NCBI GenBank assembly: GCA_026395595.1 | Contig: JAPLYL010000002.1 | Span: 122,111 to 186,110 of the forward strand | Direction of reading: 5' to 3' | DNA: 64,000 nucleotides | Source of the DNA: Candidatus Parcubacteria bacterium | GTDB lineage: Bacteria; Patescibacteriota; Minisyncoccia; Phycocordibacterales; CAIJYI01 | Shown: piece after piece, positions 1 through 64,000 of the stretch | How the letters are laid out: each line of letters opens with the position of its first letter | Numbering within the stretch: the stretch's first letter is position 1 | Made by a program: the position numbers and the translations under genes | The notes under the pieces: generated by a model | The model's input: only the letters and a program-made list of their open reading frames with translations | Told to the model about the DNA's origin: nothing | The model's database searches: none

Positions 1-90
1 ATAAAAAAAATATTTTTATCAAGAACAGCCACCATTCTTTTTTCTTTTTTTATAGGTTTAAGTATTATTGTTGGGTCTTTTATCTATAAA

Positions 91-435
91 GTGAATAGAG
101 TGAACGGGTATTGCACGACAGATAGCGGCAGATACTGTTTTGCCGGTAAGATAAAAAAAATTAAAGTTTGTTGTAACGGTCTTAAAATTGAAGTTGATAA
201 GCCTCTTGACGGCACTTTTATGTTTACATCAAGTTCAAAGTTATACATGTGGTGGAATCTCTCTCAGGGTCAATGTGTTATGGGAGATGCTGATCCGGGT
301 GGAACTTGCATCCTTATAGAATCATACTGTGAAGAAGAGGAGGAAGTAGATGGTACCATAAGAATGATAGGAACGACGCTTAAGGGCCCGGCAAAAGGAA
401 CCTGTACTAATAAAACAGGCGGAGTTGGCGCCTAG
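91..435 (+). CDS. hypothetical small Cys-rich protein
   Basis: ATG-initiated 114-aa ORF with several Cys and an acidic EEEEE stretch; I recognise no family. Confidence 0.3.
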   Translation: MNRVNGYCTTDSGRYCFAGKIKKIKVCCNGLKIEVDKPLDGTFMFTSSSKLYMWWNLSQGQCVMGDADPGGTCILIESYCEEEEEVDGTIRMIGTTLKGPAKGTCTNKTGGVGA

Positions 436-489
436 TTTGAAAAAAATAAAACAATTCAACAAAAGAAGCAGATTAACCTGCTTCTTTTA

Positions 490-1293
490 TTAAACTTCGC
501 AAAGTTTTTTCCAATTTTCCAAAAGCATATCTTCCGCCCTGATATTTTCAGGGATTCCAAAGCCTTTCATTCTTTCTTTCAGTTCTGTTTCTTTAAAAAT
601 CGCTTTTAAGTTACCGAAAAGTTGTTTTCTTTTATGCGCGAACCCGGCATGGAGGATTTTAAAAAAGCGTTCCTCTGAAATTCCTTTGAAAAAATCGTGC
701 GAAATGGAATCTATAAGTAATATCGCTGAATCAACCTTTGGTGCTGGCGTAAAACTCCCCGCTTTAACAGTTTTTATATAGGTTGGCGTTCCGTAAGCTT
801 TCACGCTTATGGAGAGAAGGCTTTCCTTTCCGTTTTGTGCGATAATCCTTTCCGCTACTTCTTTTTGTACTAAAAGCACCATTTTTTCAGGCTGTTTTTC
901 TGAAGTAAGGAATTTCCGTATGATAAGTCCCGTGATGTAATACGGGATATTGGCAATAAGTTTATAGGGTTCTTTTGGTGAAAAATTGAAATTCAGTATA
1001 TCCTCATAGATAAGGGAAAGTTGGCTTTTTTCCATTCTATCCCTGAATTTTTCTTGAAGAAGCGGTATAAGTTCCGCGTCTTTTTCAATAGCAATAACTC
1101 GCGCTCCTCTTTTTAATAATTCTTCTGTCAAAATCCCCCTCCCTGGCCCTATTTCAAGAATAGTATCACCAGAAGAAACCAACCCAGCGTCAACAATAGA
1201 GGAGACGATACCTGTGTTGGTAAGAAAGTTTTGACCAAGAGATTTTTTAGCGAAAATCATTGTTAAATTGTTAGATGGTTTATAAAATTCCAA
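490..1293 (-). CDS. rsmA: 16S rRNA (adenine1518/1519-N6)-dimethyltransferase RsmA/KsgA
   Basis: N-terminal KKSLGQNFL motif and a SAM-binding LEIGPGRGILT motif; the real start is probably the internal MIFAKK (~1260). Confidence 0.85.
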   Translation of the reverse strand: MEFYKPSNNLTMIFAKKSLGQNFLTNTGIVSSIVDAGLVSSGDTILEIGPGRGILTEELLKRGARVIAIEKDAELIPLLQEKFRDRMEKSQLSLIYEDILNFNFSPKEPYKLIANIPYYITGLIIRKFLTSEKQPEKMVLLVQKEVAERIIAQNGKESLLSISVKAYGTPTYIKTVKAGSFTPAPKVDSAILLIDSISHDFFKGISEERFFKILHAGFAHKRKQLFGNLKAIFKETELKERMKGFGIPENIRAEDMLLENWKKLCEV

Positions 1294-1347
1294 ATATCCA
1301 ATTTCAAATTTCCAACAAAAACAAAAATGTCAGAATGTTTAAAAACA

Positions 1348-1719
1348 CTACTTTGTGTTAATTTTTGACTTTTTTATTATTGACCTGAAAATAAGTTGGA
1401 GTTCATTAGATTCCTTCCAAAGTATTTTTGCTTCTTTTATGAGATTTGGTTCTGCTTTTGATATCATTCTTAACCAGTGTTTCGTTTCCTTTGCTTCTTT
1501 ATTGCAAATTCCAAGCTTGTGCTCAAAATCTTTTCTTGACTCTGCACAATCAGCTTCGCAGTAATTTGCACCTACACTTGTTCCAGACCTTACTATTTGC
1601 GAAATTAAAGGTCTTGTTATTTCGTTTTTTGGAATTTTTTTACAAAAAACAATCATATTCTCACCAAAACGAGCCGTTCTTTCTTCTAAATCAAAAACCT
1701 TTTTTATTTCTTTCGTCAT
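1348..1719 (-). CDS. four-helix-bundle protein (23S rRNA intervening-sequence protein family)
   Basis: 123 aa with the GTSVGANYCEA and KEAKETKHWL signature typical of the TIGR02436-like family. Confidence 0.65.
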   Translation of the reverse strand: MTKEIKKVFDLEERTARFGENMIVFCKKIPKNEITRPLISQIVRSGTSVGANYCEADCAESRKDFEHKLGICNKEAKETKHWLRMISKAEPNLIKEAKILWKESNELQLIFRSIIKKSKINTK

Positions 1720-1763
1720 TTTGATTTTTATTGGAAATTAGAAATTTGATATTTGAAATTCTT

Positions 1764-3707
1764 TTATAAATATACTATTTTTCCTACCCCAAATTCCCCT
1801 GTCTTTCCTTCTTCTATTTCAACCAATTCCTCCGGTATATCGCTCAAAAATTCTGACGGAACCGTCATATTTCTTGAACCAAAGATTGTTCGTACTGAGG
1901 CATAAGAGAGAAAAAGACGTTTTTTGGCTCTGGTAATAGCCACATAAAAGAGTCGTCGTTCTTCTTCTTTGTGTTCTTGCGATACCCCTGATTCCCCAAA
2001 ACTTCGGTGCGGGAAAAGCCCGTCTTCAAGTCCGGTGATAAAAACCGTTTCAAATTCCAAACCTTTTGCCGCATGTACCGTCATCAAACGAACTCGTACC
2101 CCGTCGCTTTTATGCATAAGCGAATCCTGATCGCTGGCAAGGGCCGCATCTTCCAGAAGTTTTTGTATCCCATCCTCTATAGGGAGCATATCATATTTTG
2201 TTGCAAGGGTAACGAGTTCGTAAAGGTTTTCTATCCTTTCTTGCTCTTCTTCTCCTCCTAAAGACAGCCCGTTTTCCATTCCCATTTCTTTGAGGATATA
2301 TTTTATCGTATCGCTCGGTTTGTTTTTTAGAGCTGTCTCTTTTATTCTTCCGAGAAGCGCTTTAAATTCATATACTTTCTTTTTTGTTGAAGCCGGAAGA
2401 GATTCTGTTTCTCCTGCAAGTATTTTTTTGAGCGTTACTTCCCCTATTCCCCTTGGCGGAACGTTTATAATACGCTTCATATCTATTGCGCCGTCAGGAT
2501 TGAGAGATGCGCGGAGAAAAGAAAGAACATCTTTTACTTCTTTTCTCTCAAAGAATTTTACTCCGAGCACCTGATAAGGAATATCTGCGGAAAGCATAGC
2601 CTCTTCAATCGCGCGTGATTGATAGTTTGCGCGGAAAAGTATCGCTATATCCTGATAAGAAACTCCTTTTTTGGAGAGCTCTTGTATTTTTTCCGCAATA
2701 AAAGAGGCTTCGTTGTTTTCATCGTAGGCTTCGTATATGGATATTTTTTCTCCGCCGGAGCTTTTAGTAAAAAGATTTTTTGGAACGCGTATTTTGTTTT
2801 TTTGAATCACATTATTTGCCGCCGAAAGGATGTTTTGTGTTGATCGGTAGTTTTCTTCCAAGAGTACGACTTTTGCTCCCGGATAATCTTTTTCAAAATG
2901 AAGAATGTTTTTTATATTTGCGCCTCGCCACGAGTATATATTTTGGTCTGCATCCCCCACGACGCAGATGTTGCGTTCTTTTCCGGAAAGAAGCCGTGAA
3001 AGCTCGTATTGTACGGTGTTTGTGTCTTGATATTCATCAATGTGAATATATTGCCAGATGTTTTGATATTTCTCACGGACGGCTTGATTATCACGCAAAA
3101 GCATAAGTGTTTTGAGAAGCAGGTCGTCAAAGTCAAAAGCGCCTTCTTTTCTGGCCTTTTTTTCATAATCCAGCCAAATTTCAGCCACGATGCGCGGGAA
3201 GTATCCGGTATTGGATATTGGATAAAAGGCTTCCGCTGTCATACATTGTCCCTTCTGCTTTGAGATAATGCTTTGGATTTTTTTCGGATCAAATTGTTTC
3301 GGGTCCAAACTTTTCGCCTTAACGGAATCTTTAATGAAATTACGCGAGTCTGTTTGGTCTAAAACCGTAAAATGACGCGGAATTCCCAGTATTTCGTGTT
3401 CGTTACGGAGAATATGAATTCCAAGAGAATGAAAGGTTCCAATAAAAGGAACTTTTTGATAATCGGCATTTTGATCATTCTGAAGAAGCGAATGAATCCG
3501 TTCTTTCATTTCTTGAGCCGCTTTGTTGGTAAAGGTTACGGCGAGAATTTGATTTCCGGGAACACCCCCTTGTATTAAATGAAGAATCCTATGGGTAAGT
3601 GTTTTTGTCTTTCCGGCTCCGGCTCCGGCGATAATCAAAAGAGGTCCATTTTTATGAAGAACCGCTTCTTTTTGCGGTTCATTGAGTCCTAAAGTGTAAT
3701 CTTGCAT
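1764..3707 (-). CDS. ATP-dependent DNA helicase, UvrD/PcrA/Rep family
   Basis: Walker A GAGAGKTKTLTHRI, followed by AVTFTNKAAQEMKERI and the rest of the SF1 helicase motif order; 647 aa. Confidence 0.9.
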   Translation of the reverse strand: MQDYTLGLNEPQKEAVLHKNGPLLIIAGAGAGKTKTLTHRILHLIQGGVPGNQILAVTFTNKAAQEMKERIHSLLQNDQNADYQKVPFIGTFHSLGIHILRNEHEILGIPRHFTVLDQTDSRNFIKDSVKAKSLDPKQFDPKKIQSIISKQKGQCMTAEAFYPISNTGYFPRIVAEIWLDYEKKARKEGAFDFDDLLLKTLMLLRDNQAVREKYQNIWQYIHIDEYQDTNTVQYELSRLLSGKERNICVVGDADQNIYSWRGANIKNILHFEKDYPGAKVVLLEENYRSTQNILSAANNVIQKNKIRVPKNLFTKSSGGEKISIYEAYDENNEASFIAEKIQELSKKGVSYQDIAILFRANYQSRAIEEAMLSADIPYQVLGVKFFERKEVKDVLSFLRASLNPDGAIDMKRIINVPPRGIGEVTLKKILAGETESLPASTKKKVYEFKALLGRIKETALKNKPSDTIKYILKEMGMENGLSLGGEEEQERIENLYELVTLATKYDMLPIEDGIQKLLEDAALASDQDSLMHKSDGVRVRLMTVHAAKGLEFETVFITGLEDGLFPHRSFGESGVSQEHKEEERRLFYVAITRAKKRLFLSYASVRTIFGSRNMTVPSEFLSDIPEELVEIEEGKTGEFGVGKIVYL

Positions 3708-3746
3708 CGCATTATCATATCATAAAGAGTTGATAAATTAAAAAAT

Positions 3747-3777
3747 ACCAATCTTTTTTGAGACTGGTATTTTTTTT
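3747..3777. terminator. rho-independent terminator hairpin
   Basis: AATACCAATC...GACTGGTATT stem flanked by T/A runs, lying between two convergent or serial minus-strand genes. Confidence 0.5.
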
Positions 3778-3788
3778 GGAATGTTCTA

Positions 3789-5003
3789 TCACCCCTTCCC
3801 TCTCTCAAGTATTCGGTATGCGGTGGTATTTCTGTTAAAAAGCGGTTCTAACTTTAATGTTTCACCTTTATTTATATGATCGGCATCTTTCAATACACCC
3901 ATTTTTTGAATTTGTTCTTTGGAAGATCGTTTTATTGCATCATTCAAACCGTCTAAAACAAAATTTTGTTCGCGGGCGGTAATCTTATTGAAAAACGCAT
4001 TTTTTCCGAGGCGAAACTTGAGGATACTGCTTAATGTCCCGTCATTTTCCACTTCGTAAGGTTCCGTTAATTTCTTCATGGAATCTTCAAAAGTTTCTTT
4101 TTTGGGTTCAACTGCTTCAGAAGGAGGGGTTGGTTTTTGGGGGATAGAGACCGACAATGGTTTTTCTGGTATTTTTTCAGGGGATTTTGGTTTTGTCGGA
4201 ATATCTTTTGGTATGTTAAGTTTTGAAAGAATCAAATCAGAAATGGTTTTATCTGTTTCTTTTCTCGGTATATTGGATATTTTGATTTGTACAGGAACTA
4301 TCTTTTTAGGAAGAACAGCTGGTGCATCTTTGTGTAAGATGATCATTTTTTCTAGCTGTTTTTTTATTTCTGCCTCTTTTTTCAGGTCTTTTTCTTCTTT
4401 CTCTTTTTGTGTTTGTTCTGGTATTTGAAGATGGGGTGTTTCTTCTTGGTTATTTTTTTCGGTTTCTGTCGAGGAAGGCAAAGCCTTTTCTGAGATAAAA
4501 GAATGTTCTTTTGTTTCTTCTGGAAGAGGGTATCCTAGTCGTCGTTTAAACTTTTCTATTACTGCGTTTGGCGTATCTGTCGGGAGAATAGCAACCCCGA
4601 GTGATTCTGCCACCTTTTTTGTGTGGTTGGAAATAAACATCAGCACGCCTCTTTCCGCTGAATGGATAATGTCTACTGCTTCTTGCTCTGATTCTGTTTG
4701 TTCTGGAGCTTTGTTTGTTTCCAGTTCTTCTTCTGTTTCTGTTTGTTTGAACGCTATTTTTTCATGGAGATTTTTGAGTTTTGCCAGTATTTCTCCTTCA
4801 GTGAATGTTCCTTGGATTATTTCCGCCGCTTCTTTGGCCAATGCTTCATTTTTTTCTATTTCTTCTGTATCTTCCGTTTGCTTTTGCTTTTCATTTAAAA
4901 GGTTTTGAATATCTTCTATTTCTTTATTTATTTCCACAACAACATCACCCTCGTTGTTCTCAAAGGGTATCACCGGTGTTTGTATGTCGTTGTTTTTTTC
5001 CAT
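3789..5003 (-). CDS. hypothetical protein, E/K-rich low-complexity N-terminus
   Basis: 404-aa ORF with a charged low-complexity N-terminal half and a more ordinary C-terminal domain; it runs in series with the next two ORFs on the same strand. Confidence 0.5.
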   Translation of the reverse strand: MEKNNDIQTPVIPFENNEGDVVVEINKEIEDIQNLLNEKQKQTEDTEEIEKNEALAKEAAEIIQGTFTEGEILAKLKNLHEKIAFKQTETEEELETNKAPEQTESEQEAVDIIHSAERGVLMFISNHTKKVAESLGVAILPTDTPNAVIEKFKRRLGYPLPEETKEHSFISEKALPSSTETEKNNQEETPHLQIPEQTQKEKEEKDLKKEAEIKKQLEKMIILHKDAPAVLPKKIVPVQIKISNIPRKETDKTISDLILSKLNIPKDIPTKPKSPEKIPEKPLSVSIPQKPTPPSEAVEPKKETFEDSMKKLTEPYEVENDGTLSSILKFRLGKNAFFNKITAREQNFVLDGLNDAIKRSSKEQIQKMGVLKDADHINKGETLKLEPLFNRNTTAYRILERGKG

Positions 5004-5042
5004 TTTTCTTTTTTTAGCCTCCTTTTTGATGATAAAAAGTTC

Positions 5043-5393
5043 TTACGGAAGACCTCTTAAATTTTTAGGAACATCATCTTCTTCGGGAAAGTCTGAAGAT
5101 TCGTGGTTAGGAAGTATGGTGACGCCATTTTTATCTTCTTTTTGAATATATTCTTTTTCCACTGTTTTTTTGTCTGTATCGTCTAAAGATTTCAGTGTCT
5201 CTGGTTCTTTTTCAGGTTCCTCTATCTCTATCCCCTTATCCGCGGAAGAAAATTCAGATTGCAGGGAGGTACGATCTTTGCATGAAGGGTCATCGCATTC
5301 TGTTTTTTGCGCTTTTTCAAAAACTATGCCATGTAATAAGTTTTCAGCATCCTCTTTTGAATTTTGTTCTTTTGTTTTTAAAGATAGGTTCAT
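5043..5393 (-). CDS. hypothetical acidic protein
   Basis: 116-aa ORF packed tightly between the neighbouring same-strand ORFs. Confidence 0.35.
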   Translation of the reverse strand: MNLSLKTKEQNSKEDAENLLHGIVFEKAQKTECDDPSCKDRTSLQSEFSSADKGIEIEEPEKEPETLKSLDDTDKKTVEKEYIQKEDKNGVTILPNHESSDFPEEDDVPKNLRGLP

Positions 5394-5404
5394 ACAAGTA
5401 CAAG

Positions 5405-6337
5405 CTATTCTTTTTTTGCTTCATTTTTCCTTATTGTCGGATATATTCTTTGTATAAAAGAGGAAATGGTCTCGTCTTTTTCCGGTTCAATTTCTTCGGA
5501 TAGATTTTTTGTTGCTATTTTTCTTTGTTTTTTTATTTTTGTGATATAATCGCGAAGCCTTCTTTTCCATATATCATTTGTGTTTGGAATACCACCTTTG
5601 TCTCCTTCTTCTGATATTATATCGGTTGCTAACAGTTTTTCCATTGTTTCTCTTGTTCCTGCTGGGGCATTTTCAAAAATACTTCTCATTTGTCCTTCAA
5701 TAATTTTCTTTTGAAAGGTTTCCTCCATGGTATTAGCGGATGAAACAACAGTTGTCTGCTTCTGAATTAAGGTTTGAGGAGAAAATGTTTCTTTTTTGGA
5801 TATGAAACGAGGAAGTACTATCGTTTTTGTGTGAATTTCTATTGGAGTATCGAAACTTTTTATCGGCTCAGTATGTTCTTCAGTAAGAACTTGATTGGGA
5901 AAAACACTTTCGATTTCTGTGGTCATCGGTTTTTTAGGGATAGTAACGGTATTTTTTTCAGAAATCTTTATTTCTTTGGGGATATTTCCTCCCGGATATT
6001 CCCCGAGAAGAAGGGCTTTATCCCATTCGTCCATTTCTTGCGGAACCTCTATTTTTTTGGAAACATTCGTGTCTTTTTTTTGAGCAAACTCTACAAAAGC
6101 AGAGCTGTTCGCTTCAAAATGGTCCCGTACATGAGAAGGAAGCGTTTTTTTGCCCAAAGGAAAGTCACCCTCTCTTCTTATGGCTTCATTTTGTTTATCG
6201 AGAAGCATTGACGGAAGAAAATTGCCACGGTGAGGCGCAAGAGAATTTTCTTCTACTTTTATGATGTCATGTGTTTTTGGTACAGATTGGGGGTCGGCTT
6301 GCGGGACATTTTGTTTTGTTGATGTGGTGTCTTGCAC
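5405..6337 (-). CDS. hypothetical protein
   Basis: 310-aa ORF with no motif I recognise. Confidence 0.45.
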   Translation of the reverse strand: MQDTTSTKQNVPQADPQSVPKTHDIIKVEENSLAPHRGNFLPSMLLDKQNEAIRREGDFPLGKKTLPSHVRDHFEANSSAFVEFAQKKDTNVSKKIEVPQEMDEWDKALLLGEYPGGNIPKEIKISEKNTVTIPKKPMTTEIESVFPNQVLTEEHTEPIKSFDTPIEIHTKTIVLPRFISKKETFSPQTLIQKQTTVVSSANTMEETFQKKIIEGQMRSIFENAPAGTRETMEKLLATDIISEEGDKGGIPNTNDIWKRRLRDYITKIKKQRKIATKNLSEEIEPEKDETISSFIQRIYPTIRKNEAKKE

Positions 6338-6489
6338 AGAGATAATTTTTTAGACTCAATTATTCTTATTCAAAATAATTGAGTATCCTACATTATTCAT
6401 TTTACCCCCAACCCTTGCGAATGACAATGAAATAAGTGTTGAAAAGATTTTAGGGGTATCAATAATAAAAGAATCGCTCTTTTTCCGCC

Positions 6490-6519
6490 GTTGACTTATC
6501 CGGCATTGTTTCCTATACT
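6490..6519 (+). promoter_or_regulatory. candidate sigma70-type promoter (TTGACT-18-TATACT)
   Basis: TTGACT at 6490-6495 and TATACT at 6514-6519, ~220 nt upstream of the LysM/M23 gene. Confidence 0.4.
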
Positions 6520-6739
6520 ATTAATGTGGAAGTAAGGAAGCAAAAGAACAATATAAGGCATTAAATGAGCCTTATTCTCAGACAAACACCGAAACGATTA
6601 ATCTATTTGGCTTATTGCTACTCTCAAACAAGACCCCGACCCTGTTTCAACAGGTTCCTCACAGGAAGTAAAGAATCGGGCGATATATAGCGGTATTTCG
6701 GCTTTTTGCCGAAAAGGGCGCCTGTCTGGTGTTTTTGTC

Positions 6740-7756
6740 GTGTTTGTTATGACTTTTTTCCCGACTTCTTTTGCTTATGCCGGTGTTTTTACTGATTTTA
6801 CTGATTTTTTCGGAAACATACTTCAGCCGGTAAATGCAGACCAGAAAACAGTCAATAGTATTCACAAAAACTCTCAAATAGGAGCCGCTTTGGAAGCGCC
6901 CCTTAATCATGATCTTAATCAGTCTTCTAATGAAGAAATCCCTGTAGAAGTGGATGGTTCTGCTGTTTCCGCTAATCTTTCCGTTACACCCATTACTGTT
7001 AATGATAAGAACACCAATAACACAAATGACCAGATTAGCGTATATGTCGTCCACGAAGGAGACACTTTGTCTCAAATCGCCAAAATGTTTGATGTAAGCC
7101 CGAATACTATCCTTTGGGCGAACGATATTCCCCGAAAAAGTTCTCTCAAAGTGGGGCAAAAACTTGTTATTCTCCCTGTATCCGGTATTCAATATACTGT
7201 TAAAAAAGGAGACACGATAAACAAAATAGCAAAAGCTTTCTCTGCTGATGCTGGCGAAATACGTGATTTTAATGATATACAAGACAGTTCCCTTTCTATT
7301 GGAGACATTATTATCATTCCAAATGGAATGGAAACACCTGCGCCGGTAACAGCTCCGAAAACCATTAAAAAAATACTTACCAATATTTTTTCTCCTGAAC
7401 CAAACATTGAAACAGACGGATATTTTATTCGTCCCGCAAAGGGTGTGAAAACACAAGGAATACATGGACATAATGGTGTTGACTTTAGTGCTCGGTCTGG
7501 CGTTTCCGTTGTCGCGGCCGCTGAAGGCAAAGTACTTATCAGTCTCAGTTCTGGTTATAATGGCGGATATGGAAGCTATATCGTTATCAATCATCCGAAT
7601 GGAACTCAGACACTTTATGGACATTTAAGCGCTAACTTTGTTTCTGCCGGCGATTATGTTTCTCAAGGTCAGCTTATCGGAAACATCGGAAACACAGGAA
7701 AATCAACCGGGCCGCATCTCCATTTTGAAATTCACGGAGCAAAAAATCCATTTTAA
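6740..7756 (+). CDS. LysM-domain peptidoglycan DD-metalloendopeptidase (M23 family)
   Basis: N-terminal hydrophobic signal; two LysM repeats (GDTLSQIAKMF, GDTINKIAKAF); M23 motifs HNGVDF and GNTGKSTGPHLHFEIH. Confidence 0.85.
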   Translation: MFVMTFFPTSFAYAGVFTDFTDFFGNILQPVNADQKTVNSIHKNSQIGAALEAPLNHDLNQSSNEEIPVEVDGSAVSANLSVTPITVNDKNTNNTNDQISVYVVHEGDTLSQIAKMFDVSPNTILWANDIPRKSSLKVGQKLVILPVSGIQYTVKKGDTINKIAKAFSADAGEIRDFNDIQDSSLSIGDIIIIPNGMETPAPVTAPKTIKKILTNIFSPEPNIETDGYFIRPAKGVKTQGIHGHNGVDFSARSGVSVVAAAEGKVLISLSSGYNGGYGSYIVINHPNGTQTLYGHLSANFVSAGDYVSQGQLIGNIGNTGKSTGPHLHFEIHGAKNPF

Positions 7757-7758
7757 AA

Positions 7759-7786
7759 AACCGCTTCAAACGAAGCGGTTTTTTAT
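7759..7786 (+). terminator. rho-independent terminator
   Basis: AACCGCTTC-AAA-CGAAGCGGTT hairpin followed by TTTTT, immediately after the M23 gene stop. Confidence 0.75.
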
Positions 7787-8073
7787 GAGATGGTTTGTTC
7801 TCTTTCTTTCATATTCTTTCTGTTTTTAGTGAAAGACATAATCATAAAAATCGTGGAACCCGGCGTGATGGGGAGCATCTCCAATAATCCGTTTACTCCG
7901 GTCATAACCGCTGTTCCTCTCATATCGTATTGCGCAAGCCAAAAAGTAGTCTTCATAAAGGCAATAAAAATCGCCCCGATAAAAGGCAGGAGAATCCCCG
8001 CAGTATCCACTATAATGGCGCAAACCATCCCGCCGGCAAAAGCCACTCCCGACATTTTTTGATTCCCTTCCAT
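7783..8073 (-). CDS. hypothetical small membrane protein
   Basis: 96 aa with two hydrophobic segments; its extent overlaps the terminator, so I hold this call weakly. Confidence 0.3.
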   Translation of the reverse strand: MEGNQKMSGVAFAGGMVCAIIVDTAGILLPFIGAIFIAFMKTTFWLAQYDMRGTAVMTGVNGLLEMLPITPGSTIFMIMSFTKNRKNMKEREQTIS

Positions 8074-8208
8074 AGGATTTTATTATACAACAAAAGATGG
8101 TAACTCCTCACTTTTTATGTGAATATCAGAATCCGTTTCTCTCTATTCTTCAATACTTTTAATTATGTTTTTCTTGGATACTTTTATTATATGCGAGTTG
8201 TTATACGC

Positions 8209-8421
8209 CACGGTAAGTATTATCCTCTTTTCTTTCAATCGCGACTAATCTAATATCATTATCTTTTTTTGTAAAAATGATTCGCAAATCCCCTATGCGT
8301 ACCCGATAAAAATCTTTTTGTCCTTTCAGTTTTTTTATGCAAGAATTTTTTCCACACAAACCATTACTCGAGCACGTTCATTGGTTTGTAAAATTCGCAG
8401 AATTTTATCAATTCGTTCCAT
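8209..8421 (-). pseudogene. RelE/ParE-family toxin, frameshifted
   Basis: Minus-strand reading gives MERIDKILRILQTNERARVMVCVEKILA*, then in another frame ...KDFYRVRIGDLRIIFTKKDNDIRLVAIERKEDNTYRGV*, which is a RelE/ParE C-terminal signature; the frame break sits at T/A homopolymers around 8331-8350. Confidence 0.5.
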
Positions 8422-8614
8422 GAAGTTTTTTTAATGAGAGAAGCACATCTTTTGCTGATACCCCATTCGGATCTATGGTTGTAAAATCAGCAACTGTTTC
8501 CCATAAACTTTCATCTTCTGCGACTCCGATCGGCGATATTTCGAATATAGGTTGTGAACGACGAGCGACCGTAAAAGAAGCTCCTTTTTTCACTCGAAAA
8601 ATATATTCCTCCAT
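8408..8614 (-). CDS. putative antitoxin (by position upstream of the RelE-like remnant)
   Basis: 68-aa ORF whose stop overlaps the start of the RelE-like reading frame by 12 nt (ATG at 8421); I assign no family. Confidence 0.35.
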   Translation of the reverse strand: MEEYIFRVKKGASFTVARRSQPIFEISPIGVAEDESLWETVADFTTIDPNGVSAKDVLLSLKKLHGTN

Positions 8615-8719
8615 GTTTTCACGAAGTTCTTTAAGTCCGATTATTTACGGTCGTTTTAATTTGAGTGTTTTCATGCAGTAAGTTTATTTTAAGATAAACT
8701 TTGTGTCAAACTACGCTGA

Positions 8720-9358
8720 TCAGTTCTTCTTCTCCCTATACCCCAACGCTTCAGCAAGATGTTTTTCCTGAATATCTTCACTTCCCGCAAGGTCGGCGAT
8801 GGTTCGTGCGAGTTTGATGATACGGTGATAAGCACGCGGTGAAAGCGATATTCTGGTCGCGGCGGAATTGAGGAGATTTTTCTCTTTTTCGCCAAGTGGT
8901 GCAAATTTTTCCAAATCTTTTGCGCTCATTTCGGAGTTGGTATTTATCTTTTTGTCGGCAAACCTTTTTTCTTGAATTTCTCTTGCTTTTAGTACTCTGT
9001 CGCGAATATCTTTAGAGGTTTCCATTCCTTCCGGCACTTTGTCAGAGAGTTTTTTGTAGTCGATTTCGGCGACTGGTAGGAAAATATCTATTCGATCCAT
9101 AATCGGACCAGAAAGTTTACGTTCATATTTGTAAATATCTCCTGCCGAACAAACGCACTCTTTTTTAGTACCTTTAAACCCGCACGGACACGGATTCATC
9201 GCGGCAACCAAAATGAAATTCGCTGGAAAAACTTCCGTCCCCTTCGCTCTTGAAATGCTCACAAATTTTTCTTCCAGCGGTTCGCGCAAGCTCTCTAAAA
9301 CTCGTTTTTCAAACTCAGGGAATTCGTCTAAGGTATATGTCCTACAAAAAACATTCAT
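8720..9358 (-). pseudogene. 3' fragment (C-terminal ~205 aa) of a comM/yifB paralogue
   Basis: The translation is ~90% identical to residues ~130-338 of the 9869..10885 ORF (DEFPEFEKRVLESLREPLEEKFVSISRAKGTEV...LAEALGYREKKN); nucleotide identity is ~85%; it has no N-terminal ATPase part. Confidence 0.7.
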
Positions 9359-9392
9359 TTATATTGTGGGACAACTATTTAGGTTTTTACCA

Positions 9393-9423
9393 TCAAAAAA
9401 ACACTCTTGATTTCTCAAGAGTG
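9393..9423 (-). terminator. rho-independent terminator (perfect 10-bp stem)
   Basis: ACACTCTTGA-TTTC-TCAAGAGTGT followed by a T7 run on the minus strand, downstream of the lipoprotein gene. Confidence 0.7.
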
Positions 9424-9493
9424 TTACGCTGTAATCAGTTTTCTTTATTTCGCGGACAAAGTTTCAGACAAAAACTTATCCCATTCCTTTATG

Positions 9494-9748
9494 TCAACTT
9501 TTTTCTGAGAAAAAAATCGAAATTTTTTCATTCACCTCTTTTTTCATGTTTTCACAAGTAATGGCGTATCCCTGTTGATTATTAGGAATATCTAATTTAT
9601 GGCAACCTTTTTCTCCGTTATGGTTTGTCCAGATGCTATATTCGATCCCGTCTAAATTAATAGAATGTTGATTGTATTCATTTCCATCAGAACAAGCACT
9701 TAATACAAAAATCAAAATTATCACTGGTAATAAAAATAACTTTTTCAT
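9494..9748 (-). CDS. small lipoprotein
   Basis: 84 aa with a signal peptide ending in the lipobox LSAC; it sits between the two comM 3' copies. Confidence 0.55.
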   Translation of the reverse strand: MKKLFLLPVIILIFVLSACSDGNEYNQHSINLDGIEYSIWTNHNGEKGCHKLDIPNNQQGYAITCENMKKEVNEKISIFFSEKS

Positions 9749-9868
9749 TTTTTACCTCTCAATTTTTTAAACAATGGGAAATAAAACTTCAACAAAAGCA
9801 CCAAAAAGTAATATACCCAACCCACATGCAAGTATATAGAATTCTTGATTTTGTGTCAATAGTGTGTT

Positions 9869-11444
9869 TCAGTTCTTCTTCTCCCTATACCCCAACGCTT
9901 CGGCGAGATGTTTATCTTGTATGTTTTCACTTCCTGCCAAGTCGGCGATGGTTCGCGCAAGTTTTATAATCCGATGATACGCGCGCGGTGAAAGACCCAT
10001 GCGGGTTGCGGCGGAATTGAGGAGGTTTTTTTCTTTTTCTCCGAGCGGAGCGAATTTTTCCAAGTCTTTCGCGCTCATTTCGGAATTGGTATTTATACGT
10101 TTGCCTTCAAATCGTTTCGTTTGTGTTTCGCGAGCTTTTAAAACACGGTCGCGAATATTTTTTGAAGTATCGGTTCCCTCCGGCGCTTTGTCGGAAAGTT
10201 TTTTGTAATCAATTTCGGCGACGGGCAAAAAGATATCAATGCGATCCATAATTGGGCCGGAAAGTTTGCGTTCATATTTGTATATGTCGCCGGCCGAGCA
10301 GACGCACTCCTTTTTAGTACCCTTAAATCCGCACGGACAGGGATTCATCGCGGCGACCAAGATGAAATTCGCCGGAAACACTTCTGTCCCCTTCGCGCGA
10401 CTGATTGAAACAAATTTTTCTTCAAGCGGTTCTCGCAAGCTTTCCAAAACTCGTTTTTCAAATTCGGGAAACTCATCTAAAAACAAGACTCCGCGATGTG
10501 CGAGGGTTACTTCGCCCGGTTTTGGAAAAGCTCCGCCTCCGATCAGTGAAACATATGAAGAAGTATGATGCGGAGCGCGAAATGGGGCGGTGGTGACAAG
10601 CGGTTCTTTAAGTGTGCCGGAAATAGAGTGAATCCCCGTTATCTCCAGAGCTTCTTCAAAAGAAAGTTCTGGCAGTAATTGCGAAAAAGCGCGCGCCAGC
10701 ATAGTTTTCCCTGTACCGGGCGGGCCGAACATAAGAACATTATGCTTTCCTGTTGCGGCGATTTCCAAACCTCGTTTTGCGGTTTCTTGCCCCCCGTACG
10801 TCTTCAAAGCCGTATTCACGCAGTGTTTCTCTTTTTTCAACTCTTCCCGGAACATGAGGCGGAATAGCCTTCGAAGCTGTTTCATCTTCAGATGTCATAG
10901 TATTCAGGTGTCTAATGACCTGTAAAAGCGTTTTACATCCAAAAACCGTAATACCCTCAATGATTGAGGCTTCATCTGCATTCTCATATGGCAGAAAAAC
11001 TTCGGTAAAACCTTTTTCTTTTGCTTTTTGAACCAGAGGAAGCGCCCCTTTAATAGGACGCAGTTCCCCGTTTAATCCGAGTTCTCCCAAGAAAAGTTTT
11101 TCTTTGGTATCAAACTTTATTTCTCCGCCGGCTAACAAGTATGTTAATGCGCACGCGAGATCAAAAAGAGTCCCCTCTTTTTTTATATTTGCCGGAGTGA
11201 GAGAAATTATTATTTTCTGATTTTTTGCTTTCGGTGATTTATACCCGGAATTCTTTATTGCTGCGGAAATGCGGTCTTTTGATTCATCAACGGATTTGTC
11301 GGGAAGTCCTACGACGGAAAAAGAGGCCATTCCTTTAGAAATATCCACTTCCACACAGACAATATGAGCGCGCAGTCCGACAGATTGAGCGCTATAACTT
11401 TTTGCGAAACCCATGATACATAAGAAATAAGCAAAAAGAAACAA
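9869..11444 (-). CDS. comM: Mg-chelatase-like AAA+ ATPase ComM/YifB, interrupted by a 1-nt frameshift in a G6/C6 tract (~10791-10796)
   Basis: The 10740..11444 ORF gives the Lon-like N-terminal domain; the 9869..10885 ORF gives Walker A GPPGTGKT and the C-terminal Mg-chelatase domain; the frames join as ...GFEDVRG|QETAKRGLEIAATG, the expected YifB junction. Confidence 0.8.
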
Positions 11445-11499
11445 GAGAAAAGGAAAGTTACCCCCCTATTTTTCTTATTGCTTTTTTCTTTTTTCTCGT

Positions 11500-11862
11500 T
11501 TAATTGTTAATATGCTCTTTACATGTTTCTGCTGCTGGATTTGCTTCCAAACGGTCATCTTCTATTTCTCCTTGGCAAACTCGGCAAATGCCGTACTCCC
11601 CTTTTTCTATTCTTTCAAGAGCCGCTTTTATCTCATTAAAACGGACTTCCAGTTCTGTTTCAACCGCGCTTCTTTCTTCAAATTCTTCAAATTTGTCCGC
11701 GAGAGAATTTTCATCTTCGGTATCAATATCTTGCGTGTCTCCCGGAGTTGCCTCCCAGTCATTCGGATTTGACGGGTTTATTCGTCCGACGCCTTTCAGT
11801 TCTTCTCCAAGTTGTTTCTTTTCCATTAAAAGCGCTTCCTTAAAGTGTTCAATGTTTTTCAT
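11500..11862 (-). CDS. DksA/TraR-family C4 zinc-finger protein
   Basis: C-terminal CRVCQGEIEDDRLEANPAAETCKEH is a CxxC-N17-CxxC finger, preceded by an acidic coiled-coil region. Confidence 0.7.
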   Translation of the reverse strand: MKNIEHFKEALLMEKKQLGEELKGVGRINPSNPNDWEATPGDTQDIDTEDENSLADKFEEFEERSAVETELEVRFNEIKAALERIEKGEYGICRVCQGEIEDDRLEANPAAETCKEHINN

Positions 11863-12015
11863 ATGCGTTTATGATAGCAAATTTTTTTTCTTGCTACAAT
11901 TATTTCTATTTTATCCAAGCTATTCACATCTCCCCCTTATTTTTCTCGTCATTCTACCGCAAAGGTACCCAGTTTTCATAACCGCTTCATTCCTTCAGAA
12001 TTACCCTAAGTTTAC

Positions 12016-12042
12016 TTGACATTACTTTTTATGTTGTATACT
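12016..12042 (+). promoter_or_regulatory. candidate promoter (TTGACA-15-TATACT) with a downstream 14-bp palindrome
   Basis: TTGACA at 12016-12021, TATACT at 12037-12042, and the palindrome GCTTCTGCAGAAGC at 12085-12098 ahead of the 12137 ORF. Confidence 0.35.
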
Positions 12043-12136
12043 GTATAACAACTTAAGTCACTGGTGTGATTTAGGTAAGTAGGCTTCTGCAGAAGCAGAA
12101 ACTATATGTCTTTGTTCTATGAAATAGGAAAAGAAA

Positions 12137-12475
12137 ATGATATTTATAAAAGATTGCGTTACCCGCCAAAAGTTTATTGAGTTAGTTGAATTTAGTCTTG
12201 CGCCAGAGTGTCAGTTCTTAATAGCCGTGAAACCAAAAACGAATATTGTTAATGATCATTTGTTTCAAAATGGTTCTATTATATCCTTTCTGAAGGTTGA
12301 AGAACACATTTTTGAAGATGTTGACGCGCAAGGTTTAGCAACACTTTGGGCCGGATTTTCAGTGAAAATTCTTGTTGAAGACGAGTATTGGGTTAAAAAA
12401 GAAAAAAGATACTACAAGTCAGAAATAACTCCTCCTGAAATTCTAAATAAAGTTGCCGAAATTTTAAGTCGGTAA
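12137..12475 (+). CDS. hypothetical protein
   Basis: 112-aa ATG-initiated ORF with a terminator directly after it. Confidence 0.4.
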   Translation: MIFIKDCVTRQKFIELVEFSLAPECQFLIAVKPKTNIVNDHLFQNGSIISFLKVEEHIFEDVDAQGLATLWAGFSVKILVEDEYWVKKEKRYYKSEITPPEILNKVAEILSR

Positions 12476-12493
12476 ATAGCGATTAATCCTATC

Positions 12494-12526
12494 ACACCCC
12501 TTTGATACTATCAAAGGGGTGTTTTT
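12494..12526. terminator. bidirectional rho-independent terminator
   Basis: ACACCCCTTTGA...TCAAAGGGGTGT hairpin followed by TTTTT, between convergent genes. Confidence 0.7.
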
Positions 12527-12529
12527 CTC

Positions 12530-13807
12530 TTACTTTTTCTTTAACTCCACATCAAGCCGTCGGGAAAGTTCAAAAAGCGTATTGTTATTTGTGGTGATAA
12601 TAAGAGTATTTTGGTCTTTGAACATATAGACAAGAGCGATGCTTTTATCAAAATTGTATAAAACGCGCGTATCTTTGTTTTTTGTGACCAGGTCGCTCCA
12701 TGTTCTTTGTCCGAGTTCGCCTTCTCCAATCGTTCCAAAAAGAGGTTTTAGATCTTGAGCCATGGTCCCTTCCCACCCAAGCATTCCCACAAAAGCGTTG
12801 TCATAATAATCTGTTTTGAGAATAAGAAATGGCTGGTTTCCGTTGAAGGTATGGTATCCAAACATGAAATCATCCTTTATGGTGCGAAGAATTATTTGAG
12901 GAACCGGTATTTCAAGTTTTTCAATAATTTTTTTTGCTGAAATTAAATTTTTCTTTTTAACAAGACCTGTATCGGTTTGAGTCAGGAGGGTTTCCGTAAA
13001 AAAGAGATATTTTACGGTATCAAGCTTTGGTTTTGAAGAAGTTACCTCCTGCTGAATTTCTTGAGAAAGAACTTTTTCATTTTTTTCATCGGTGGAAATT
13101 TCCTGTATTTGTTCCGTACTGATAAGAGGAACCACTTTAACCTCAGTAAGAAGTTGTTCTCCTTTTGATGGCAGGAAAAAAGTGTAATAGACAACTCCGG
13201 CGGTCGCCAAAAAGAAAAGAGTGGAAAGAACGATAAGAGTGATATTTTTTCGTGATTTTGGTGATTCCCTCTCTTCTTTTTTGTATTTGTTTTTTTGTTC
13301 TTCCAAAACCATTCGGACGAGAGAAGTTTTTTGGTCTTTAATCACTCCCGCTACATCTTTTTTGTAGGTACGAAGAGTCGGAATATCTGATGGGTCTACT
13401 TTTGTTTGCGTTTTTATTTCATCAAGCTTCTCTTTAGGCAGAATGGATATTTTTTTTGCGCTTGTGTTTTGTTGTGGAATATCGTCAGTTTTTGTATGAG
13501 ATTCTTTTGTTTTTTCAATCGGCGCAATATCGCTCATATCAATCGTTGGCTCAAGTATTTTGCTTTGTTCTGGAAGATGGGAACCCCTTAAGATATCAAC
13601 AGTTTCTTCAGTCTGTTTTTTTTGAGGTATAGAAGGAATAACTGTTTCCGAAGGTGTTTGCTCTTTTTGCGGCACATCAAAAACGATACCTTCACTGAGT
13701 AACAGTGATGGATTCTTTTGCGGTATATCAAAAGGAATGTTTTTGTCCGCATTTTTCTGCGGGATATTCCCTAAAATTCCCTTTTTTGGAATTTTGTCTT
13801 CATCCAT
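12530..13807 (-). CDS. hypothetical membrane-anchored protein with N-terminal (F)D(I/V)PQK repeats
   Basis: 425 aa; four repeats (NIPFDIPQKNPS, VFDVPQKEQT, SIPQKKQT, DDIPQQNTS); one TM segment (LIVLSTLFFLATAGVVYYTFFL); a C-terminal globular domain. Confidence 0.5.
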   Translation of the reverse strand: MDEDKIPKKGILGNIPQKNADKNIPFDIPQKNPSLLLSEGIVFDVPQKEQTPSETVIPSIPQKKQTEETVDILRGSHLPEQSKILEPTIDMSDIAPIEKTKESHTKTDDIPQQNTSAKKISILPKEKLDEIKTQTKVDPSDIPTLRTYKKDVAGVIKDQKTSLVRMVLEEQKNKYKKEERESPKSRKNITLIVLSTLFFLATAGVVYYTFFLPSKGEQLLTEVKVVPLISTEQIQEISTDEKNEKVLSQEIQQEVTSSKPKLDTVKYLFFTETLLTQTDTGLVKKKNLISAKKIIEKLEIPVPQIILRTIKDDFMFGYHTFNGNQPFLILKTDYYDNAFVGMLGWEGTMAQDLKPLFGTIGEGELGQRTWSDLVTKNKDTRVLYNFDKSIALVYMFKDQNTLIITTNNNTLFELSRRLDVELKKK

Positions 13808-14042
13808 ATGAAATTATGGTTAATAAAACCGATCTGGTTTTATGTCGCGTGATTATATTTTTGAGATGTTTCCTTTTTTTTGATTCTTTAATTTCAACCC
13901 AACCGAAATAACACATCCCTCTTTTATAATATCACTTCCTTTACTTACGCGAAACGGTGGAATTTCTGAAATGTGGACAAGTCGCCATCATATTTTCATT
14001 TTGCAAAAAAAGTCCCGGCTATTTGCCGGGACTTTTTAAAAA

Positions 14043-16268
14043 TTAAGATCTATTCGTACGCGGTGTAAAAGGACGGTCATGTCCGCCTCTGAATGTTCCG
14101 CGGTCTCCTCCAAAAGTTCTTCCCTGAGATCCGCTCGGACCAACACCCGGTGCTGCCGGTTTGACGCCTTTTCTTGCGGCAAATTCCGGATCGGCTTGCT
14201 TGATGGAAAGTTTCATTTTTCCTCGGTCATCAACTTCACGGATCATAACAGTGACTTCCTCCCCTTCTTGTACGACATCGCTTACTTTATTTACTCGGAA
14301 CGGGGCTAACTCCGAAATATGAACGAGCCCCTCGTTGTTTATGCCGAATTGCACGACGGCTCCGATATCATCCAAGACTTTGATGACCTTTCCGGTATAT
14401 TTTTCTCCCGGTTTGTAAACATGAGTCATTCCTTCAATAAATTTCTTTGCTTTTTCCGCTCCGCCGCCTTTTCCGGTGATAAATACCGTACCGTCATCGT
14501 CAATATCTATTTCCGTCCCAGTCGCTTCGCGTATTTTATTGATTATTTTTCCTCCCGGGCCGATAATACCTCCTATTTGTTCGGGAAGAATTTTAACCGT
14601 CAAAATTTTTGGCGCAAAGAGTGAAATATCCGCGCGAGGAGTTGCCAATTCTTTCTCAATGACATCAAGAATCTGAAGGCGAGCGGTTTTTGCCTTTGCA
14701 AAAGATTCCGTAAGAATTTTTACCGGTATGCCGTCTACTTTAACGTCCATCTGTATGGCGGTAATTCCTTCGCGAGTCCCGGCCACTTTCAAGTCCATAT
14801 CTCCGTGGTGATCTTCCGGACCTTGAATGTCCATGAGAATTTTGTAAGTCTTTTCGTCTTCCATCATGAGGCCCATCGCGATGCCGGCAACCGGCGCTTT
14901 GATAGGCACTCCGCCGTCCATAAGCGCCAAGGTTGAACCGCAAACCGAAGCCATAGAGGTTGAACCGTTTGATGCCATAGATTCGGATACGACGCGAATC
15001 GTATACGGGAAAATATCTTTTGTCGGGAGTACGGGGATAAGCGCTTTTTCTGCAAGTGCTCCGTGTCCGATCATTCTTCGGTTCGTTCCGCCCATTCTTC
15101 CTGTTTCACCGCCTGAATACGGAGGAAAATTGTAATGATGCATATACGTCTTCTCTTTTTCAGATCCGTCTATCGTTTGAGAATCTTTTGGCCCACCAAG
15201 AGTCAAGACAGAAAGAACATGCGTTCCTCCGCGATAAAATACGCCGGTACCATGAAGTACGGAAGAAATTCCGCCCGCTTTTGCCGAAAGATTTCGCAGT
15301 TCGTCCATCCCGCGTCCATCCGGTCTGCTGTTGTTTTTTATGGCCTCTTTGTGGAGAAGTTCATTTACTTGGTGGTGGAAATACTCTTTTGCTTTCCCCA
15401 CATCTTCGCCGGGAAGTTTTTCTTCTACTATTTTCCCCCATTCTTCCTCTAATTCATAACCGATTTTGCTTCCGGGGCCGACATAGAGCTTTTCTTTTAA
15501 TGTTTTTCCGACCTCTTCTTCAAAAAGGGCTTTAACGACAGCCGAATGACCAGTTGCGGGAATCAAAACTTTCTTTTTTCCTATTTCCTTCACAATCATT
15601 TTTTGGAAATCTTGGAGATTTTCAAGTTCTTTCTTTGCTTTTTCCAAGGCCTTGCTTGCTGTTTCTTCGTTTATTTCTTTTCCTCCGAGTTCTATCATAT
15701 TGATATTACCGTCTTTTCCGCAGACCGTCATATCCATTTCGTATTCGGGAAGTTCTCGTTCTGTGTTATTCGGATTGACGATAAATTCCGCTACTCCTTT
15801 TTTCTTCCCCAGTCTCAAAGCGGAAACCGGGCCATTGAAAGGAATATCGGAAGTGGCAAGAGCCAAAGAACCGGCAATAACGGAAAGAACATCAGTCTCG
15901 CATTCCCCAAGTGCCAATACCGTAATAACCACCTGTATTTCTTTGCGAATATGCTGGTCAAAGAGCGGTCTGATGGTTCGGTCTACAACGCGTCCGGAAA
16001 GTATGCCTTCGTTTGAGGGCTTCCCTTCTCTTCGCACATAACGGCTTCCAAGAATTTTCCCCGAAGCGTAAAAGCGTTCTTCGTAATCAACGGTGAGGGG
16101 CAGATAATCAATACCTTCTCTTTCGTTGCCTCCGATAACGGCGGTAGCGAGTACGACGGTGTCGTTATATCGCACGATAACCGAGCCATTCGTCTGGTCA
16201 GCAAGGTCAGTAAATTGAGCAATCAACGGTTTCCCCCCTATTTCTACGGAGTATTCTTTGCTTTGCAT
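14043..16268 (-). CDS. pnp: polyribonucleotide nucleotidyltransferase (PNPase) with a Gly/Arg-rich C-terminal tail
   Basis: Two RNase PH-like domains followed by KH and S1 domains; the ~45-aa C-terminal tail is RGG/GR-rich; the likely start is MQSKEY (the ORF track extends to 16319). Confidence 0.9.
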   Translation of the reverse strand: MQSKEYSVEIGGKPLIAQFTDLADQTNGSVIVRYNDTVVLATAVIGGNEREGIDYLPLTVDYEERFYASGKILGSRYVRREGKPSNEGILSGRVVDRTIRPLFDQHIRKEIQVVITVLALGECETDVLSVIAGSLALATSDIPFNGPVSALRLGKKKGVAEFIVNPNNTERELPEYEMDMTVCGKDGNINMIELGGKEINEETASKALEKAKKELENLQDFQKMIVKEIGKKKVLIPATGHSAVVKALFEEEVGKTLKEKLYVGPGSKIGYELEEEWGKIVEEKLPGEDVGKAKEYFHHQVNELLHKEAIKNNSRPDGRGMDELRNLSAKAGGISSVLHGTGVFYRGGTHVLSVLTLGGPKDSQTIDGSEKEKTYMHHYNFPPYSGGETGRMGGTNRRMIGHGALAEKALIPVLPTKDIFPYTIRVVSESMASNGSTSMASVCGSTLALMDGGVPIKAPVAGIAMGLMMEDEKTYKILMDIQGPEDHHGDMDLKVAGTREGITAIQMDVKVDGIPVKILTESFAKAKTARLQILDVIEKELATPRADISLFAPKILTVKILPEQIGGIIGPGGKIINKIREATGTEIDIDDDGTVFITGKGGGAEKAKKFIEGMTHVYKPGEKYTGKVIKVLDDIGAVVQFGINNEGLVHISELAPFRVNKVSDVVQEGEEVTVMIREVDDRGKMKLSIKQADPEFAARKGVKPAAPGVGPSGSQGRTFGGDRGTFRGGHDRPFTPRTNRS

Positions 16269-16469
16269 ATTTTTACGGAGTGGTCGCCAGATTCTAGTAC
16301 TGAAACAGAAAAAACTCATATTTCAATCCTAATATCCGCCGATCACCATTATTTTTGTAATGAATAATGCAAACACTATATCAATGTTTAAAAGAGAAAA
16401 CAAAGTTGACAAAGATATGTAAATGATTTAGATTAATAATCGGATTTGATACAGAGGGAGAAAAAAAAG

Positions 16470-16748
16470 ATGTCATTAGTTGAAATTACCGAAGAACAAC
16501 AAAAAATTTTAGACAAATATGAGTTTGAACGCCTTGCTTCAGAAAGAGACGAGATTACAAAGAAAATTTTTGTGTACAGATTTTTAACTTTTAAACCGAT
16601 GATTTTTGAAGAAGATCCTGAACTTCTGGAAAAACTCAACGAAAAAATTCGTTTAGGTGAATCTCAGCAAAAAGAAGTTGACATAAAACTTGCTGTTCTC
16701 CGTAAAAAACTCGGCATAGAAACACCGACCATCAATACAGAGTTGTAA
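16470..16748 (+). CDS. hypothetical protein
   Basis: ATG at 16470 is preceded by AGGGAG; the ORF track starts earlier, at a TTG (16446). Confidence 0.4.
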   Translation: MSLVEITEEQQKILDKYEFERLASERDEITKKIFVYRFLTFKPMIFEEDPELLEKLNEKIRLGESQQKEVDIKLAVLRKKLGIETPTINTEL

Positions 16749-16756
16749 AAAGCTTA

Positions 16757-16786
16757 AAAACGCCCAGAATCTGGGCGTTTTTTTAT
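16757..16786 (+). terminator. rho-independent terminator
   Basis: AAAACGCCCAG-AAT-CTGGGCGTTTTTTT. Confidence 0.75.
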
Positions 16787-17508
16787 AATTTTTGAAATAA
16801 AAGCTTGAATATTTTTCGCTGAAATTCCGCAATCATAGGATTTTCAATAATAACAGCCGTTTCGGTATTATAATCAACGAAAGCTATTTTATCGCCGTAA
16901 ATAAGCTGGGTTATGTCATATTCAAAAAGGTCAAAACTTTTCGGAATTATTTTTACCGATTTTTCAAACTTTATTTTTTTCCATTTTTTTGAACCTTCAT
17001 TCGTGATGACATACCTTTCCAGTTGTTTTTCATCGCGCAGTTTTGTGTAATTTTCCGAAACATAATATCCTCGTTTTTTCAGTATGGTGGGGGAACTGTA
17101 TCGATAAAACGTATCCCCTTTTTTGAGAGTGGCGACAATATCGTCATAAACCTTTCGTACTCCCTCTGTACCGTCAAGAAAGATGGTAAACGGTCGTTTT
17201 TCTTTTTTGTTGAATTCTGACAACATTTCAGGAAGAGCGCGGTTGAGATCGTTGCCAAGAGAAGATAGCAGAGAAGCAAGTTTTTCCGGCGATGCCGCCA
17301 TAAACAACTTTCTTTTTCCTTTTATGGTTGTGTTTACCAAATTTCGTTCTTGAAGTTTTGGAAGCACTTTATACACTTCCGGACGATACAATTTTGTTGC
17401 GGCGGATATTTGAGAAATAGAAAGATTGCCTTTGTGTAAAAGAGCAAGGTATACAGCGCTTTCTTCTTTTGAAAGTCCTATTTTTTGTAAAATATCATTT
17501 GTTTCCAT
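16783..17508 (-). CDS. TrmB-family transcriptional regulator (HTH)
   Basis: N-terminal wHTH (ILQKIGLSKEESAVYLALLHKGNLSISQISAATKLYRPEVYKVLPKLQERNLV) followed by a TrmB-like C-terminal domain; the likely start is METNDI. Confidence 0.65.
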   Translation of the reverse strand: METNDILQKIGLSKEESAVYLALLHKGNLSISQISAATKLYRPEVYKVLPKLQERNLVNTTIKGKRKLFMAASPEKLASLLSSLGNDLNRALPEMLSEFNKKEKRPFTIFLDGTEGVRKVYDDIVATLKKGDTFYRYSSPTILKKRGYYVSENYTKLRDEKQLERYVITNEGSKKWKKIKFEKSVKIIPKSFDLFEYDITQLIYGDKIAFVDYNTETAVIIENPMIAEFQRKIFKLLFQKL

Positions 17509-17683
17509 GATATGTATTATATTTAATACACATTTTATTGTCAATAATATGGCTTACAATATAATAAAAATAGAAAACAGATAAAAATATCATACAAATG
17601 TGAACAATAAAATAACAAATTTATTTACCGTTGATATATAGTGGAAACAGAACTTCATTGATAACAATATAAAAGGGGTTGCC

Positions 17684-18112
17684 ATGAACGACATCACTCA
17701 AAAAACATTCAGCGTTATTTGCCAAAAATGGGAAGAAAGCGAAAGTGGTTGGGGTTCCAGACCGGACGGATACAGCCTGCATTTGTCTTTTGAAGACAGC
17801 AAAGCTTTTATTGACGGTTATTGGAAAGGAATGCCGGACGAAGTTCCGGACGAATACTCCCGCCCTTGCGGTACTGTTTATAAATGTTTTGTCTCTGAAG
17901 AAGTTTATTTAGAAGTAAAAGCAAGTTCGAATGGGTTGCGGTTTTGGAATGACGACTATCCCGTCGGCGACACCGATGGATGGATGAATGTTCCAAATAC
18001 CCCAGACCTCTCTTCTGATGAGAAGGAAACATTGGTGATGGTTGAAGCGGTAAAAAAACTTCTTTCTTTACCACAAAAAGATTTATTAGAATTGCTTAAA
18101 AAATACCAATAA
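17684..18112 (+). CDS. hypothetical protein
   Basis: 142-aa ORF with no family I recognise. Confidence 0.4.
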   Translation: MNDITQKTFSVICQKWEESESGWGSRPDGYSLHLSFEDSKAFIDGYWKGMPDEVPDEYSRPCGTVYKCFVSEEVYLEVKASSNGLRFWNDDYPVGDTDGWMNVPNTPDLSSDEKETLVMVEAVKKLLSLPQKDLLELLKKYQ

Positions 18113-18143
18113 ATCAAACACTATATAGATAAAAGGTATCTTT

Positions 18144-18770
18144 ATGGACATAAACAAAAATATCACTAATCGTGAACTTTTTTTAAAAAAGTTCAGCCCC
18201 TATTTGAGCGCTTTTGGAATGGAACGCATCTATGATGCTTATAGATTTGCAAAATATGCTCATAAAGAACAGTATCGCACTGATGGTTGCCGATATGTTG
18301 AACACCCTCGCGCTATGGTTAAGATTCTTGCTGATGAGCTCGGTATCGTTAATGATTGGAAGCTTATCGTCACCGCTCTTCTTCATGATGTTTGGGAGGA
18401 CACATGGCTTTTGACCCCAAGTTTGACCAAAAAGATATTCGGCGGAGATATTGCCTTATGGCTTTCTTTTTTAACGAGAGAAAAAGAGCACAGTAAAGAA
18501 GAATTTCCCAGGTATATTGGCAAAATATCGGAATCCGGTATCTGGCAAGTTGTTTTGATTAAGGTCTGCGATCGATTGCATAATTTGCGGACTTTGAAAA
18601 ATCTTGATATTGACCGACAAAAAAGATATTTGCACGAAACTGAAACGTATTTTTATGATCTTGCGAAGGTTCTGATCCAGCTTGCGCCTAAACGTTTAAG
18701 TAAAAAAATGGTACTTCTGGAACAGGCGCTTATTTTTGAAATAAATACCTTGAAAATCGCAAGATCATAA
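18144..18770 (+). CDS. HD-domain protein, RelA/SpoT-like (p)ppGpp hydrolase domain
   Basis: YAHKEQYRTDGCRYVEHPRAMV...LLHDVWEDT matches the HD_4 / small-alarmone-hydrolase motif pattern. Confidence 0.6.
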   Translation: MDINKNITNRELFLKKFSPYLSAFGMERIYDAYRFAKYAHKEQYRTDGCRYVEHPRAMVKILADELGIVNDWKLIVTALLHDVWEDTWLLTPSLTKKIFGGDIALWLSFLTREKEHSKEEFPRYIGKISESGIWQVVLIKVCDRLHNLRTLKNLDIDRQKRYLHETETYFYDLAKVLIQLAPKRLSKKMVLLEQALIFEINTLKIARS

Positions 18771-18799
18771 GGTTTTAAAGACAAAAAGATTTGACCTGA

Positions 18800-18827
18800 A
18801 GACCGCCTTAATCGGCGGTCTTTTTTA
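18800..18827 (+). terminator. rho-independent terminator
   Basis: AGACCGCC-TTAATC-GGCGGTCT followed by TTTTTT. Confidence 0.75.
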
Positions 18828-18889
18828 TTTCTCATTTATATTCGCAGGTATTCCTTGCTCAATTCCCTTTCCTCTATTATTCTTATGAT

Positions 18890-19663
18890 ATGAAAATCAT
18901 CTCTTGGAACATCAATGGTATTCGCGCGACAAATAAGAAGAAGCTTTTTCTTCCTTTTTTGGAACAAGCAAAACCAGACATTCTTTGTCTGCAAGAAACA
19001 AAAGTGACCAAAGAACAACTTCCGGAAGAGTTAGTTACCATACCAGGATATTTCTCGTATTTTGCCTCGCCGGATACCAAGAAGGGGTATAGCGGGGTGG
19101 CTATTTATACCAAAGAAGAGCCGATAAAGATTGAATACGGAATAGGAAATCCCGAATTTGATAAGGAAGGTCGTGTTATTGTGGCCTATTACCCCGAATT
19201 TGTGCTTTTAAACGCATATTTTCCGAACGGCGGAGGAGGAGAAGAACGATTGAAGTATAAAATGGATTTTTATGATGCTTTTCTTTCTTTTATAGACCGT
19301 TTAAGGAAGAATGGACACAAAATTATTTTTTGCGGAGATGTAAATACGGCGCATGAAGAAATAGATCTTGCGCGTCCAAAACAAAATGAAGATAATACCG
19401 GATTTCTTCCCGAGGAACGCGCGTGGATTGATGAGGTCATCTCACACGGTTATACCGACACTTTTCGCAACGAACATCCGACAAAAAAAGATATTTATAC
19501 CTTCTGGGATATGAAGAGTCACGCGCGCGATAGAAATGTCGGTTGGAGAATAGATTATTTTTTTGTTAGCAACAATCTTTTACCGAAAATAAAGTCAACA
19601 CATATTTTATCTAATATTCTCGGTTCTGATCACTGCCCAATTTCGCTCTCAATAGAGCCGTAG
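18890..19663 (+). CDS. xthA: exodeoxyribonuclease III (AP endonuclease)
   Basis: N-terminal MKIISWNINGIRA, the EEP-fold motif order, and C-terminal GSDHCP. Confidence 0.9.
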   Translation: MKIISWNINGIRATNKKKLFLPFLEQAKPDILCLQETKVTKEQLPEELVTIPGYFSYFASPDTKKGYSGVAIYTKEEPIKIEYGIGNPEFDKEGRVIVAYYPEFVLLNAYFPNGGGGEERLKYKMDFYDAFLSFIDRLRKNGHKIIFCGDVNTAHEEIDLARPKQNEDNTGFLPEERAWIDEVISHGYTDTFRNEHPTKKDIYTFWDMKSHARDRNVGWRIDYFFVSNNLLPKIKSTHILSNILGSDHCPISLSIEP

Positions 19664-19689
19664 TTTGTCGTGTCCTTTAAGGAAATTTA

Positions 19690-19708
19690 GTTATCCACAG
19701 TTATCCAC
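19690..19708 (+). promoter_or_regulatory. two tandem perfect DnaA boxes (TTATCCACA g TTATCCACA)
   Basis: Exact matches to the 9-mer consensus at 19690-19698 and 19700-19708, immediately after the xthA stop. Confidence 0.5.
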
Positions 19709-19956
19709 ATTAAAGGACTTGCGTATAAAGGACAAGGAAGTATAATAATAATCAGATAGTGATTCAATAAATAGATAACCAAGGGAACTTATTTGTTCTA
19801 CCGCCTCAACAAAGGCAACCATCTATAAAAACATTATCATAGTCAGTCACATTTGTTCTTTCCTAGGTCACAAAAAATAGAATATACCCCAAGGGCCGCA
19901 CATGCGGCCCTTTATTTATTATTGGTGCTAACCGAGCGGTCTTTTTCGCGACCTTT

Positions 19957-20029
19957 GCTTTATTTTTTAAAAATTATCGTGGAGCAGTACTATTTGTACA
20001 GCTCCGCGATAATTTTTAAAAAATAAAGC
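19957..20029. repeat. 29-bp inverted repeat (1 mismatch) with a 15-bp spacer
   Basis: GCTTTATTTTTTAAAAATTATCGTGGAGC ... GCTCCGCGATAATTTTTAAAAAATAAAGC. Confidence 0.6.
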
Positions 20030-20127
20030 AAATTCTTGCCCTGCCGTAGCTTTAGCGAAGGAGGGTCATCGAAAAATCCTCGCTCTTTGTTTTGTTGTGT
20101 TTACAGGTGATTCTGAACCATAAGCCT

Positions 20128-20267
20128 CTGAATCCAAAAACTCCTTTTTCCCATCCAAATAACCCCTCCCGTCATGCCGGGCTTGACCCGGCATCCACGT
20201 AGTTAAGCGGTATTTCATAGATCCCGGGTCAAGACCGGGATGACGACTGAGAGTTTTTGGATTCAAG
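20128..20267. mobile_element. MITE/REPIN-like element, copy 1 (terminal inverted repeat TGAATCCAAAAACTC plus two inverted core hairpin units)
   Basis: Left end CTGAATCCAAAAACTCC; core units CGTCATGCCGGGCTTGACCCGGCATCCACG and ATCCCGGGTCAAGACCGGGATGACGA; right end GAGTTTTTGGATTCAAG; the ORF track's 20066..20266 ORF lying over it is spurious. Confidence 0.6.
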
Positions 20268-20351
20268 GATAAGCTTTTTTGACTTAAGGCACAATATCAA
20301 TTACTATCTATGTTGGAAACACTGTATTTTTACTGCAAAAAGGAGTAGATT

Positions 20352-20639
20352 ATGCAACTTGCTATAGATATCCTTAAACGAATCAATTTATTTTATGTAA
20401 ACTACGGAAGAAATTCCAACGAAAAAGTTCTTATCACCTATTTTAACATGACACAGGGTCAAAGTGCGGAAAGCGTTCAAAACTCTTTGAACAAATTGTT
20501 TCAAAAGGATTTGATTACGCGAGCATCCTCGGGAGAAAAAGAGGAAATAAGCACTGACATTATCCCAACATCATACACCCTTGGATTATTGGATGATTAT
20601 ACAGTTGAAGAGATTTTCTTTAATAGAATCCAAAAATAA
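20352..20639 (+). CDS. hypothetical protein
   Basis: 95-aa ORF inside the MITE-flanked island, followed by a hairpin terminator (~20663-20692). Confidence 0.4.
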   Translation: MQLAIDILKRINLFYVNYGRNSNEKVLITYFNMTQGQSAESVQNSLNKLFQKDLITRASSGEKEEISTDIIPTSYTLGLLDDYTVEEIFFNRIQK

Positions 20640-20696
20640 GGCTAGGGGCCTTCCGTAAATACAAAAACGCGACCAATCGGCCGCGTTTTTTAACAT

Positions 20697-20960
20697 TTAT
20701 TGATAGATCTCATGCGAACCTATTTTTAATAAAAATACCGTATTTTCTTCCCCGTACTCAAAAATGATTCGAAATTTATAATTTACTGAAAAACTATAAA
20801 AACCAGACAATTGACCGCCAAGTTTATGAACTTTTAACAATTTATGGTTTCCTTGTTCCTTAAAAAGTTCAATTTTTTCAATCGCCTCGTCTTGAAGCGC
20901 TATCGGAAGTGATTTCCATTGGCGGATAAAGAGAGGAGCATAAGCAATATCTAATTCCAT
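20697..20960 (-). CDS. RelE/ParE-superfamily toxin (type II toxin-antitoxin)
   Basis: 87 aa; the C-terminal SFSVNYKFRIIFEYGEENTVFLLKIGSHEIYQ fits the RelE/ParE/YafQ-like pattern; it lies immediately downstream of the RHH antitoxin gene. Confidence 0.7.
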   Translation of the reverse strand: MELDIAYAPLFIRQWKSLPIALQDEAIEKIELFKEQGNHKLLKVHKLGGQLSGFYSFSVNYKFRIIFEYGEENTVFLLKIGSHEIYQ

Positions 20961-20970
20961 AAAAAGTATA

Positions 20971-21192
20971 TTACCCTAGTTGTTGAGAAAGCTCTCTTAT
21001 ATCCCCCCGCATTGCTTTACCTGCGTGAATTTCTTGCTGTGCCTTGAGAACATCGCTTACCGCCTCATCTTCAGCGAGAAGACGGAGCGCTTGTCTTACT
21101 ACCTCGGCTTTATTTGAAGCCCGGCCTTTCTTTACAAAAGAATCAATAAATTCTTCAAGAGCTGGGTTTAATGGAACAGAAAGAGTACTCAT
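20971..21192 (-). CDS. ParD-like ribbon-helix-helix antitoxin
   Basis: 73 aa; MSTLSVPLNPALEEFIDSFVKKGRASNKAEVVRQALRLL is typical of ParD/COG3609 antitoxins; 10-nt gap to the toxin gene. Confidence 0.7.
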   Translation of the reverse strand: MSTLSVPLNPALEEFIDSFVKKGRASNKAEVVRQALRLLAEDEAVSDVLKAQQEIHAGKAMRGDIRELSQQLG

Positions 21193-21262
21193 AGTAATAA
21201 TGTATTATATAATAATATGATACTATCATATTTCATTTTTTTGTTACCGTCAAGTCATAAGA

Positions 21263-21513
21263 CTGTGAATCCAAAAACTCTTCGTTCGTCATCCTCGCGA
21301 ATGCGGGGATCCACGTCGTTAAGTCATACTCTGGAGCACCACAAGAGTATTTCCATTTTTATAGTCGCTTCGCTCCTTATACTACAAGAGTATTTCCATT
21401 TTTATAGTCGCTTCGCTCCTTAAAAATTAGGTCAAAATTAGGTCGCCCCGTATTCGCGAGGATGACGATTTTGGGATATTTTAGTCCAAGGAAACGAGTT
21501 TTTGGATTCACAG
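21263..21513. mobile_element. MITE/REPIN-like element, copy 2 (with an internal 2 x 39-bp tandem repeat)
   Basis: Ends are CTGTGAATCCAAAAACTC / GAGTTTTTGGATTCACAG; cores CGTCATCCTCGCGAATGCGGGGATCCACG and its inverted partner; the direct repeat ACAAGAGTATTTCCATTTTTATAGTCGCTTCGCTCCTTA occurs twice (21332-21413). Confidence 0.6.
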
Positions 21514-21531
21514 ACATTAGTCACAGAAACC

Positions 21532-23223
21532 TTATTTAACCCCGTGTTTCTTGCGTATTTCAGTAAGTTCTTGTTCCTCAGCCTCAGCTTTTGCCTCTTT
21601 CCCTTCTTCTCCAAGTTTTTTAAGCTCTGATTCCGGAAGTTTTATAAGTTCTTGAGTGCGTTTCTCAAGATATTCTGCTGTGTTGAGGTTTGGATCTTCT
21701 AAAACCTCCTCCAGGAGCGCGTGCAGGATAAGTCCAAGTTTTGGTCCGGGTGTTTCATGTGTAACCTCCATTATTCTCGTACCATCAATTTTGAGCATTC
21801 CGACGGAAACAGGTGCACGCATCGCTTCTTCTATCATCGCCTCGTATTTTCGTAAACGATAGGGTTTTTCAACCGGTCTTCCCATTCCAATACGGTCACA
21901 TGCCCTTATTTTCATAAGATCCCACACATTTTCCGGTCCGACATTCGCAACAATCCTTCTTACTGCTGAAAGCGTTATCTTTTCCACATCTGAGAAGAAA
22001 AGATGATATTTTACCAGAGATGAAACCGTATCGGAAAGTTTCACGGGAAACCTTAATCGTTCCATTATCTTCTTTGAAACCCTTCCACCAACGACGTCAT
22101 GCCCGTAAAACGTCCAATTGTCCTTCTCTTTAGACCATCGGCGTGTTTCCGGCTTGGAAATATCGTGCAGCAAAGAGCCTAAACGGATATGAAGAGGCCA
22201 ATTATGCCTCGCCGCATTATCAAGAGCGCGAAGGTTATGTTCCCAGACCGTATAGATATGACTCCCGTTTTGTTCCACACCAATCCCCTTTTCCAGTTCC
22301 GGGACGATAAATCGCAATAAACCAAGCTCATGAGTCAAAACGATACCGCTCATAGTATTCTCCGACATAACTATTTTTACAAATTCATCACGAATTCTTT
22401 CACATGAAACATGTTTCAGATTGTCGGAAAGCTGTTTTATGGCATCTTCCGTCTCTTTTTCTATAGTGAAACCCAGTTGGGTAGCAAAACGAACAGCGCG
22501 CAGTAAACGAAGAGCGTCTTCATTGAAACGGTCTTCCGGTTTCCCTATTGCCCTGACGATTTTGTCCTTTATATCAGATTGTCCTTTATAAAGGTCAACA
22601 ATAATACCCTCTTTTGGGTTGTATGCGAGTGCATTTATCGTAAAATCACGGCGTTTCAGGTCGTCTTCCAGTTTTTTACTGAAAATCACCGCATTCGGAT
22701 GCCTTTTGTCGCTATATTCCGATTCCATTCGGTAAGGCGTAACCTCTATAATAGTTGTTGTTTCATGTGTAACAGGGTTTTCCTCATTTTTTAATGTTTC
22801 ACATGTAACTATTTGATTGACCGCTCGCGCGGCTCGCTGTGGCGTAGGAGTCAGTCTGGGGACTGACGGATGAAAACCTACGGTTTTCATACTTTCCCTT
22901 GTTTCACATGTAACATTTTCGTCACCACCATCTGATGTTTCATGTGTAACGGTCGGTCGGACGTGGTCTCTGACCCCGTCCGGAACATTTGTATTTACCA
23001 CAACCCCCACGGTTCCAAAGGTATTTTCATAGAAGGTTTTCTCAAAAAGCCCGATTATTTCTTCCGGTACGGCATTAGTGGTAACATCCCAATCTTTCGG
23101 TTCCCTTCCCAAAATAAGATCTCTTACACAGCCACCAACCAAATAAGCTTCAAAACCGGCGTCTTGAAGGGTTTCTGTTACACGTGTAACATATAATGGA
23201 ATATGGCTCTGTAAGTCTTTCAT
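21532..23223 (-). CDS. cca: CCA-adding tRNA nucleotidyltransferase (class II, with HD domain) carrying an ~85-aa in-frame insertion
   Basis: LVGGCVRD, RRDFTINA, ERxxxE and a C-terminal HD motif (LLHDISK); the insertion falls between the FGTVGVV and IEVTPYRMESEY blocks. Confidence 0.8.
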   Translation of the reverse strand: MKDLQSHIPLYVTRVTETLQDAGFEAYLVGGCVRDLILGREPKDWDVTTNAVPEEIIGLFEKTFYENTFGTVGVVVNTNVPDGVRDHVRPTVTHETSDGGDENVTCETRESMKTVGFHPSVPRLTPTPQRAARAVNQIVTCETLKNEENPVTHETTTIIEVTPYRMESEYSDKRHPNAVIFSKKLEDDLKRRDFTINALAYNPKEGIIVDLYKGQSDIKDKIVRAIGKPEDRFNEDALRLLRAVRFATQLGFTIEKETEDAIKQLSDNLKHVSCERIRDEFVKIVMSENTMSGIVLTHELGLLRFIVPELEKGIGVEQNGSHIYTVWEHNLRALDNAARHNWPLHIRLGSLLHDISKPETRRWSKEKDNWTFYGHDVVGGRVSKKIMERLRFPVKLSDTVSSLVKYHLFFSDVEKITLSAVRRIVANVGPENVWDLMKIRACDRIGMGRPVEKPYRLRKYEAMIEEAMRAPVSVGMLKIDGTRIMEVTHETPGPKLGLILHALLEEVLEDPNLNTAEYLEKRTQELIKLPESELKKLGEEGKEAKAEAEEQELTEIRKKHGVK

Positions 23224-23283
23224 AAGAGCAATTGTAACAAACTTTTGATATTTTGTGAATTTTAGTGTAGTATACGATTATAA

Positions 23284-23355
23284 GCGCCCGTAGTGAAACG
23301 GATATCACAACGGTCTTCGAAACCGTTAGTCCAGGTTCGAGTCCTGGTGGGCGCA
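23284..23355 (+). tRNA. tRNA-Arg (anticodon TCG)
   Basis: I folded the cloverleaf by hand: acceptor GCGCCCG/TGGGCGC, anticodon loop CTTCGAA, T-loop TTCGAGT, discriminator A; CCA is not encoded. Confidence 0.85.
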
Positions 23356-23418
23356 CAAGAAATATATAAGTATTTTTTCTATTGAAAAAACTTTTATTTT
23401 TCGTATAATAGTGACATT

Positions 23419-23489
23419 GCGGGTATGGTTTAGTGGTAGAACATTTGCTTGCCAAGCAAAAGACGCGGTTTCGATTACCGCTACCCGCA
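23419..23489 (+). tRNA. tRNA-Gly (anticodon GCC)
   Basis: Acceptor GCGGGTA/TACCCGC, anticodon loop TTGCCAA, T-loop TTCGATT. Confidence 0.85.
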
Positions 23490-23496
23490 CAATGAG

Positions 23497-23524
23497 AAAA
23501 TACCGCCATGTGGCGGTATTTTCT
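23497..23524 (+). terminator. rho-independent terminator after the tRNA pair
   Basis: ATACCGCCA-TG-TGGCGGTAT followed by TTTT. Confidence 0.65.
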
Positions 23525-23525
23525 G

Positions 23526-23534
23526 TTATCCACA
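23526..23534 (+). promoter_or_regulatory. perfect DnaA box TTATCCACA
   Basis: Exact 9-mer; a second copy lies in reverse orientation at 23950-23958 (TGTGGATAA). Confidence 0.4.
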
Positions 23535-23567
23535 TAATTAAACTTTCTTTATTTTGTTCATTATTTT

Positions 23568-23891
23568 GTGTATACTAAAGATATGGAAATTAAAACTGAG
23601 TTTGAATCCGCTCTTATTTTACACAACATGCGCGAGTTCGTTATGGACAAACACAAGTTTGATGAATGCATACCGGAAAATATGAAAGAAGACCGAGAAT
23701 ACGGCTTTCTTGTGTCCGGACAGCGCAATTATTGGCTTTTGGGAAAGTTTCCTTTGCATGAAAAACGAGAAGATGGCGTCGTTTCAGCAGATCCGCGCGC
23801 TATTATTAATATCTTTGAAGTAACACATTTCATCGATAACGGACAGATTTGTACGCGAGGAAAATATAAAATACTCCAGATTGTGGGATAA
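23568..23891 (+). CDS. hypothetical protein
   Basis: 107-aa ORF followed by the terminator ACACCC-CTTATC-GGGTGT-TTTT (23915-23937). Confidence 0.4.
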   Translation: MYTKDMEIKTEFESALILHNMREFVMDKHKFDECIPENMKEDREYGFLVSGQRNYWLLGKFPLHEKREDGVVSADPRAIINIFEVTHFIDNGQICTRGKYKILQIVG

Positions 23892-24172
23892 TACTCATCT
23901 ACCATGACTCTTAAACACCCCTTATCGGGTGTTTTTCTATCCCCATAGATATGTAAAACTGTGGATAACTCTGTGTACATGTGTATAAAGGACACTTTTT
24001 TGAACCACTCGCAAGCATTCTTTTTTTGACCTTTTGTCAATAAATGTGGCTTAAAATAACACTATTTGCTTAGGTCATCAAGAGAAAAAGGGTAAAGTAC
24101 AAAAGGGAAAAATAGACGTTTCACATGAAACGTTGTTTTGTGAATTTCCTTTAAAAGGGGTATTATCTTTTT

Positions 24173-24700
24173 ATGTCAAAGACCGAGAAACAAGAAACAG
24201 GGGATATTGGAGAGAAAATAGCGGGACTTTTTTTGAAAACCAAAGGGTTTACCGTTATTGGAACGAATTACCGAAAACCATGGGGAGAAATCGATATTAT
24301 TGTTCAGAAAAAAGGAAAGATTCATTTTATTGAAGTAAAAACCGTAAAAACAAGAGAAAATCAAAACCGATTAGACAAAGGACTTCCCTTAAGGAGGAGC
24401 GGTGAGCGACAAGGAAAGGGGAGTCTTTTGGGAGCGATTATTTTAGGAAAGTTTTTACCGCAGGAAAGATCCTATGCCATCAAAGAAATTTTTGAAGGGG
24501 ACGGTGAAACGAAAGGATATCGCCCCGAGGATAATTTGCACCCATGGAAGCTTCAGCGGCTAAAACGGGCAATTATATCGTATTTGGAAGAAAAAAGGAT
24601 GTCAGAAGAAGACGACTGGCAATTTGACGCCGTTACCGTTCGTTTAAACGAAGAAAGGAAGACTGCTTTGGTTGAGTATTTGGGGGATATTATTCTTTAA
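24173..24700 (+). CDS. YraN-family (UPF0102) endonuclease-like protein with a central insertion
   Basis: GDIGEKIAGLFL...GEIDIIVQKKGKIHFIEVKTVKTR, and the C-terminal WQFDAVTVRL block. Confidence 0.65.
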   Translation: MSKTEKQETGDIGEKIAGLFLKTKGFTVIGTNYRKPWGEIDIIVQKKGKIHFIEVKTVKTRENQNRLDKGLPLRRSGERQGKGSLLGAIILGKFLPQERSYAIKEIFEGDGETKGYRPEDNLHPWKLQRLKRAIISYLEEKRMSEEDDWQFDAVTVRLNEERKTALVEYLGDIIL

Positions 24701-24764
24701 TCTTACTAAATAAATAAATACGTGATTTTTTCATTGGTTTATGGTAGAGTAATCAGGTGAAAGA

Positions 24765-24835
24765 CGGGGCGTAGTATACCGGTAGTACGTCTGCTTTGGG
24801 AGCAGATAGACCGAGTTCGATTCTCGGCGCCCCGA
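24765..24835 (+). tRNA. tRNA-Pro (anticodon TGG)
   Basis: Acceptor CGGGGCG/CGCCCCG, anticodon loop TTTGGGA, T-loop TTCGATT. Confidence 0.85.
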
Positions 24836-24846
24836 CAAAGAAAAAC

Positions 24847-24884
24847 AAAAGGCTGTTTGATTCAAATCAAACAGCCTTTTGTTT
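24847..24884 (+). terminator. rho-independent terminator
   Basis: AAAAGGCTGTTTGATT-CAA-ATCAAACAGCCTTTT. Confidence 0.7.
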
Positions 24885-24990
24885 GACAGAAACTATACTT
24901 CTTGATACTATCGTCGGTGTCACTCCGCGGCACAGTCCGCGGATTTTTGTTTTTTGAAAATCAGTATCACTCTCAAATGAGGAGAAGAAT

Positions 24991-25893
24991 ATGGAAAAAC
25001 AGGGGAATCCTCAGTTTTTTAAAGAAGTACGGTCAAAAGAAGATGCAACGGTAAAATTTATTTTCCGTGCGCCGGAGATCATTGAATTCAGTTATATTAA
25101 TAAAAGCGACGGGAAAGATATTATTTGCGCTCCAACGCAAACCTCATGCAATCTTGGCTGTAAATTTTGTTTTCTTACGGATTTTAAACTTAAGGTTCGC
25201 AATCTTTTACCCGAAGAAATAACCAATCCTGTGGAATACGTTGTGGAAAGGCTTAATTTACTTTCTCGCGAAAAACGAAATTGCGTGCTTTTGATTTCTT
25301 TTATGGGTTGCGGCGAACCTTTGTTGAACCTGACAAATGTTATTACTGCGGCAAAAATGATACGGGAAAAGTATGCGGACCAATACGATGTTGTTCGTTT
25401 TGCGATTGCTACACTGGTACCAAAACCTTCGCTTCTTTTGCGCCTTATTGAAGAAGTGAGAAAAAATGATCTTGCTGTTAAACTTCATTTGTCGCTCCAC
25501 ACGCCTTTTAATGAAAAAAGAAGGGAGCTTATGCCTTCCGCTTCCGGTGTTCAAGAAAGCGTTTTTCTTTTGGGAAAATTTCGAGAAAAAACCGGAAATT
25601 CAGCAGAGATACATTATGCGATGATTAATGGGGTAAACGATCGGGACGAAGATCTCTCCGGACTTATTTCTCTTTTTGGCGGAAAAAATATTCCGATTAA
25701 GTTTTTGATTTACAACGAAAAACCTTCACTGGAGTTAAAAGAATCAACTCGCGTTGCTTTCTTTCGCGAAGAACTTGCCAAACATGGCATCGTTACTGAA
25801 TTTTACATCCCGCCCGGACGGGACGTCGGAAGCAGCTGCGGACAATTTCTCTTAGAATACTACCTAGAATATAATCAGGTCAGTAAAAAATAG
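24991..25893 (+). CDS. rlmN: radical SAM RNA methyltransferase, RlmN/Cfr family (short form)
   Basis: CNLGCKFC (CxxxCxxC), SFMGCGEPLLN, and the C-terminal GRDVGSSCGQF; an SD (GGAG) precedes the ATG. Confidence 0.7.
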   Translation: MEKQGNPQFFKEVRSKEDATVKFIFRAPEIIEFSYINKSDGKDIICAPTQTSCNLGCKFCFLTDFKLKVRNLLPEEITNPVEYVVERLNLLSREKRNCVLLISFMGCGEPLLNLTNVITAAKMIREKYADQYDVVRFAIATLVPKPSLLLRLIEEVRKNDLAVKLHLSLHTPFNEKRRELMPSASGVQESVFLLGKFREKTGNSAEIHYAMINGVNDRDEDLSGLISLFGGKNIPIKFLIYNEKPSLELKESTRVAFFREELAKHGIVTEFYIPPGRDVGSSCGQFLLEYYLEYNQVSKK

Positions 25894-25895
25894 CT

Positions 25896-25930
25896 TTATA
25901 GCCCTCGGAATTTCCCGGGGGCTATTTTTT
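25896..25930 (+). terminator. rho-independent terminator
   Basis: TAGCCCTCGG...CCGGGGGCTA followed by TTTTTTT. Confidence 0.6.
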
Positions 25931-25939
25931 TACAGAAGT

Positions 25940-26275
25940 TTGCAAAAAGAAATTTACATATGTTATCATAGTGGTATGAATACTTACAAAGAAACGCTTG
26001 AAACCGCGAAAAAAATAATAGACGGGCTGGATATTTCCGCCGAAGATAAAGCTTTGCTTCATGAACGAATACCAAAGCTTTCTTTTGATGCGTTGGAAGT
26101 TTTTGTGTGGACGCTTGAAAAGGATCCGTCTGATGTATCCTCTCTTATTCAAAAAACACGACAATGGATGTCTTCTCAAAACGATCCGATTGCTATTCAG
26201 AAGGCGATAGATAAAGATAAAAAAGAACTTGAAGAAGCCATAGCAGCCACAGAAGAAGAGCCTTTAATTATATAA
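25940..26275 (+). CDS. hypothetical protein
   Basis: 111-aa ORF. Confidence 0.4.
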   Translation: MQKEIYICYHSGMNTYKETLETAKKIIDGLDISAEDKALLHERIPKLSFDALEVFVWTLEKDPSDVSSLIQKTRQWMSSQNDPIAIQKAIDKDKKELEEAIAATEEEPLII

Positions 26276-26280
26276 ATTTT

Positions 26281-27258
26281 ATGGAAAAATTTCCTGAAGC
26301 AGAAGAAATAAAAAAAGTTGATTCTCAAGAGGAGAGTGGAGGGAGATATAATTTTCCTCCAGAGGTGTCTCTGAATCCAAATAGCATGCCTTCCGTGGGT
26401 GAAAATAACCCGGAAGCAACAATTGAAGTGCTCCAGACAAACATTGCTTATCAAAATATGATAGGGGAAACCTTAGAGAATCATGCTCTTCGTAAAAACA
26501 TGAGCAGTGAAGAAATAGAAGCTTTGGCGACCGCTATGGTTGAGCAGTATGAGGAAACAAGCATTGAAGCGGAAGAAGCGCAAGTTTCTGAGATATTTGA
26601 GGTAACAGAAGCGGAAAATAAAGAGGAAGTTGCGAAACAAAAAGAGGGAGGCGAGTCATCTATCTTTTCACGGGCCGTAGAAGTAATGAAAGAATACTTG
26701 GTGAAATATCCCAAAGTCGCGAGATTGGCTATGGTGGGGATGTTGGCTTATGAAATGGGAAATAATCCGGCAATGGCTGATGATACTTTTGGGCGGATGA
26801 TATCCTCCGGTACAGAAGGCGCATCACGATACGCCTACTCTCAACAAGCGGGGCAGGAGCGTCTGCAATACAATGCGATGTATGGAGATCAGAGAGCCCG
26901 CTTACAATACCAAGGAGATATGCAAAGAGCGGAACAACAACGTCAAAGAGAATACAGCCAGCTAGATGACGCTATTTTACGGGCGCAATCATCGGAAAAA
27001 TACAAAGGAACCCAAGAACAAGAAAATAAGATTGCCGGTCAGGTATATAAAATAAGAATGCAAATAGAACAACGGTATAGGCAGAATGTTTCCAATGCAC
27101 AAATGAGAGCTCAGGCGACCCAACAAAATACGCAAATAAGAGCGCAGGAAATAGAGATGCAAAATAAAATGAGACAGCAAGAGATTGCCGTAGGCGTCGG
27201 ATCTCAAATCGCAAATCAGGCTATTAATGGAGTTATCCGCGGAGTATTTGGGCGCTAA
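26281..27258 (+). CDS. hypothetical protein, Q-rich coiled-coil C-terminus
   Basis: 325 aa; the C-terminal third is rich in Q/R/E repeats. Confidence 0.45.
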   Translation: MEKFPEAEEIKKVDSQEESGGRYNFPPEVSLNPNSMPSVGENNPEATIEVLQTNIAYQNMIGETLENHALRKNMSSEEIEALATAMVEQYEETSIEAEEAQVSEIFEVTEAENKEEVAKQKEGGESSIFSRAVEVMKEYLVKYPKVARLAMVGMLAYEMGNNPAMADDTFGRMISSGTEGASRYAYSQQAGQERLQYNAMYGDQRARLQYQGDMQRAEQQRQREYSQLDDAILRAQSSEKYKGTQEQENKIAGQVYKIRMQIEQRYRQNVSNAQMRAQATQQNTQIRAQEIEMQNKMRQQEIAVGVGSQIANQAINGVIRGVFGR

Positions 27259-27275
27259 AATCTCACTAACTTATC

Positions 27276-27313
27276 CAAAAAACAAGACTCAATCTTTCGG
27301 GTCTTGTTTTTTT
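27276..27313 (+). terminator. rho-independent terminator
   Basis: CAAGAC-TCAATCTTTCGG-GTCTTG followed by a T7 run. Confidence 0.6.
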
Positions 27314-27516
27314 ATGGTTGTTATGTTGGATTTTGTTATACACACCCTGTTTTTTTGGAAGGAGAGTATAATAAAAGAATAAGAGAAGGAAGGAGTACTA
27401 TAAAATTATATCCCGCAGATACTCTCTAGAATGAGAATCCTATGCGCAGCGGGTTTTTTGGTGACTCCGCGTTGTTTGGTGGGTTATACAAGAAGAGAAT
27501 AAAAAATTATTAGTTT

Positions 27517-29673
27517 TTGAAGGAAATTATGCAACCAAAAACAAAATCGCTTGTTGTGGTAAAAAGAGATGGATCAAAAGTTGCGTTTGATAGCGAAAAG
27601 ATATTTCAGGCGATATTGAAAGCCGGCATTGCGACCAATGATTTTGGTGAGAAAAAAGCGCGCGCCATTTCCGAGGGAGTTTCTCATTTTTTAAGCAAAT
27701 CCAGAAAAGAAGAACTTCCCATTGAGGAAATACAGGATGTTATTGAATTTGCGATTATGAATGCCGGATTTTATAAGACGGCCCGCGCGTATATTACTTA
27801 CCGAGATTCTCGTGCCCGCGAAAGAGATAAAGAAAAGACCTTTGTTGAGGTGGAAAAAACCATTACCGAGTATTTGAACAAAGCGGACTGGAGAGTGAAT
27901 GCGAATGCGAATCAGGGATATTCTCTCGGCGGGCTCATTTTGAACGCTTCTGGAAAAATTATTGCAAATTATTGGCTTTCTTCCGTTTATCCGAGAGAGA
28001 TCGGCGAATCACACAGAGAGGGGGATATGCATATCCACGATCTTGATATGTTTTCAGGATATTGCGCCGGATGGAGCTTGCGTGCTCTTATTGAAGAAGG
28101 TTTTAACGGGGTGCCTGGAAAAGTAGAATCTGATCCTCCGAAACATTTGGAAACAGTGGTGGCGCAGATGGTGAATTTCTTGGGAACTCTTCAAAATGAA
28201 TGGGCGGGAGCGCAGGCGTTTTCTTCTTTTGATACCTACATGGCTCCCTTTGTCCGAAAAGATGCTTTAAGTTATAAAGAAGTAAAACAATCGGTACAGC
28301 AATTTGTTTTTAACTTGAATGTTCCGTCACGTTGGGGGACACAGACCCCTTTCACTAATATCACGCTTGATTGGGTGTGTCCGGAAGATATGAAGAAAAA
28401 ACAACCGATTATCGGCGGCGAAATTATGAATTTCACTTATGGTGATTGTCAGAAAGAAATGGATATGGTGAACAAAGCCTTTATTGAAGTTATGACTTCC
28501 GGCGACAGAAACGGACGTGTCTTTACTTTCCCGATTCCTACCTACAACATTACGAAAGATTTTGACTGGGATAATGAAAATGCGCAAGCTCTGTTTGAAA
28601 TGGCAGCAAAATTCGGAACGCCCTATTTCCAGAATTTTCTGAATTCTACTCTGAAACCGAGCGATGTTCGGAGTATGTGTTGCCGACTCCAGCTTGATCT
28701 TCGTGAACTTCGTGCCAGAGGAGGAGGGCTTTTTGGTTCTGCGGAAATGACCGGTTCTATTGGCGTAGTTACCATTAATCTTCCGAGAATTGGCTATATT
28801 TCTGACACAAAAGAACAGTTCTTTTCCCGTCTTGGCAAATTGATGGATTTGGCAAAAAATTCATTGGAATTGAAAAGAAAAGTGGTCGGCGATAATATAG
28901 AAAGAGGGTTGTTGCCGTATACCAAAAGATATTTGCCGAATTTACATGCTCATTTCAGCACGATTGGCTTGAATGGAATGAATGAAGCGGTACGAAATTT
29001 TCTTGGAAAAGATATTGATATTTCTACCAAGGAGGGAAGAGAATTCGCTCTTGAAATTTTAGATTTTATGCGCAATCGTTTGGCTGACTTCCAAGAAGAA
29101 ACGGGGAATATGTATAATCTTGAAGCGACTCCTGCGGAAGGAACAACCTATCGTTTTGCAAAAGAAGATCAGAAGCGTTTCCCTGGAATTATTCAAGCGG
29201 GAACAAGAGAGGCTCCTTACTACACCAATTCCTCCCATCTTCATGTCGGACACACCGATAATCCGCTTGATGCGCTAGATCACCAAGATGAATTGCAGAC
29301 AAAATATACGGGGGGCACAGTTCTTCATCTTTTTTTGGGAGAAAGATTACGCGACTGGAAGACGGCAAGAAATTTCGTGAAAAAAGTCGCCGAAAATTAT
29401 CGTTTACCGTATTTCACTCTGACTCCGACGTTCTCTGTTTGCCCGACCCATGGTTATCTGAATGGCGAAGTGCCGAAATGTCCAACGTGCGATGCTGAAT
29501 GTGAAGTTTGGTCGCGTATTATGGGATATCATCGCCCGGTTTCACAATGGAATCACGGAAAAAAGAGCGAGTACGCGGAAAGAAAAGAATATATTCCGCC
29601 GACTATAGCGCATAAACCAGACGTTTGCTTACCGAAGGTTGTAAAGGGTAAGAAAGCGGAGATGGCGAAGTAA
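27517..29673 (+). CDS. nrdD: anaerobic ribonucleoside-triphosphate reductase (class III RNR)
   Basis: N-terminal ATP-cone (VVKRDGSKVAFDSEKI); C-terminal Zn ribbon CPTCDAEC with the glycyl-radical region SRIMGYHRPV. Confidence 0.9.
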   Translation: MKEIMQPKTKSLVVVKRDGSKVAFDSEKIFQAILKAGIATNDFGEKKARAISEGVSHFLSKSRKEELPIEEIQDVIEFAIMNAGFYKTARAYITYRDSRARERDKEKTFVEVEKTITEYLNKADWRVNANANQGYSLGGLILNASGKIIANYWLSSVYPREIGESHREGDMHIHDLDMFSGYCAGWSLRALIEEGFNGVPGKVESDPPKHLETVVAQMVNFLGTLQNEWAGAQAFSSFDTYMAPFVRKDALSYKEVKQSVQQFVFNLNVPSRWGTQTPFTNITLDWVCPEDMKKKQPIIGGEIMNFTYGDCQKEMDMVNKAFIEVMTSGDRNGRVFTFPIPTYNITKDFDWDNENAQALFEMAAKFGTPYFQNFLNSTLKPSDVRSMCCRLQLDLRELRARGGGLFGSAEMTGSIGVVTINLPRIGYISDTKEQFFSRLGKLMDLAKNSLELKRKVVGDNIERGLLPYTKRYLPNLHAHFSTIGLNGMNEAVRNFLGKDIDISTKEGREFALEILDFMRNRLADFQEETGNMYNLEATPAEGTTYRFAKEDQKRFPGIIQAGTREAPYYTNSSHLHVGHTDNPLDALDHQDELQTKYTGGTVLHLFLGERLRDWKTARNFVKKVAENYRLPYFTLTPTFSVCPTHGYLNGEVPKCPTCDAECEVWSRIMGYHRPVSQWNHGKKSEYAERKEYIPPTIAHKPDVCLPKVVKGKKAEMAK

Positions 29674-29737
29674 AAACTTTTAGTCCGCCAACCGGCGGAT
29701 AAGGTTTCAGCTTTTAGCTTTAGATCATTGCAAAAAA

Positions 29738-29776
29738 ATAACTGCCCCGACATTCGTCGGGGCAGTTTTTGTTTTT
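29738..29776. terminator. bidirectional terminator
   Basis: AACTGCCCCGAC-ATTC-GTCGGGGCAGTT followed by TTTTT. Confidence 0.7.
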
Positions 29777-30185
29777 ATCCAAGCAGGAGGTTGGCTAAAA
29801 AGATAACTACGTTTGCAAAGTGAAACTGTCTTTCTTTTGTGGTGTGTTCAAGTTTAAGTTCTTCGAACCAGCCGCCTTGATCAAGCACTTTTTTAAGAAA
29901 AACGCTTACTGAGGGGTATGTTTTTATGTATTCCGGCGTTTGTTCTTCGTATTTGTGTGATTCTTTGCGAGCATAGCATAGATTTGGTTTTTTGATTGGA
30001 ACCGCTCCCGAAACCCTCATGTGGGTTAAAAGAACATGTTCAAAGACAACTTTTACCGGAGATTCATAGTAACTGTCCCCGAGAATGGTCTCTGACGGCT
30101 CAAGGTCTTTCTCCTCGTCTTTCAAAAAGTTTTCGTAAAGTGTTCTATATTGTTCCAGTGTAAGGTACGGTATTTTCTTCGGCAC
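29775..30185 (-). CDS. hypothetical protein (antisense, between nrdD and nrdG)
   Basis: 136-aa ORF on the opposite strand. Confidence 0.4.
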   Translation of the reverse strand: MPKKIPYLTLEQYRTLYENFLKDEEKDLEPSETILGDSYYESPVKVVFEHVLLTHMRVSGAVPIKKPNLCYARKESHKYEEQTPEYIKTYPSVSVFLKKVLDQGGWFEELKLEHTTKERQFHFANVVIFLANLLLG

Positions 30186-30280
30186 TGCTTTCTCCTGTTG
30201 TTAAAGTCTGTTCACTACTGTATATCACCATAAGTGATTTGTCAATAAAAGAATCCTTATCATTGAGGTATACTATTCTT

Positions 30281-30973
30281 ATGCTCATCGGAGGATTTCA
30301 AAAATTGACACTTCTGGATTATCCGGAAAAAACAGCCGCGATGATATTTACGCGTGGGTGTACTTTTTTGTGCCCGTTTTGTCATAATCCCGAGCTTATT
30401 TATGCCGATCAAGATACGGAAAATGTAACAGAAGAAGAAGTTTTGGATTATCTGAAAAAGAAGAAAAAAATGATTGATGGCTTGGTGATCACCGGAGGGG
30501 AACCGACCATTCATAAAGATTTGGGTGATTTTATAAAAAAAGTTCGCGATATCGGCATGGTTGTGAAACTGGATACGAACGGGACTTCTCCGGAAACAGT
30601 GGAAAGGTTTCTCAAAGAAAAGATAGTAGATTACTTCGCGATGGATTTGAAACATACGTGGGAGAAATATAATCTGATCGGGCGCTCAAAAAAAGAGGAA
30701 ATGATTGATGACGTGAAAAAAACCTTTTCTCTTATCCAGAATTCCGGCCTGCCCCATGAGTTTCGTACCACTGTTTTTCCGGGGTGTCACAGTGAGGAAG
30801 ATTTTTTCACAATGGCGGGTTACTTATTACCTGGTGAAACGTATTTTTTGCAGAATATCCGCTACGGAAAAACACTGGAAAAGAATTTAGACAAAAGTAA
30901 GAAACTGAATGTTTCTCATGTTGTTTCCAAATTGAAAGAAAAGTTCCCATGGCTTATAATTGAAGAGAGGTAA
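30281..30973 (+). CDS. nrdG: anaerobic RNR activating protein (radical SAM)
   Basis: GCTFLCPFCHN (CxxxCxxC) near the N-terminus; the likely start is MLIGGF (the ORF track begins earlier, at 30239). Confidence 0.85.
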   Translation: MLIGGFQKLTLLDYPEKTAAMIFTRGCTFLCPFCHNPELIYADQDTENVTEEEVLDYLKKKKKMIDGLVITGGEPTIHKDLGDFIKKVRDIGMVVKLDTNGTSPETVERFLKEKIVDYFAMDLKHTWEKYNLIGRSKKEEMIDDVKKTFSLIQNSGLPHEFRTTVFPGCHSEEDFFTMAGYLLPGETYFLQNIRYGKTLEKNLDKSKKLNVSHVVSKLKEKFPWLIIEER

Positions 30974-31035
30974 TGTTAAATTGTTATGTGAGATACTAAA
31001 ATTTTAAATGCTTAACCATTTAATAAATAAAATAC

Positions 31036-31293
31036 ATGATGGGATACTACAATTATGATTTTTATCCGCGCCACAACGGCTTTGAAATAGTTATTGCTGT
31101 ATTGTGCTGGATAGCGGTTGTTTCGTTTGTAATCTTTTTGGTGAAACGATTCGGAATGTGCCACGGGCGACGTTGTGGACACATGGGTGGGTTTCATGGT
31201 GGCTCCGCCTTGGACATCTTGAAAGAACGATATGCAAAAGGAGAAATCGACAAAAAAGAGTTTGAGTCAATGAAAAAAGAAATTGAGGGCTAG
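31036..31293 (+). CDS. SHOCT-domain membrane protein
   Basis: TM segment followed by the C-terminal LKERYAKGEIDKKEFESMKKEI SHOCT motif. Confidence 0.6.
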   Translation: MMGYYNYDFYPRHNGFEIVIAVLCWIAVVSFVIFLVKRFGMCHGRRCGHMGGFHGGSALDILKERYAKGEIDKKEFESMKKEIEG

Positions 31294-31317
31294 TTTCACA
31301 AAAATAATATATAAAAA

Positions 31318-31344
31318 GACTCGCAAAAATAGCGAGTCTTTTTG
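31318..31344. terminator. rho-independent terminator
   Basis: AGACTCGC-AAAAATA-GCGAGTCT followed by TTTT. Confidence 0.65.
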
Positions 31345-31352
31345 TTATAATG

Positions 31353-31423
31353 TCGGGCTGCCGGGAATCGAACCCGGTCTATATCCACCCCATGGACACG
31401 TACTACCGGTATACTACAGCCCG
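31353..31423 (-). tRNA. tRNA-Pro (anticodon GGG)
   Basis: Minus-strand fold: acceptor CGGGCTG/CAGCCCG, anticodon loop ATGGGGT, T-loop TTCGATT; its D-arm is identical to that of tRNA-Pro(TGG). Confidence 0.8.
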
Positions 31424-31618
31424 CCTTCACTAAGACTACGTCGGGCGATGCCCGCTTTCCTTTACTCTATCAGAAATTTCGTCTTTTGGAAATAAGTGTT
31501 TGTTTGCAAAAAAGCAGTTTCTTTGTTATATTATCCAAGTACTCAGCTTTGTCAGTGGGCTTTGCTCGCCGTAGCTTCAGCGGAGTCTGTCTTCGCCAAA
31601 AGCTATGGCAAAGTAAAA

Positions 31619-31689
31619 GCGGGTATAATTTAATGGTAGAATGGCACTCTTCCAAAGTGCATACCGGAGTTCGATTCTCCGTACCCGCA
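31619..31689 (+). tRNA. tRNA-Gly (anticodon TCC)
   Basis: Acceptor GCGGGTA/TACCCGC, anticodon loop CTTCCAA, T-loop TTCGATT. Confidence 0.85.
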
Positions 31690-31706
31690 CCAGAAAAACC
31701 GACCAC

Positions 31707-32936
31707 ATGGCCGGTTTTTTGCTTGTTGCTTCTATTTTTGTTATTCTTATCTATATGAAAGAAAATTTTGAAGAGGCATTGCGAAGTTTAAGCGAGGATA
31801 TAAAACAGGAAGACGAGAAGAAGGCAAATAAAGATTTGCAAAAATACAGCAGTAAAAATATTCTTATGAAAGAGACGGCTGGTGTCGTGTATGAAATTCA
31901 AAAAGAGAAACAGCACGTTATAGATGAACTCCACCAAAAAATTCAAGATGTAGAAAACGATAAAGAAGTTAGCGGTTTTACGGAAGGAGAACCGCGTTTC
32001 GTTGAATGGAATAAACGGGCTCATCGCGCTATGGTCGTTCTTCCTTCCGGCAAACGTACGCCGGCTACTGTCGGGGAACTTGTAACTGACGGGGAGTGGA
32101 ATCTTTCCTATACTCTTTCCGGTGAAATACCGAGGGATATCAGAAAACGTTTTATCACGGCGGAGGCACGGAGGAAAATTCACAATTTGGCAGATGAACA
32201 GATTATTGAAACAGAAAAAGAAAGAGGGCTAAATCCCGTATTCAACCACTTGAAGGAGAACGAAAAAAGCGGAGCAAAAGAAATGAAAGACGGATTTATT
32301 GCCGAAAAGCTTGTTGCGACGTATTTTGAAAAGAACATTCTTGATCATGATCTCCCTATGAAATTTGAAAGAGCCGATGTTCTTGAGGATTTGCAGGAAA
32401 GGATAGATTTCAAGATTTATCGTCCAGATCGTATTCGGGGCGTAGGGACAACAACAGGAGTGCAGTTGACGATAGATACTACGTATCAGACACAAAATCG
32501 CAAAAAAGGAGATATAGAGAAAGTAAAACTTGAAAATAAATCGGACGTTGATGATATTGTGCTTGTTACTTTACCTTTAGACCATCTTCGTCAAAAATTT
32601 TCCACATGGAAAAACAATGAAATGCGACCAGGCGGACCCATGAAAACATGGGGAGATAAGGAGAAGAAAGAAATATTCAGAGGTGTTTTGTATGGAATTT
32701 TTCCGGAAAAGGAGATATCCGGTATGTGGGAAAGCGTAATCAGTGATGCGTCGGAAACGGATTTGAAAATAAACGAAGTGATTGAGCAAATTTCAAAAAT
32801 TAGCACTGAAAAAAAATCTCAAAAACAAACGAATAAAACAGAGATTACTACAAAAAAAACTTCCGATGAGGGCGGACAGGAAAATCTGGATAAATTTGCG
32901 AATAAATACGGTAGGTGGTTCGGTAAGAAAAAGTAG
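31707..32936 (+). CDS. hypothetical protein with N-terminal TM anchor
   Basis: The ORF track starts at 31641, inside the tRNA; a plausible start is MAGFLLVASIFVILIY (31707), or MKEN (31756). Confidence 0.45.
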   Translation: MAGFLLVASIFVILIYMKENFEEALRSLSEDIKQEDEKKANKDLQKYSSKNILMKETAGVVYEIQKEKQHVIDELHQKIQDVENDKEVSGFTEGEPRFVEWNKRAHRAMVVLPSGKRTPATVGELVTDGEWNLSYTLSGEIPRDIRKRFITAEARRKIHNLADEQIIETEKERGLNPVFNHLKENEKSGAKEMKDGFIAEKLVATYFEKNILDHDLPMKFERADVLEDLQERIDFKIYRPDRIRGVGTTTGVQLTIDTTYQTQNRKKGDIEKVKLENKSDVDDIVLVTLPLDHLRQKFSTWKNNEMRPGGPMKTWGDKEKKEIFRGVLYGIFPEKEISGMWESVISDASETDLKINEVIEQISKISTEKKSQKQTNKTEITTKKTSDEGGQENLDKFANKYGRWFGKKK

Positions 32937-33012
32937 TATTTTTTGTTAGGATTTGGTATGGTTTATTTACCAAAGGTTAGTAAGTATATGCTTGCCCTGC
33001 GTAGCTTTTAGC

Positions 33013-33094
33013 GAAGCATGGGCCCGGGTGGCGAAATTGGTAGACGCGTACGCTTCAGGTGCGTATGTCGCAAGACATGGAGGTTCAAGTCCTC
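33013..33094 (+). tRNA. tRNA-Leu (anticodon CAG), class II
   Basis: Acceptor GCCCGGG/CCCGGGC, anticodon loop TTCAGGT, long variable arm TGTCGCAAGACAT, T-loop TTCAAGT. Confidence 0.85.
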
Positions 33095-33101
33095 TCCCGG
33101 G

Positions 33102-33429
33102 CACAAAAAATCATCCGCTTCTGCGGATTTTTTGTGCCCGGGAAGGGAGTGCCCTGCGGCACTCGCGGGAGGATTTGAAGATGTTGAACTTGTCGCAACG
33201 AGTCGAGGCCGGTGAGGAATGGGCTGGGCCCCGTTCCGCAAGACCTTTTGAGAATTTTTGTGAGCGGTGAGCGCGACCTAAATTTTTACGACCATGGGGG
33301 AGATAAAAATGGAAGTACTCTTGCGGTGAAACAAAAAGTCCAAAAGGTGTACTGCGCCAGTAGGGCGAAGTGAGACGTGAAACATGTACCGTTCCTGTAA
33401 GGAAAAAGTCCTCTCCCGGGCACAAAAAA
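33102..33429. repeat. GC-rich ~300-bp non-coding insert bounded by 23-nt direct repeats of the tRNA-Leu 3' end
   Basis: AGTCCTCTCCCGGGCACAAAAAA at 33079-33101 and again at 33407-33429, each followed by a terminator hairpin; the insert begins with GCCCGGG, the tRNA 5' acceptor sequence. Confidence 0.5.
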
Positions 33430-33511
33430 GACCAACAAAAGGTCTTTTTTATTTGTATTTATTGATGATCTGTCAAGGTAACCCTCTCTCTGTTTTTCGG
33501 TTATACTATTT

Positions 33512-34648
33512 ATGATGAACAACAAAGCTCAACCGGTGAAACTCCGTACGTGGATAGAGATAGATACGCGTGCAGCCACTCAAAACTATAAGGTTTTTCG
33601 GGGTATTATTAAACCGAAGACGAAACTGATGGCCGTCGTGAAATCCAATGCGTATGGAAACGAACTCATCGGTTTTTCCAAGATGCAGGACAAATTTGGG
33701 GCTGATGCATTTGGTGTGGACTCTATTACTGAAGGACTCGCCTTACGCGAGGCGGGAGTGGTGAAACCGATACTGGTTTTGGGGTATACGATCCACGAAA
33801 ACGTCCGCATTGCCTCAGAAAAGAACATCAGTATTACGCTTTCCAGTTTTGAAGCGCTTTCTTTGTTGATAAAAGAAAAAATACCGGTTACTGTCCATAT
33901 AAAAATAGACAGCGGTATGCACCGGCAAGGATTTTTTCCGAAAGACGCAAAAAAACTCGCCGATATTCTTTCGAAGAATAAGCACATAAAAGTAGAGGGA
34001 ATGTATACTCATTTTGCCAATGCAAAAAATCCGAGCTTTTCTGGAGATACCGACCAACAAGCGATGGAATTCAAACAAACTGCGGATATTTTTGAAAAAG
34101 CGGGATTTCATTTTATAAAACACGCGAGCGCGACATCAGGCGCTTTGCTTTTTCCTGAATATCACTTTGATATGGTACGTATCGGCATTGGTTTGTCCGG
34201 TTTGTGGCCGGCAAAGGAAGTGGAACGGGTGCTGGAGAAAAAAATAAAACTGACGCCGATACTTTCTTGGAAGACCGTCGTTGCCGAAACAAAAACCATT
34301 CCGAAAGGGGAGAGAATCGGATATAACTTCACGGAAACTTTTTCCCAAGATGCGAAGATTGTTATTTGCCCGATTGGTTATTGGCACGGATTTCCGAGGT
34401 CTCTTTCTTCTATTGGTCATGTACTCGTTGCTGGAAAGCGTGCAAGGGTACTCGGACGGGTTTCTATGGATATGATCACTGTTGATGTGAGCGATATAAA
34501 AAACATAAAAATAGGAGATGAGGTTATTCTTATCGGAAAAACAAGCAAAGAAGAAATTACCGCCGATGAATTCGCCGCTTATTCCGATACCTCAAGTTAC
34601 GAGATTGTAACAAGGATCAATCCAAAGATACAAAGAGTGTTTTTATAA
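33512..34648 (+). CDS. alr: alanine racemase
   Basis: PLP-lysine motif AVVKSNAYGNE and fold-type III domain order; 378 aa. Confidence 0.9.
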   Translation: MMNNKAQPVKLRTWIEIDTRAATQNYKVFRGIIKPKTKLMAVVKSNAYGNELIGFSKMQDKFGADAFGVDSITEGLALREAGVVKPILVLGYTIHENVRIASEKNISITLSSFEALSLLIKEKIPVTVHIKIDSGMHRQGFFPKDAKKLADILSKNKHIKVEGMYTHFANAKNPSFSGDTDQQAMEFKQTADIFEKAGFHFIKHASATSGALLFPEYHFDMVRIGIGLSGLWPAKEVERVLEKKIKLTPILSWKTVVAETKTIPKGERIGYNFTETFSQDAKIVICPIGYWHGFPRSLSSIGHVLVAGKRARVLGRVSMDMITVDVSDIKNIKIGDEVILIGKTSKEEITADEFAAYSDTSSYEIVTRINPKIQRVFL

Positions 34649-34663
34649 GATTATCAAAAAACA

Positions 34664-34706
34664 AAAACTCCTCCGATCGTCATCGGAGGAGTTTTTGTTT
34701 TTTTGA
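34664..34706. terminator. bidirectional terminator
   Basis: AACTCCTCCGAT-CGTCAT-CGGAGGAGTT flanked by A and T runs. Confidence 0.7.
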
Positions 34707-34717
34707 TAGAGGTAGAT

Positions 34718-34990
34718 TTACTTTACCGCATCTTTGAGAGCTTTTGCTGCGCGGAATTTCGGGACGGTCATAGCGGCGACCTGAATCAATTCTCCTGTTT
34801 TTGGGTTTCTTGCAGTGCGAGCTTTGCGAGCTTTTACGGCAAAAATTCCGAGACCGGCAATGGAGACATCTTGGCCTTTCTTGAGGCTTCCGATAATGGT
34901 GGCGATAACGGTTTCCACTACGTCCTCAGCTTGTTTCTTCGTGGTTCCGAGAACTGCGTGTACCGCTTCAATTATGTCTTGTTTGTTCAT
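34718..34990 (-). CDS. hup: HU-family DNA-binding protein
   Basis: MNKQDIIEAV...GFGTF-like arm (AGLGIFAVKARKARTARNPKTGE); the likely start is the internal MNKQ. Confidence 0.85.
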   Translation of the reverse strand: MNKQDIIEAVHAVLGTTKKQAEDVVETVIATIIGSLKKGQDVSIAGLGIFAVKARKARTARNPKTGELIQVAAMTVPKFRAAKALKDAVK

Positions 34991-35124
34991 AGTTATTATT
35001 CTTTTACTTTTAATGACGTCTACTTGATACATTACGATATCAGTATCAAATTGATCGACTAAATGTTCTTGCATTCATTATATATTATAGGGTTTTTTAT
35101 GCAATAGAGCCGTAGAATGGTAAT

Positions 35125-35248
35125 AATTTTCAATTTACAATTTTTAATTTTCAATCAATTTTCAAATGTGACAAACGTCTGTGTTTGAAAATTTTTTCAT
35201 TGAAACATTGTAAATTCATTGAAAATTAAAAATTGTAAATTGAAAATT
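35125..35248. repeat. large AT-rich palindrome (31-bp perfect arms, ~62-bp spacer)
   Basis: AATTTTCAATTTACAATTTTTAATTTTCAAT at 35125-35155 and its reverse complement at 35218-35248. Confidence 0.6.
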
Positions 35249-35315
35249 TTTTTAAAAAAACAACCCTTCCTTTTCAAGAAAGAGCTGTTTTTTTTGGCTA
35301 GTTTTAAAGGTTTTT

Positions 35316-36839
35316 CTACCTCGCGTATTCTATCACCCTTGATTCTCTTATCACATTCACTTTGATTTCTCCCGGATATTTGAGCTCGTTTTCAATGCGA
35401 ACAGCAATCTCTCGGGCGAGTTTTTTGGACTCAAGATCAGTCACTGCTTCGGGGAAAACAAACACTCTTATCTCGCGCCCGGCTTGAAGAGCGTAGGCTT
35501 TTTCCACACCCCCAAATGACGTGGCAATTTTTTCCAGTTCTTCAAGACGCTTGATATAATTTTCAACAGAGTCGCGACGCGCACCTGGACGGCCTCCTGA
35601 AATAGCATCGGCAACCTGAACCAAAATAGATTCAACGGTTTCGTAAGGATACTCTTCGTGGTGCGCTTCCATCGCCTTGATGATCTTTTCATTCGCTCCG
35701 AACTTCTGAAGAATTCTTCTTCCGATGTCTACGTGCGTTCCTTGAATTTCATGGTCAACCGCTTTTCCGATGTCATGAAGAAGAGCGCCAGCTTTGGCGA
35801 TTTGAATATCTGCGCCGAGTTCTGTTGCGAGCATGCCGGCGATGTGCGCCATCTCAACCGAGTGACGCAAAACATTTTGTCCGTAGCTGGTTCGGAAATG
35901 GAGTCGTCCCAAAATGGAAACGATGCGCGGATCAAGATTGAAGACCCCGCACTCGTACACCGCTTTTTCTCCTTGATCTTTAATGATCTTGTTTATTTCA
36001 TTTTTCGCTTTTTCTACCATCTCCTCAATCTTTACCGGCTGGATGCGTCCGTCGGCAATGAGATTTTCAAGAGCGAGTTTGGCGATATTTCTTCGTACCG
36101 GATCAAAAGCGGAAATAGTGATGGAACCGGGAGTATCATCAACGATAAGTTCTACTCCGGCAGATCTTTCAAAAGCGCGGATGTTTCGTCCTTCTTTTCC
36201 GATTATTTTCCCTTTGATTTCATCGGAAGGAATAGTGACCGCGGTCGTCAACACATCTGAAGCGACGGAATTTCCCAAACGATGAATGGCTGTGGTAAGA
36301 ATTTCTCTCGCCTTTCTTTCCAGTTTTTCATTTCCGGTGTGTTCCAGTTTTTGCATGCGGACGAGAATATCTTCCTCATTTTGTTTCTCAACTTTTACCA
36401 TGAGTTCCTCCTTTGCTTCCTCTGGAGAAAGTTTGGCAATGCGGGAAAGATCTTTTTCCACTCCTTTTTTCAGGTCTTCGGATTCTTCCCGTATTCTTTT
36501 GATCTCTACGACTTTTTGTTTGAGAGATTCAACCTCACGATCAATATCCTGTTGGCGTCTATCCAACAGTTCTTCTTTTTTGATAAAGCGATCTTCCGTT
36601 TTTTGGAGGATCTCTTTTTTCTCTTTCTCTTCTTTTTTTATCTCTTCAACCTTACGGGCCGCTTCTTTTTCCGCTTGCGCTGTGATTTTCTGAGCCTCTT
36701 CCTTTGCGGAAAGAAGCATTTGTTTAATCTGGATCTCCATGGAACCCTTTTTCCCGAGGGAAACCAGAAGACGCAGATAGTACCCGAAAGCCACCCCCGC
36801 GAAGGTTATGACAATGAGCAATAAAATTTGTAATGACAT
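35316..36839 (-). CDS. rny: ribonuclease Y
   Basis: N-terminal TM, coiled coil, KH domain (GKIIGKEGRNIRAFE) and HD domain (LLHDIGKA). Confidence 0.9.
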   Translation of the reverse strand: MSLQILLLIVITFAGVAFGYYLRLLVSLGKKGSMEIQIKQMLLSAKEEAQKITAQAEKEAARKVEEIKKEEKEKKEILQKTEDRFIKKEELLDRRQQDIDREVESLKQKVVEIKRIREESEDLKKGVEKDLSRIAKLSPEEAKEELMVKVEKQNEEDILVRMQKLEHTGNEKLERKAREILTTAIHRLGNSVASDVLTTAVTIPSDEIKGKIIGKEGRNIRAFERSAGVELIVDDTPGSITISAFDPVRRNIAKLALENLIADGRIQPVKIEEMVEKAKNEINKIIKDQGEKAVYECGVFNLDPRIVSILGRLHFRTSYGQNVLRHSVEMAHIAGMLATELGADIQIAKAGALLHDIGKAVDHEIQGTHVDIGRRILQKFGANEKIIKAMEAHHEEYPYETVESILVQVADAISGGRPGARRDSVENYIKRLEELEKIATSFGGVEKAYALQAGREIRVFVFPEAVTDLESKKLAREIAVRIENELKYPGEIKVNVIRESRVIEYAR

Positions 36840-37106
36840 TTTGGGTGTTTCGCTGTACGCAAAAACCCCTACCAGTTAGGCGTTTCCCTAAAAAATATAG
36901 ATAAAGATAGATATTTTCGTGTTTGAGAGCGCATAATCAAGATAATTTGGGTTTTCTTTAAACGAAACCGGAACCATCATCCTTTGACAACGGTATTTAA
37001 CTCATAACGATACCCGTAATAATAGCAGAAGAGGGTCAAAAAGTCCACCGCCGATAGACGGAGAATAAAGCAACAAGAAAAAAGAAAAAAGGGAACGGCC
37101 GACTGC

Positions 37107-37222
37107 CGGGCTGGGGTTGTACCCCAGCCCGAAACGTTTGAATGACATAGTAAAGTTTGTTTAAAAAAAGAACCTCGTCTGGTCACACAAACGTTCCGGA
37201 ATGGGGTACAACCCCGTTCCGG
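37107..37222. repeat. two inverted copies of a GC-rich hairpin motif (GGGGTTGTACCCCA core) in the rny-clpP intergenic region
   Basis: GGGCTGGGGTTGTACCCCAGCCC at 37107-37129 and CCGGAATGGGGTACAACCCCGTTCCGG at 37196-37222, both followed by ...AACGTTTG. Confidence 0.45.
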
Positions 37223-37273
37223 CGGTACGTCGTCGTCCCCTTTTTCTTGTCGCTTTTTGCTTAATTCTTTTTC

Positions 37274-37855
37274 TTACGCTTTCGGTTTCATGACTGCGTC
37301 AACCAATCCATAGTCTTTTGCTTCTTCAGCACTCATATAATAGTCGCGGTCGGAGTCTTTGTTGAGTTGAATAGTCGTCTTTTTGGTGTTTTTGGCGAGG
37401 ATTCTATTCAAATTTTCTTTGGTTTTGAGAATGTGACGGGCGGTGATCTCAATATCAGAAGCTTGCCCTTCTGCTCCCCCCATAACCTGATGGATCATGA
37501 TTTCCGCATTCGGGAGAGCAAAACGCTTGCCTTTGGCACCAGAAGAAAGAAGTACGGCCCCCATGGAAGCGGCAATACCGACACAGATGGTTGCGACATC
37601 GGGTTTGATGTGTTCCATTGTGTCATAAATGGCGAGACCGGCGGTTACGGAACCTCCGGGGCTATTGATGTAGAGGGAAATATCTTTCTTCGGGTCTTCC
37701 GCTTCAAGGAAAAGAAGCTGAGCGATCACGATATTTGCGGTGTAATCATCAATCGGACCCGCGAGGAAGACGATACGCTCGCGAAGAAGCCGAGAGTAGA
37801 TATCATAAGCGCGTTCGCCGAATTGTGATTTTTCAATTACTGTAGGTATGAGCAT
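37274..37855 (-). CDS. clpP: ATP-dependent Clp protease proteolytic subunit
   Basis: [14 protein letters not shown], catalytic Ser (AASMGA) and His (MIHQ) motifs. Confidence 0.9.
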
Positions 37856-37872
37856 AGATTTATTTTTTTTTA

Positions 37873-37948
37873 TTCGTCATTCCCTTGAAAAAGGGAATCC
37901 ATGTTTGGTGATATAACTTTGGATCCCCGTATCCGCGAGGATGACGAA
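37873..37948. repeat. MITE core-only copy (two inverted hairpin units, no outer terminal inverted repeats)
   Basis: TTCGTCATTCCCTTGAAAAAGGGAATCCATG ... GGATCCCCGTATCCGCGAGGATGACGAA. Confidence 0.5.
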
Positions 37949-38053
37949 ATGTTATGAATAACAAAAATAGCATACCATAAGAAAGATTTGTTGACAATAG
38001 CTGTTAAAATAGGTATATTTATGGCAGATACGTTCCATTTGAAAGGAGGATAT

Positions 38054-38239
38054 ATGGTTATCTGGTACGCTTTGTTGGCGCTTGTCTCCGTTGGTTTTTT
38101 GATCGCGGCTTGCATTGTGGAAGCTGAACAAGGGTTTTATCGCGCGATTCCTTTAGGTCTTATCGGTTTCGCCGGAATTATTCATGCCTTCTATTTATAT
38201 AGCATGTATTTGCTTTCCGTTTACATGGCCATAAATTAA
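38054..38239 (+). CDS. small two-TM membrane protein
   Basis: ATG at 38054 preceded by AGGAGGA; 61 aa, hydrophobic. Confidence 0.4.
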   Translation: MVIWYALLALVSVGFLIAACIVEAEQGFYRAIPLGLIGFAGIIHAFYLYSMYLLSVYMAIN

Positions 38240-38249
38240 ATGGTTATGA

Positions 38250-38281
38250 CAACCCCGTCCTTTCAAAAGGGCGGGGTTTTT
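38250..38281 (+). terminator. rho-independent terminator
   Basis: AACCCCGTCC...GGGCGGGGTT followed by TTT. Confidence 0.6.
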
Positions 38282-38375
38282 GACAAAAAAAACGAGCAGT
38301 GGTAGTGTACCAACAGATTTGGTCGGTTTTTTGAAAGACCAATTTTGTTTAACTATCAAAAGAGGGCTTTGAAAT

Positions 38376-39593
38376 ATGGATAAAACTTCTGAAAGATCTC
38401 TTGAGCTCCACCAAGAACTCGGGGGAAAAATAGAAACAGGGTTGAAAAAAAAGATAAGAAATCCGAAAGATCTTTCTTTGTTATATACACCCGGGGTTGC
38501 TGCTGCCTGTACGGCTATTGGGAATGATAAAAAACTTTCCCGTGTCCTGACAATAAAAAAGAATACGGTTGCCATTGTTTCTGACGGTTCAGCCATTCTC
38601 GGTCTTGGAAATCTCGGACCGGAAGCGGCATTACCCGTTATGGAGGGGAAAGCGGTACTTTTCAAACAGCTCGGCGGAGTGGATGCTTTTCCTCTCTGTA
38701 TTGATGCCTATGAAACGGAAGATATTGTGAGGTTGGTAAAACAAATAGCGCCAACCTTCGGTGGTATTAACTTAGAAGACATTTCCGCTCCGCGATGCTT
38801 TGCTATAGAACAGCGTTTGAGAGAAGAACTGGATATCCCCGTGATGCACGATGATCAGTGGGGAACGGCGACCATTGTTCTTGCCTGTTTGATTAATGCG
38901 GTAAAATTGCGCGGACTTGATAGAGAAGAGGCGGAAGTGGTGGTGAACGGCGCCGGTGCGGCAGGTATTGCGGTTACAAAACTGCTTCTGGCGTATGGTT
39001 TTAAGAATATCGTTATTGTTGATACGAAGGGCGCCATATATCAAGGACGAAAAGATTTACTCCTCTTGTGCGAAAACAATCGAGAAAAATATCTTATCGC
39101 CAGTAGAACTAATCGATTCTATGAATGTGGGGATTTATCTGAGGTAATCGGCGATACGGATATTTTTATCGGCGTTTCCGGCCCGAACATCCTTACTGAG
39201 GATATGGTTCTTCATATGAATAAAGATCCGATTATTTTTGCGTTAGCTAATCCTATCCCCGAAATCATGCCTGATGTAGCCCATAAAGCTAGGGCGTTTA
39301 TTGTTGCAACGGGAAGTTCTGAATTTCCGAACCAATGCAATAATTGCTTGGTGTTTCCGGGAGTCTTTCGTGGAGCGCTGGATTATGGGGTGAAAAAAAT
39401 CACGGAAGAAATGCTTATTTGTGTTGCGAAAGCCATTGCCGGGATGGTAAAACATCCGAAGAAAGAAAACATCCTTCCTCATGCTTTAGACCGAAGAGTT
39501 CCCGTTATTATAGCACAGGCCATCGGTGAATACTTCAAGAAATCGGAATCATCTTTTTGTCCCCCCGTTATCGGTTGGGAATGCGTCTCTTAA
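38376..39593 (+). CDS. NAD(P)-dependent malic enzyme (short form)
   Basis: YTPGVAAAC, GLGNLG and GAGAAG Rossmann motifs; 405 aa. Confidence 0.85.
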   Translation: MDKTSERSLELHQELGGKIETGLKKKIRNPKDLSLLYTPGVAAACTAIGNDKKLSRVLTIKKNTVAIVSDGSAILGLGNLGPEAALPVMEGKAVLFKQLGGVDAFPLCIDAYETEDIVRLVKQIAPTFGGINLEDISAPRCFAIEQRLREELDIPVMHDDQWGTATIVLACLINAVKLRGLDREEAEVVVNGAGAAGIAVTKLLLAYGFKNIVIVDTKGAIYQGRKDLLLLCENNREKYLIASRTNRFYECGDLSEVIGDTDIFIGVSGPNILTEDMVLHMNKDPIIFALANPIPEIMPDVAHKARAFIVATGSSEFPNQCNNCLVFPGVFRGALDYGVKKITEEMLICVAKAIAGMVKHPKKENILPHALDRRVPVIIAQAIGEYFKKSESSFCPPVIGWECVS

Positions 39594-39619
39594 TATTTTT
39601 TAAGTAAGGAGAAAAACCA

Positions 39620-39760
39620 TGCCATTTGGCCCCTTAATTGTTCGTTTATTGATTGCTCTCGGAGCGATGTTCTACGGCTTTCATAAAGTCGGCCCGCCAA
39701 CTTCTTCAAACTCAAATACAACGAAGAAAAAATGGCTCCAAAAAAGCAATAAGCAATAAG
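39620..39760 (+). CDS. possible small hydrophobic peptide (46 aa)
   Basis: ATG ORF reading MPFGPLIVRLLIALGAMFYGF..., shorter than the ORF-track threshold and followed by a strong terminator; speculative. Confidence 0.25.
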
Positions 39761-39774
39761 AAAAAAGTATACAA

Positions 39775-39804
39775 AAACCCGAACGCTATGCGTTCGGGTT
39801 TTTC
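39775..39804. terminator. rho-independent terminator flanked by inverted heptamer repeats
   Basis: CCCGAACGC-TAT-GCGTTCGGG followed by TTTT; GCAATAAGCAATAAG lies upstream and CTTATTGCTTATTGCTTATTGC downstream. Confidence 0.7.
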
Positions 39805-39811
39805 TTTATTC

Positions 39812-40879
39812 TTATTGCTTATTGCTTATTGCTTTTTCCTTTTCCGGTGTTTCCAGAAATTCCAAAACTTTCTCGTTGGTCATAACCATTTCTACATACG
39901 ATCTCGTCCTGTCTTGATCGGCATCCGCGTAGTGTTCCATGATATGTTCCACTTCCTTGGTAACGAGGTCTTTTTCGGGGGAGAGTTTTTCTGTTTCTGC
40001 TATTTTATCAATGATGAGCTGGGTTTTTGCACGAGCTTCTGCGTCTTTCTCCCATTCTTTTCGCATATCTTCCTCTGTCTTTTTCAAGTGCTTCAGGTAA
40101 TCTTCAAATTTGATTCCCATTTGTGAAACATCGTGTTTGAACTGCGCGATCATTCTGTTTTGTTCGCTTTGAATGAGGACATCGGGAAGTTCAGCTTTGG
40201 TTTCTTCACTGATTGCTTTGATGATTTCCATTCTTCTTTTTTCTTTTGCTTGCTGTTCCTTTTCTTTCGTCATATTATCTCTCAGAAGTTTTTTGAGATC
40301 GTCAACGGTTTTGAAATCACCGAGGGATTTCAAAAATTCTTCGTGCATTGGAGGCAGATCTGCGTCTTTGACTTCCTGTACCTCCGCATTTTCTCCTTCC
40401 ACTCTTTCTACTTTTGGAGCGCGCTGTTTTCTGATGTTTAAAATAACTTTTTCAACCTCTTCTTCTGATACTACCGTTTCAATGCTTTCTTTTGTAAACT
40501 TTCCGGCGAGTTTTTTGTAGTCAGGAAGTTCAATTTCCGGAAGAACCGCAACAACGATTTTGAACTCAAAAGGGTTTCCTTTGGCGAGTTTGGTAATACT
40601 GATGGTCGGATGCCCGATAGCGTCAATTTTATTGACCATGATAATCTCTGGGAATTTTGATTCAATGGCTATTTCCGCCATTTCTTCCAAAATGGTCATT
40701 TCTCCCGCTGAACTCTCTATAACTTTTCCGGGAACATGACCTTTTCTGAATCCCGGTAAATCGGCGTGTTCACCTAAATGGGAAAGAGCCTTACCTCTGA
40801 AAGATTCAAATTCTTCGGCGTCTATGGTGCCCATGATTTCAACCAGGGACTTCGGTAATTTTTTAATTTCAGTTTTCAT
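39812..40879 (-). CDS. tig: trigger factor
   Basis: N-terminal ribosome-binding motif GFRKGHVPGKV, then PPIase-like and C-terminal domains; the likely start is MKTEIKK. Confidence 0.8.
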   Translation of the reverse strand: MKTEIKKLPKSLVEIMGTIDAEEFESFRGKALSHLGEHADLPGFRKGHVPGKVIESSAGEMTILEEMAEIAIESKFPEIIMVNKIDAIGHPTISITKLAKGNPFEFKIVVAVLPEIELPDYKKLAGKFTKESIETVVSEEEVEKVILNIRKQRAPKVERVEGENAEVQEVKDADLPPMHEEFLKSLGDFKTVDDLKKLLRDNMTKEKEQQAKEKRRMEIIKAISEETKAELPDVLIQSEQNRMIAQFKHDVSQMGIKFEDYLKHLKKTEEDMRKEWEKDAEARAKTQLIIDKIAETEKLSPEKDLVTKEVEHIMEHYADADQDRTRSYVEMVMTNEKVLEFLETPEKEKAISNKQ

Positions 40880-41010
40880 GCCCATAAGCATAGAGGTTTT
40901 TGAAGGAAATGTCAAAAAAAATGACGTGTTTCCATCTTTCTTCCGAGCTTGGGACGACGTTCGGGAAGCGATAATAGAAAAACGGCTCGCGTGAACGCGA
41001 GCCGTTGTAT

Positions 41011-41655
41011 TTATTCAGGAATGTCTTGCGATAATTCCAAAATTCCGGTGTTATCGAAATAAGGGGTCCTGAGCCCTTGTTCCCAACTCCAACCATAGTA
41101 CGCTGCGCGAATCATTTTTCCGATATCGCCGTGGGTAACCATAAGCACGTTTTCGTGCGGGTGACGTGTCTGAATTTCTTTCAATACGATTTTTGCTCGC
41201 GCTAATGTCGCAGGAAAATCCTCGGAGCCTTCCGCATCCAAAAAATAGTCCACTTTTTCGGTCTTTAAAATTTTTGTTGCATATTTTGGAACATCTGAGA
41301 TCGGTTTTCCTGTGAGGATCCCAAAATCTCTCTCAATAAGACCTTGATGGTAATTTACACCGGCAATATGTAAATGTCCGGCGATAATCCAAGCTGTTTG
41401 GTGTGTTCTCGGTAATGGGGAACAGTAAATTACTTTTATTTCACACCCTTCAAGCTTTTTAGCCACTTTCTTCGCTTGTTCTCTTCCAAGTTCTGTTAGT
41501 GATGTGTCGCGATGGCCGTTTAAAATCCCCGCAACGTTGTCGGTATCTTGTCCGTGGCGGACAAGAAAAATTTTACCCGGCGACTGCTTAAAAAGTTTTT
41601 CGAACCACGTTTTGATGACAAATAACCGTTGATTCATATTTTTCCCTCGAGTCAT
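41011..41655 (-). CDS. histidine phosphatase family protein (phosphoglycerate-mutase-like)
   Basis: IFLVRHGQDTDN catalytic RHG motif and the C-terminal HGD block. Confidence 0.7.
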   Translation of the reverse strand: MTRGKNMNQRLFVIKTWFEKLFKQSPGKIFLVRHGQDTDNVAGILNGHRDTSLTELGREQAKKVAKKLEGCEIKVIYCSPLPRTHQTAWIIAGHLHIAGVNYHQGLIERDFGILTGKPISDVPKYATKILKTEKVDYFLDAEGSEDFPATLARAKIVLKEIQTRHPHENVLMVTHGDIGKMIRAAYYGWSWEQGLRTPYFDNTGILELSQDIPE

Positions 41656-41760
41656 TTTTTCCTATATCAGTATATCATAAATTAAAACCTTTGTCAAAAA
41701 AACCTCGGCTACATTCAACCAGTTACTGCAACACTCACACCAGGACATCAAAAAAGGACG

Positions 41761-42008
41761 TTAAAAGATTTACCGAAAGTAAAAATAGGAATAAGTCGGC
41801 AAATAGCGATTCCTAAGAAATTTTATGATGCCATGAAGTTGGAACCCGGGGATTATATGGAAATAGAGTTTTGCGGTGATAAGCTTACCTTGACGCCAAA
41901 AATGTTTATCGAAAAGCGAATCGCGGAGGGTTTGAAAGATAAAAAAGAGGGAAGAATAACCGGACCATTCAGAAATGCGAAGGAGGCGCTTAAGGCACTT
42001 GATTTGTA
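41761..42008 (+). CDS. AbrB/MazE/SpoVT-like swapped-hairpin domain ORF without a canonical start codon
   Basis: Translation reads LKDLPKVKIGISRQIAIPKKFYDAMKLEPGDYMEIEFCGDKLTLTPK...; there is no in-frame ATG/GTG/TTG before the domain, and the first ATG would remove the N-terminal strand. Confidence 0.3.
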
Positions 42009-42043
42009 ACTGCAAACAAAAACATCTCAATGTTGGGATGGTT

Positions 42044-42172
42044 TTTTTATATCTTGAATCCGAGGACTCCATTTCTCTATTCAAAAACCCTATTCGTCAT
42101 CCCGTGTCGCGACACGGGATCCATGTAATGAGTGCTAACGACGTGGATACCGGGTCAAGCCCGGTATGACGA
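42044..42172. repeat. degenerate MITE copy (partial left terminal repeat plus two core hairpin units)
   Basis: CTTGAATCCGAGG...; TCGTCATCCCGTGTCGCGACACGGGATCCATG and CGACGTGGATACCGGGTCAAGCCCGGTATGACGA. Confidence 0.5.
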
Positions 42173-42248
42173 ACCTTACGCGATCCGGCGCCTCGCGAAG
42201 AGATTGCTTAAATCGTTCCGAAAAAGCGGACTGGATCATGTAATCGCT

Positions 42249-42596
42249 TTATATCGACTGCAATTCTTTATCTATTGAATTGAGATCTGTGGCATTGAGG
42301 TCTGCCTCAATGGAAGTGACTTCATCAGAGGAACTTTGGCTGTTCAGTGTGTCAATCATGGTATCTGGCTCGGTCGCTGATTGTTCTAAAGCAATAGTGT
42401 TGTCATCCGGCAACAGTTGTTCGTCCTTTGGGGCGGTTATTTGCGGTTGAATTCTCGTACTCCAGACGTATACGCCTCCGACGAGAAGAAGGAGTACAAT
42501 GATTATTGCGCCAATAAGAGCTCCCATCGGTTTGCTTTCTTTTGGCTGAATCACCGGGGATCCTTGCGGGGCTGGTGTGATATTTTCGTTTTCCAT
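42249..42596 (-). CDS. hypothetical membrane-anchored acidic protein
   Basis: 115 aa with one TM (ALIGAIIIVLLLLVGGVYVW) and an acidic S/T-rich tail. Confidence 0.4.
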   Translation of the reverse strand: MENENITPAPQGSPVIQPKESKPMGALIGAIIIVLLLLVGGVYVWSTRIQPQITAPKDEQLLPDDNTIALEQSATEPDTMIDTLNSQSSSDEVTSIEADLNATDLNSIDKELQSI

Positions 42597-42629
42597 AGTA
42601 TGTTAAAGATGTAAAAAATAATAAAGGAA

Positions 42630-43403
42630 CTAATTTGTCGATGTCGCGCTTGTTGGAGTCTTCTCTGTTTTTTTAACGCCTTCCTTTCCCTTTAAATCCG
42701 TGATGGTTTGAACGAGAGCTTGGTGGGCAGCTTTTAAGGAATCATTCACGACACGAACTTGTTCTTTTATCTTTGGAAGAGTTTGACTCACTATGTTTTT
42801 TGCCTCATTTGCATCAGTCGCTGCGGCTGCTTGCGTTCCAATATCGGCAATGGCGGTTTTTGCGGTTTCAAGACTGGTTTTTGCTTCCGCGATTTTTTGT
42901 TTTGCCGTTATCAGAGAAGCATCAGCTGTTGCGGTATCTATTTTATTCGCCTTCATTTTGACAATACGGGCATTTATGCGTTCGGCAAGTTTTTCAAGCC
43001 GTGTAACCGCTTCTTCAAGGCGTTTTATCGTTTTTTCGCCCCATTGTTTCATTAGCACTATCTTTCTGTTTTCAACCGTATTTCTGAGTTCGTCTCTTTT
43101 ATTTTGTATCTCCTGTCGAGCGGTTTGCATTTGCTGTTTGATTTCACCCTTGGTTGAAGAGGCAGTCTCTCTTATGCTCTCTATTTTTGCTTTTAATTCG
43201 CCTTTTGCCACGGAAGTTGATTCCTGAACTTTGTTTCTGATGGTTTTGATCTCCGATTGCGCCGCTTCTCTTATTTGTTTTGGCTTCGCCGTTGTTACGG
43301 TGTTCGGAGCGGCCGGTTCTGTTACGGTTGTTTGCGCAAAAGTCATCTGTGTTCCTATGACGGCAACCAGAGCTAGAGCCGCAAGTTTTGATATATTTTT
43401 CAT
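42630..43403 (-). CDS. secreted coiled-coil protein
   Basis: Signal peptide MKNISKLAALALVAVIGTQMTFA, then heptad-rich sequence; the likely start is MKNISK. Confidence 0.5.
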   Translation of the reverse strand: MKNISKLAALALVAVIGTQMTFAQTTVTEPAAPNTVTTAKPKQIREAAQSEIKTIRNKVQESTSVAKGELKAKIESIRETASSTKGEIKQQMQTARQEIQNKRDELRNTVENRKIVLMKQWGEKTIKRLEEAVTRLEKLAERINARIVKMKANKIDTATADASLITAKQKIAEAKTSLETAKTAIADIGTQAAAATDANEAKNIVSQTLPKIKEQVRVVNDSLKAAHQALVQTITDLKGKEGVKKTEKTPTSATSTN

Positions 43404-43504
43404 TTTTTTTGAAAAAAATTTTCTAATAATCTTATGTATAGTATATACCAAAACTCCCCATCGCGTGCGACGGGGAGTTGTTGATAACTGTGTTTTTTTC
43501 GGGA

Positions 43505-45505
43505 TTATAAGAATTTAACGAGAAGCAAAGCAACAATGTTGATGATTTTTATCATCGGATTGATAGCAGGCCCGGCGGTATCTTTGTAAGGATCCCCGAC
43601 GGTATCTCCCGTAACGGCGGCCTTGTGCGCTTCAGAACCTTTGCCACCGAAGTTTCCCTCTTCAATGTATTTCTTGGAGTTATCCCAAGCGGCACCTCCT
43701 GTCGTCATGGAAATTCCGACGAAGAGTCCGGTAATGATAGCTCCGACGAGTAATCCGGCGAGAGAGGCAGCTCCGAGGAAATATCCGACGAGAATAGGAA
43801 CGATCACGGGAATCAACGCGGGCACGATCATTTCTTTGATGGCCGCTTTGGTAACGATGTCAACGCATTTTGAGTATTCCGGTTTTGCGGTTCCCTGCAT
43901 AATGCCTTTGATTTCGTGGAATTGTCGGCGAACTTCTTCAACGACGGCTTTCGCAGCGTTTCCGACGGCTGACATGGCGATGCTTGCGAAGAGATAAGGC
44001 AAAAGTCCTCCGATTAAAAGACCGACGAGCACTTTCGGGTCTGAAAGATCAAAAACTGATGAAATACCCCTTTCTCTCAAGGCTTCGGTGTAGGCGGCGA
44101 ACAAAACCATGGCGGCAAGTCCGGCGGAAGCGATAGCGTATCCTTTTGTAACGGCTTTGGTGGTGTTTCCAACCGCATCAAGCGCGTCAGTAACATGACG
44201 GACGGATTTGTCCAAACCTGACATTTCTGCGATTCCTCCGGCATTGTCGGTGATTGGGCCGAAAGCGTCAATGGCGACGACGATACCTGTAAGGGAGAGC
44301 ATGCTCATGACGGCGAGAGCAATACCGTAGAGACCGGCGAGGTTGAAAGCAACCAATATAGCGACGACGATAACGAGAATCGGCATAGCGGTTGACTGCA
44401 TTCCTACCGCTAAACCTTTAATGATATTGGTTCCGTGTCCGGTAGTGCTGGCTTCAGCAATGCTTTTGACTGGAGAGTAATTGCTGGCGGTATAGTATTC
44501 AGTGATTAAAACGACGGCTCCCGTAACGACGAGTCCGATAAGGGAAGCGAAGTACAGATTCATAACGGAGTAAATTCCGTTGCCGGTCATAAGGATAGTG
44601 GTAACCGGATAGAAAGCGGCTGCGGACAAAACACCGGTAACGATCAAACTTTTGTAAAGCGCGCCCATGATGTTCTGAGATTTTCCGAGTTTTGCGAACC
44701 ACGTACCGATGATGGTGGTAAAAATAGAAACGGCTCCAATCGCGAGAGGATAGACGATAGCATTTCCGAAATTCGCGAAGACCGCTCCGCCGAGCAAAAT
44801 GATGGCGATAGCTGAGACGGCATACGTTTCAAAGAGGTCAGCAGCCATTCCGGCACAATCTCCGACATTATCCCCGACATTATCGGCAATAACTCCAGGA
44901 TTACGAGGATCATCTTCCGGAATTCCGGCTTCAATTTTTCCGACCATGTCGGTGCCGACGTCTGCTCCTTTGGTGAAAATACCTCCTCCGAGACGGGCAA
45001 AAACGGAAATGAGAGAAGCGCCGAAACCGAGACCGATAAGAGCATTAACATCTTTAGTGACGAAATAGAAACCGGCAACAGAGAGAAGTCCGAGACCGAC
45101 GACAAAAAGTCCGGTAACCGTACCTCCTTCAAAAGCGAGGGTTAAAGCGGGTCCCATACCCTTTTTTGCCGCTTCTGCGGTGCGAACATTCGCGCGAACG
45201 GAAACATTCATGCCGATAAAACCGGCAAGAGCGGAAAATACTGCGCCGACAATGAAGGCGAAGACCGTATTATTGGAAAATCCGGTGGCAACCATGATGG
45301 CGACCACCACAAGGGCGACCATTCCGACGGTCTGGTACTGGCGGGAAAGGTAAGCCGAGGCTCCTTCCTGAATAGCCGAAGCGATTTCCTGCATTTTGGA
45401 ATTTCCTGCAGGTTGCTTCATAATCTTGTAAATAAGGAACGCTCCGTAAACGAGAGCGACAACACCCGAAATAAGGGCATATATCAAAATTTGATTCTCC
45501 GACAT
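43505..45505 (-). CDS. hppA: membrane-bound H+/Na+-translocating pyrophosphatase
   Basis: GDNVGDCAG, the DxxGNTTKA-like block ([20 protein letters not shown]) and 14-16 predicted TM segments; 666 aa. Confidence 0.9.
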
Positions 45506-45720
45506 ACGTTAAATTAAATTTACTATTAGTAATTGAATAATTTTCAAACTATACTATGTTTCAGCGAAAAAAACAAGGAAGAACGCGGTATCTCATCACG
45601 CACTTGTCGCCCGACGGGGTCAGAGACCCGGTCCGGCGTAGGAGATATAAAACGTGCAAACATCCGAGTTTTTGATATTATGATTTTATGCTCTGCTTAT
45701 AAAAGAGGATGGTTAAAGAA

Positions 45721-45860
45721 CTTGAATCCGAAAACCCACTATCGTCATACCGGACTTGATCCGGTATCCACGTCGTTAATGCGCATTACATGGATCCCGT
45801 GTCTCGGCACGGGACGACGAACGGGTTTTTACGCAAAAAAATGGGGTTTTTGGATTCAGG
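45721..45860. mobile_element. MITE/REPIN-like element, copy 3
   Basis: CTTGAATCCGAAAACCCAC ... CGTCATACCGGACTTGATCCGGTATCCACG ... ATCCCGTGTCTCGGCACGGGACGACGA ... GGGGTTTTTGGATTCAGG; the ORF track's 45533..45871 ORF is spurious. Confidence 0.6.
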
Positions 45861-45880
45861 TTAAAGAATAATATACATAT

Positions 45881-46255
45881 ATGAAACAAGAAATAATCAC
45901 ACAACTTCATAAAAATTTTGAGGATTACGCGCAAAAGACCAAAAACGGATTTGAATTTTGGTATGCTCGCGATTTACAGATTTTGCTCGGCTATAATGAA
46001 TGGAGAAATTTTCAAAAAGTCATTGAAAAAGCGAAAATCGCTTGTAAAAATACCGGTTTATCGGTTGATGACCATTTTGTTGACGCCAACAAAATGGTCG
46101 GTGTCGGATCGGGGGCAAAGAGAGAAATAGACGACATTTCTCTCACTCGCCACGCTTGTTACTTCATTGCTCAAAACGGTGACCCGAGAAAAGAAGAAAT
46201 CGCTTTCGCTATGGCATATTTTTCCGTTCAAATGAGAAAACAAGGAAGTCATTGA
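45881..46255 (+). CDS. DinD/Bro-N-like protein, N-terminal fragment (probably truncated)
   Basis: FEFWYARDLQILLGYNEWRNFQKVIEKAKIACKNTGLSVDDHFVDANKMVGVGSGAKREIDDISLTRHACYFIAQNGDPRKEEIAFAMAYF resembles E. coli DinD, but the ORF stops at 124 aa and similarity continues in another frame. Confidence 0.55.
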   Translation: MKQEIITQLHKNFEDYAQKTKNGFEFWYARDLQILLGYNEWRNFQKVIEKAKIACKNTGLSVDDHFVDANKMVGVGSGAKREIDDISLTRHACYFIAQNGDPRKEEIAFAMAYFSVQMRKQGSH

Positions 46256-46416
46256 AAAAAGAATTGCAGAAAGGGTCTATTCTGGCTACAATTTTCGTGT
46301 TTGAGGCACTGGTAGGACGTCCCACATTTAGATTTTAAAGAATTTGCAAAAAATTTGCAAGTTTTTTTCTTTTGTGTATAATAAAGATACTTTAGACATA
46401 AGTTTAAGCAAAATAT

Positions 46417-47670
46417 ATGCAAATTTCACTTATAGAATTTTCAGTAGAAAACTTCAGCGTTTTTAAAGAAAAGGCAACACTTTCTATGGTGGCGCGGAAA
46501 AATGATAACCATACATTTGAATCAAATGGTGAAAACCTACTGAAAACCTCTTTTATTTATGGTCCGAATGCCTCAGGAAAAACCTCTCTTTTGGACGCTT
46601 TTGTGAATTTGAAAACGGGAATTTTGTTTTCTTCCAATATGAAAGAAAATTCAGAGTTGCCCTATAATCCGTTTTTGGCATCGGAAAACACCAAAACAAA
46701 GCCAGTTTGGTTTGAGTTGGTTTTTTCTGCACTTGGGGATCATGCCGGAATATATAGATATTCCTTCTCTTTCTTGCCGGATCATATTGTTACGGAGAAT
46801 TTTACTAAAATATCTATAACTGGGGTAGAGGAACAACTTATTTCGCGAACGGGGCAAGATATAATACTTTCGGGTTGGGGAGATGACGTACAAATTTTGC
46901 GTGACAAAGCGCGTAAGGAAACACTTTTCTTGTCTGTTGCGGCACAATTCAATAATAAACTTGCCCTAAGTTTTGTGGAGGCGTTAAAAAATGTGAATAT
47001 CATTTCAGGCGTTACTTATGCAACCTATCAGCAATTCACTATAAAAAAATTCAAAGATGATCCGCTATACAAAGAAAGTATTTTAAAATACTTAAAAACT
47101 GCCGACTTTTGTATTTCCGGCGGTCGAACAAAAGAAATTGACATTCCATCTTTAGAAAACGTTAAAGATGAGCCAGATATGTTTTCTGCGGTTAAACGAA
47201 TGATAAAACACACCGCTTTGTTTTTCGAGCATCCTGTGTTTGGTAAAAACAACGAACCGGTCGGTGTGTTCGAGCTGTCTCTTGAAGAAGAGTCAACCGG
47301 TACACAAAATTTTCTTTCTATGCTTGGACCAATCATTAACACTCTTGAAACAGGTAAAGTTCTTGCCATAGACGAATTTGATAACAGCTTGCATCCGCTT
47401 TTGACAAAATTTATTGTCGATCTTTTTGAATCATCTGAGACAAATAAACACAACGCTCAACTTGTCGTAACGACACACGACACAAGTTTACTTTCGTATC
47501 GCGATGATTTTATCAAAGATCAATTTTGGTTTACCGATAAAGATGAATTTGGTTCAGCTCGGCTGTTTTCTCTTGCTGAATTTGATATAAGAAATGATAC
47601 TGAATTTGCGAAAAAATATCTGGAAGGTCGATTTGGCGCTCTGCCGTTTATCGGTTCCGTAAAAAAGTAA
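46417..47670 (+). CDS. AAA_21/ABC-type ATPase (OLD / AbiLi / AriA-like)
   Basis: Walker A GPNASGKTS near the N-terminus, Walker B/D-loop LAIDEFDNSLHP, and H-loop VVTTHD. Confidence 0.75.
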   Translation: MQISLIEFSVENFSVFKEKATLSMVARKNDNHTFESNGENLLKTSFIYGPNASGKTSLLDAFVNLKTGILFSSNMKENSELPYNPFLASENTKTKPVWFELVFSALGDHAGIYRYSFSFLPDHIVTENFTKISITGVEEQLISRTGQDIILSGWGDDVQILRDKARKETLFLSVAAQFNNKLALSFVEALKNVNIISGVTYATYQQFTIKKFKDDPLYKESILKYLKTADFCISGGRTKEIDIPSLENVKDEPDMFSAVKRMIKHTALFFEHPVFGKNNEPVGVFELSLEEESTGTQNFLSMLGPIINTLETGKVLAIDEFDNSLHPLLTKFIVDLFESSETNKHNAQLVVTTHDTSLLSYRDDFIKDQFWFTDKDEFGSARLFSLAEFDIRNDTEFAKKYLEGRFGALPFIGSVKK

Positions 47671-47674
47671 AGGA

Positions 47675-48298
47675 ATGTCTGTTTTTCAACGCAAACGCGA
47701 TACCCGTAAGATTCGCAAAGTAATTCGGATATACACGGAAGGTACAAAAACGGAGCCGAATTATTTCGGCTCGATAAAAGATGAATTGCGAATATCTGAA
47801 ATAGATATTCAAATTCAAGGGGTGCGAGGATTTAACAATCATACTTTACCGCTCGTTGGGTCGGTGATTGAAAGAAAAAAAGAGGAAGAAAAAAATAACG
47901 ATTTTGAAACGGAATGGTGGGTTGTTTTTGATAAAGATGATTTTCCTGATTTTAATAGTGCTATTGATTTGGCACAAAAACACGGCATTAACGTTGTCTA
48001 TTCCAACGAGTGTTTTGAATTATGGTTTATTCTCCATTTTGAGTTTTTGCAGACTTCTCTCGGAAGGAATAATTTTGAACCAAAGTTATCAAAGTTGCTC
48101 GGCAGAAAATATGAAAAGAAGAGTTCGGATATTTACGATCTGATAAAAGATAAAGAATCCAACGCGATTCGTTACGCAAAAAAGCTGGAAAAAATGCATG
48201 ATGATGAAAAAGTGAGTTCTCCGGAACAAAGAGTTCCATCAACTTTAGTCTATAAACTGGTCGAAAGATTACGATCACTAAAAACCGAAAGAGAATAG
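47675..48298 (+). CDS. RloB-like (Toprim-like) protein
   Basis: N-terminal IYTEGTKTEPNYF matches the RloB signature (CEGxTExxYF); starts 5 nt after the ATPase stop. Confidence 0.7.
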   Translation: MSVFQRKRDTRKIRKVIRIYTEGTKTEPNYFGSIKDELRISEIDIQIQGVRGFNNHTLPLVGSVIERKKEEEKNNDFETEWWVVFDKDDFPDFNSAIDLAQKHGINVVYSNECFELWFILHFEFLQTSLGRNNFEPKLSKLLGRKYEKKSSDIYDLIKDKESNAIRYAKKLEKMHDDEKVSSPEQRVPSTLVYKLVERLRSLKTERE

Positions 48299-48302
48299 TT
48301 TT

Positions 48303-48887
48303 ATGACCGCCAAAACCACAAATCGCCATATTAAAATTGTTAATAAAGCAAAGCAAAAAATCAAAGAACTTCTTGAAGATCCGAATTGTGTTTGGAGAAC
48401 CATGAGAATACTTAAGGGGCACACAACGGGATTATCCGAACAAGAAATCCTTGATATTTTGTCGAATCTTGGAGCAACGAGTTCTGTCGGAGAAAAAGGT
48501 GAAAAAATATGGAAGTTACATTCCCGTGGCGATAATGATACCCACAAACAAAAAAAGCAATCTCGAAATAAAATTATTTCTCACTCTGACTATTGGAAAA
48601 ATATTTGGTCCCAATGTTCCAAAATTAAATTCAGATACGTTATAATTTCCATGTTGTTAGTTTCTGCATATCTGGGTTACATAAAATTTTCTCCCGAGGT
48701 AAGCACTCCTCTTGGTAAATTTGCATTTAACACAAGCGAATCAAATAAAGTTCTTAGTTCGTCGGTTTTATCTGCTGATATAAACCCAAAAAAATGGACG
48801 TTTCTGTTTTTGGGTTGGTCTCAAGTATTGATTACCGTAAACCCTTATTCAATGTTCAAAAGAAATGGGAAGGATACAAAGGATTAA
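48303..48887 (+). CDS. hypothetical protein, predicted wHTH N-terminus plus one TM
   Basis: Starts 5 nt after the RloB stop; TM segment FRYVIISMLLVSAYLGYIKF. Confidence 0.45.
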   Translation: MTAKTTNRHIKIVNKAKQKIKELLEDPNCVWRTMRILKGHTTGLSEQEILDILSNLGATSSVGEKGEKIWKLHSRGDNDTHKQKKQSRNKIISHSDYWKNIWSQCSKIKFRYVIISMLLVSAYLGYIKFSPEVSTPLGKFAFNTSESNKVLSSSVLSADINPKKWTFLFLGWSQVLITVNPYSMFKRNGKDTKD

Positions 48888-49147
48888 ATACAACAAAAGA
48901 ACAAGCTATACTCTTTAATTCTGGAGATACTGGGTCAGGAAAAATTTGGGCAGATTTGGAAAGTACGCATCTGTATGACGGAAAAAATGTTAAAATCACG
49001 TGCGTTTTTGGAGGAGAATGGGCTCAAAGAATTGAAGTCCTTGGAGAAAAAGAACATGGAACCCGCGAATTAACTTTTTCGGGAATCATTAATGGTGATT
49101 TGTCACAAGGAAATCTCCCCGTGTTAGAAGATTGTAAGTTGTATTAA
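48794..49147 (+). CDS. hypothetical protein (overlaps the previous ORF by 94 nt in the +2 frame)
   Basis: Its ATG follows an A7 run directly; the translation is plausible and beta-rich; the start is uncertain. Confidence 0.35.
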   Translation: MDVSVFGLVSSIDYRKPLFNVQKKWEGYKGLNTTKEQAILFNSGDTGSGKIWADLESTHLYDGKNVKITCVFGGEWAQRIEVLGEKEHGTRELTFSGIINGDLSQGNLPVLEDCKLY

Positions 49148-49156
49148 TCACACAAT

Positions 49157-49384
49157 GTGAGTAAAAGCGGTGAGCATGTTGTCGCGATTCAGTCTAAAAT
49201 CAAAAAAGAAAAAAATTACTGTATGTTGTTCTCGAAATTTTTTGAGGCCAAAAGCTTGAAAAAAATGCTGATCGAGTCGTTCCAGCAGATCCACTCAAAG
49301 ATTATTTGGAATACGTGCGATAGTAGGAAAGAGAGAGTTGACACAAACAAACCCGCCAAACCTTACGGTTTGGGCGGGGGATAA
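49157..49384 (+). CDS. hypothetical small protein
   Basis: 75-aa ORF, the last in this same-strand cluster. Confidence 0.3.
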   Translation: MSKSGEHVVAIQSKIKKEKNYCMLFSKFFEAKSLKKMLIESFQQIHSKIIWNTCDSRKERVDTNKPAKPYGLGGG

Positions 49385-49491
49385 ATACAATCCTAATATC
49401 CCATAGGCGAGGGTAACTTGCATTACGTATACAATACGTATCCGTAGCACCTATTAGTCAAGCTCTTCCGCTGTGGACAAGTGCATAAAAA

Positions 49492-49522
49492 CAACTCCGC
49501 AAAGTTTGCGGAGTTATTTTTT
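49492..49522. terminator. bidirectional terminator
   Basis: AACTCCGCAAA-GTT-TGCGGAGTT followed by TTTTTT. Confidence 0.7.
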
Positions 49523-49529
49523 ATCTTTC

Positions 49530-50873
49530 TTATTCTTCCGTTTTTTCCTCTTTTTTCTTTTTGGTTTTCTTCGGTTCTTCTTTTGCCGTTTCGGCGGAGG
49601 CGGATTCCACTTCTCCTTTCAGTACTTCTTCTACCACCTCTTTTTCCGTGATGACTTCTTCGGTTGGGGTTTCATTTATTGATTCTTCAAATTCTTTCAC
49701 TTCCTTCTCTTCTTCCAGTTCTTTTTCTTCCTCCTCTACTGCTTCTTCCGTTTCTTTGGTGGAATGAATGTCTATTTTCCAGCCGGTCAATTTGGCGGCC
49801 AGTCTCGCGTTTTGACCTCCTTTTCCGATAGCGAGGGAAAGCTGGTCTTCGGCGACGATGACTGAGGCACGCTTTTCTTCGGGGCGGAGTTCTACGGAGA
49901 GGATTTTGGCGGGAGCGAGAGAATCGGAGATGAATTTCTTTGCATCTTCCGACCATTCTATAATATCTATCTTTTCTCCTCCGAGTTCGCTCATGACGGT
50001 GGTTACTCGGACGCCTCTTTGTCCGACACAGGAACCGATCGGGTCAATGTGCTCATCGTTTGAATACACGGCGATTTTTGCGCGTGAACCCGGTTCGCGG
50101 GCGATATTTTTGATCTCAACGACCCCACTCATGACTTCTGGCGCTTCCATCTTGAAAAATTCTTCAATGAGTTTTGGGTGGGTGCGGGAAAGGCGGAGGT
50201 TTATTCCTCTCGGTGTGTCTTCAACGCGATAAAGAAAGGCTTTGATGCGCTCTCCTTGGCGATATTTTTCACGGGAGATCTGTTCTTCGTAAGGAAGAAT
50301 AGCGGTCGTTTTTCCGAGGTCTACGAAGATATTCCCCTTTTCAATTCTTTGAACCATTCCGTTGACGACTTCTCCTTCTTTTTTGCCGAATTCGTCCATC
50401 GTCGTGCTTTTCTCCGCTTCACGGATTTTCTGAATAATGACCTGTTTTGCGGTTTGTGCGGCAATGCGTCCGAAATCTTCTTTGGTTTCAAGAGGGAAGA
50501 CGAGTTCTTCTTCAACGGCGGCATCGCGTTTGATTTTCTTGGCATCTTCAAGAAGAATATGGTGTTCGCTGTTGAAGCGAGTACGAAGGTCGTTTTCGTC
50601 TTTTTCTTCCTCAATCGGTTCACCATTTTCATCAAGCGGAGCCGGCATTTTAACGATGGATTCGTCAACGATGACCTTTACCTGCGAGAAATCGGTCGCT
50701 CCTGTGTCCAAATCAAATTTGGCGCGGACGATTTGCCCCTTTTTACCGTATTCTTTTTTGTAGGCGGCAGCGAGAGACATTTCTATCGCTTCCAAGATCT
50801 TTTCTTTGGAAATGCCTTTTTCTTCCTCCATTTGCTCAAGTGCCGAGCGGAGCGTTTTAAGATCAAATAACAT
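49530..50873 (-). CDS. nusA: transcription termination/antitermination factor NusA
   Basis: N-terminal domain, then S1 and two KH domains, and an acidic/K-rich C-terminal tail. Confidence 0.9.
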   Translation of the reverse strand: MLFDLKTLRSALEQMEEEKGISKEKILEAIEMSLAAAYKKEYGKKGQIVRAKFDLDTGATDFSQVKVIVDESIVKMPAPLDENGEPIEEEKDENDLRTRFNSEHHILLEDAKKIKRDAAVEEELVFPLETKEDFGRIAAQTAKQVIIQKIREAEKSTTMDEFGKKEGEVVNGMVQRIEKGNIFVDLGKTTAILPYEEQISREKYRQGERIKAFLYRVEDTPRGINLRLSRTHPKLIEEFFKMEAPEVMSGVVEIKNIAREPGSRAKIAVYSNDEHIDPIGSCVGQRGVRVTTVMSELGGEKIDIIEWSEDAKKFISDSLAPAKILSVELRPEEKRASVIVAEDQLSLAIGKGGQNARLAAKLTGWKIDIHSTKETEEAVEEEEKELEEEKEVKEFEESINETPTEEVITEKEVVEEVLKGEVESASAETAKEEPKKTKKKKEEKTEE

Positions 50874-51019
50874 ATATTTGTTGTTACACTTATAATTTTG
50901 ACAATTTTGTTAAAAAAATGAGCCCGTACGGGACGGACTCAAGGTATGAATATATAGTACTCTGTGATGCCATTTTGTCAAGGAACATGCTTGTCAACAG
51001 TTATCCACTGTTTATCATA

Positions 51020-51048
51020 TTGACGAATACATGACAGGAAGTATAATA
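51020..51048 (+). promoter_or_regulatory. near-consensus sigma70 promoter TTGACG-17-TATAAT
   Basis: TTGACG at 51020-51025 and TATAAT at 51043-51048; the DnaA-box-like TTATCCACT at 51001-51009 lies just upstream; AGGAGA SD and ATG at 51055. Confidence 0.5.
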
Positions 51049-51054
51049 GGAGAC

Positions 51055-51795
51055 ATGCACCCCATACAACAAAAGATACTCTCTCTGGCGAAGAGTCAAA
51101 ATATCGCCGGGCTTACACTGCGGAAGATTGGCGAACTTATCAGTGAGCCGGACGCTCCGCAAAAGATCAAACACCATATTGATAAACTGAAAGAAAAAGG
51201 ATTATTGCTTTCTGGAGAAGGTGGCAAGCATCTGAAACCCGCTTCTGGTGGAATAGACAAAATGTCCAGTCTTGTATCTCTGCCGATACTCGGCTCTGCG
51301 AACTGCGGGGAAGCAACGATGTATGCCGACGGGGCGATTGAAGGCTATCTGAAAGTATCGCTTCGCATTTTGGGAGAAAAATTCAGAAATAAATTGGATG
51401 ACCTCTTTGTTTTGCGCGCTTCCGGAAATTCCATGAATCGCGCGAATGTTCACGGTAAAACCATTGACGATGGCGATTATGTTATCGCGGAAAGAATTCA
51501 TGAAGCGCCGAAAAGCGGGGAATATATCGTCTCCATTATTGAAGGTTTGGCGAATATCAAAAAATTCCTGATTGATACCAAAAACGAGCATATTATTCTC
51601 GCTCCCGAATCAAGTTTGGATTTTTCACCGATTTATATACATAAAGAAGACTATTCCGGCTATTTTGTTGGTGGCCGAGTAGTAGATGTCATCAAAAAAC
51701 CGGATGAATTCATGGATTCCTCTGCTGGCGATATCCTCAAATACGGCAAACCGATACGAGAGGTAGATTACTCAAGCAAGAAAAAGAAAAAATAA
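51055..51795 (+). CDS. LexA-like repressor (wHTH plus S24 peptidase domain)
   Basis: N-terminal HTH; C-terminal LRASGNSM (catalytic Ser) and ...KK (Lys) S24 motifs; the ORF track's start at 51031 would contain the -10 element. Confidence 0.7.
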   Translation: MHPIQQKILSLAKSQNIAGLTLRKIGELISEPDAPQKIKHHIDKLKEKGLLLSGEGGKHLKPASGGIDKMSSLVSLPILGSANCGEATMYADGAIEGYLKVSLRILGEKFRNKLDDLFVLRASGNSMNRANVHGKTIDDGDYVIAERIHEAPKSGEYIVSIIEGLANIKKFLIDTKNEHIILAPESSLDFSPIYIHKEDYSGYFVGGRVVDVIKKPDEFMDSSAGDILKYGKPIREVDYSSKKKKK

Positions 51796-52895
51796 TGGAA
51801 ACGAACAAGAAAGTTTCTTTAAATAGTAATTTTACGGAATTTTTACTGTATACTACTCCAAACCATAAGGTAAAGGTTGAAATTTTCTTGCGTGATGAAA
51901 ATATCTGGCTGACGCAAAAATTAATTGCACGGCTTTTTGATTGTTCTTCTGATAATGTTTCTTTTCACTTGAAAAACATTTTTGAAAGCGGTGAATTGCT
52001 GGAAAATTCAGTTACCGAGGAATTCTCGGTAACTGCCGGTGATGGTAAAAAGTATAAGACAAAACATTATAATTTAGATGCGATTATTTCGGTAGGGTAT
52101 CGAGTAAATTCCGCCAATGCGACTCAGTTTCGTATCTGGGCGACCGAACGCTTGAAAGAATATATTATCAAGGGGTTTACTATGGACGATGAACGCTTGA
52201 AAAACCCAAATACGATCTTTGGTAAGGATTATTTTGAAGAACAACTGGCAAGAATTAGAAATATCCGATCTAGCGAAAGACGAATGTATCAGAAAGTTAC
52301 CGATATCTATGCTGAATGTAGCGCTGATTATTCTCCAAATAGCGATATAACGAAAGAATTTTTTGCAACAATTCAAAACAAACTTCATTTTGCAATAACC
52401 GGTAAAACTGCCGCGGAAATTATTTATGAAAGAGTAAAAAATGAAAAACCGAATATCGGACTTACTTCGTGGAAAAACTCTCCAAAAGGAAGAATCCGAG
52501 AAACCGATGTTATCATTGCCAAAAATTACTTAAACGAAAAAGAACTTGACCACCTGAATAGAATTGTCACTATGTACCTTGATTTTGCGGAAATGCAAGC
52601 GAAACGAGGCATTCTTATGAGAATGAAAGATTGGACATCAAAACTGGATGCATTTCTGAAGTTTAACGAGCAGGAAATTTTATCCAACGCAGGAAAAATC
52701 AGCCATGAAGTTGCTGAAGCTTTAGCTCTTGAAGAATACGAAAAATACAGGATAGAACAGGATAAAAATTATATTTCTGATTTTGACAGAGAAGTGAAGA
52801 AAATTTTAGATGTAAAGAAAAAACATGCCAAATTTTCGGAAAGTGATAATTTTTTTGATAAAAATGTTGTAAAAGATAAAAATGAAGGAAATTAA
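51795..52895 (+). CDS. RhuM-family (virulence protein RhuM-like) protein
   Basis: HYNLDAIISVGYRVNSANATQFRIWATERLKEY is the RhuM core signature; its start overlaps the LexA-like stop (ATAATGG). Confidence 0.7.
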   Translation: METNKKVSLNSNFTEFLLYTTPNHKVKVEIFLRDENIWLTQKLIARLFDCSSDNVSFHLKNIFESGELLENSVTEEFSVTAGDGKKYKTKHYNLDAIISVGYRVNSANATQFRIWATERLKEYIIKGFTMDDERLKNPNTIFGKDYFEEQLARIRNIRSSERRMYQKVTDIYAECSADYSPNSDITKEFFATIQNKLHFAITGKTAAEIIYERVKNEKPNIGLTSWKNSPKGRIRETDVIIAKNYLNEKELDHLNRIVTMYLDFAEMQAKRGILMRMKDWTSKLDAFLKFNEQEILSNAGKISHEVAEALALEEYEKYRIEQDKNYISDFDREVKKILDVKKKHAKFSESDNFFDKNVVKDKNEGN

Positions 52896-53012
52896 CAAAA
52901 TTAAACAACTTAAAAATGTTATTAAAGATGCAATAGACGAGCGTTTTAATACAGTGATAAGGTAGAAGTTAAACTGGAAGAGATCATAAATAAAGCTGTA
53001 CTTGAATATGAA

Positions 53013-53315
53013 ATGCTTCTTACTGAAGATGTAAAGCAGGTACTTAAAAATAATTATAAAATAGACTTTTATAACCGTGGATATCTTGGTGATAAAATAA
53101 AAATTTACGAAGCCACCGTTGGGAAAAATGAGTTCAGTAAATTATTGTGGAAAATTAATATGATACGTAATGATTTGAGTCACACACGTATTGATAAACT
53201 TTTTTATAAAAAGCAGGATCTATCTCTAAGAGAAACAAAAGAGGTTTTACTTACTGATTTATTTACTCAAATGATAAACCACGGTGAACCATCCTTAAAA
53301 GTGAATTCAAAATAA
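53013..53315 (+). CDS. hypothetical protein
   Basis: 100-aa ORF. Confidence 0.35.
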   Translation: MLLTEDVKQVLKNNYKIDFYNRGYLGDKIKIYEATVGKNEFSKLLWKINMIRNDLSHTRIDKLFYKKQDLSLRETKEVLLTDLFTQMINHGEPSLKVNSK

Positions 53316-53319
53316 TTTT

Positions 53320-54141
53320 ATGCACAACAATTTAAAAAACCTTGCTATTTTTGAAGGGAATCATATTCGCCGGCTGTGGGACGGGGAAAAAGAACTGTGG
53401 TATTTTTCAATTATCGATGTGATTCAAGTTTTAACAGAAAGCCCGAGACCAAGAAAATACTGGAATGCTTTAAAAACAAAGTTAAAAAACGAAGGAAGTC
53501 AGTTGTCCCAGAAAGTGGGACAACTGAAAATGGAATCTCTTGACGGAAAAATGTACCTTACTGATGTGGCGGATACAGAAACGCTTTTACGACTTATCCA
53601 ATCAACGCCTTCTCCAAAAGCTGAGCCATTTAAGCTTTGGTTGGCAAAGGTTGGATATGAAAGAATGAGGGAAATGGGCGATCCGGAAATAGCGCTTAAC
53701 CGAAGCCGTGTCTATTGGAGAGAGCAGGGGAGAAGTGAAAAATGGATTGAACAAAGAATGACAGGACAAGAAACGAGAAATAAACTCACTGATTACTGGA
53801 GCGAGCACAAAGTAAAGAAAGGCGAAGAATTTGCCATATTGACGAACATCATACATCAAGAATGGAGCGACATATCAGTAAAAGAACACAAAGGACTGAA
53901 AGGTTTAAAAACACAAAATCTTCGTGATCATATGAGTGAAGAAGAATTGATTTTTACCGCGCTGGCTGAACTTTCCACAAGAAGAATTGCAGAAACAGAT
54001 AAGGCCGAAGGATTGGAAGAAAACAAAATTCCGGCAAAAAAAGGCGGAAAAATCGCAAAAGACGCGCGCCTCACTTTAGAAGAAAAAACAGGGAGCAGCG
54101 TCATCACTGGTAAAAACTTTTTGTTGCCATCTAAAAAATAA
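53320..54141 (+). CDS. Bro-N/DinD-like domain protein (antirepressor-like)
   Basis: NHIRRLWDGEKELWYFSIIDVIQVLTESPRPRKYW...AEPFKLWLAKVGYE is Bro-N-like; 273 aa. Confidence 0.55.
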   Translation: MHNNLKNLAIFEGNHIRRLWDGEKELWYFSIIDVIQVLTESPRPRKYWNALKTKLKNEGSQLSQKVGQLKMESLDGKMYLTDVADTETLLRLIQSTPSPKAEPFKLWLAKVGYERMREMGDPEIALNRSRVYWREQGRSEKWIEQRMTGQETRNKLTDYWSEHKVKKGEEFAILTNIIHQEWSDISVKEHKGLKGLKTQNLRDHMSEEELIFTALAELSTRRIAETDKAEGLEENKIPAKKGGKIAKDARLTLEEKTGSSVITGKNFLLPSKK

Positions 54142-54252
54142 ATTTTATACAATCTTTAAAACAACCATCTGTGAAAAAATTCTCGGATAAAAACCTTCTT
54201 TTTGGTTCAGATGTCCGGTTTTATCGGGCATCTGAACAACGTATGTGTCGTT

Positions 54253-54279
54253 CAGTTGGTCACAAAATGTGACCAACTG
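54253..54279. terminator. perfect 12-bp-stem hairpin between convergent genes
   Basis: CAGTTGGTCACA-AAA-TGTGACCAACTG. Confidence 0.4.
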
Positions 54280-54481
54280 AAATTTATGTCTATAAACGTT
54301 GTAATTTTTTATATAATACCATTTCTAAAAAACTACTTTATATTTTAAATCAATCGTGCTAACCGAAATTACTACCCAAGGTCTCTCCTTTCCCCGTCGT
54401 TTCGCTTCGCTACACTCCTCCTTAAGGAAAGACCTTTGTCCGTAATTTCTTGAAATGTTAATGAGTTTTTTAGAAATGGTA

Positions 54482-56581
54482 TTAGATAAGAATAATTCTT
54501 GCATCCAGTACACAGGCACCGTTTCCTTGAGAGAAAACTTTGAGAGGGTTGATATCCACTTCTGAAATCTCAGGGAAATCAATAACGAGGGAAGAAAGTC
54601 TTCCTAACATTTCAACGAGAGTATCCACATCAAGAGGATCTTGTCCGCGAACTCCGTCAAATATCTTTTGCGCTTTAAGGGAACGAACCATTCTCCATGC
54701 GTCATCTTCGGTGATAGGCGCCAATCCAAAAGTAACATCCTGCAAAACTTCCACGTATATTCCGCCGAATCCGACCATAACCGCTTCGCCAAGAGCAGGA
54801 TCTCGTTTTGCTCCCAAAATAATTTCAAACCCACGTCTTTCCGCCATTTCCTCCATAAGAACCCCTTCAATCTTCGCATTCGGAAACTTTTCAAGAACAT
54901 CATGAATAATACGATCGTATTCTTTTCCTGCATCTTCTGGAGGAACGTTGATACGAACCCCCCCTGCCTCGCTTTTGTGTAAAATATCTTCGGAAGCGAT
55001 TTTCATGACAAGTGTCTTTCCAATCTTTTTGGCTTTCAAGAGAGCGTCTTCCCTATCTCTTGCGAATTCAGTAGCAAAAACAGGAAACCCATAGGCGGAA
55101 AAAACCTGCAAAGCTTCATATTCAAAAAGCCATTTTCTTCCTTTCTCTCGAGCCTTTTTTAAAATCATGCTCACCGCCTCGCGGTCTACGTTTTCAAACA
55201 AAAATCGTTTCGGATCTTCTCTGTTAAAATAATCAGAATACAAGGCGAGTTTAGATAATGCATTTGCGGATTCCTCCGGATACTCAATCGTAGCCACACC
55301 ACCTTCGCGTAAAACTTCAATTCCTTTTTCAACAGAAGTTCCTCCCATAAAACAAGCGATGATAGGCTTACCGGTTTGTTTTTTTGCTTGTACGATAGCG
55401 TGTGCCGTTTCTTCAACTTCGGTCATGGTTTGGTGTGTCAAAATAGCAAGCGCCATATCTATGTCAGGGTCTGACATAACAGCATCAAGAGATTTTCGAT
55501 ATCGCAGAGCATCGGCATCTCCAACCACATCTACCGGATTTCCGACGCCGGCTGTTTTAGGAAGAAATTCGGCAAGTGCTGTTCGCGTTTCTTTTGAAAA
55601 TTCTCCAACAATAAGCCCGCGAAGGGCTGCTTCATCGGTAGCGAGAACGCCAGGACCGCCGGCATTAGTTACGATACCAATTCTTTTTCCTTTCGGAATC
55701 GGATTTCGGGAAAATGCTTTTATGTAGTCAAACAATTCAGAAACTTTATCCGCGCGAATAATCCCCGCCTGTAAGAAGAAGGCTTTGTATGATTCCTCTG
55801 CCCCCGCCAAAGCTCCCGTATGAGAAGCACTCGCTCCCGCACCGGCATTGGTTCTTCCTGCTTTAAGTGCAATAATCGGTTTTCTTTTTCCCTCATGCCG
55901 AGCCTTCTGTATAATTTCAATAATTTCGTGAGGATGAGTCAAGTCTTCCAGATACATAGCGATAACGGCAGTTTCGGAATCGTTCAGAAGGAATTCAATC
56001 ATTTCCCTTTCGCTCACCTGAGCTTTATTTCCAATGCTGACGAATTTGGAAAATCCTATGCCAAGTTTTTCAGCATAATCTAAAACAGCAACACACAAAG
56101 CACCGCTCTGAGAAAAAAATCCGACGGAACCGGCTTTCGGCATAACACGAGCAAAAGAAGCATTCATGCGTATACCGGGATTGATGACGCCGAGGCAATT
56201 CGGACCGACAAGAGTTATTCCGTGTTCATTACAAAAAGAAGCAAGTTCATTTTCAGATTGCGCATCTCCCGTTTCTTTGTATCCTGCCGTAATAACAATA
56301 GCCGCCTTTATTCCCAGTTTTTCCGCTTCTTTCAAGGAAATCATGACATCGGAAGGATGGACGACAAATATACCAAGATCAATCGGTTTTCCGATAGAGG
56401 ATACCGTTCCGTAACAAGTGCGGCCGAGAATAACATCGGTCTTTGGATTCACCGGAAAGATTTCTCCTTGGTATCCTTGTTCAATAAGATTTTTTAAAAC
56501 GCCGTAACCGACATGTGTTTCTCTGCGAGACGCCCCGATAACGGCAATGGATTTCGGATCAAAAACAGAATCAAAATTCAT
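54482..56581 (-). CDS. acetate--CoA ligase [ADP-forming], fused alpha/beta
   Basis: N-terminal CoA-binding domain (SIAVIGASRRETHVGYGV), succinyl-CoA-synthetase-like domains and a C-terminal ATP-grasp; 699 aa. Confidence 0.85.
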   Translation of the reverse strand: MNFDSVFDPKSIAVIGASRRETHVGYGVLKNLIEQGYQGEIFPVNPKTDVILGRTCYGTVSSIGKPIDLGIFVVHPSDVMISLKEAEKLGIKAAIVITAGYKETGDAQSENELASFCNEHGITLVGPNCLGVINPGIRMNASFARVMPKAGSVGFFSQSGALCVAVLDYAEKLGIGFSKFVSIGNKAQVSEREMIEFLLNDSETAVIAMYLEDLTHPHEIIEIIQKARHEGKRKPIIALKAGRTNAGAGASASHTGALAGAEESYKAFFLQAGIIRADKVSELFDYIKAFSRNPIPKGKRIGIVTNAGGPGVLATDEAALRGLIVGEFSKETRTALAEFLPKTAGVGNPVDVVGDADALRYRKSLDAVMSDPDIDMALAILTHQTMTEVEETAHAIVQAKKQTGKPIIACFMGGTSVEKGIEVLREGGVATIEYPEESANALSKLALYSDYFNREDPKRFLFENVDREAVSMILKKAREKGRKWLFEYEALQVFSAYGFPVFATEFARDREDALLKAKKIGKTLVMKIASEDILHKSEAGGVRINVPPEDAGKEYDRIIHDVLEKFPNAKIEGVLMEEMAERRGFEIILGAKRDPALGEAVMVGFGGIYVEVLQDVTFGLAPITEDDAWRMVRSLKAQKIFDGVRGQDPLDVDTLVEMLGRLSSLVIDFPEISEVDINPLKVFSQGNGACVLDARIILI

Positions 56582-56585
56582 AATA

Positions 56586-56692
56586 ATTAGCTTTTAGCTT
56601 TTAGGTTTTAGGTTTTAGCTTAACAAGCAAAGTCGTCATCGTTTTTAGCTAAAAGCTAAAACCTAACAGCTAAAACCTCGTTTGTTATTTTA
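56586..56692. repeat. palindromic block built from TTTTAGC/TTTTAGG heptamer repeats
   Basis: TTAGCTTTTAGCTTTTAGGTTTTAGGTTTTAGCTT ... AGCTAAAAGCTAAAACCTAACAGCTAAAACCT. Confidence 0.55.
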
Positions 56693-56734
56693 TGAAGAAT
56701 TATTTCTTCTATGATACCATGCCAAACGAATAAG

Positions 56735-58438
56735 TTATACCATTTTCAATCTTTGCGTCACTCTTTCTTTTCCCATGACTTTCATAACGGAATGCAAATC
56801 AGGCGTATTGGTTTTTCCCGTCAAAAGAACTCGGAAAATTTTTGCGACATCGCCTACTTGCCCCTTGTATTTTTCCGGTTCAAGCTTGTACGCTTTTGCC
56901 CCATCGGCATATCCGAGTTTTCTTCCAATATCTTTTACTTTTTCAAACCATTCATCTTTCGTATCATTTTCATTATAGGTTTCAAGAAAAGCATTTACGA
57001 TTGACTCGCGATCGTCTTTTGCTGTACCAAAAAGTTCTTCAGATACCGGTTCTTTTTCTCCGAAAATTGAATCAAAGAAATACCCAATTTCAGCATACAA
57101 ATCAGACCATGCACCGATATCCTTTCTTGGACGTGGAGCTCCTTCTCTTTCTATATTCAACGCATCTTTTGTATAGTCGGGATTTCTTTCCATTTCCTCC
57201 GCGAGTTTTTGATTATACTGTTTTGCCCATACAAGTCCTCGATCATATATTTCAGAAGCCTGCAGGTGCGAAACGATTTCCTTACTCACATCATTCAATT
57301 TTACAAAATCAAGCAATGGTCCATTGGAACGAGAGAGGCGTTCAAACGTCAAATGAAATTCACGATTATCTTTTCCCTGATTTTCTTTTCTCCAATCTTC
57401 AAAATCTGAGTTCGCGAGATTCAAAAGATATTCAACGACTGCTTCAGGGAGAAATCCTTCTTCCTGATACAACATCGCATTTGCTTCCGGATCTTTTCGT
57501 TTACTCAACTTTCGCTTCTTGGAAGCATCTTCCATTTTTTGTATCGGAGCGAGGTGTCCATATTCGGGGGGTTTCCATCCGAGCGCTTCAAATAATTCAA
57601 GATGCAAAGGAACAGATGAAAGCCATTCGTCTCCGCGGAGCACATGCGTCGTCCCCATGAAATGATCATCAATAACATGAGCTAAATGGTAACGAGGAAG
57701 ACCGGTTGCGGGAACAAAAATTTTCTTATCAATATCATTTTCCGATAATTCCAAATCTCCTTTCAAAAGATCGTGAACTTTAACCTTATTTTCAAAATTT
57801 CCGTCTGAACGCAGTCGGATAACATACGGCGTTCCCTTGGCTAATTCCGCTTCCACTTCTTCAGGAGAAGCATCACGCCATTTCGCCCACTTTCCATAAT
57901 AACCCGGGCGGATACCGTCCTTCATTTGTTGTTCTCCAAGAGTTTTTGTTTCTTCACTCGTACAAAAACAGGGGTACGCTTTTCCTTGTTCAACCAATTT
58001 TTTAGCAAAAGTTTGATACAGTTTCGCGCGTGCGCTTTGCGTATACGGCCCGTAATCTCCTTTCTCTTCTCCTGAGATAGTCATTCCCTCATCAACGGGA
58101 ATGTTAAAAAAATAAAGAGACTTCACAATAACCTCAGTCGTTTCCGGTTGAGAACGAGCTTCGTCGGTATCTTCAATACGAAGATAAAAAACTCCGTTTG
58201 TCTGATGGGCAAATCGTTCTGAAATGAGCGACGCATATACGCCACCCAAATGCATAAGACCGGTAGGGCTCGGCCCAAGACGTGTCACCATCGCCCCCTC
58301 CGGTAATTTTCGCGGAGGATATTTTTCTTTCCATTCTTCTTCATCCGGAAGTTCACCCGGAAAAAGCTTTGTAACAACATGTTCTGGAAGTATGTGGCTC
58401 TCTTGTTTTTGATTCATGGTCTCATTTATTGTTTTCAT
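56735..58438 (-). CDS. gltX: glutamate--tRNA ligase, with N- and C-terminal extensions
   Basis: RLGPSPTGLMHLGG (HIGH-like), KLSKR (KMSKS), and class I Rossmann fold order. Confidence 0.85.
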   Translation of the reverse strand: MKTINETMNQKQESHILPEHVVTKLFPGELPDEEEWKEKYPPRKLPEGAMVTRLGPSPTGLMHLGGVYASLISERFAHQTNGVFYLRIEDTDEARSQPETTEVIVKSLYFFNIPVDEGMTISGEEKGDYGPYTQSARAKLYQTFAKKLVEQGKAYPCFCTSEETKTLGEQQMKDGIRPGYYGKWAKWRDASPEEVEAELAKGTPYVIRLRSDGNFENKVKVHDLLKGDLELSENDIDKKIFVPATGLPRYHLAHVIDDHFMGTTHVLRGDEWLSSVPLHLELFEALGWKPPEYGHLAPIQKMEDASKKRKLSKRKDPEANAMLYQEEGFLPEAVVEYLLNLANSDFEDWRKENQGKDNREFHLTFERLSRSNGPLLDFVKLNDVSKEIVSHLQASEIYDRGLVWAKQYNQKLAEEMERNPDYTKDALNIEREGAPRPRKDIGAWSDLYAEIGYFFDSIFGEKEPVSEELFGTAKDDRESIVNAFLETYNENDTKDEWFEKVKDIGRKLGYADGAKAYKLEPEKYKGQVGDVAKIFRVLLTGKTNTPDLHSVMKVMGKERVTQRLKMV

Positions 58439-58558
58439 GATTATATACTATATATTACGGCATTTTTTGTTTTTTACAAATGAAAATTCTGCTATGAAAA
58501 TTAAAAATAACGTGGTATTATCCGTTCAGAATGTTGTTTCAACAGAGGAGTACCAAAA

Positions 58559-58747
58559 GTGTCTCAAGTTATCATATGCATCAGTTTACTTTTGCTTGCC
58601 GTTTGTTCAGCCTTCAAAAGCAACATCGCCAAATACCGAAAAGATTTTAAAAAAGCCTCATTTTATGCGTTCTTGGTTTACGCATCCATGTTCTTCATCG
58701 GGATGATGATAGCCCCCGTCGTCATTCAGATTTATTCCCTTTTATAA
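58559..58747 (+). CDS. possible small two-TM membrane protein
   Basis: 62 aa, hydrophobic; a competing overlapping ORF runs 58416..58706. Confidence 0.3.
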   Translation: MSQVIICISLLLLAVCSAFKSNIAKYRKDFKKASFYAFLVYASMFFIGMMIAPVVIQIYSLL

Positions 58748-58885
58748 TTCACCAAACCAAACCCCGCGAGCGCAAAGCGCTTTTGCGGGGTTTCTTGCCA
58801 AATCGTTAAAAGTGTGATATATTACTCCACGTAACAAGTTCTTCTACATTTTTCACAAAACACTATTTTTTGCGAGGCAATAAAA

Positions 58886-59638
58886 ATGACTATGACACTT
58901 TCCGACCGCATTCTTTCCAGACAAAGAAAATGGTATATCCAACCTCTTGACCCCGGGTCAAGCGAAAAAATTTATCGACTTCTCAAGAATGCCAAGTCGG
59001 TAAGGTCAACAGAAACCACCGGATGCCCGAAGGAAAATGGGTATCAATTGAGAGAGGCCGATAGAAAAACCGTGCAGTCTCTCATGGAAGAAACATCTAT
59101 CAAAGGACTCAACTCGGAAGGAACAGACTTCGGTGTAAATTTTTTCGTCTATGTCAAAAACAGCGACGACAAATTTCCCAGATTCTGTTTTGCTTCCACA
59201 AGCGCCATGCGCGCAGAAAATGGAAAAAAACATAAAAAAAGAGAAGGTATCGGGCCGGTTCAGTTAAAAGCCATTCCGTCAGCAAAAATTACCGGAAAAA
59301 AAGAACCCTCTTTTATAATCCCGAGAGTAGATCAAGAAAAGAATGAAGAAGAACTAATCCCCTTCCCTCGTTCTAAACGAAATTCGCTCTATCGTATAAC
59401 CACGCACCACAAAAGAATGATCTCTCTTTTAGAAGAAGAACTTTCTCAAGCGGGCGAAGACATCAAACCAATTCCAAATTTGAGCGAAGGAAACGAGAGT
59501 GTCTGGAATGTTTCTCCGGAGGTTGTCCTGAAATTGAAAATTCATACAAGACTCAAGTTCCTCCATTTTAGAATATGGAAAAAGGACAGCAGTGGAAATT
59601 ACCTTCTCGTCGGCCAATACCCGCGTCAAGTAAAATAA
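58886..59638 (+). CDS. hypothetical protein
   Basis: 250-aa ORF followed by the terminator ATCCGGCGA-ATTACT-CGCCGGAT-TTTTT (59645-59673). Confidence 0.45.
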   Translation: MTMTLSDRILSRQRKWYIQPLDPGSSEKIYRLLKNAKSVRSTETTGCPKENGYQLREADRKTVQSLMEETSIKGLNSEGTDFGVNFFVYVKNSDDKFPRFCFASTSAMRAENGKKHKKREGIGPVQLKAIPSAKITGKKEPSFIIPRVDQEKNEEELIPFPRSKRNSLYRITTHHKRMISLLEEELSQAGEDIKPIPNLSEGNESVWNVSPEVVLKLKIHTRLKFLHFRIWKKDSSGNYLLVGQYPRQVK

Positions 59639-59708
59639 AGAACTATCCGGCGAATTACTCGCCGGATTTTTTATTGCTCCTCTCTCCTATATTCGGTATA
59701 ATTCACCC

Positions 59709-61148
59709 ATGAAAACAGAAAAAAATGAACCATTCCGTTTGGCGCTTTCCTATGATGATGTCCTTCTCGTACCGCATTATTCTGATATTCCCTCCCGTAA
59801 GCAGATAGACCTCACGACCTTGTTCTCCAAAAGAATACATCTGAACATCCCCATCGTCAGTGCCAATATGGACACAGTAACGGGAGCGGAAATGGCCATT
59901 CATATGGCTCGGCAAGGCGGTATGGGAATTATCCATCGTTTTCAAAGTGCCGAAGAAGAAGCGAATGAAGTCCGTCTCGTGAAGCGCTCAGAAAATATCT
60001 TTATCCCCGATCCGATTACCATAGGAAAAGAAGCCACCCTTCGGGAAGCACTCACACTCATGGAGAGAAATCATGTAACCGGAGTCATCGTTATTTCCTC
60101 CGACCGAAGCATTGAAGGAATCCTTACGGCGAGAGACGTTCGTTTCAAAACAGATCTCAACGTTTCCATCAAAAATCTCATGACACCAAAGGAAAAGGTT
60201 ATCATCGCCAAACAAAACATCTCAAGCGAAGAAGCCCTCAAAATTCTTGATAAAAACAAAATTGAAAAACTGCCTCTCGTTGACGCAAAAGGAAAACTCT
60301 GCGGTCTTATCACGGCGACGGATTACAAAAAAACAAAAGAAAACCCGCGAGCATCCAAAGACAAAAGTGGGAGGCTCTTGGTCGGTGCCGCCATCGGAGT
60401 AAGAGACGGAATGGAAAGAGCTGAACTCTTAGTAAAAGCGGGGGCAGATGCGCTTATCATAGACATCGCTCACGGTCATCACAGTACCTGCATAGACTTG
60501 GTTAAAAAACTAAAAAAGAAATTCCCTTCTGTTGATATCGTTGCCGGAAATGTTGCTACCGCAGAAGGAACGCTTGCTTTAATAAAAGCAGGTGCGGATG
60601 CGGTAAAAGTCGGTATCGGCCCGGGAGCAGCCTGTTCTACGAGAATTGTCGCGGGAGCAGGAGTTCCTCAACTTACCGCAGTCATGGAAAGCGTTGCCGT
60701 CGCTCAAAAATTCAAAGTACCCATCATTGCCGACGGAGGAATAAAAAATTCCGGAGACCTAGCGAAAGCCATTGCCACAGGAGCAGGAACAGCAATGGTA
60801 GGAAATCTTTTTTCCGGGTGTAAGGAATCTCCCGGAGAATACTACATTGAAGGAGGTGAAGCATTCAAAATTTACCGTGGACTCGCTTCCCGCGACGCTT
60901 CCGCCGATATGGCCATCCGAGGAGGCGGAGATGTGGAAAAACAAAACCGCACACCGGAAGGTATCGGATATCGCGTAACGTTCAAAGGAGAAGTCCGAAA
61001 AATTCTCGCAGGATTGATAGATGGACTCCAGTCAGGAATGAGCTATACCGGAGCAAAAAACCTAAAAGAATTTTATCAAAAAGCAGAATTCGTCCGCATC
61101 ACCGATGCAGGAATGAGAGAAAGCAAACCGAGAAGCCATCAGGTTTAA
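59709..61148 (+). CDS. guaB: IMP dehydrogenase
   Basis: Catalytic loop [11 protein letters not shown], a CBS pair and GGIKNSGD; 479 aa. Confidence 0.9.
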
Positions 61149-61156
61149 AAAAACAA

Positions 61157-61193
61157 AAAAGCGTCCCGAATTTCGGAACGCTTTTTTGTTTTT
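61157..61193. terminator. bidirectional terminator
   Basis: AGCGTCCCGAA-TTT-CGGAACGCT flanked by A and T runs. Confidence 0.65.
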
Positions 61194-61198
61194 TTACA

Positions 61199-63295
61199 TT
61201 AAAATGGCACAATATCCAACGTCGTCTTCCTCGCCGAACAATCAACACTCACCCCCGGCGGACTAGAAGGACTTCCACAAGTCCAATTCCAGTAGATCTC
61301 CCCTCCCACCGTACTCTTCGTCACTTCAGTGGCACTTCCTACATAACATCTCGCACCAACCGAAGGAGCCATAAATGAAGGAATGCCGTTCGCACTTCCG
61401 CATCTGCCGTTCTGAGAACGGGATGCCGTACAAGTGAGAGAACCGCAGGTCCAAGTAGCGGAAGAACCCGGTGCAGGAAATGCGACTGCAGGGGCACCTA
61501 CGGTGGAACCGCAAGCGTTTCCGGTGTAAGAGGTATTGGCTTCGGTGTAATTCTTTGCCGCCGTACCACAGGTGATTACCGGACAGGGTTTTGTTCCCGA
61601 AACCGTTGCTCTGTTGTGTCCGCAACCATCACTCTGAGGTACCTTAGCGGTCGTGCAGGTGGTGGAAGTATCGGTGGGAGTCCAGACGGGTTCGCAGTTC
61701 GCGATGCAGGTTCCACCACTTCTATGGAAGTTGGTTGAACAGTGGTATTGGCACTGAGGAGCGGTGTCACTGGTGGAGAAAGTATATTGGGTCGTATTGT
61801 TCGTTACGGTAGCATCTCCCGGGTAGAGAGTGGTGTTTGGAGGGAGAGTGCCTTGGCAGGAGAAGACAGACACGGCGGTACTGGTAACGGTAGCGGAACG
61901 AGTGATAGTGCTTCCGTTGTTTCCCGTACACGTAAGCGTGTAGGTTCTCCTTCCCTCAGGAGCAAGGAAAGGTGAAGTTCCTGAAATGAGAGTATTGGGG
62001 GTTATAGCTCCAACTCCGTTGTTTACCGAACAGGAAGTGACGTAGGAAGAAGCAACGTAGTAGTTAAAGTTAGCTCCTACTGCTCCGGTAACAGAAGTTC
62101 CATAAGTGGAAGCGGTCAGTGATTTTACCTTAAACTCTGCGGTGGGGGTTCCTGAGATGACGAGAGAGATGGGAGTCCAGGGTGAGCAGGCTCCGTTTTG
62201 ATCGCAAGCAACAGCAGAAATGCCTTTAGTGCCGGTAGTCGTCCATGGATGTATTCCTGTTGCTGTTGTGCCTGAGGTGTACGTGTGGGCATTGTTGACG
62301 TGGCCGAAAAGTTGATCCACATCATCACCTGTTCCACCGACTCCGTCGCTGTTTACGGTGGTGTCCCAGTCTATGCCATAAGCGAGTTTATCTCCCGCGT
62401 CTGCATCGGTTCCGATGAGAGTGAAGGATTGATTGTTGTTGACGAGGTAGTTGTTGGCGGAGTTTGAAGTGAAGGTTATGGAGGGCGGGTTGTTGGCGGG
62501 GACGGGGGCGAGGGCGGTGAGGGTGAAGTCTATTTGCTGGGCGGGGACGGAGAGGACATAATCTGAAGGACCAACAGAAGCATATATCAAACAAGAAATA
62601 GAATCATAACAATTAGTAAAACCAGTTCTCATGGGAACACTCGTAAAATAATTAAAAATATTTATGTCTGCGTTTCTGACTTGAGATAGATACTTGTAAT
62701 AAAATTTTCCAGAGGTTTCTGAAAAATTAACCGAAGCGGTTATAGCGCCCGGACCAGTAACTGTACATATTCCGTTTAAACAGGAAAGATTTGAAGTAGA
62801 ACCAAGAGAAGAGATTGGCGGGGTTATGGAAAGCGGAATATAAATATCGATAAGACCATTTCCAAGAGGAGCGACTACTCTGTTTACTTTAAAATTATCC
62901 ATTACCGGATTTGCCGGGGCCGCAGCGTTATCAATCCATGTTCCGATTGGGGTATCCATGGAAGAACCTGTACCATTCCAAAAAATATCAGAATCAACAT
63001 ACGGTATTTTTTCAAACATAAGCCTTGTTCCTACGTTTACGGTTGAATCATCTTCAATAACAGCTTTTGTGTCAACATTAACAATTTGAGCATGATAAGT
63101 AACCGTTCCGGTAACGCCGGACAGTCCAAGTGCCCACCCAGAAAGACCATCGCAAGCAGCAGAACCCCCACAATTCCAGTAGTAGTACAGATCCGGTATG
63201 CTTCCCATAGTCCAAATAGTACTCTTTGCTTCCACTCCCCTCACGTTTATCATTCCAAAAAGAGCCAAAACAATGACGAGTAAAAATGTTCTCAT
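61199..63295 (-). CDS. large secreted Cys/Thr/Gly-rich protein (possible surface or adhesin-like)
   Basis: Signal peptide MRTFLLVIVLALFGMINVRGVEA; 698 aa with >30 Cys and T/S/G-rich low complexity. Confidence 0.5.
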   Translation of the reverse strand: MRTFLLVIVLALFGMINVRGVEAKSTIWTMGSIPDLYYYWNCGGSAACDGLSGWALGLSGVTGTVTYHAQIVNVDTKAVIEDDSTVNVGTRLMFEKIPYVDSDIFWNGTGSSMDTPIGTWIDNAAAPANPVMDNFKVNRVVAPLGNGLIDIYIPLSITPPISSLGSTSNLSCLNGICTVTGPGAITASVNFSETSGKFYYKYLSQVRNADINIFNYFTSVPMRTGFTNCYDSISCLIYASVGPSDYVLSVPAQQIDFTLTALAPVPANNPPSITFTSNSANNYLVNNNQSFTLIGTDADAGDKLAYGIDWDTTVNSDGVGGTGDDVDQLFGHVNNAHTYTSGTTATGIHPWTTTGTKGISAVACDQNGACSPWTPISLVISGTPTAEFKVKSLTASTYGTSVTGAVGANFNYYVASSYVTSCSVNNGVGAITPNTLISGTSPFLAPEGRRTYTLTCTGNNGSTITRSATVTSTAVSVFSCQGTLPPNTTLYPGDATVTNNTTQYTFSTSDTAPQCQYHCSTNFHRSGGTCIANCEPVWTPTDTSTTCTTAKVPQSDGCGHNRATVSGTKPCPVITCGTAAKNYTEANTSYTGNACGSTVGAPAVAFPAPGSSATWTCGSLTCTASRSQNGRCGSANGIPSFMAPSVGARCYVGSATEVTKSTVGGEIYWNWTCGSPSSPPGVSVDCSARKTTLDIVPF

Positions 63296-64000
63296 GATGT
63301 TTGAATCTTTTTCTTACGAATAATGAGTATTGAAAGAACAACAAATAAAAGAACCCCCGTACCGATTACCATCTTCATCGTAGTGCTCATCGGTTTCGGA
63401 CAATCCGTCCCAATTTTATCGCATTCATACTTCATCGTCACTTGGTCAACCAATTTGTCATCCTGATAGAGTTTTGCTTCAAGAGAAAAGTTTTTGTAGG
63501 TCTTTGACGGTTTGAAAGTATCTTTAACGGCCATCATCGCTCCGGATACCGCCCCGTTGTAGGTGTAAGAATGGATAAGGTTGTTGTTTTCATCTTTGAG
63601 ATCAAGGATAAGTTTGTTGTTCTGGACGGTAGCCGTTCCGGAGTTGTGAACGCAGGAAAAAACAGTATTCTCTGTATCTTGTTCCAGAGGATAGGCTGTT
63701 ATGGAAGGAAAATTAAGGCGCACCTTATCAACACCGTCTCTGACGTAACGGATATCCAAGATGGATTTTGTATCTTGATATTTTGCTTCCGCGACGAGAA
63801 GATGTACGGTGTGAGTTCTGTTGGTATCAGTATAAGAAAGAGTTTTAGTCTCTTTGGCATTAAGAATAACATCTTCCTCTTTTGTGTTGAGAAGATTCTC
63901 TTCTGTTTGGGCATCCCAACCATACAATTTCCACGTCACTCGGACAATCTGTGATTCATTGGTTCCGTTTACGAGTTCGGCTGTTACAGGAATATCTTTA
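63292..64000 (-). CDS. hypothetical membrane-anchored protein (5' end beyond the window)
   Basis: The frame stays open to the window edge; C-terminal TM segment VIGTGVLLFVVLSILII; its stop overlaps the start of the 61199..63295 gene (ATGA). Confidence 0.45.
   Translation of the reverse strand, partial: KDIPVTAELVNGTNESQIVRVTWKLYGWDAQTEENLLNTKEEDVILNAKETKTLSYTDTNRTHTVHLLVAEAKYQDTKSILDIRYVRDGVDKVRLNFPSITAYPLEQDTENTVFSCVHNSGTATVQNNKLILDLKDENNNLIHSYTYNGAVSGAMMAVKDTFKPSKTYKNFSLEAKLYQDDKLVDQVTMKYECDKIGTDCPKPMSTTMKMVIGTGVLLFVVLSILIIRKKKIQTS

Follow-up and report, generated by a model that had tools for sequence, protein, structure and literature searches.

Why would a housekeeping gene be followed, a short way downstream, by a second copy of its own 3' end, with another gene lodged in between? 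The locus of the competence gene comM (yifB) raises this question in a 64,000-nucleotide stretch of DNA from an uncultured member of the Parcubacteria, which we call the window. We consider it fairly likely that positions 8201-11414 of the window are a two-module case of a recurrent, comM-attached cassette array, found in one narrow clade of Parcubacteria and formed by Campbell-type capture. The gene, its left neighbour and its two tails are arranged as follows.

11500-11862, minus strand: dksA/traR-type zinc-finger gene (Pfam zf-dskA_traR), the left neighbour of comM in all relatives
10740-11414, minus strand: N-terminal comM frame, 224 aa from its ATG, terminated by a frameshift-induced stop
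10790-10795, minus strand: G6 run (C6 on the plus strand), whose extra G breaks the RGQ codons at about codon 207
9869-10789, minus strand: C-terminal comM frame, which carries on the protein after loss of one G
10451-10480, minus strand: Walker B codons 312-321 (LDEFPEFEKR) as they stand in the full gene; all displaced fragments start here, and this is a candidate crossover region
9869-10480, minus strand: tail module copy A, comM codons 312-514 and stop, presently joined to the comM 5' part
8720-9331, minus strand: tail module copy B, displaced codons 312-514 and stop, in frame, with no stops and no indels

As it stands, the gene does not read as ComM/YifB in a single frame, since the G6 run splits it into two. 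Deletion of one G gives an uninterrupted 514-aa ComM reading ...GFEDVRGQETAKRGLEIAATG..., which shares 95% identity with an intact 514-aa relative across 100% of its length. The corrected protein has the domain order of ComM/YifB, namely ChlI, the Mg_chelatase AAA+ core and Mg_chelatase_C (PF13541, E = 1e-38; PF01078, E = 4e-87; PF13335, E = 3e-32). The earlier note on this DNA had claimed a frameshift in a G6 tract that removal of one G would repair, and this is borne out; only its position for the run, about 10791-10796, was one base off. The 224-aa N-terminal protein is exactly MCX6735705.1, and the same protein is found in a Logan assembly. The run also occurs in an independent Logan contig (L104) from a second assembler. 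Six further G/C runs of at least six lie in the window, all within intact open reading frames. The frameshift is an event separate from the cassette insertion, and the added G (G5 to G6) is most likely a real, recent inactivating mutation. A role of the run as a phase-variation slippage switch or a programmed frameshifting site, with comM partly expressed in the population, is improbable. Such a role would suit the slippage-prone nature of G5 and G6 runs and the lack of further decay in the rest of the gene (pN against L085, the nearest relative, is 0.035, near the 0.029 of dksA), but the tract is not conserved, because relatives encode RGQ as CGA GGT/GGA/GGG CAA, without a homopolymer. Moreover, slippery-site or stimulator context is not evident, and one recent mutation suffices for the data.

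The second tail is a complete module. Copy B comprises 203 codons and a stop, and the 212-aa open reading frame at 8720-9358 that contains it includes nine spurious N-terminal residues. The copies are direct repeats 1.15 kb apart, with a nucleotide identity of 81.6% in a codon alignment (84% with flanks, MAFFT) and an amino-acid identity of 93.6% (190/203); the blastn E value is 1e-146. Their final 33 nt, including the TGA, are identical (9901-9869 in A, 8752-8720 in B). The frame of copy A runs through codon 312 unbroken, and a direct repeat of the target gene's 3' end flanks the insert, as expected of an integrative element. A second 3' copy of comM with an identical final tail had thus been correctly recognized in the earlier note, although its limits of 8720-9358 (about 205 codons) are now narrowed to 8720-9331, and its identities of about 85% for nucleotides and about 90% for amino acids move slightly down and up, respectively. 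Synonymous sites are saturated between A and B (pS 0.64, dS about 1.5) at a dN/dS of 0.040, and the A-B distance matches that of orthologues from different species. A dN/dS of 0.04 at saturated pS indicates that the two tails evolved within working comM genes and were joined later. Distances to relatives do not tell the resident tail from the incoming one, because the same saturation makes that choice undecidable from the sequences.

Downstream of each tail lies a cassette of its own, and the array ends at a conserved membrane-protein gene.

9831-9859, minus strand: promoter-like site directly 3' of the comM stop and 5' of the lipoprotein gene, TTGACA-17-TATACT, 11/12
9494-9748, minus strand: cargo gene for an 84-aa predicted lipoprotein, with an LSAC lipobox signal peptide and a G+C content of about 31%
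9400-9425, minus strand: intrinsic terminator of the lipoprotein cassette, with an 11-bp stem and a T run
9361-9379, plus strand: ATATTGTGGGACAACTATT, a degenerate version of the junction motif in inverted orientation, forming a hairpin with the motif in this genome
9332-9351, minus strand: junction motif TTTTTTGTAGGACATATACC, non-coding, directly 5' of displaced tail B
8681-8709, minus strand: promoter-like site after the copy B stop, TTGACA-17-TAAACT, 10/12
8408-8674, minus strand: antitoxin gene belonging to the older cassette, decayed, its codon 10 being an in-frame TAA (8645-8647)
8201-8421, minus strand: ParE/RelE-like toxin gene belonging to the older cassette, decayed, its frame broken by a deletion when compared with the intact 80-aa L091 homologue
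7783-8073, minus strand: 96-aa membrane-protein gene, conserved, which borders the variable slot or array on the right

A promoter-like TTGACA-N17-TAnACT thus lies past the stop of both copies, and similar promoters follow the tail stops in cassettes of other genomes. The lipoprotein gene and terminator between the copies are as first described. Read from the sequence, the N-terminus of the lipoprotein, MKKLFLLPVIILIFVLSAC, consists of a signal peptide and a lipobox that fits L-[AS]-[GA]-C. The 84-aa protein has no homologue among 5.8 billion proteins, so that no further instance of its gene between comM fragments came to light, and in other genomes the place of its gene is taken by other cargo genes. 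The window toxin matches PF05016 only weakly (22.0 bits, cut-off 23) and in its C-terminal half only. In L091, the intact pair (88 aa and 80 aa) overlaps, as toxin-antitoxin pairs do, and codon 10 of the antitoxin is a sense codon; both members of the window pair are broken. An Rfam scan of positions 7500-12000 gave only chance matches below threshold.

Comparison of the locus in relatives, which had been suggested as a check, revealed the same array layout in related genomes, and an empty site. The comM neighbours in all loci are a dksA-like gene, a protein without a Pfam match and PNPase, and the dksA/traR-type gene holds the same position in L081, L085, L088, L091, L092, L102 and L111. The stretch between comM and the conserved membrane-protein gene contains comM 3' fragments, from one to seven of them, in six or more related Parcubacteria contigs. 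Downstream of an intact comM there are at least seven fragments in L091, four or more in L111 and one in L092. L102 and L103 have two or more, with comM intact in L102, and further fragments occur on short contigs (L093-L101). The cargo varies from fragment to fragment and includes toxin-antitoxin pairs, lipoproteins, NYN, Fic, a deaminase and a DUF4143 ATPase, while the fragment tails retain 87-97% protein identity to the working tail. In L085, only about 40 nt separate comM from the 96-aa gene; its flanks are 88-89% identical to those of the window, so that it represents an empty target. L081 has RelB/YafQ and then a 46-53-nt remnant of the comM tail, and in L088 and L112 the slot varies without fragments left behind. 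A second comM fragment within 6 kb was absent from the comM loci of 80 other species.

Several units recur in different genomes. The window unit 9406-8213 (copy B and its toxin-antitoxin pair) aligns with L091 14808-16025 (fragment f4 and the same pair) at 79% over 1220 nt. Fragment f1 of L092 with RelB/YafQ matches the full-length tail of L081 with RelB/YafQ, and the full-length tail of L091 with NYN matches fragment 2 of L102 with NYN. From these alignments, the comM tail and its downstream cargo appear to move as one. There are also tail-only fragments with varied left ends, at aa 445, 453, 460 and 483.

The left boundary of the displaced modules is fixed to the nucleotide. All 15 aligned junctions and three more in L111 begin at the TTR of codon L312 in Walker B, although these junctions outnumber the independent insertions, because some are homologous by descent (L111 14407 and L091 f4). 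Every junction is preceded by a 20-nt non-coding motif, TTTTTTGTGGGACAnCTACC, with a mean pairwise identity of 0.83, compared with 0.28-0.29 at positions -60 to -21 and 0.68 at neighbouring third codon positions. The motif is found once in the window, at the copy B junction. Among further readings of the motif, dif/Xer sites, IS91 or rolling-circle ends, the integron GTTRRRY core, homing-endonuclease co-conversion and DNA-uptake sequences were considered on sequence resemblance; the data that bear on them are this single occurrence in the 64 kb and the failure to find a matching enzyme gene. To our knowledge, it matches no known recombination site, and it was absent from the viral contigs scanned. 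Upstream sequence resembling an inverted motif copy is present at about 4 of the 15 junctions, and the hairpin of the window junction is not general among them. An attC-like hairpin or RNA motif was rejected because the 15 junctions share no conserved structure (the consensus fold is -3.6 kcal/mol, with no supported helix).

The two parts of comM also differ in their divergence. Against L085, pS is 0.39 for comM codons 1-311, 0.36 for dksA and 0.18 for the 96-aa gene, and 0.60 for codons 312-514. Tails are about equidistant across genomes, whereas comM 5' parts track species relationships, and the tails are mosaic, with all four gametes at 19 of 28 informative amino-acid site pairs. Judged by these divergences, the comM tail has a history of its own, apart from the 5' part. 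Along the gene, synonymous divergence from L085 shows a significant but broad change point, best placed at codons 252-300 and not exactly at 312. Synonymous identity and conservation are raised modestly at codons 310-325 and at the tail, although these peaks are not unique. Fragment-fragment and fragment-full pairs have orthologue-like dN/dS values (0.015-0.077), from which it follows that tails mostly spend their history inside working genes.

These observations are consistent with the following mechanism. The parts of a unit would be, in this order, comM codons 312-514, a promoter immediately past their stop, a cargo of one gene or a few, an intrinsic terminator and the 20-nt motif. As a circle, it would recombine Campbell-type with the resident comM at or near the motif and the Walker-B codon block. 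The incoming tail would then become the working 3' end of comM, and the previous tail, now with the motif at its head, would shift downstream with its own cargo. Arrays would grow by repeated captures and be trimmed by deletions between repeats. In the window, the lipoprotein cassette would be the one adjoining the comM 5' part, and copy B the displaced tail, with a toxin-antitoxin pair that has since decayed. Because neither the arrays nor their neighbouring genes encode a recombinase, we infer that recombination would need an enzyme in trans or host homologous recombination. Neither a circular form nor an excision product was seen.

In another account, the 3' end of comM was duplicated locally in tandem, the copies drifted apart where they lay, and the lipoprotein gene entered between them. 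It would explain two direct copies 1.15 kb apart that share an identical 33-nt tail, but we regard it as extremely unlikely. A non-functional copy would hardly pass through 203 codons without a stop or an indel at a dN/dS of 0.04 and saturation, or diverge from A as orthologues of different species do. Maintenance by gene conversion does not help, as A and B should then match at synonymous sites, and they do not. Copy B also starts at a nucleotide and motif common to fragments in five other genomes, and together with its cargo it is homologous to the L091 unit. The earlier note had offered an old duplication or an insertion that carried a 3' gene fragment along. The latter is close to the data and the former is not (pS 0.64, dN/dS 0.04); aligning the copies, which had been suggested as a way to date a duplication, instead yields saturated synonymous sites that speak against an old local one. 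An assembly artefact, in which the tandem was mis-joined from variants of different strains or species, or stems from a repeat that was collapsed or expanded, and G6 is a consensus error, is also very unlikely, even though the source is a metagenome-assembled genome and related contigs often end within arrays. Two Logan contigs of run SRR20698640 match the window at 100% identity, over 8723-9898 (the lipoprotein gene and copy B) and over 10652-11595, which includes G6. Logan contig L090 starts and ends in the shared tail of about 30 nt, so that by itself it would fit a tandem or a circular arrangement. Against an artefact, A and B share no exact repeat longer than 33 nt, less than the length of typical short reads, and the motif-to-B junction cannot come from joining two comM alleles, because it is not comM sequence. 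The same architecture is present in JGI, ENA, NCBI and Logan assemblies of different samples, G6 is reproduced by the second assembler, and the other long G/C runs break no genes.

Cassette capture itself leaves room for two views of the machinery. Tentatively, and with less than even probability, the locus may be a gene-capture platform of new design in Parcubacteria, with an att site in a block of comM that codes for an essential domain (Walker B), a tail and motif in each cassette, selection against damaged tails, and a trans-acting recombinase that recognizes the motif and codons 312-321. On this reading, comM would be rebuilt at each capture because each cassette carries the last 40% of the gene and the motif. 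The same end structure could also arise without a dedicated recombinase, through RecA-type recombination between tails and natural transformation, with the boundary and motif inherited from one ancestral element. We consider this rather unlikely, although much is compatible with it: the lack of a recombinase in or near any array, the mosaic tails, and the natural transformability of relatives of the phylum. The 33-nt tail is the longest A/B identity, followed by codons 312-321, and diverged repeats could recombine there; the tail-only fragments likewise resemble products of recombination or deletion. It is harder to reconcile with the motif, as a neutral 20-nt block would not keep 83% identity beside a flank at 28% and saturated synonymous sites, and the boundary from cargo to motif is as sharp as that from motif to codon 312. 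In addition, homologous recombination works poorly on tails with an identity of about 80%.

A Pfam search for tyrosine and serine recombinase domains came back empty for all array genes and for all open reading frames of at least 120 aa in the window. There are no transposase genes at the locus, and a PHROGs search of the unknown cargo proteins found nothing. A Tn7-like insertion of the AbaR/Tn6022 type does not fit a locus that lacks transposase genes, has a duplication of 612 nt and restores the frame at the junction. An integron would have intI/attI next to the first cassette and attC sites, and neither is present. The tails are not polymorphic as in rhs/cdiA-type orphan arrays (87-97% identical to the working tail), and viral contigs with comM pieces have unrelated hosts and different breakpoints. 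A literature search on comM/yifB cassettes in these bacteria returned nothing specific, and the term "comM" mostly matched journal abbreviations.

The capture reading has partial precedents. In the icd gene of E. coli, e14 and phage 21 are elements that carry a replacement 3' end. Integrative elements that target a 3' end and supply a replacement gene end follow a general principle and can form tandem arrays (PMC7192596); islands at tRNA or tmRNA genes are such integrative elements, among them the tandem ssrA islands of Dehalococcoides (PMC3146451). The comM cassettes resemble them in that they insert in a conserved gene that an element-borne 3' end keeps intact, leave the old 3' end as a direct repeat, and occur both as tandem arrays and as empty sites. 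In contrast to them, the comM units have no integrase, are only about 0.3-1.5 kb long with one or two cargo genes, duplicate 612 nt or 40% of the gene, and have the 20-nt motif at every junction. Like integron arrays, they are made up of small cassettes that lack a recombinase, all point the same way at a single locus and are separated by a conserved sequence; the cargo is diverse and often of toxin-antitoxin type, and the enzyme would act in trans. Unlike integrons, comM arrays have no adjoining intI/attI and no attC-like conserved hairpin, their cassettes have their own promoter and terminator, and the repeat holds a 609-nt fragment of a housekeeping gene.

Orphan 3' ends of rhs/cdiA offer another parallel, in which a full gene is followed by its own swappable 3' fragments, each with a small downstream gene. 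The rhs/cdiA tails encode toxin domains of great variability, each paired with its immunity gene, and their 5' limits vary, whereas comM tails are conserved, at 93-97% protein identity, always start at the same nucleotide, and are accompanied by unrelated cargo, which is what varies. CIMEs and integrase-less, tycheposon-type satellites are similar in their att-type repeats, their lack of a recombinase of their own and their accumulation next to the target gene, but the known ones adjoin integrase-bearing helpers, and no helper was found at comM. The gene itself is a known target. AbaR/Tn6022 elements use comM in Acinetobacter, viral contigs L105-L107 carry comM pieces (fragment starts at aa 224, 271 and 349), and prophages interrupt yifB (PMC7192596). 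These share the target gene with the cassettes; however, comM-interrupting elements are large, Tn7-like or based on serine recombinases, carry the genes for their own machinery and leave comM unrestored.

For genome annotation, "ATP-binding protein" calls on comM fragments, and the split comM itself, are pseudogene parts that should be flagged. The locus also presents an unusual case of purifying selection that acts on a mobile element through a host gene, with silent fragments at a dN/dS near 0.03. The best explanation for this low value is that each tail must work once it is swapped in.

Candidate Phyla Radiation bacteria have tiny genomes, and we know of very few mobile elements or gene-acquisition routes in them. 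The layout described here suggests an undescribed route of gene capture in these bacteria. The comM locus is a defined hotspot for the gain and loss of genes (toxin-antitoxin, Fic, NYN, deaminase, ATPase and lipoprotein), and the stacked, displaced comM tails are a readable record of captures. If a dedicated recombinase does recognize the 20-nt motif, the system would newly join the mobile elements known to repair the gene in which they land, and it would provide a compact site-specific insertion system where genetic tools are scarce.

The window lies on a contig of 189,338 bp from a metagenome-assembled genome deposited at NCBI under the label Candidatus Parcubacteria bacterium (locus tags NTZ13_01295 to NTZ13_01335; proteins MCX6735700 to MCX6735708). 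The parts of its comM locus are as follows.

Features of the comM locus in window coordinates
ATG at 11414 to stop at 10740, minus strand: comM N-terminal frame, 224 aa
stop at 9869, minus strand: comM second frame
10790-10795: G6 run, where both comM frames overlap
9869-10480: copy A of the comM tail, the reference for copy B
8720-9331: copy B, comM codons 312-514 plus stop

The earlier note held that comM is split by a single-base frameshift in the G6 run, and this is correct: deletion of one G yields a 514-aa ComM protein with the full ChlI / Mg_chelatase / Mg_chelatase_C architecture and full-length identities of 95, 92, 91, and 89% to intact 514-525-aa proteins from related metagenomic contigs. 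Because relatives encode the Arg-Gly-Gln at this point as CGA GGT/GGA/GGG CAA, without a homopolymer, comparison identifies the run as a probable lineage-specific G5 that gained one base, not a conserved slippery site. G6 and the identical 224-aa truncated product also occur in a Logan contig, an independent assembly of run SRR20698640 with 100% identity to the window across 944 nt. Six further G/C runs of at least 6 nt in the window all lie within intact full-length genes (PNPase, NrdD, ClpP, malic enzyme, ADP-forming acyl-CoA synthetase, and GltX), and no general homopolymer problem is apparent in the assembly. The additional G is therefore more likely to be a real mutation than an error. 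It lies upstream of the junction and is an event separate from the tail displacement. Public annotation lists the comM halves, including the frame at 9869-10885, as separate proteins (MCX6735705.1 and MCX6735704.1) and not as parts of a pseudogene.

The second 3' copy of comM reported downstream is likewise present, as are the lipoprotein gene and terminator between the copies. Copy B comprises 203 codons and a stop, has no indels or stops relative to copy A, and matches it at 81.6% of nucleotides and 190/203 amino acids, with all 13 differences within residues 410-500. The final 33 nt are identical, and a good promoter-like site follows the stop in both copies. A Logan contig is identical to window 8723-9898. 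The intervening gene encodes an 84-aa lipoprotein (lipobox LSAC, ~31% G+C) and is followed by a strong terminator. The earlier note proposed a search for this gene elsewhere beside comM fragments; no homologue was found in the protein collection, and in other genomes different cargo genes occupy its place. Public annotation names the displaced fragment (8720-9358) 'ATP-binding protein' (MCX6735702.1). The last ~30 nt of comM (9869-9901 and 8720-8752), GAAGCGTTGGGGTATAGGGAGAAGAAGAAY, are nearly invariant, synonymous positions included, in every full-length gene and fragment, and the rest of the tail is ~80% identical.

The earlier note explained the two copies by an old duplication or an insertion event carrying a 3' gene fragment along, and proposed to date the duplication by alignment. 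Synonymous sites of the two copies are effectively saturated (pS 0.64, dS about 1.5), with pN 0.057 and dN/dS 0.040; the corresponding dN/dS is 0.015-0.045 both for orthologous tails of different genomes and for fragment-fragment pairs. The divergence resembles that of orthologues from different species. A local duplication diverging in place would predict stops, indels, and many replacements in the non-functional copy, and is rejected. Because saturation is combined with this dN/dS and an undamaged frame, both tails must have evolved inside working comM genes, and the silent period of copy B can cover no more than a small part of the A-B divergence.

All full-size fragments share one start point: the TTR of codon L312, in the Walker B stretch LDEFPEF. 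The sequence before it, TTTTTTGTGGGACAnCTACC, does not belong to comM; at this position intact genes have ...CGN GGN GTN YTN TTY. Across 15 distinct junctions, mean pairwise identity was 0.83 for this 20-nt motif (-20..-1), 0.28-0.29 for the 40 nt before it (-60..-21), and 0.89 for the first ten fragment codons (0.68 at third positions). The related contig L111 supplied three more junctions beyond the 15. Conservation as a non-coding block while synonymous sites are saturated indicates that the motif is under selection. No conserved secondary structure was found in it, Rfam gave no family match, and elsewhere in the 64 kb only a degenerate inverted copy 10 nt upstream was found.

Comparison with relatives revealed recurrent comM fragments with cargo. 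The common gene order is PNPase, a protein without a Pfam hit, a dksA-like gene, comM, a variable slot, a 96-aa membrane-protein gene, and a LysM/M23 peptidase gene. The slot is empty in the nearest relative, L085. In L081 it holds RelB/YafQ and then a 46-53-nt remnant of a comM tail. This 95%-identical relative lacks a full fragment and retains only the remnant with its post-stop sequence (8150-8216), flanked by RelB/YafQ and the 96-aa gene, as a scar of earlier displacement. Comparison contigs carry at least seven comM 3' fragments over about 8 kb (L091), at least four over about 9 kb (L111), at least two before the contig end (L102/L103), or one (L092), and short JGI metagenome contigs located with the junction pattern (L093-L101) carry further ones. 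The cargo between fragments is unrelated from unit to unit and includes RelB/YafQ, a ParE-like pair, NYN, Fic, a dCMP-type deaminase, TrmB-type regulators, a DUF4143 ATPase, small lipoproteins, and membrane proteins. A second comM fragment within 6 kb was found in 0/80 comM loci of other species, and was also absent in L088 and L112, both within the clade.

Some comM copies and fragments carry insertions of their own. A reverse-strand DUF4143/AAA_14 ATPase gene lies inside a tail fragment at L091 17177-18453 and L111 14388-15663 (copies 81% identical). It separates the motif and about 30 nt of tail from residues about 442-514 and represents an insertion nested within a displaced tail. Several comM copies, full-length ones included, contain short in-frame G+C-rich insertions such as NPPSPKATDGRR, RSTGGGQA, PAFALRSYGGQGKKW, and PPSLSGATARRR. 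These occur in the relatives' ComM proteins P0002 (residues ~437-447), P0007 (~370-377), and P0006, and in fragments in L094, L101, and L102. They resemble a small repeat element with a tolerance, or a preference, for coding sequence.

Tails are conserved as units together with the cargo that follows them. The motif, copy B, and toxin-antitoxin pair of the window (9406-8213) align as one block to L091 14808-16025, and the upstream cargo differs. Fragment 1 of L092 with RelB/YafQ matches the full-length tail with RelB/YafQ of L081, and the full-length tail with NYN of L091 matches fragment 2 with NYN of L102. Because units correspond in this way across genomes, one unit can be fused to a working comM in one genome and displaced behind a newer unit in another. 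Between the window and L085, pS is 0.39 for comM codons 1-311, 0.36 for the dksA-like gene, 0.18 for the 96-aa gene, and 0.60 for codons 312-514; a two-rate model is favored (log-likelihood gain about 8), with a broad change point at codons 252-300. Across genomes, comM 5' parts track relatedness (pN 0.035 to 0.14) and tails are roughly equidistant (pN 0.03-0.06). The tails are also mosaic, with all four combinations in 19/28 informative site pairs, and the RelB/YafQ units of L111 and L092 are 87% identical versus 74% for their comM genes. The elevated tail pS, equidistance, mosaicism, and RelB/YafQ similarity indicate exchange of tails and cassettes between lineages.

For the window, the earlier unit would have been tail B and the ParE-like pair, joined to comM; the lipoprotein unit would have entered later, on this reading with tail A, and shifted B downstream. 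The pair (8201-8674) is now decayed: codon 10 of the antitoxin is an in-frame TAA (8645-8647), and a deletion at the position of GDVLRLD in L091 breaks the frame of the ParE/RelE-like toxin. Intact homologues lie at L091 15542-15808 and 15795-16037. Because copy B is still undamaged, its displacement seems recent on the time scale of tail diversity.

Among known systems, the comM arrays are closest in kind to integrative elements that enter a conserved gene within its 3' part and bring a replacement for the gene end. Both e14 and phage 21 integrate at icd in this way, replacing the gene end. The general principle and tandem arrays have been described (PMC7192596), and ssrA islands in Dehalococcoides exemplify the tandem stacking (PMC3146451) shared with comM arrays. 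However, the comM arrays have no integrase, very small units, a very long duplicated segment (612 nt), and a junction motif. Integrons also collect small recombinase-less cassettes at one site, but comM arrays lack intI, attI, and attC, and each cassette has its own promoter and terminator. Orphan arrays of rhs/cdiA have a similar layout, although comM tails are not polymorphic.

Known elements that use comM/yifB break the gene instead of rebuilding it (PMC7192596), and the viral contigs carrying comM pieces in this analysis likewise interrupt it. The IMG/VR phage contigs L105-L107 and L110 belong to unrelated hosts and terminate in 3' pieces of comM that start at residues 224, 271, 349, and 275. 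ORFs with a serine-recombinase-type zinc ribbon adjoin the piece in L106. In other bacteria, phages seem to target comM repeatedly, at other positions. Elsewhere in the window, ORF 1348-1719 has a match to PF05635, the family of 23S rRNA intervening-sequence proteins. It is flanked by genes for a UvrD-type helicase and an rRNA adenine dimethylase and does not sit within an rRNA gene. Genes of mobile or defence type make up a separate island at 45881-54141.

Genes of the island in window coordinates
45881-46255: Bro-N
46417-48298: AAA_21 ATPase with RloB
51031-51795: S24 peptidase/repressor-like gene
51795-52895: RhuM
53320-54141: second Bro-N

The analysis shows the repeat architecture, nucleotide-exact boundary, selected motif, empty site, selection signature, and mosaicism; a circular intermediate, and a concentration of crossovers at the motif-proximal end of the tail, are inferred. 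A circle with one tail module, cargo, and motif would enter the resident comM tail in a Campbell-type manner, which fits all structures seen. Searches of all arrays, the 64-kb window (ORFs of 120 aa or more), and the cargo proteins of unassigned function yielded no recombinase gene. The putative enzyme would therefore be either encoded elsewhere and acting in trans, as integron cassettes and integrase-less satellite elements require, or the host homologous recombination system. Because of the junction motif, we favor a putative site-specific component over homologous recombination alone. The crossover position inside the tail would merely decide which copy counts as 'old'; only a crossover near codon 312 would bring a silent tail into the working gene, hence the predicted bias to that end. 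Regular passage through the working state is the simplest explanation for the dN/dS near 0.03 of silent fragments. A cassette whose tail is damaged would disrupt comM when it inserts and then be lost.

Follow-up and report, generated by a model that had tools for sequence, protein, structure and literature searches.

Between xthA and cca, a tiny uncultured Paceibacterota bacterium carries a long spacer in which a toxin-antitoxin (TA) pair lies between two like MITE copies. Does this arrangement represent one accessory island, possibly a mobile one, or did its parts arrive separately? We analysed a stretch of 64 kb around the locus (the window). The interval covers positions 19664-21531 (1868 nt), the limits given in a preliminary description of this DNA, and is bounded by xthA (18890-19663, plus strand; Exo_endo_phos, E = 2.8e-33) and cca (21532-23223, minus strand; PolyA_pol and HD). 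All features listed in that description exist, with small errors in coordinates, and its calls of xthA, cca, a ParD-like antitoxin and a toxin of the RelE/ParE superfamily were right. The interval is indeed long: in lineages without TA pair and MITEs the spacer has 316-1191 nt.

All nine lineages examined keep xthA next to cca, with XthA identities from 95% down to 69%; an exact search with the XthA of the window itself gave no record. About 0.25 kb of the spacer, comprising DnaA boxes, a promoter, a non-coding RNA and its terminator, is kept down to 71% XthA identity, and beyond the RNA terminator, up to the 3' end of cca, the lineages differ in content. The view of the 1.9 kb as a single accessory block fails on this conserved part and on the 95-aa ORF, which belongs to a syntenic family. 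The alternative suggestion of a landing pad holds, the spacer being variable. With a probability of roughly three in four we consider the spacer a mosaic built in layers. The oldest and conserved layer would be a small-RNA gene directly downstream of xthA with a DnaA-boxed promoter and flanking TAAAGGAC motifs. The second would be a variable cargo, i.e. a 95-103-aa gene in most lineages, a 36-bp hairpin in some and a TA module in four. The third and recent layer would be a MITE of about 140 bp that inserted independently on either side of the TA pair. The comparative data thereby provide an order of events at the locus. A type II module and MITEs that enter a permissive intergenic spacer are in themselves routine. 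Of more interest are the DnaA-boxed RNA and an unreported group of parS-like sites within cca.

DnaA boxes and a predicted small RNA downstream of xthA

Two perfect DnaA boxes are arranged in tandem as TTATCCACA-g-TTATCCACA at 19691-19699 and 19701-19709 (plus strand) with a phasing of 10 nt; the pair had been recognised before, with its position given as 19690-19708. The window contains four perfect boxes compared to 0.51 expected. The related loci L052, L054, L040, L043 and L045 have an identical pair in this position, while at the corresponding spot L049 has a single perfect box plus TTATCCACT and L047 one box. At least seven related lineages have kept DnaA boxes here. Closely spaced box pairs are described in PMC11317965 as the preferred non-origin targets of DnaA in E. 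coli. The pair is located at about -44 to -62 relative to a conserved promoter with similarity to sigma-70 promoters (TTGCGT, 16-nt spacer, TATAAT; 19719-19746, plus strand). This promoter was read directly from the sequence; the promoter scan missed it because its rule demands 4/6 matches in the first hexamer, which has 3/6. Transcription from it would start near 19753. Neither the -10 hexamer nor the initial ~25 nt of the predicted transcript varies among seven lineages.

The 8-mer TAAAGGAC occurs three times around these elements, at 19672-19679 (minus strand), 19711-19718 and 19726-19733 (both plus strand). The copies bracket the DnaA boxes and flank the -35 hexamer, the third being inside the promoter spacer. 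In the 64 kb there are six copies, all between 19672 and 23993, with 2.4 expected, and the motif is kept in relatives. Possibly, they are sites for a second regulator.

The region behind the promoter is predicted to encode a structured small RNA of ~165 nt (19753-19920, plus strand). A stem P1 encloses two hairpins and is followed by a conserved single-stranded, CU-rich GUUCUUUCCU and an intrinsic terminator at 19891-19912 (plus strand). The latter is the GC hairpin of the preliminary description, which had placed it at 19889-19910. The fold has a z-score of -3.7. A covariance model (R1) found exactly one copy per related locus with E-values from 4e-26 to 3e-9, and the alignment of boxes, promoter and RNA is close to invariant across seven lineages. 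Because MAFFT alignments of the RNA including L040 and L049, like those of the MITE copies, were mis-registered around insertions, we relied on RNAalifold with six sequences and on folding of the individual copies. RNAalifold yielded 24 pairs, six of them with compensatory changes, in a covariation data set of only about eight lineages. Hairpin 2 is formed by four different sequences among the lineages, and P1 is compensated in L049. Insertions and deletions are not multiples of three, and in L040 the loop of a hairpin carries an insertion of ~190 nt. Promoter, intrinsic terminator, covarying conserved structure and non-coding character together predict an RNA gene. Rfam, searched at gathering cutoffs with the whole window and the loci of six relatives and at E<=10 with 19600-21600 and the L050 spacer, yielded only tRNAs and noise, e.g. 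miRNA-like matches on the long hairpin described below; the small RNA matched no Rfam family.

We suggest that binding of DnaA to the box pair would modulate transcription of the small RNA, which in turn may act in trans via its CU-rich stretch. The DnaA-boxed small RNA is thus a concrete candidate for a regulatory RNA in a phylum with almost none known.

Position of the locus relative to the replication origin

DnaA boxes could also be part of an origin-proximal DnaA-binding cluster rather than of a promoter. In its strict form this alternative states that the boxes are one half of a split replication origin, the other half being at 23526-23988, and that the sequence downstream of them serves initiation instead of coding for a regulatory RNA. 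All four perfect boxes of the 64 kb are indeed located within 19691-23968. The second pair (23960 and 23980) is part of a looser group at 23526-23988 and is kept in L043 and L045. Gene orientation diverges around 17.6-24 kb, and in the 64 kb visible the cumulative GC skew has its minimum at ~23.5 kb, no more than 4 kb from the boxes at 19691-19709, although over this distance the skew largely mirrors gene orientation.

Further, nine parS-like sites with up to three mismatches to the consensus TGTTTCACGTGAAACA are clustered in 2.4 kb at 21751-24117, and the cluster is found in all relatives. Clusters of parS near the origin are bound by ParB/Spo0J. Several of the sites reside in a variable in-frame insert of cca that reads VTHET/VTCET. 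A parA or parB gene was not found in the window, and the literature searched held nothing relevant on DnaA boxes or origins in Parcubacteria or on parS in CPR. The coincidence of a parS-like cluster in cca with the GC-skew minimum suggests that the locus is near the origin.

Several observations speak against the boxes behind xthA as an origin half. Of an oriC one would expect several boxes with an adjacent AT-rich element. The site at 19691-19709 has no more than two, and next to them come a promoter and the predicted RNA gene. Neither an AT-rich unwinding element nor a DnaA-trio run abuts them; as a candidate for such an element the nearest TAA repeats were considered and rejected, being 36 nt away and coinciding with the -10 region. 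The 49 ORFs of the window scanned against Pfam, which cover the long ones, include neither dnaA nor dnaN, close to which an oriC usually lies. Finally, the downstream sequence displays the traits of an RNA gene, i.e. covariation, tolerance of the ~190-nt loop insertion in L040 and a terminator. We therefore consider the split origin unlikely and favor the promoter of a small RNA.

A broader proposal combines both aspects: xthA, cca, a tRNA gene and the UPF0102 gene might form an origin-proximal control region of this Paceibacterota clade without a nearby dnaA, with a DnaA-gated sRNA of ~165 nt and with cca doubling as a centromere. We put this forward tentatively, as an idea that is rather doubtful at present. 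If true, the sRNA would couple the status of DnaA to post-transcriptional control via its CU-rich stretch, which resembles an anti-Shine-Dalgarno sequence, and the centromere in cca would carry about eight parS-like sites, several of them written into the in-frame insert. The parS-like cluster in cca is a testable handle on chromosome start and segregation in uncultured organisms.

Variable cargo and probably independent MITE insertions

Downstream of the RNA terminator follows a long hairpin of 36-37 bp at 19954-20032 (plus strand). Its 37-nt arms, 19954-19990 and 19996-20032, are 95% complementary; the large inverted repeat had been noted correctly, but as 29 bp at 19957-20029. In L052, L054 and L045 every change in an arm is compensated, and apart from G.U pairs on the plus strand all pairing is of the Watson-Crick type. 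The hairpin was not found in L040 and L043. A small GC hairpin at 20039-20065, when searched in the window, gave one further weak match with three mismatches.

The 95-aa ORF (ORF95; 20352-20639, plus strand) is preceded by a promoter-like site, TTGACT-17-TACTAT, at 20279-20307 (plus strand). It is a diverged member of a family of 95-103-aa genes that occupies the xthA-cca spacer in most relatives. Its identity is 86% to L052, 76% to L054 and 18-37% to L040, L043 and L045, the latter three being lineages without TA pair or MITEs. Pfam and NCBIfam yielded no match for ORF95, a word-indexed search returned only itself and two close orthologues, and an AF2 model with a pLDDT of 46 was set aside. 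Between the convergent genes for ORF95 and the toxin a hairpin AAAAACGCGACC/GGCCGCGTTTTT (20663-20690) is kept in L052 and L054. It is probably a bidirectional terminator.

The TA pair consists of a ParD-family ribbon-helix-helix antitoxin of 73 aa (20971-21192) and a toxin of 87 aa with the mRNA-interferase fold of RelE, YafQ, YoeB and HigB (20697-20960), both on the minus strand. Its promoter (-35 TTGACG at 21253-21248, -10 TATGAT at 21230-21225, minus strand) matches 10 of 12 positions and is overlapped by an AT-rich palindrome at 21191-21226 (minus strand), which is likely to be the operator. The antitoxin scored above the cutoffs of PF03693 (31.6 bits, cutoff 21) and TIGR02606 (49.2 bits, cutoff 46.2) and matched ParD1 of PDB entry 3kxe with E = 8.5e-5. 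The toxin remained just below those of TIGR02385 RelE/StbE (26.4 bits, cutoff 27.9), PF05015 (25.8, cutoff 27) and PF05016 ParE (19.3, cutoff 23). Its AF2 model (pLDDT 95.6) predicts a RelE-type alpha/beta fold; the top 50 PDB matches in Foldseek were almost all YafQ, RelE, YoeB or HigB, with a TM of 0.65-0.82 and a probability of 1.00. The catalytic residues of YoeB mRNA interferases are of the type Glu46/Arg65/His83/Tyr84 (E. coli numbering). R64, H83 and Y86 of the toxin are invariant in 42 homologues, and in an alignment with S. aureus YoeB (7v5y) R64 corresponds to the conserved Arg and H83 to the C-terminal His, while the acidic residue was not securely placed.

At the xthA-cca locus the TA pair is present in four lineages, the window, L052, L054 and L049. 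The divergence of the pair tracks that of the flanking genes: toxin identities to L052, L054 and L049 are 93, 91 and 70% compared to 95, 89 and 71% for XthA, and the antitoxin is 81% identical to that of L049, Cca 65%. Homology of the cassette extends exactly from the -35 hexamer to the stop codon of the toxin, and this includes a copy next to alr in L056 and L057. The pair is missing at the locus in L040, L043 and L045 (XthA 82-73%), yet it is present in L049 (71%). Vertical inheritance therefore requires several losses, and TA modules may have been exchanged laterally among relatives. A pair of genes for 82 and 73 aa upstream of xthA in L050 was considered as a displaced homologue and is not one.

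These data are consistent with a self-contained type II module of ~0.56 kb with its own promoter, palindromic operator, antitoxin and toxin, the latter presumably cleaving mRNA on the ribosome. It would have been at the locus since before the lineages split or would move by homologous exchange among close relatives, and in other lineages it would have been lost or relocated next to alr.

The first MITE copy (W1) is an element at 20126-20268 (plus strand) with the terminal inverted repeat (TIR) TGAATCCAAAAACTC at 20129-20143 and 20251-20265 and a 6-bp duplication, ATAAGC, at 20120-20125 and 20269-20274. The second (W2; 21263-21513, plus strand, the same orientation) is rearranged and has 251 nt. 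It contains ~110 extra internal nucleotides including a tandem repeat, which is 2 x 43 nt (21338-21422) and not 2 x 39 as first reported, and has the inverse of hairpin A in place of hairpin B. The tandem unit has no further copy in the window or the fetched loci. A third copy (W3) that the preliminary description lacked lies between the genes for an H+-pyrophosphatase and a Bro-N protein at 45720-45861 (plus strand; 45714-45867 including the 6-bp duplication TAAAGA). Through these three elements the TIR 15-mer occurs six times in the window compared to 0.47 expected. Standard copies have 135-142 nt. The TIRs of 15-18 nt are 100% complementary in W1 and W2 and conserved across nine copies. The sole ORF across W1, which lies on the minus strand at 20066-20266 and has 66 aa, matched no family.

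Target duplications at a fixed offset matched in 6/6 positions in W1, W3 and L052a, 7/7 in L034 and 5/6 in L003, while mismatched pairs as controls mostly gave 0-3. They were absent or unclear in W2, L016 and L030; W2 matched 3/6 at the usual offset and 5/6 if its ends were shifted by one base. An orthologous copy of W1 is present in L052 and L053. L054 represents the empty site, the alignment gap being equal to element plus duplication, and is also devoid of the second MITE. At the position of W2, L052 carries a copy of a different subfamily in inverted orientation with a perfect duplication, AAAAGA. The Paceibacterota MAG SO_2016_GW1_123 contains at least seven copies, and a single one was found in a MAG of Nomurabacteria. 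The collections were scanned with one pattern each. Among metagenome contigs only the sample that had also yielded MAG SO_2016_GW1_123 contained the pattern; thus the family is rare in the data searched. The core pattern had one match in viral contigs, which we judged to be due to chance. No distant TIR pairs of an autonomous IS with MITE ends were found in the fetched loci, nor was there a transposase among the Pfam-scanned ORFs of the window.

TIRs, target duplications, dispersed copies and an empty site identify the repeats as genuine MITE-type elements, as had been supposed. One may argue that they are primarily functional structured RNAs, or REP/REPIN-like DNA hairpins that depend on a Y1 transposase, and not DDE-type MITEs. 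The sequences of the two internal GC-rich hairpins vary from copy to copy with their pairing retained, the outer stem shows one A-U to G-C compensation (L016 and L034) and one G.U pair on the plus strand (W3), the 14-nt core ATCCACGTNGTTAA is invariant, and most copies have, in one orientation, a strong promoter 10-25 nt downstream of them. On the other hand, mobility of the IS200/IS605 and REPIN type makes no duplications and needs no TIRs, whereas cut-and-paste DDE transposition is typically recognised by clean target duplications, here of 6-7 bp, and by an empty site. There was no Rfam match, and near-identical copies in one MAG (L003, L006 and L030) indicate recent proliferation. Hence we regard an RNA or REPIN nature of the repeats as very unlikely. 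The data are best described by a MITE family with TIRs, two GC-rich subterminal hairpins and 6-7-bp duplications of targets rich in A. W1 would have been acquired by the ancestor that L052 shares with the window; the W2 position appears to have been struck, or overwritten, separately in both. Such a family would be active in reduced CPR genomes, which are generally regarded as containing little mobile DNA.

Could the two MITEs have carried ORF95 and the TA pair into the spacer by acting together as the termini of a compound transposon? The cargo of ~1 kb does have a like element on each side, both in the same orientation, TA modules are often mobile, and the same cassette is found elsewhere, by alr in L056 and L057. 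Yet that relocated cassette is without MITE ends. W1 has a complete 6-bp duplication of its own, and the sequences on the outer sides of the pair, ATAAGC and ACATTA, do not match, so that, of the duplications sought, the one belonging to W1 was found and one around the whole block was not. In L054 and L049 the TA pair occupies the same site although neither locus has a MITE, L052 has an inverted MITE of another subfamily at the W2 site, and ORF95 is syntenic in lineages that lack both TA pair and MITEs. Both the single outer duplication and the co-occurrence of cargo and flanking elements that define a composite transposon are missing. The proposed composite or mobilisable cassette is thus refuted for practical purposes, and a compound transposon appears extremely improbable. 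The preliminary description had named two findings that would speak against it: the first, a block at the same place in relatives, applies to the TA pair, which has no sign of MITE-mediated insertion there; the second, loss of catalytic residues, does not seem to, as the toxin appears to keep RelE/YoeB-type positions. The TA pair would thus have come to be bracketed by coincidence, through separate MITE insertions into a spacer that is permissive and promoter-proximal. The clean negative demonstrates that bracketing by like repeats is no evidence of a composite element.

Relation to known systems

Like type II modules of a ParD ribbon-helix-helix antitoxin and a RelE/ParE toxin, the TA pair has the antitoxin first, a gap of 10 nt and products of 73 and 87 aa, a putative palindromic operator overlapping the promoter, a ParD protein above cutoffs and a toxin with RelE fold. 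The usual partner of ParD is the gyrase-poisoning ParE, whereas the toxin modelled here looks like a member of the mRNA-interferase branch by fold and by its Arg, His and Tyr. Also unlike typical type II systems, every sequence model of the toxin scores just below its curated cutoff.

Bacterial MITEs include the Correia elements of Neisseria, RUP of Streptococcus pneumoniae and Nezha of cyanobacteria. The present family resembles them in its length of ~140 bp, non-coding character, TIRs, duplications, dispersed intergenic copies, folding into a long hairpin and frequent proximity to promoters. It differs by its host, a CPR bacterium with a reduced genome, and by two covarying GC-rich hairpins and the invariant 14-nt core. 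To our knowledge its sequence matches no described element, and the literature searched contained nothing linking MITEs to Patescibacteria. The end dinucleotide (AC or CC) together with duplications of 6-7 bp recalls the IS982 family, which we take as a lead only.

The parS-like sites share with origin-proximal parS clusters their location at the GC-skew minimum and their conservation across relatives. In contrast to typical clusters most of them are inside the cca reading frame, and each of them differs from the consensus at 2-3 bases.

DnaA-regulated promoters outside oriC include those of dnaA, nrdAB and sda, and we know of no described DnaA-controlled sRNA. The promoter behind xthA is similar to them with its two phased consensus boxes directly upstream of the -35 hexamer. 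It is set apart by its predicted product, which is a small non-coding RNA and not a protein.

Conserved xthA-cca adjacency and a variable spacer

In the window xthA (18890-19663, plus strand; Exo_endo_phos, E=2.8e-33) is followed by cca on the minus strand (21532-23223; PolyA_pol, RNA-binding and HD domains). Relatives were reached by way of XthA homologues and homologues of the toxin encoded between both genes; DNA was obtained for nine related lineages. Source names of the closest proteins place the organism in the Paceibacterota/Parcubacteria (CPR). Compared with the window, XthA was 95% identical at the locus L052, 89% at L054/L055, 82% at L040-L042, 79% at L043/L044, 73% at L045/L046, 71% at L047/L048 and at L049, and 69% at L050/L051. 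In every one of these lineages xthA lies next to cca. The spacer is shortest in L050 with 316 nt, measures 864-1191 nt in L040, L043, L045, L047 and L049, and reaches 1427 nt in L054, 1779 nt in L052 and 1868 nt in the window. Judged from these sequences, the adjacency of xthA and cca is old and it is the spacer that varies.

All features that the preliminary description had listed for the interval 19664-21531 were found with minor corrections of coordinates. The inverted repeat exists, its arms being 37 nt (19954-19990 and 19996-20032) and not 29 nt. The tandem repeat inside the second MITE copy has a unit of 43 nt (2 x 43 nt, 21338-21422) instead of 39 nt, and the GC hairpin, a terminator, is located at 19891-19912 and not at 19889-19910.

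In L050, the most distant relative, a different candidate RNA of about 230 nt makes up the entire spacer (6775-7090). Its features are a separate promoter, a terminator and a long helix (GCUAGGCGGUGG...CCGCCGCCUAGC) that closes the structure; DnaA boxes are absent, and Rfam gave no match. Elsewhere in the window (8720-11444) a ComM/Mg-chelatase-like gene, which is a single gene of 515-525 aa in relatives, is apparently broken and partly duplicated: one ORF comprises the ChlI N-terminal part, another Mg_chelatase with the C-terminal part, and the third a further, partial Mg_chelatase with a C-terminal part.

A predicted small-RNA gene behind a DnaA-box pair

Alignment revealed a nearly invariant stretch common to seven lineages, which starts right after the xthA stop codon and reads GTGTCCTTTAAGGAAAtttag-TTATCCACA-g-TTATCCACA-tTAAAGGAC-TTGCGT-aTAAAGGACaaggaag-TATAAT-aataATCAGATAGTGATT... 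Both consensus DnaA boxes (TTATCCACA) are identical in L052, L054, L040, L043 and L045; in L049 one box is perfect and the other reads TTATCCACT, and in L047 precisely one unit of 10 nt is missing from the pair. A -35-like hexamer (19719-19724) starts 9 nt past the end of the boxes and is followed 16 nt further by a perfect TATAAT (19741-19746). This spacing would place the boxes at about -44 to -62.

The promoter is followed by a sequence of about 165 nt that ends in a 9-bp stem and a T-rich tail, i.e. the GC hairpin of the preliminary description. The sequence folds better than shuffled controls with z = -3.7. RNAalifold analysis of six lineages predicted four elements, namely a closing helix (GUGAUU/AGUCAC), hairpin 1 (GGAAC/GUUCC), hairpin 2 (GCCU/AGGC) and the terminator (19891-19912), with compensatory changes at six pairs. 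Direct reading of the sequences disclosed four versions of hairpin 2 (GCCUCAACAAAGGC, GCGAUAACCAUCGC, GACUCUUAAAGAGUC and GCUCGUAACGAGC), and the closing helix of L049 is compensated to GGUGGUU/AACCACC. Hairpin 1 accommodates a long extension in L049 and a loop insertion of about 190 nt in L040 (8890-9070), which is AT-rich with an internal tandem duplication of about 65 nt. In most lineages a single-stranded, CU-rich GUUCUUUCCU is located 3' of the closing helix. When a covariance model of the 5' domain was used for searching, each related locus gave a single match (E from 4e-26 to 3e-9) and the window no additional copy; a search of Rfam gave no match. Because of the conserved promoter, the fold z-score, the compensatory pairs, the terminator and the single copy per locus, we concluded that the sequence is an independent, conserved, predicted small-RNA gene. 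Its transcription may be controlled by DnaA, and the RNA might act in trans through its CU-rich stretch.

The boxes are not there by chance: the 64 kb contain four perfect ones (19691, 19701, 23526 and 23960) with 0.51 expected. The box at 23960 (TTATCCACA) forms a second pair with the one-mismatch TTATACACA at 23980, 20 nt apart on the minus strand. This pair (window 23955-24000) is kept in L043 (8690-8718) and L045 (14347-14375). It adjoins a TAAAGGAC, is located upstream of a UPF0102/YraN-like gene and is oriented towards the box pair behind xthA. TAAAGGAC itself occurs six times in the 64 kb, in each case within 19672-23993. Cumulative GC skew of the window is lowest at about 23.5 kb. Genes diverge around the region 17600-24200: nearly all of those to its left are encoded on the minus strand, those to its right on the plus strand. 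Furthermore, nine parS-like 16-mers with up to 3 mismatches to TGTTTCACGTGAAACA are clustered in 21751-24132: eight within cca and the remaining one upstream of the gene at 24173. The rest of the 64 kb has just two weaker sites, and all relatives share the cluster. Several sites are located in a variable in-frame insert of about 90 aa in the nucleotidyltransferase head domain of Cca, whose VTHET/VTCET peptides are encoded by a repeated, parS-like DNA word. By eye, another word, GACGGGGTCAGAGACC, was spotted in the cca insert (22960-22985, reverse strand) and again at 45605-45635 upstream of the window's third MITE copy.

The coincidence of DnaA boxes, skew minimum, TAAAGGAC copies and parS-like cluster suggests that in this CPR clade the xthA-cca locus lies close to the origin of the chromosome. 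That the boxes after xthA are themselves part of oriC is nevertheless unlikely, because there are only two at the site, nothing like an unwinding element abuts them, the downstream sequence behaves as an RNA gene, and a Pfam scan of 49 window ORFs, the long ones included, revealed no dnaA, dnaN, parA or parB gene. The pair at 19691-19709 appears better explained as promoter-associated.

Toxin-antitoxin module and neighbouring elements

The minus strand of the spacer encodes a toxin (20697-20960) and an antitoxin (20971-21192). The antitoxin scored above the curated cutoffs of ParD models (PF03693, 31.6 vs 21; TIGR02606, 49.2 vs 46.2) and also matched Caulobacter ParD1. The toxin was marginally below cutoff in the RelE/StbE, HigB, ParE, YafQ and YoeB models. 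Its AlphaFold model, based on 42 homologues, had a pLDDT of 95.6, and the best PDB matches were the ribosome-dependent mRNA interferases YafQ, RelE, YoeB and HigB with TM 0.65-0.82. R64, H83 and Y86 are invariant across the family; in a profile alignment to S. aureus YoeB (7v5y) R64 coincides with the conserved Arg and H83 with the C-terminal His. The family-model scores thus identify a ParD-type antitoxin, while fold matches, invariant residues and the YoeB alignment argue for a predicted RelE/YoeB-like toxin and not a classical ParE.

The pair of 73 and 87 aa is also found between spacer and cca in L052, L054 and L049. Toxin identities to the window of 93, 91 and 70%, respectively, and an antitoxin identity of 81% to L049 track those of XthA (95, 89 and 71%) and Cca (65% to L049). 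Homology extends from exactly the -35 hexamer to the toxin stop codon. A further copy (L056/L057; toxin identity 79%) adjoins alr and has the same limits; its contigs stem from the same two source samples as L043/L044. Because these limits are sharp even in the alr copy, the module is a discrete unit of about 0.56 kb. It has probably long resided at xthA-cca in some lineages and was lost or relocated in others.

The ORFs that L052 and L054 carry at this position share 86 and 76% identity, respectively, with the 95-aa ORF of the window (20352-20639). Full-length alignments with 103-aa ORFs of L040, L043 and L045 and tandem 79/80-aa ORFs of L047 gave 18-37%. These same-place homologues mark the ORF as a putative fast-evolving syntenic gene and not as imported cargo.

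The long hairpin of 36-37 bp occurs in the window, L052, L054 and L045 and is absent at the L040 and L043 loci. All arm substitutions are compensated. Three pairs deviate from Watson-Crick and form G.U only when read on the plus strand, which weakly favours a plus-strand RNA hairpin. A small GC-rich hairpin motif, CCCTGCCGTAGCTTTAGCGAAGGAGGG (20039-20065), is shared by the window and L052 and mostly missing in L054. The similar CCCGCCGTAGCTTTTAGCGAAGGGGG lies upstream of and adjoins the MITE of L003, a locus in another MAG; both may belong to a further short repeat family.

MITE insertions into the spacer

The 15-nt MITE terminal repeat ACNTGAATCCAAAAAC occurs six times in the window with 0.47 expected, which is not a chance frequency. 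Searching for it exposed a third element (W3, 45720-45861) in addition to the spacer copies W1 and W2. W3 borders a region (45881-54141) with two Bro-N proteins, an AAA_21 (AbiEii-like) ATPase and RloB partner, an S24 peptidase and a RhuM-family protein, likely a defence or mobile island. A core pattern from the three copies was scanned through species-representative genomes. Repeated matches were confined to the Paceibacterota MAG SO_2016_GW1_123 (five loci); a Nomurabacteria MAG had one, and the remainder were single chance matches in unrelated genomes. With a stricter pattern, seven contigs of a metagenome collection matched, and each of them came from the sample behind MAG SO_2016_GW1_123.

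Full-length copies of 135-142 nt consist of a 3-nt end and TGAATCC(A/G)AAAAC, CGTCAT, GC-rich hairpin A, the invariant core ATCCACGTNGTTAA, hairpin B, ATGACG, a T-rich spacer, and GTTTT(T/C)GGATTCA with a 3-nt end. Hairpins A and B differ in sequence between copies with pairing kept. Immediately outside the 3-nt ends are direct repeats: ATAAGC/ATAAGC at W1, TAAAGA/TAAAGA at W3, AAAAGA/AAAAGA at the second L052 copy, and TCGCATA/TCGCATA and TCGTGA/TCGTGG at L034 and L003, loci outside the window. Mismatched left/right flank pairs, as a control, mostly had 0-3 of 6 positions in common. In a three-way spacer alignment L052 carries W1 at the identical site, and L054 is an empty site with a gap equal to the element plus one duplication. 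Direct repeats, control and empty site together identify the repeats, at the level of sequence, as a genuine transposable-element family generating target duplications. The likeness of the targets ATAAGC, ATAAGA, AAAAGA and TAAAGA suggests a target preference. No autonomous partner was found among the related loci and the window ORFs scanned against Pfam, and the literature searched describes no such MITE family in Patescibacteria. An internally deleted copy in another contig (L035, 2635-2720) joins internal TTTGGATTC to terminal TTTGGATTCA, and the internal repeat of the element's own end sequence may mediate deletions.

The preliminary description had likened the two MITEs and the toxin-antitoxin pair between them to a composite or mobilisable cassette, or to a landing pad for insertions. 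W1 is flanked by a duplication of its own, and the outer flanks of W1...W2 differ. The pair occurs without any MITE in L054 and L049, and the alr-adjacent copy lacks MITE ends. At the position of W2, a rearranged 251-nt copy with no clean duplication, L052 has an inverted copy of another subfamily with a perfect duplication. Because of these findings we favor the view that the two insertions were later, separate events in a permissive spacer. Separate insertions at similar targets support the alternative of a landing pad. Taken together the observation was confirmed and its interpretation partly supported. Two features merit follow-up: the predicted small RNA, conserved and unannotated, whose promoter carries two DnaA boxes, and the likewise conserved group of parS-like sites within cca, located at the minimum of the GC skew. 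The toxin-antitoxin pair and the MITEs are of familiar types, and nothing unusual is needed to explain how they are arranged.

Follow-up and report, generated by a model that had tools for sequence, protein, structure and literature searches.

Candidate MITE-like elements of Parcubacteria/Paceibacterota carrying convergent pairs of NTS/SRM hairpins

The hairpin motif closest to the one considered here comes from Neisseria, where roughly every second dRS3 copy belongs to a longer motif of defined orientation named NTS, CGTCATTCCCGCGMAVGCGGGAATCYRG (Chenal et al. 2025, PMC11893778). NTS-like motifs, called Ssn-related motifs (SRM), are known in many phyla; they follow the layout CGTCAT, palindrome, ATCYRG, with the degenerate pattern HGTCWYN(0-2)YYVSBRHN(0-5)WNVSBRGN(0-2)RNCYNB (PMC11893778). 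SsnA is a single-domain GIY-YIG protein of 94 amino acids (cd10448); it binds NTS/SRM solely when the DNA is single-stranded, and its cut falls a few nucleotides upstream (PMC11893778). The action of Ssn proteins on hairpins has been shown biochemically for Neisseria and Wolbachia, and mutagenesis has singled out two sets of critical bases: the three nucleotides 5' of the palindrome, required for cleavage, and the C right 3' of it, required for binding (PMC11893778). Activity of the Neisseria SsnA is lost when the sequence of the palindrome is altered, even if the hairpin is kept (PMC11893778). The layout NTS-ssnA-NTS was likened by the same authors to an insertion sequence (PMC11893778). A genome with the motif would be expected to have an ssn gene as well, typically with the motif on its flanks.

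REPINs/BIMEs and PATEs resemble the elements described below in being inverted hairpin doublets, in their expected recognition as single-stranded DNA, in joint conservation of sequence and structure, and in being non-autonomous. HUH single-strand transposition, used by IS200/IS605 elements and REPINs, makes neither terminal inverted repeats (TIRs) nor target duplications. REPINs go with a RAYT gene that has the repeats on its flanks, and PATEs are marked by left and right subterminal hairpins that differ from each other and by insertion 3' of a fixed tetra- or pentanucleotide.

The window, that is, the whole 64-kb stretch of DNA analysed here, contains ten hairpin units arranged in five loci, W1 to W5 (Table 1), every locus consisting of one + and one - unit in convergent orientation. 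A preliminary description, made from the sequence by itself, had proposed five loci of paired inverted units; all five are present at, or within a few bases of, the positions it gave, the limits have been refined, and the inverted pairing holds at each of them. Its further claims that all copies are intergenic and that some had attracted spurious ORF calls agree with our results. No element base falls within a plausible gene, and all five loci are intergenic in a window of which 16.4% is intergenic (chance P about 1e-4); the mechanical ORFs that cross the elements (20066-20266, 21217-21423, 37870-38115, 41770-42084 and 45533-45871) have no Pfam match. W2 follows the stop codon of the gene for CCA-adding enzyme and has parD on its other side. 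W3 is probably transcribed, because it is situated between the promoter-like site of clpP (37997-37969) and the clpP start codon at 37855. W4 lies at the edge of a strain-specific segment of 1.3 kb (about 40925-42248), which holds an AbrB-like ORF and a histidine phosphatase.

Table 1. Elements, hairpin units and flanking repeats in the window (TIR, terminal inverted repeat)
Feature	Positions	Strand	Description
W1	20126-20268		complete 143-bp element; TIRs 20126-20144 and 20250-20268
W1 target duplication	20120-20125 and 20269-20274		6 bp, ATAAGC
W1 + unit	20170-20199	+	SRM-like CGTCATGCCGGGCTTGACCCGGCATCCACG, then extension TAGTTAAGCG
W1 - unit	20216-20245	-	SRM-like CGTCATCCCGGTCTTGACCCGGGATCTATG
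W2	21263-21513		251 bp; TIRs 21263-21281 and 21495-21513; no target duplication
W2 + unit	21287-21315	+	good unit
W2 - unit	21441-21468	-	degenerate unit
W2 internal foreign segment	21342-21384 and 21385-21427		43 bp in tandem duplicate
W3	37873-37948		bare 76-bp doublet, without TIRs and without clear duplication
W3 + unit	37875-37904	+	CGTCATTCCCTTGAAAAAGGGAATCCATGT
W3 - unit	37917-37946	-	
W4	42053-42173		doublet; single degenerate TIR at 42053-42071
W4 + unit	42095-42126	+	
W4 - unit	42141-42171	-	
W5	45720-45861		complete 142-bp element; TIRs 45720-45738 and 45843-45861
W5 + unit	45743-45772	+	
W5 - unit	45788-45819	-	CGTCGT variant
W5 target duplication	45714-45719 and 45862-45867		6 bp, TAAAGA

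In nine of the ten units, the trinucleotide GTC precedes a stem of 7-9 bp closed by AT; the loop has 4-7 nt, and the stem is followed immediately by a C. The tenth, the - unit of W2, is degenerate. Considered separately, GTC is present in all ten units and the C in nine, so that both features critical for Ssn action occur together in 9/10. A scan of the window with the pattern GTC(A/G)T, AT-closed hairpin, C returned nine units and the degenerate one; a strict scan gives nine, as opposed to a mean of 0.64 and a maximum of 4 in 300 dinucleotide shuffles. The family of repeats, made of hairpins paired in inverted orientation and with short flanks that are conserved, is real, as had been supposed. 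DNA folding of every unit and every whole element is far more stable than that of shuffled sequences (z -2.9 to -4.8, the range extending to -8.8 with whole elements); for the + unit of W1 the predicted hairpin has -11.3 kcal/mol and z -4.8, and the whole W1 element has z -8.8. The differences between stems listed in the preliminary description stand; its list of loops does not, the actual loops being CTTGA, GAAT, GAAA, CGCG and two longer ones. Part of the stem diversity reflects two recurring unit types, because W4 is an inverted copy of W5 (87% identity over 89 nt between W4 and the reverse complement of W5). No match of the units to Rfam was found in either gathering or E-value mode.

The layout of these units is that of NTS/SRM: CGTC, an AT-closed GC-rich palindrome, then ATC(C/T)(A/G), with the same critical bases and with orientation set by the flanks. 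The published degenerate SRM pattern is stricter than the layout and matches two of the ten window units (21287+ and 42095+). In a metagenome-assembled genome (MAG) of the Paceibacterota, a copy of the composite element reads GTCATTCCCGCGCAGGCGGGAATCCA, essentially as in Neisseria: set against the NTS consensus, only 2 of 28 positions are changed. Furthermore, the 24-base core CGTCAT-N-CCGG-N-CTTGA-N-CCGG-N-ATCCA is present in 68 IMG/VR contigs, in which its free positions are almost always complementary to each other; as the GC content of these contigs varies widely, from 0.43 to 0.73, the hairpin unit is not specific to one lineage. Judged by layout, critical bases and distribution, the window unit is most probably the cross-phylum NTS/SRM motif, which has been named already, and the claim of an unnamed family is not supported, the motif having been published in 2025 (PMC11893778). 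Like NTS/SRM in that report, the window units are intergenic, which is nearly always the case there, multicopy and of a cross-phylum type, and they bracket accessory genes, here a ParDE cassette, as NTS/SRM often do. The differences are that all window units belong to convergent doublets, that several stem types occur together in one genome, that the host is a bacterium of the Candidate Phyla Radiation, and that no ssn gene was seen in the window or in the sister contigs.

Conservation of the pairing was assessed on all sequences that matched the flanks only (CGTCAT ... ATCCA) in the window and 112 further loci, 55 distinct sequences in total with chance matches included; for pair counting, the arms were anchored from outside and the loops were swapped for a fixed spacer. 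Paired cells amount to 84.8%, compared with 66.6% in shuffles, double-sided changes affect 78 cells where 25.9 are expected, and the covariation score is 0.452 compared with 0.160; not one of 500 shuffles reaches the observed value in any of the three measures. Controls with slid partners gave 20-45% pairing. It is the six inner pairs that vary; the outer two, A-T and T-A, hardly change at all. Since pairing, double-sided changes and covariation score all exceed the shuffles, the earlier proposal that the stems stay paired despite change of their sequence, by compensatory substitution, holds.

What sets the window elements further apart from NTS/SRM is the frame in which the doublets are placed. 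W1, W2 and W5 are each bounded on either side by an outer repeat with the form C-Y-N-TGAATCCAAAAAC-Y-C, as the preliminary description had noted for three copies; W4 retains one degenerate repeat and W3 has none. The ends of the elements, CYNTGAATCCAAAAACYC, form TIRs of about 17 bp, and both TIRs are found in W1, W2, W5 and five MAG copies. With the end of the element placed three bases beyond TGAATCC, four independent insertions lie between direct repeats of 6 bp that match perfectly: W1 (ATAAGC), W5 (TAAAGA), the copy in L109 (TTTTAA) and the copy at the W2 site of sister contig L113 (TCTTTT). The L074 copy has a 5/6 match, and inspection of the flanks of W2, L103 and L105 revealed no target duplication. 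The duplicated targets are AT-rich and intergenic. TIRs of 17 bp, 6-bp target duplications and the insertion polymorphism described below are unreported for NTS/SRM in the available part of the Ssn paper.

Alignment of ten copies gives a shared plan: TIR, spacer, SRM with the extension ATCCACGT-N-GTTAA, inverted SRM, spacer, TIR. The hairpin sequences vary among the ten, with at least five different hairpin pairs in TIR-bounded copies, and the long spacer adjoins one hairpin of the pair in some copies and the other hairpin in others, suggesting that the interior is modular. Further copies, sought beyond the window by a TIR + CGTCAT scan of genome and metagenome collections, were found in five contigs of one Candidatus Paceibacterota MAG (JBAYGK01 = Ga0172379), with a half copy in CALREZ01, and the remaining matches were at chance level; sister contig L113 also carries the element. 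In viral collections, the composite element gave chance matches only.

In many respects the elements correspond to MITEs of DDE insertion sequences, for example the Correia elements of Neisseria: they are 76-250 bp long, have terminal inverted repeats and a short AT-rich target duplication, are intergenic and noncoding, exist in multiple diverged copies, and have empty sites in relatives. Unlike in these MITEs, the interior is a variable pair of SRM hairpins rather than a deleted transposase gene, no parent insertion sequence with these ends was found, and some copies lack TIRs.

Syntenic contigs from sister genomes (Parcubacteria/Paceibacterota) were obtained through homologues of the CCA-adding enzyme and of pyrophosphatase. 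W1 has an orthologous copy in L113, 99% identical, and its site is precisely empty in L114. The W2 site is empty in L114 as well; in L113, from an otherwise near-identical genome, the same site (1830-1995) holds another variant, whose hairpins are those of the W4/W5 type and which has a target duplication of its own, within near-identical flanks. W3 is absent from L116 and L118, and the W5 site is empty in L118, where the same Bro-N/PPase intergenic region is kept. Clean empty sites, which the preliminary description had named as a check, therefore exist for W1, W2, W3 and W5. For W4, the adjoining 1.3-kb segment is missing in L116, as judged by direct sequence comparison, and in L118, as judged by gene spacing only. 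No unit and no TIR was found in L114-L118 (about 96 kb, with L115 and L117 largely duplicating L114 and L116). Because of the clean empty sites and the different variant of L113, comparison of these contigs indicates that the elements are non-autonomous and recently mobile. The L113 variant with its own duplication also suggests that one spot was used repeatedly, the W2 site being an insertion hotspot or a place of serial insertion. A few bases beyond both the W2 copy and the L113 copy at that site stands a further TCYGTGA, partial and TIR-like.

A composite transposon carrying ParDE was considered and rejected: the toxin-antitoxin cassette is present in L114 without W1 or W2, so the ParD/ParE pair between these elements is not their cargo. 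The situation recalls the Neisseria intergenic mosaic elements (NIMEs) and minimal mobile elements, which are variable segments bounded by dRS3/NTS hairpins, located between conserved genes at sites where strains differ in gene content (compare W4, and W1/W2 around the toxin-antitoxin pair). NIMEs, in contrast, are arrays of repeat blocks, and their exchange depends on transformation and on homologous recombination instead of an insertion that duplicates its target.

A partner enzyme was searched for at several levels. Pfam scans of about 60 ORFs of the 64-kb window found no transposase, no HUH-Y1 protein (Y1_Tnp) and no GIY-YIG protein, in agreement with the view that the window copies are non-autonomous. 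In the window and in roughly 108 kb of sister sequence (about 78 kb non-redundant), neither a GIY-YIG gene, sought by a regular expression and by tblastn with three queries, one of them approximate, nor a transposase with the ends of the element was found, and no ssn gene was found near any copy. Scans of genome, metagenome and viral collections for a transposase between the same TIRs returned MITE-sized copies and chance matches only. Two individual candidates were rejected, a DDE_Tnp_1 gene in L118, which has no matching ends, and MCX6737846.1, a GIY-YIG protein from the same submission batch that belongs to another MAG. Among the genomes in which the element is known, a GIY-YIG gene was found only in L105, 1.7 kb from a copy. 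Its product resembles UPF0213 (PDB 1ZG2), and the gene is adjacent to a tRNA gene and not flanked by SRMs; it belongs to a highly conserved family of 79 aa from Patescibacteria that is always located 150-250 nt downstream of a tRNA gene.

Genes of this 79-aa family (loci L105 2545-3031, L124 3800-4240 and L131 3480-3898) are preceded by a conserved leader containing GAAGTGGTG, a complement of the 3' end of the tRNA acceptor (CACCACTTC). That many members come from very short contigs is a hint that the family could be multi-copy or mobile.

We propose, with a probability of roughly 0.6, that these are MITE-like elements of Parcubacteria/Paceibacterota organised around convergent NTS/SRM pairs, which depend on a transposase supplied in trans and serve as sites for an Ssn-type nuclease. 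As the window has no transposase, GIY-YIG or HUH gene, we infer both the mobilising enzyme and the Ssn partner. Complete copies would be inserted by a TIR-recognising transposase making staggered cuts (DDE-type) and encoded elsewhere in the genome. The hairpins would extrude on single-stranded DNA, for example during replication or on incoming DNA, and could then, by analogy with Neisseria and Wolbachia, act as binding and cleavage signals for a single-domain GIY-YIG nuclease of the Ssn type encoded outside the window. Selection for recognition by Ssn would maintain flanks and pairing, and effects on neighbours, such as that of W3 in the 5' UTR of clpP, would be incidental. Such a role would explain why the flanks and the pairing, and not the stem sequence, are conserved across phyla. 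One Ssn enzyme may not serve the five or more stem types present here, since the Neisseria SsnA is inactive on a changed palindrome. Moreover, the TIR route fails to explain every copy, because W3 was inserted and yet has neither TIR nor clear duplication.

This last point is the starting point of the best-surviving alternative, which we consider unlikely: that the SRM doublet is itself mobile, a GIY-YIG counterpart of the REPIN moving through a single-stranded hairpin intermediate with the help of an Ssn-like nuclease and host functions, and that the TIR frame is a separate MITE repeatedly colonised by doublets or recombined with them. The bare 76-bp W3, inserted relative to two sister genomes, speaks in favour of it, as do the diversity of hairpin pairs within TIR-bounded copies, the modular interior, the resemblance of NTS-ssnA-NTS to an insertion sequence mentioned above, and the excess of convergent over divergent SRM pairs in unrelated genomes (38 vs 6). 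Against it, the four perfect 6-bp duplications flank the TIRs and not the doublets, deletion may just as well have trimmed W3 down from a TIR-bearing copy, and the search near the copies yielded no ssn gene. Strand transfer would also have to be performed by a GIY-YIG enzyme, and none is known to catalyse it. If doublets did move by themselves, Ssn nucleases would be their domesticated or parasitic partners, and the lineage would show doublets both bare (W3) and inside a TIR/duplication frame, with rapid turnover at the W2 site; the spread of one hairpin motif across phyla would be explained, and a testable mechanism would be available for NTS expansion.

Attribution of the elements to REPINs mobilised by RAYTs or to IS200/IS605-derived PATEs, in both cases with an HUH-Y1 enzyme recognising single-stranded hairpins, was the interpretation given in the preliminary description, and we now hold it to be very improbable. 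It would account for inverted hairpin pairs with short conserved flanks, for the conserved structure and for intergenic, non-autonomous copies. The documented partner of the motif is a different one, however, as SsnA proteins that bind and cut it belong to the GIY-YIG and not to the HUH enzymes (PMC11893778). Neither TIRs of 17 bp nor 6-bp duplications belong to HUH single-strand transposition, there is no Y1_Tnp match among about 60 window ORFs, and the units lack a 5' tetranucleotide of the GTAG type, their flanks being GTC/C. The PATE hallmarks are missing too: the ends are inverted repeats, and they are flanked by 6-bp direct repeats of varying sequence.

Least probable of all is that we are dealing not with mobile DNA but with common hairpins of a regulatory or terminator kind, or with structures at the RNA level, kept for expressing the genes next to them: the positions of W3 upstream of clpP and of W2 after the CCA-adding enzyme stop codon would suit this, but the units are not terminators, since no T tract follows any of them and none is called terminator-like, while genuine terminators are recognised elsewhere in the window (e.g. 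19891-19912, 40981-41006 and 42023-42040), so that the earlier reservation about bidirectional terminators is removed; sister genomes have the same genes without the elements, the same flanks recur across phyla irrespective of the neighbouring gene, and TIRs and target duplications are present. Integron attC sites were rejected on inspection of the sequence, as there is neither a same-strand array nor R''/R' ends.

Several other features of the window were recorded. Directly after tRNA-Leu(CAG) lies a GC-rich insert of about 320 bp (33105-33430), with the tRNA 3' end repeated directly over 21 nt at its two borders (33090-33110 and 33409-33430) and without an Rfam match; its segment 33275-33323 is 76% complementary to the 43-bp tandem unit inside W2 (21342-21427). 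The insert could represent either a second family of repeats or a small element that has integrated. An AT-rich palindrome with arms of 37 nt, 95% complementary, is located between the ExoIII gene and W1 (19954-20032) and is conserved in L113 and L114. Two further inverted repeats, 35122-35251 (44-nt arms, 93%, AT-rich) and 37095-37233 (52-nt arms, 77%, GC-rich), flank the RNase Y gene in its spacers, the latter between this gene and clpP. A comM/Mg-chelatase-like gene is partly duplicated (8720-9358 and 9869-10885), with 81% identity over 300 nt, further similar blocks and a spacing of 1149 bp; in the stretch compared, L113 and L114 have one such full-length gene. The CCA-adding enzyme (21532-23223, - strand) contains a low-complexity insert with VTHET/VTCET-like repeats after its nucleotidyltransferase head, total length among close relatives being 550-576 aa. 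Finally, a strain-specific, defence-like island with Bro-N and AAA_21 + RloB (45881-49147) separates the pyrophosphatase gene from nusA; L116 lacks this island, and L118 has other genes in its place.

The description of Ssn in 2025 left open how the hairpin sites multiply and whether they are mobile. The elements of this window offer direct sequence evidence that SRM doublets move, and they extend these doublets to the Candidate Phyla Radiation, which is not named in the available part of that paper (PMC11893778). Measured against the same text, the packaging in TIRs and target duplications, the obligatory doublet form, the mobility, demonstrable by comparison of sister contigs, and the occurrence in the Candidate Phyla Radiation appear to be new. 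The elements also explain why small spurious ORFs of one common type turn up in MAGs of this kind, and differences in gene content, at W4 and at the toxin-antitoxin pair between W1 and W2, adjoin them.
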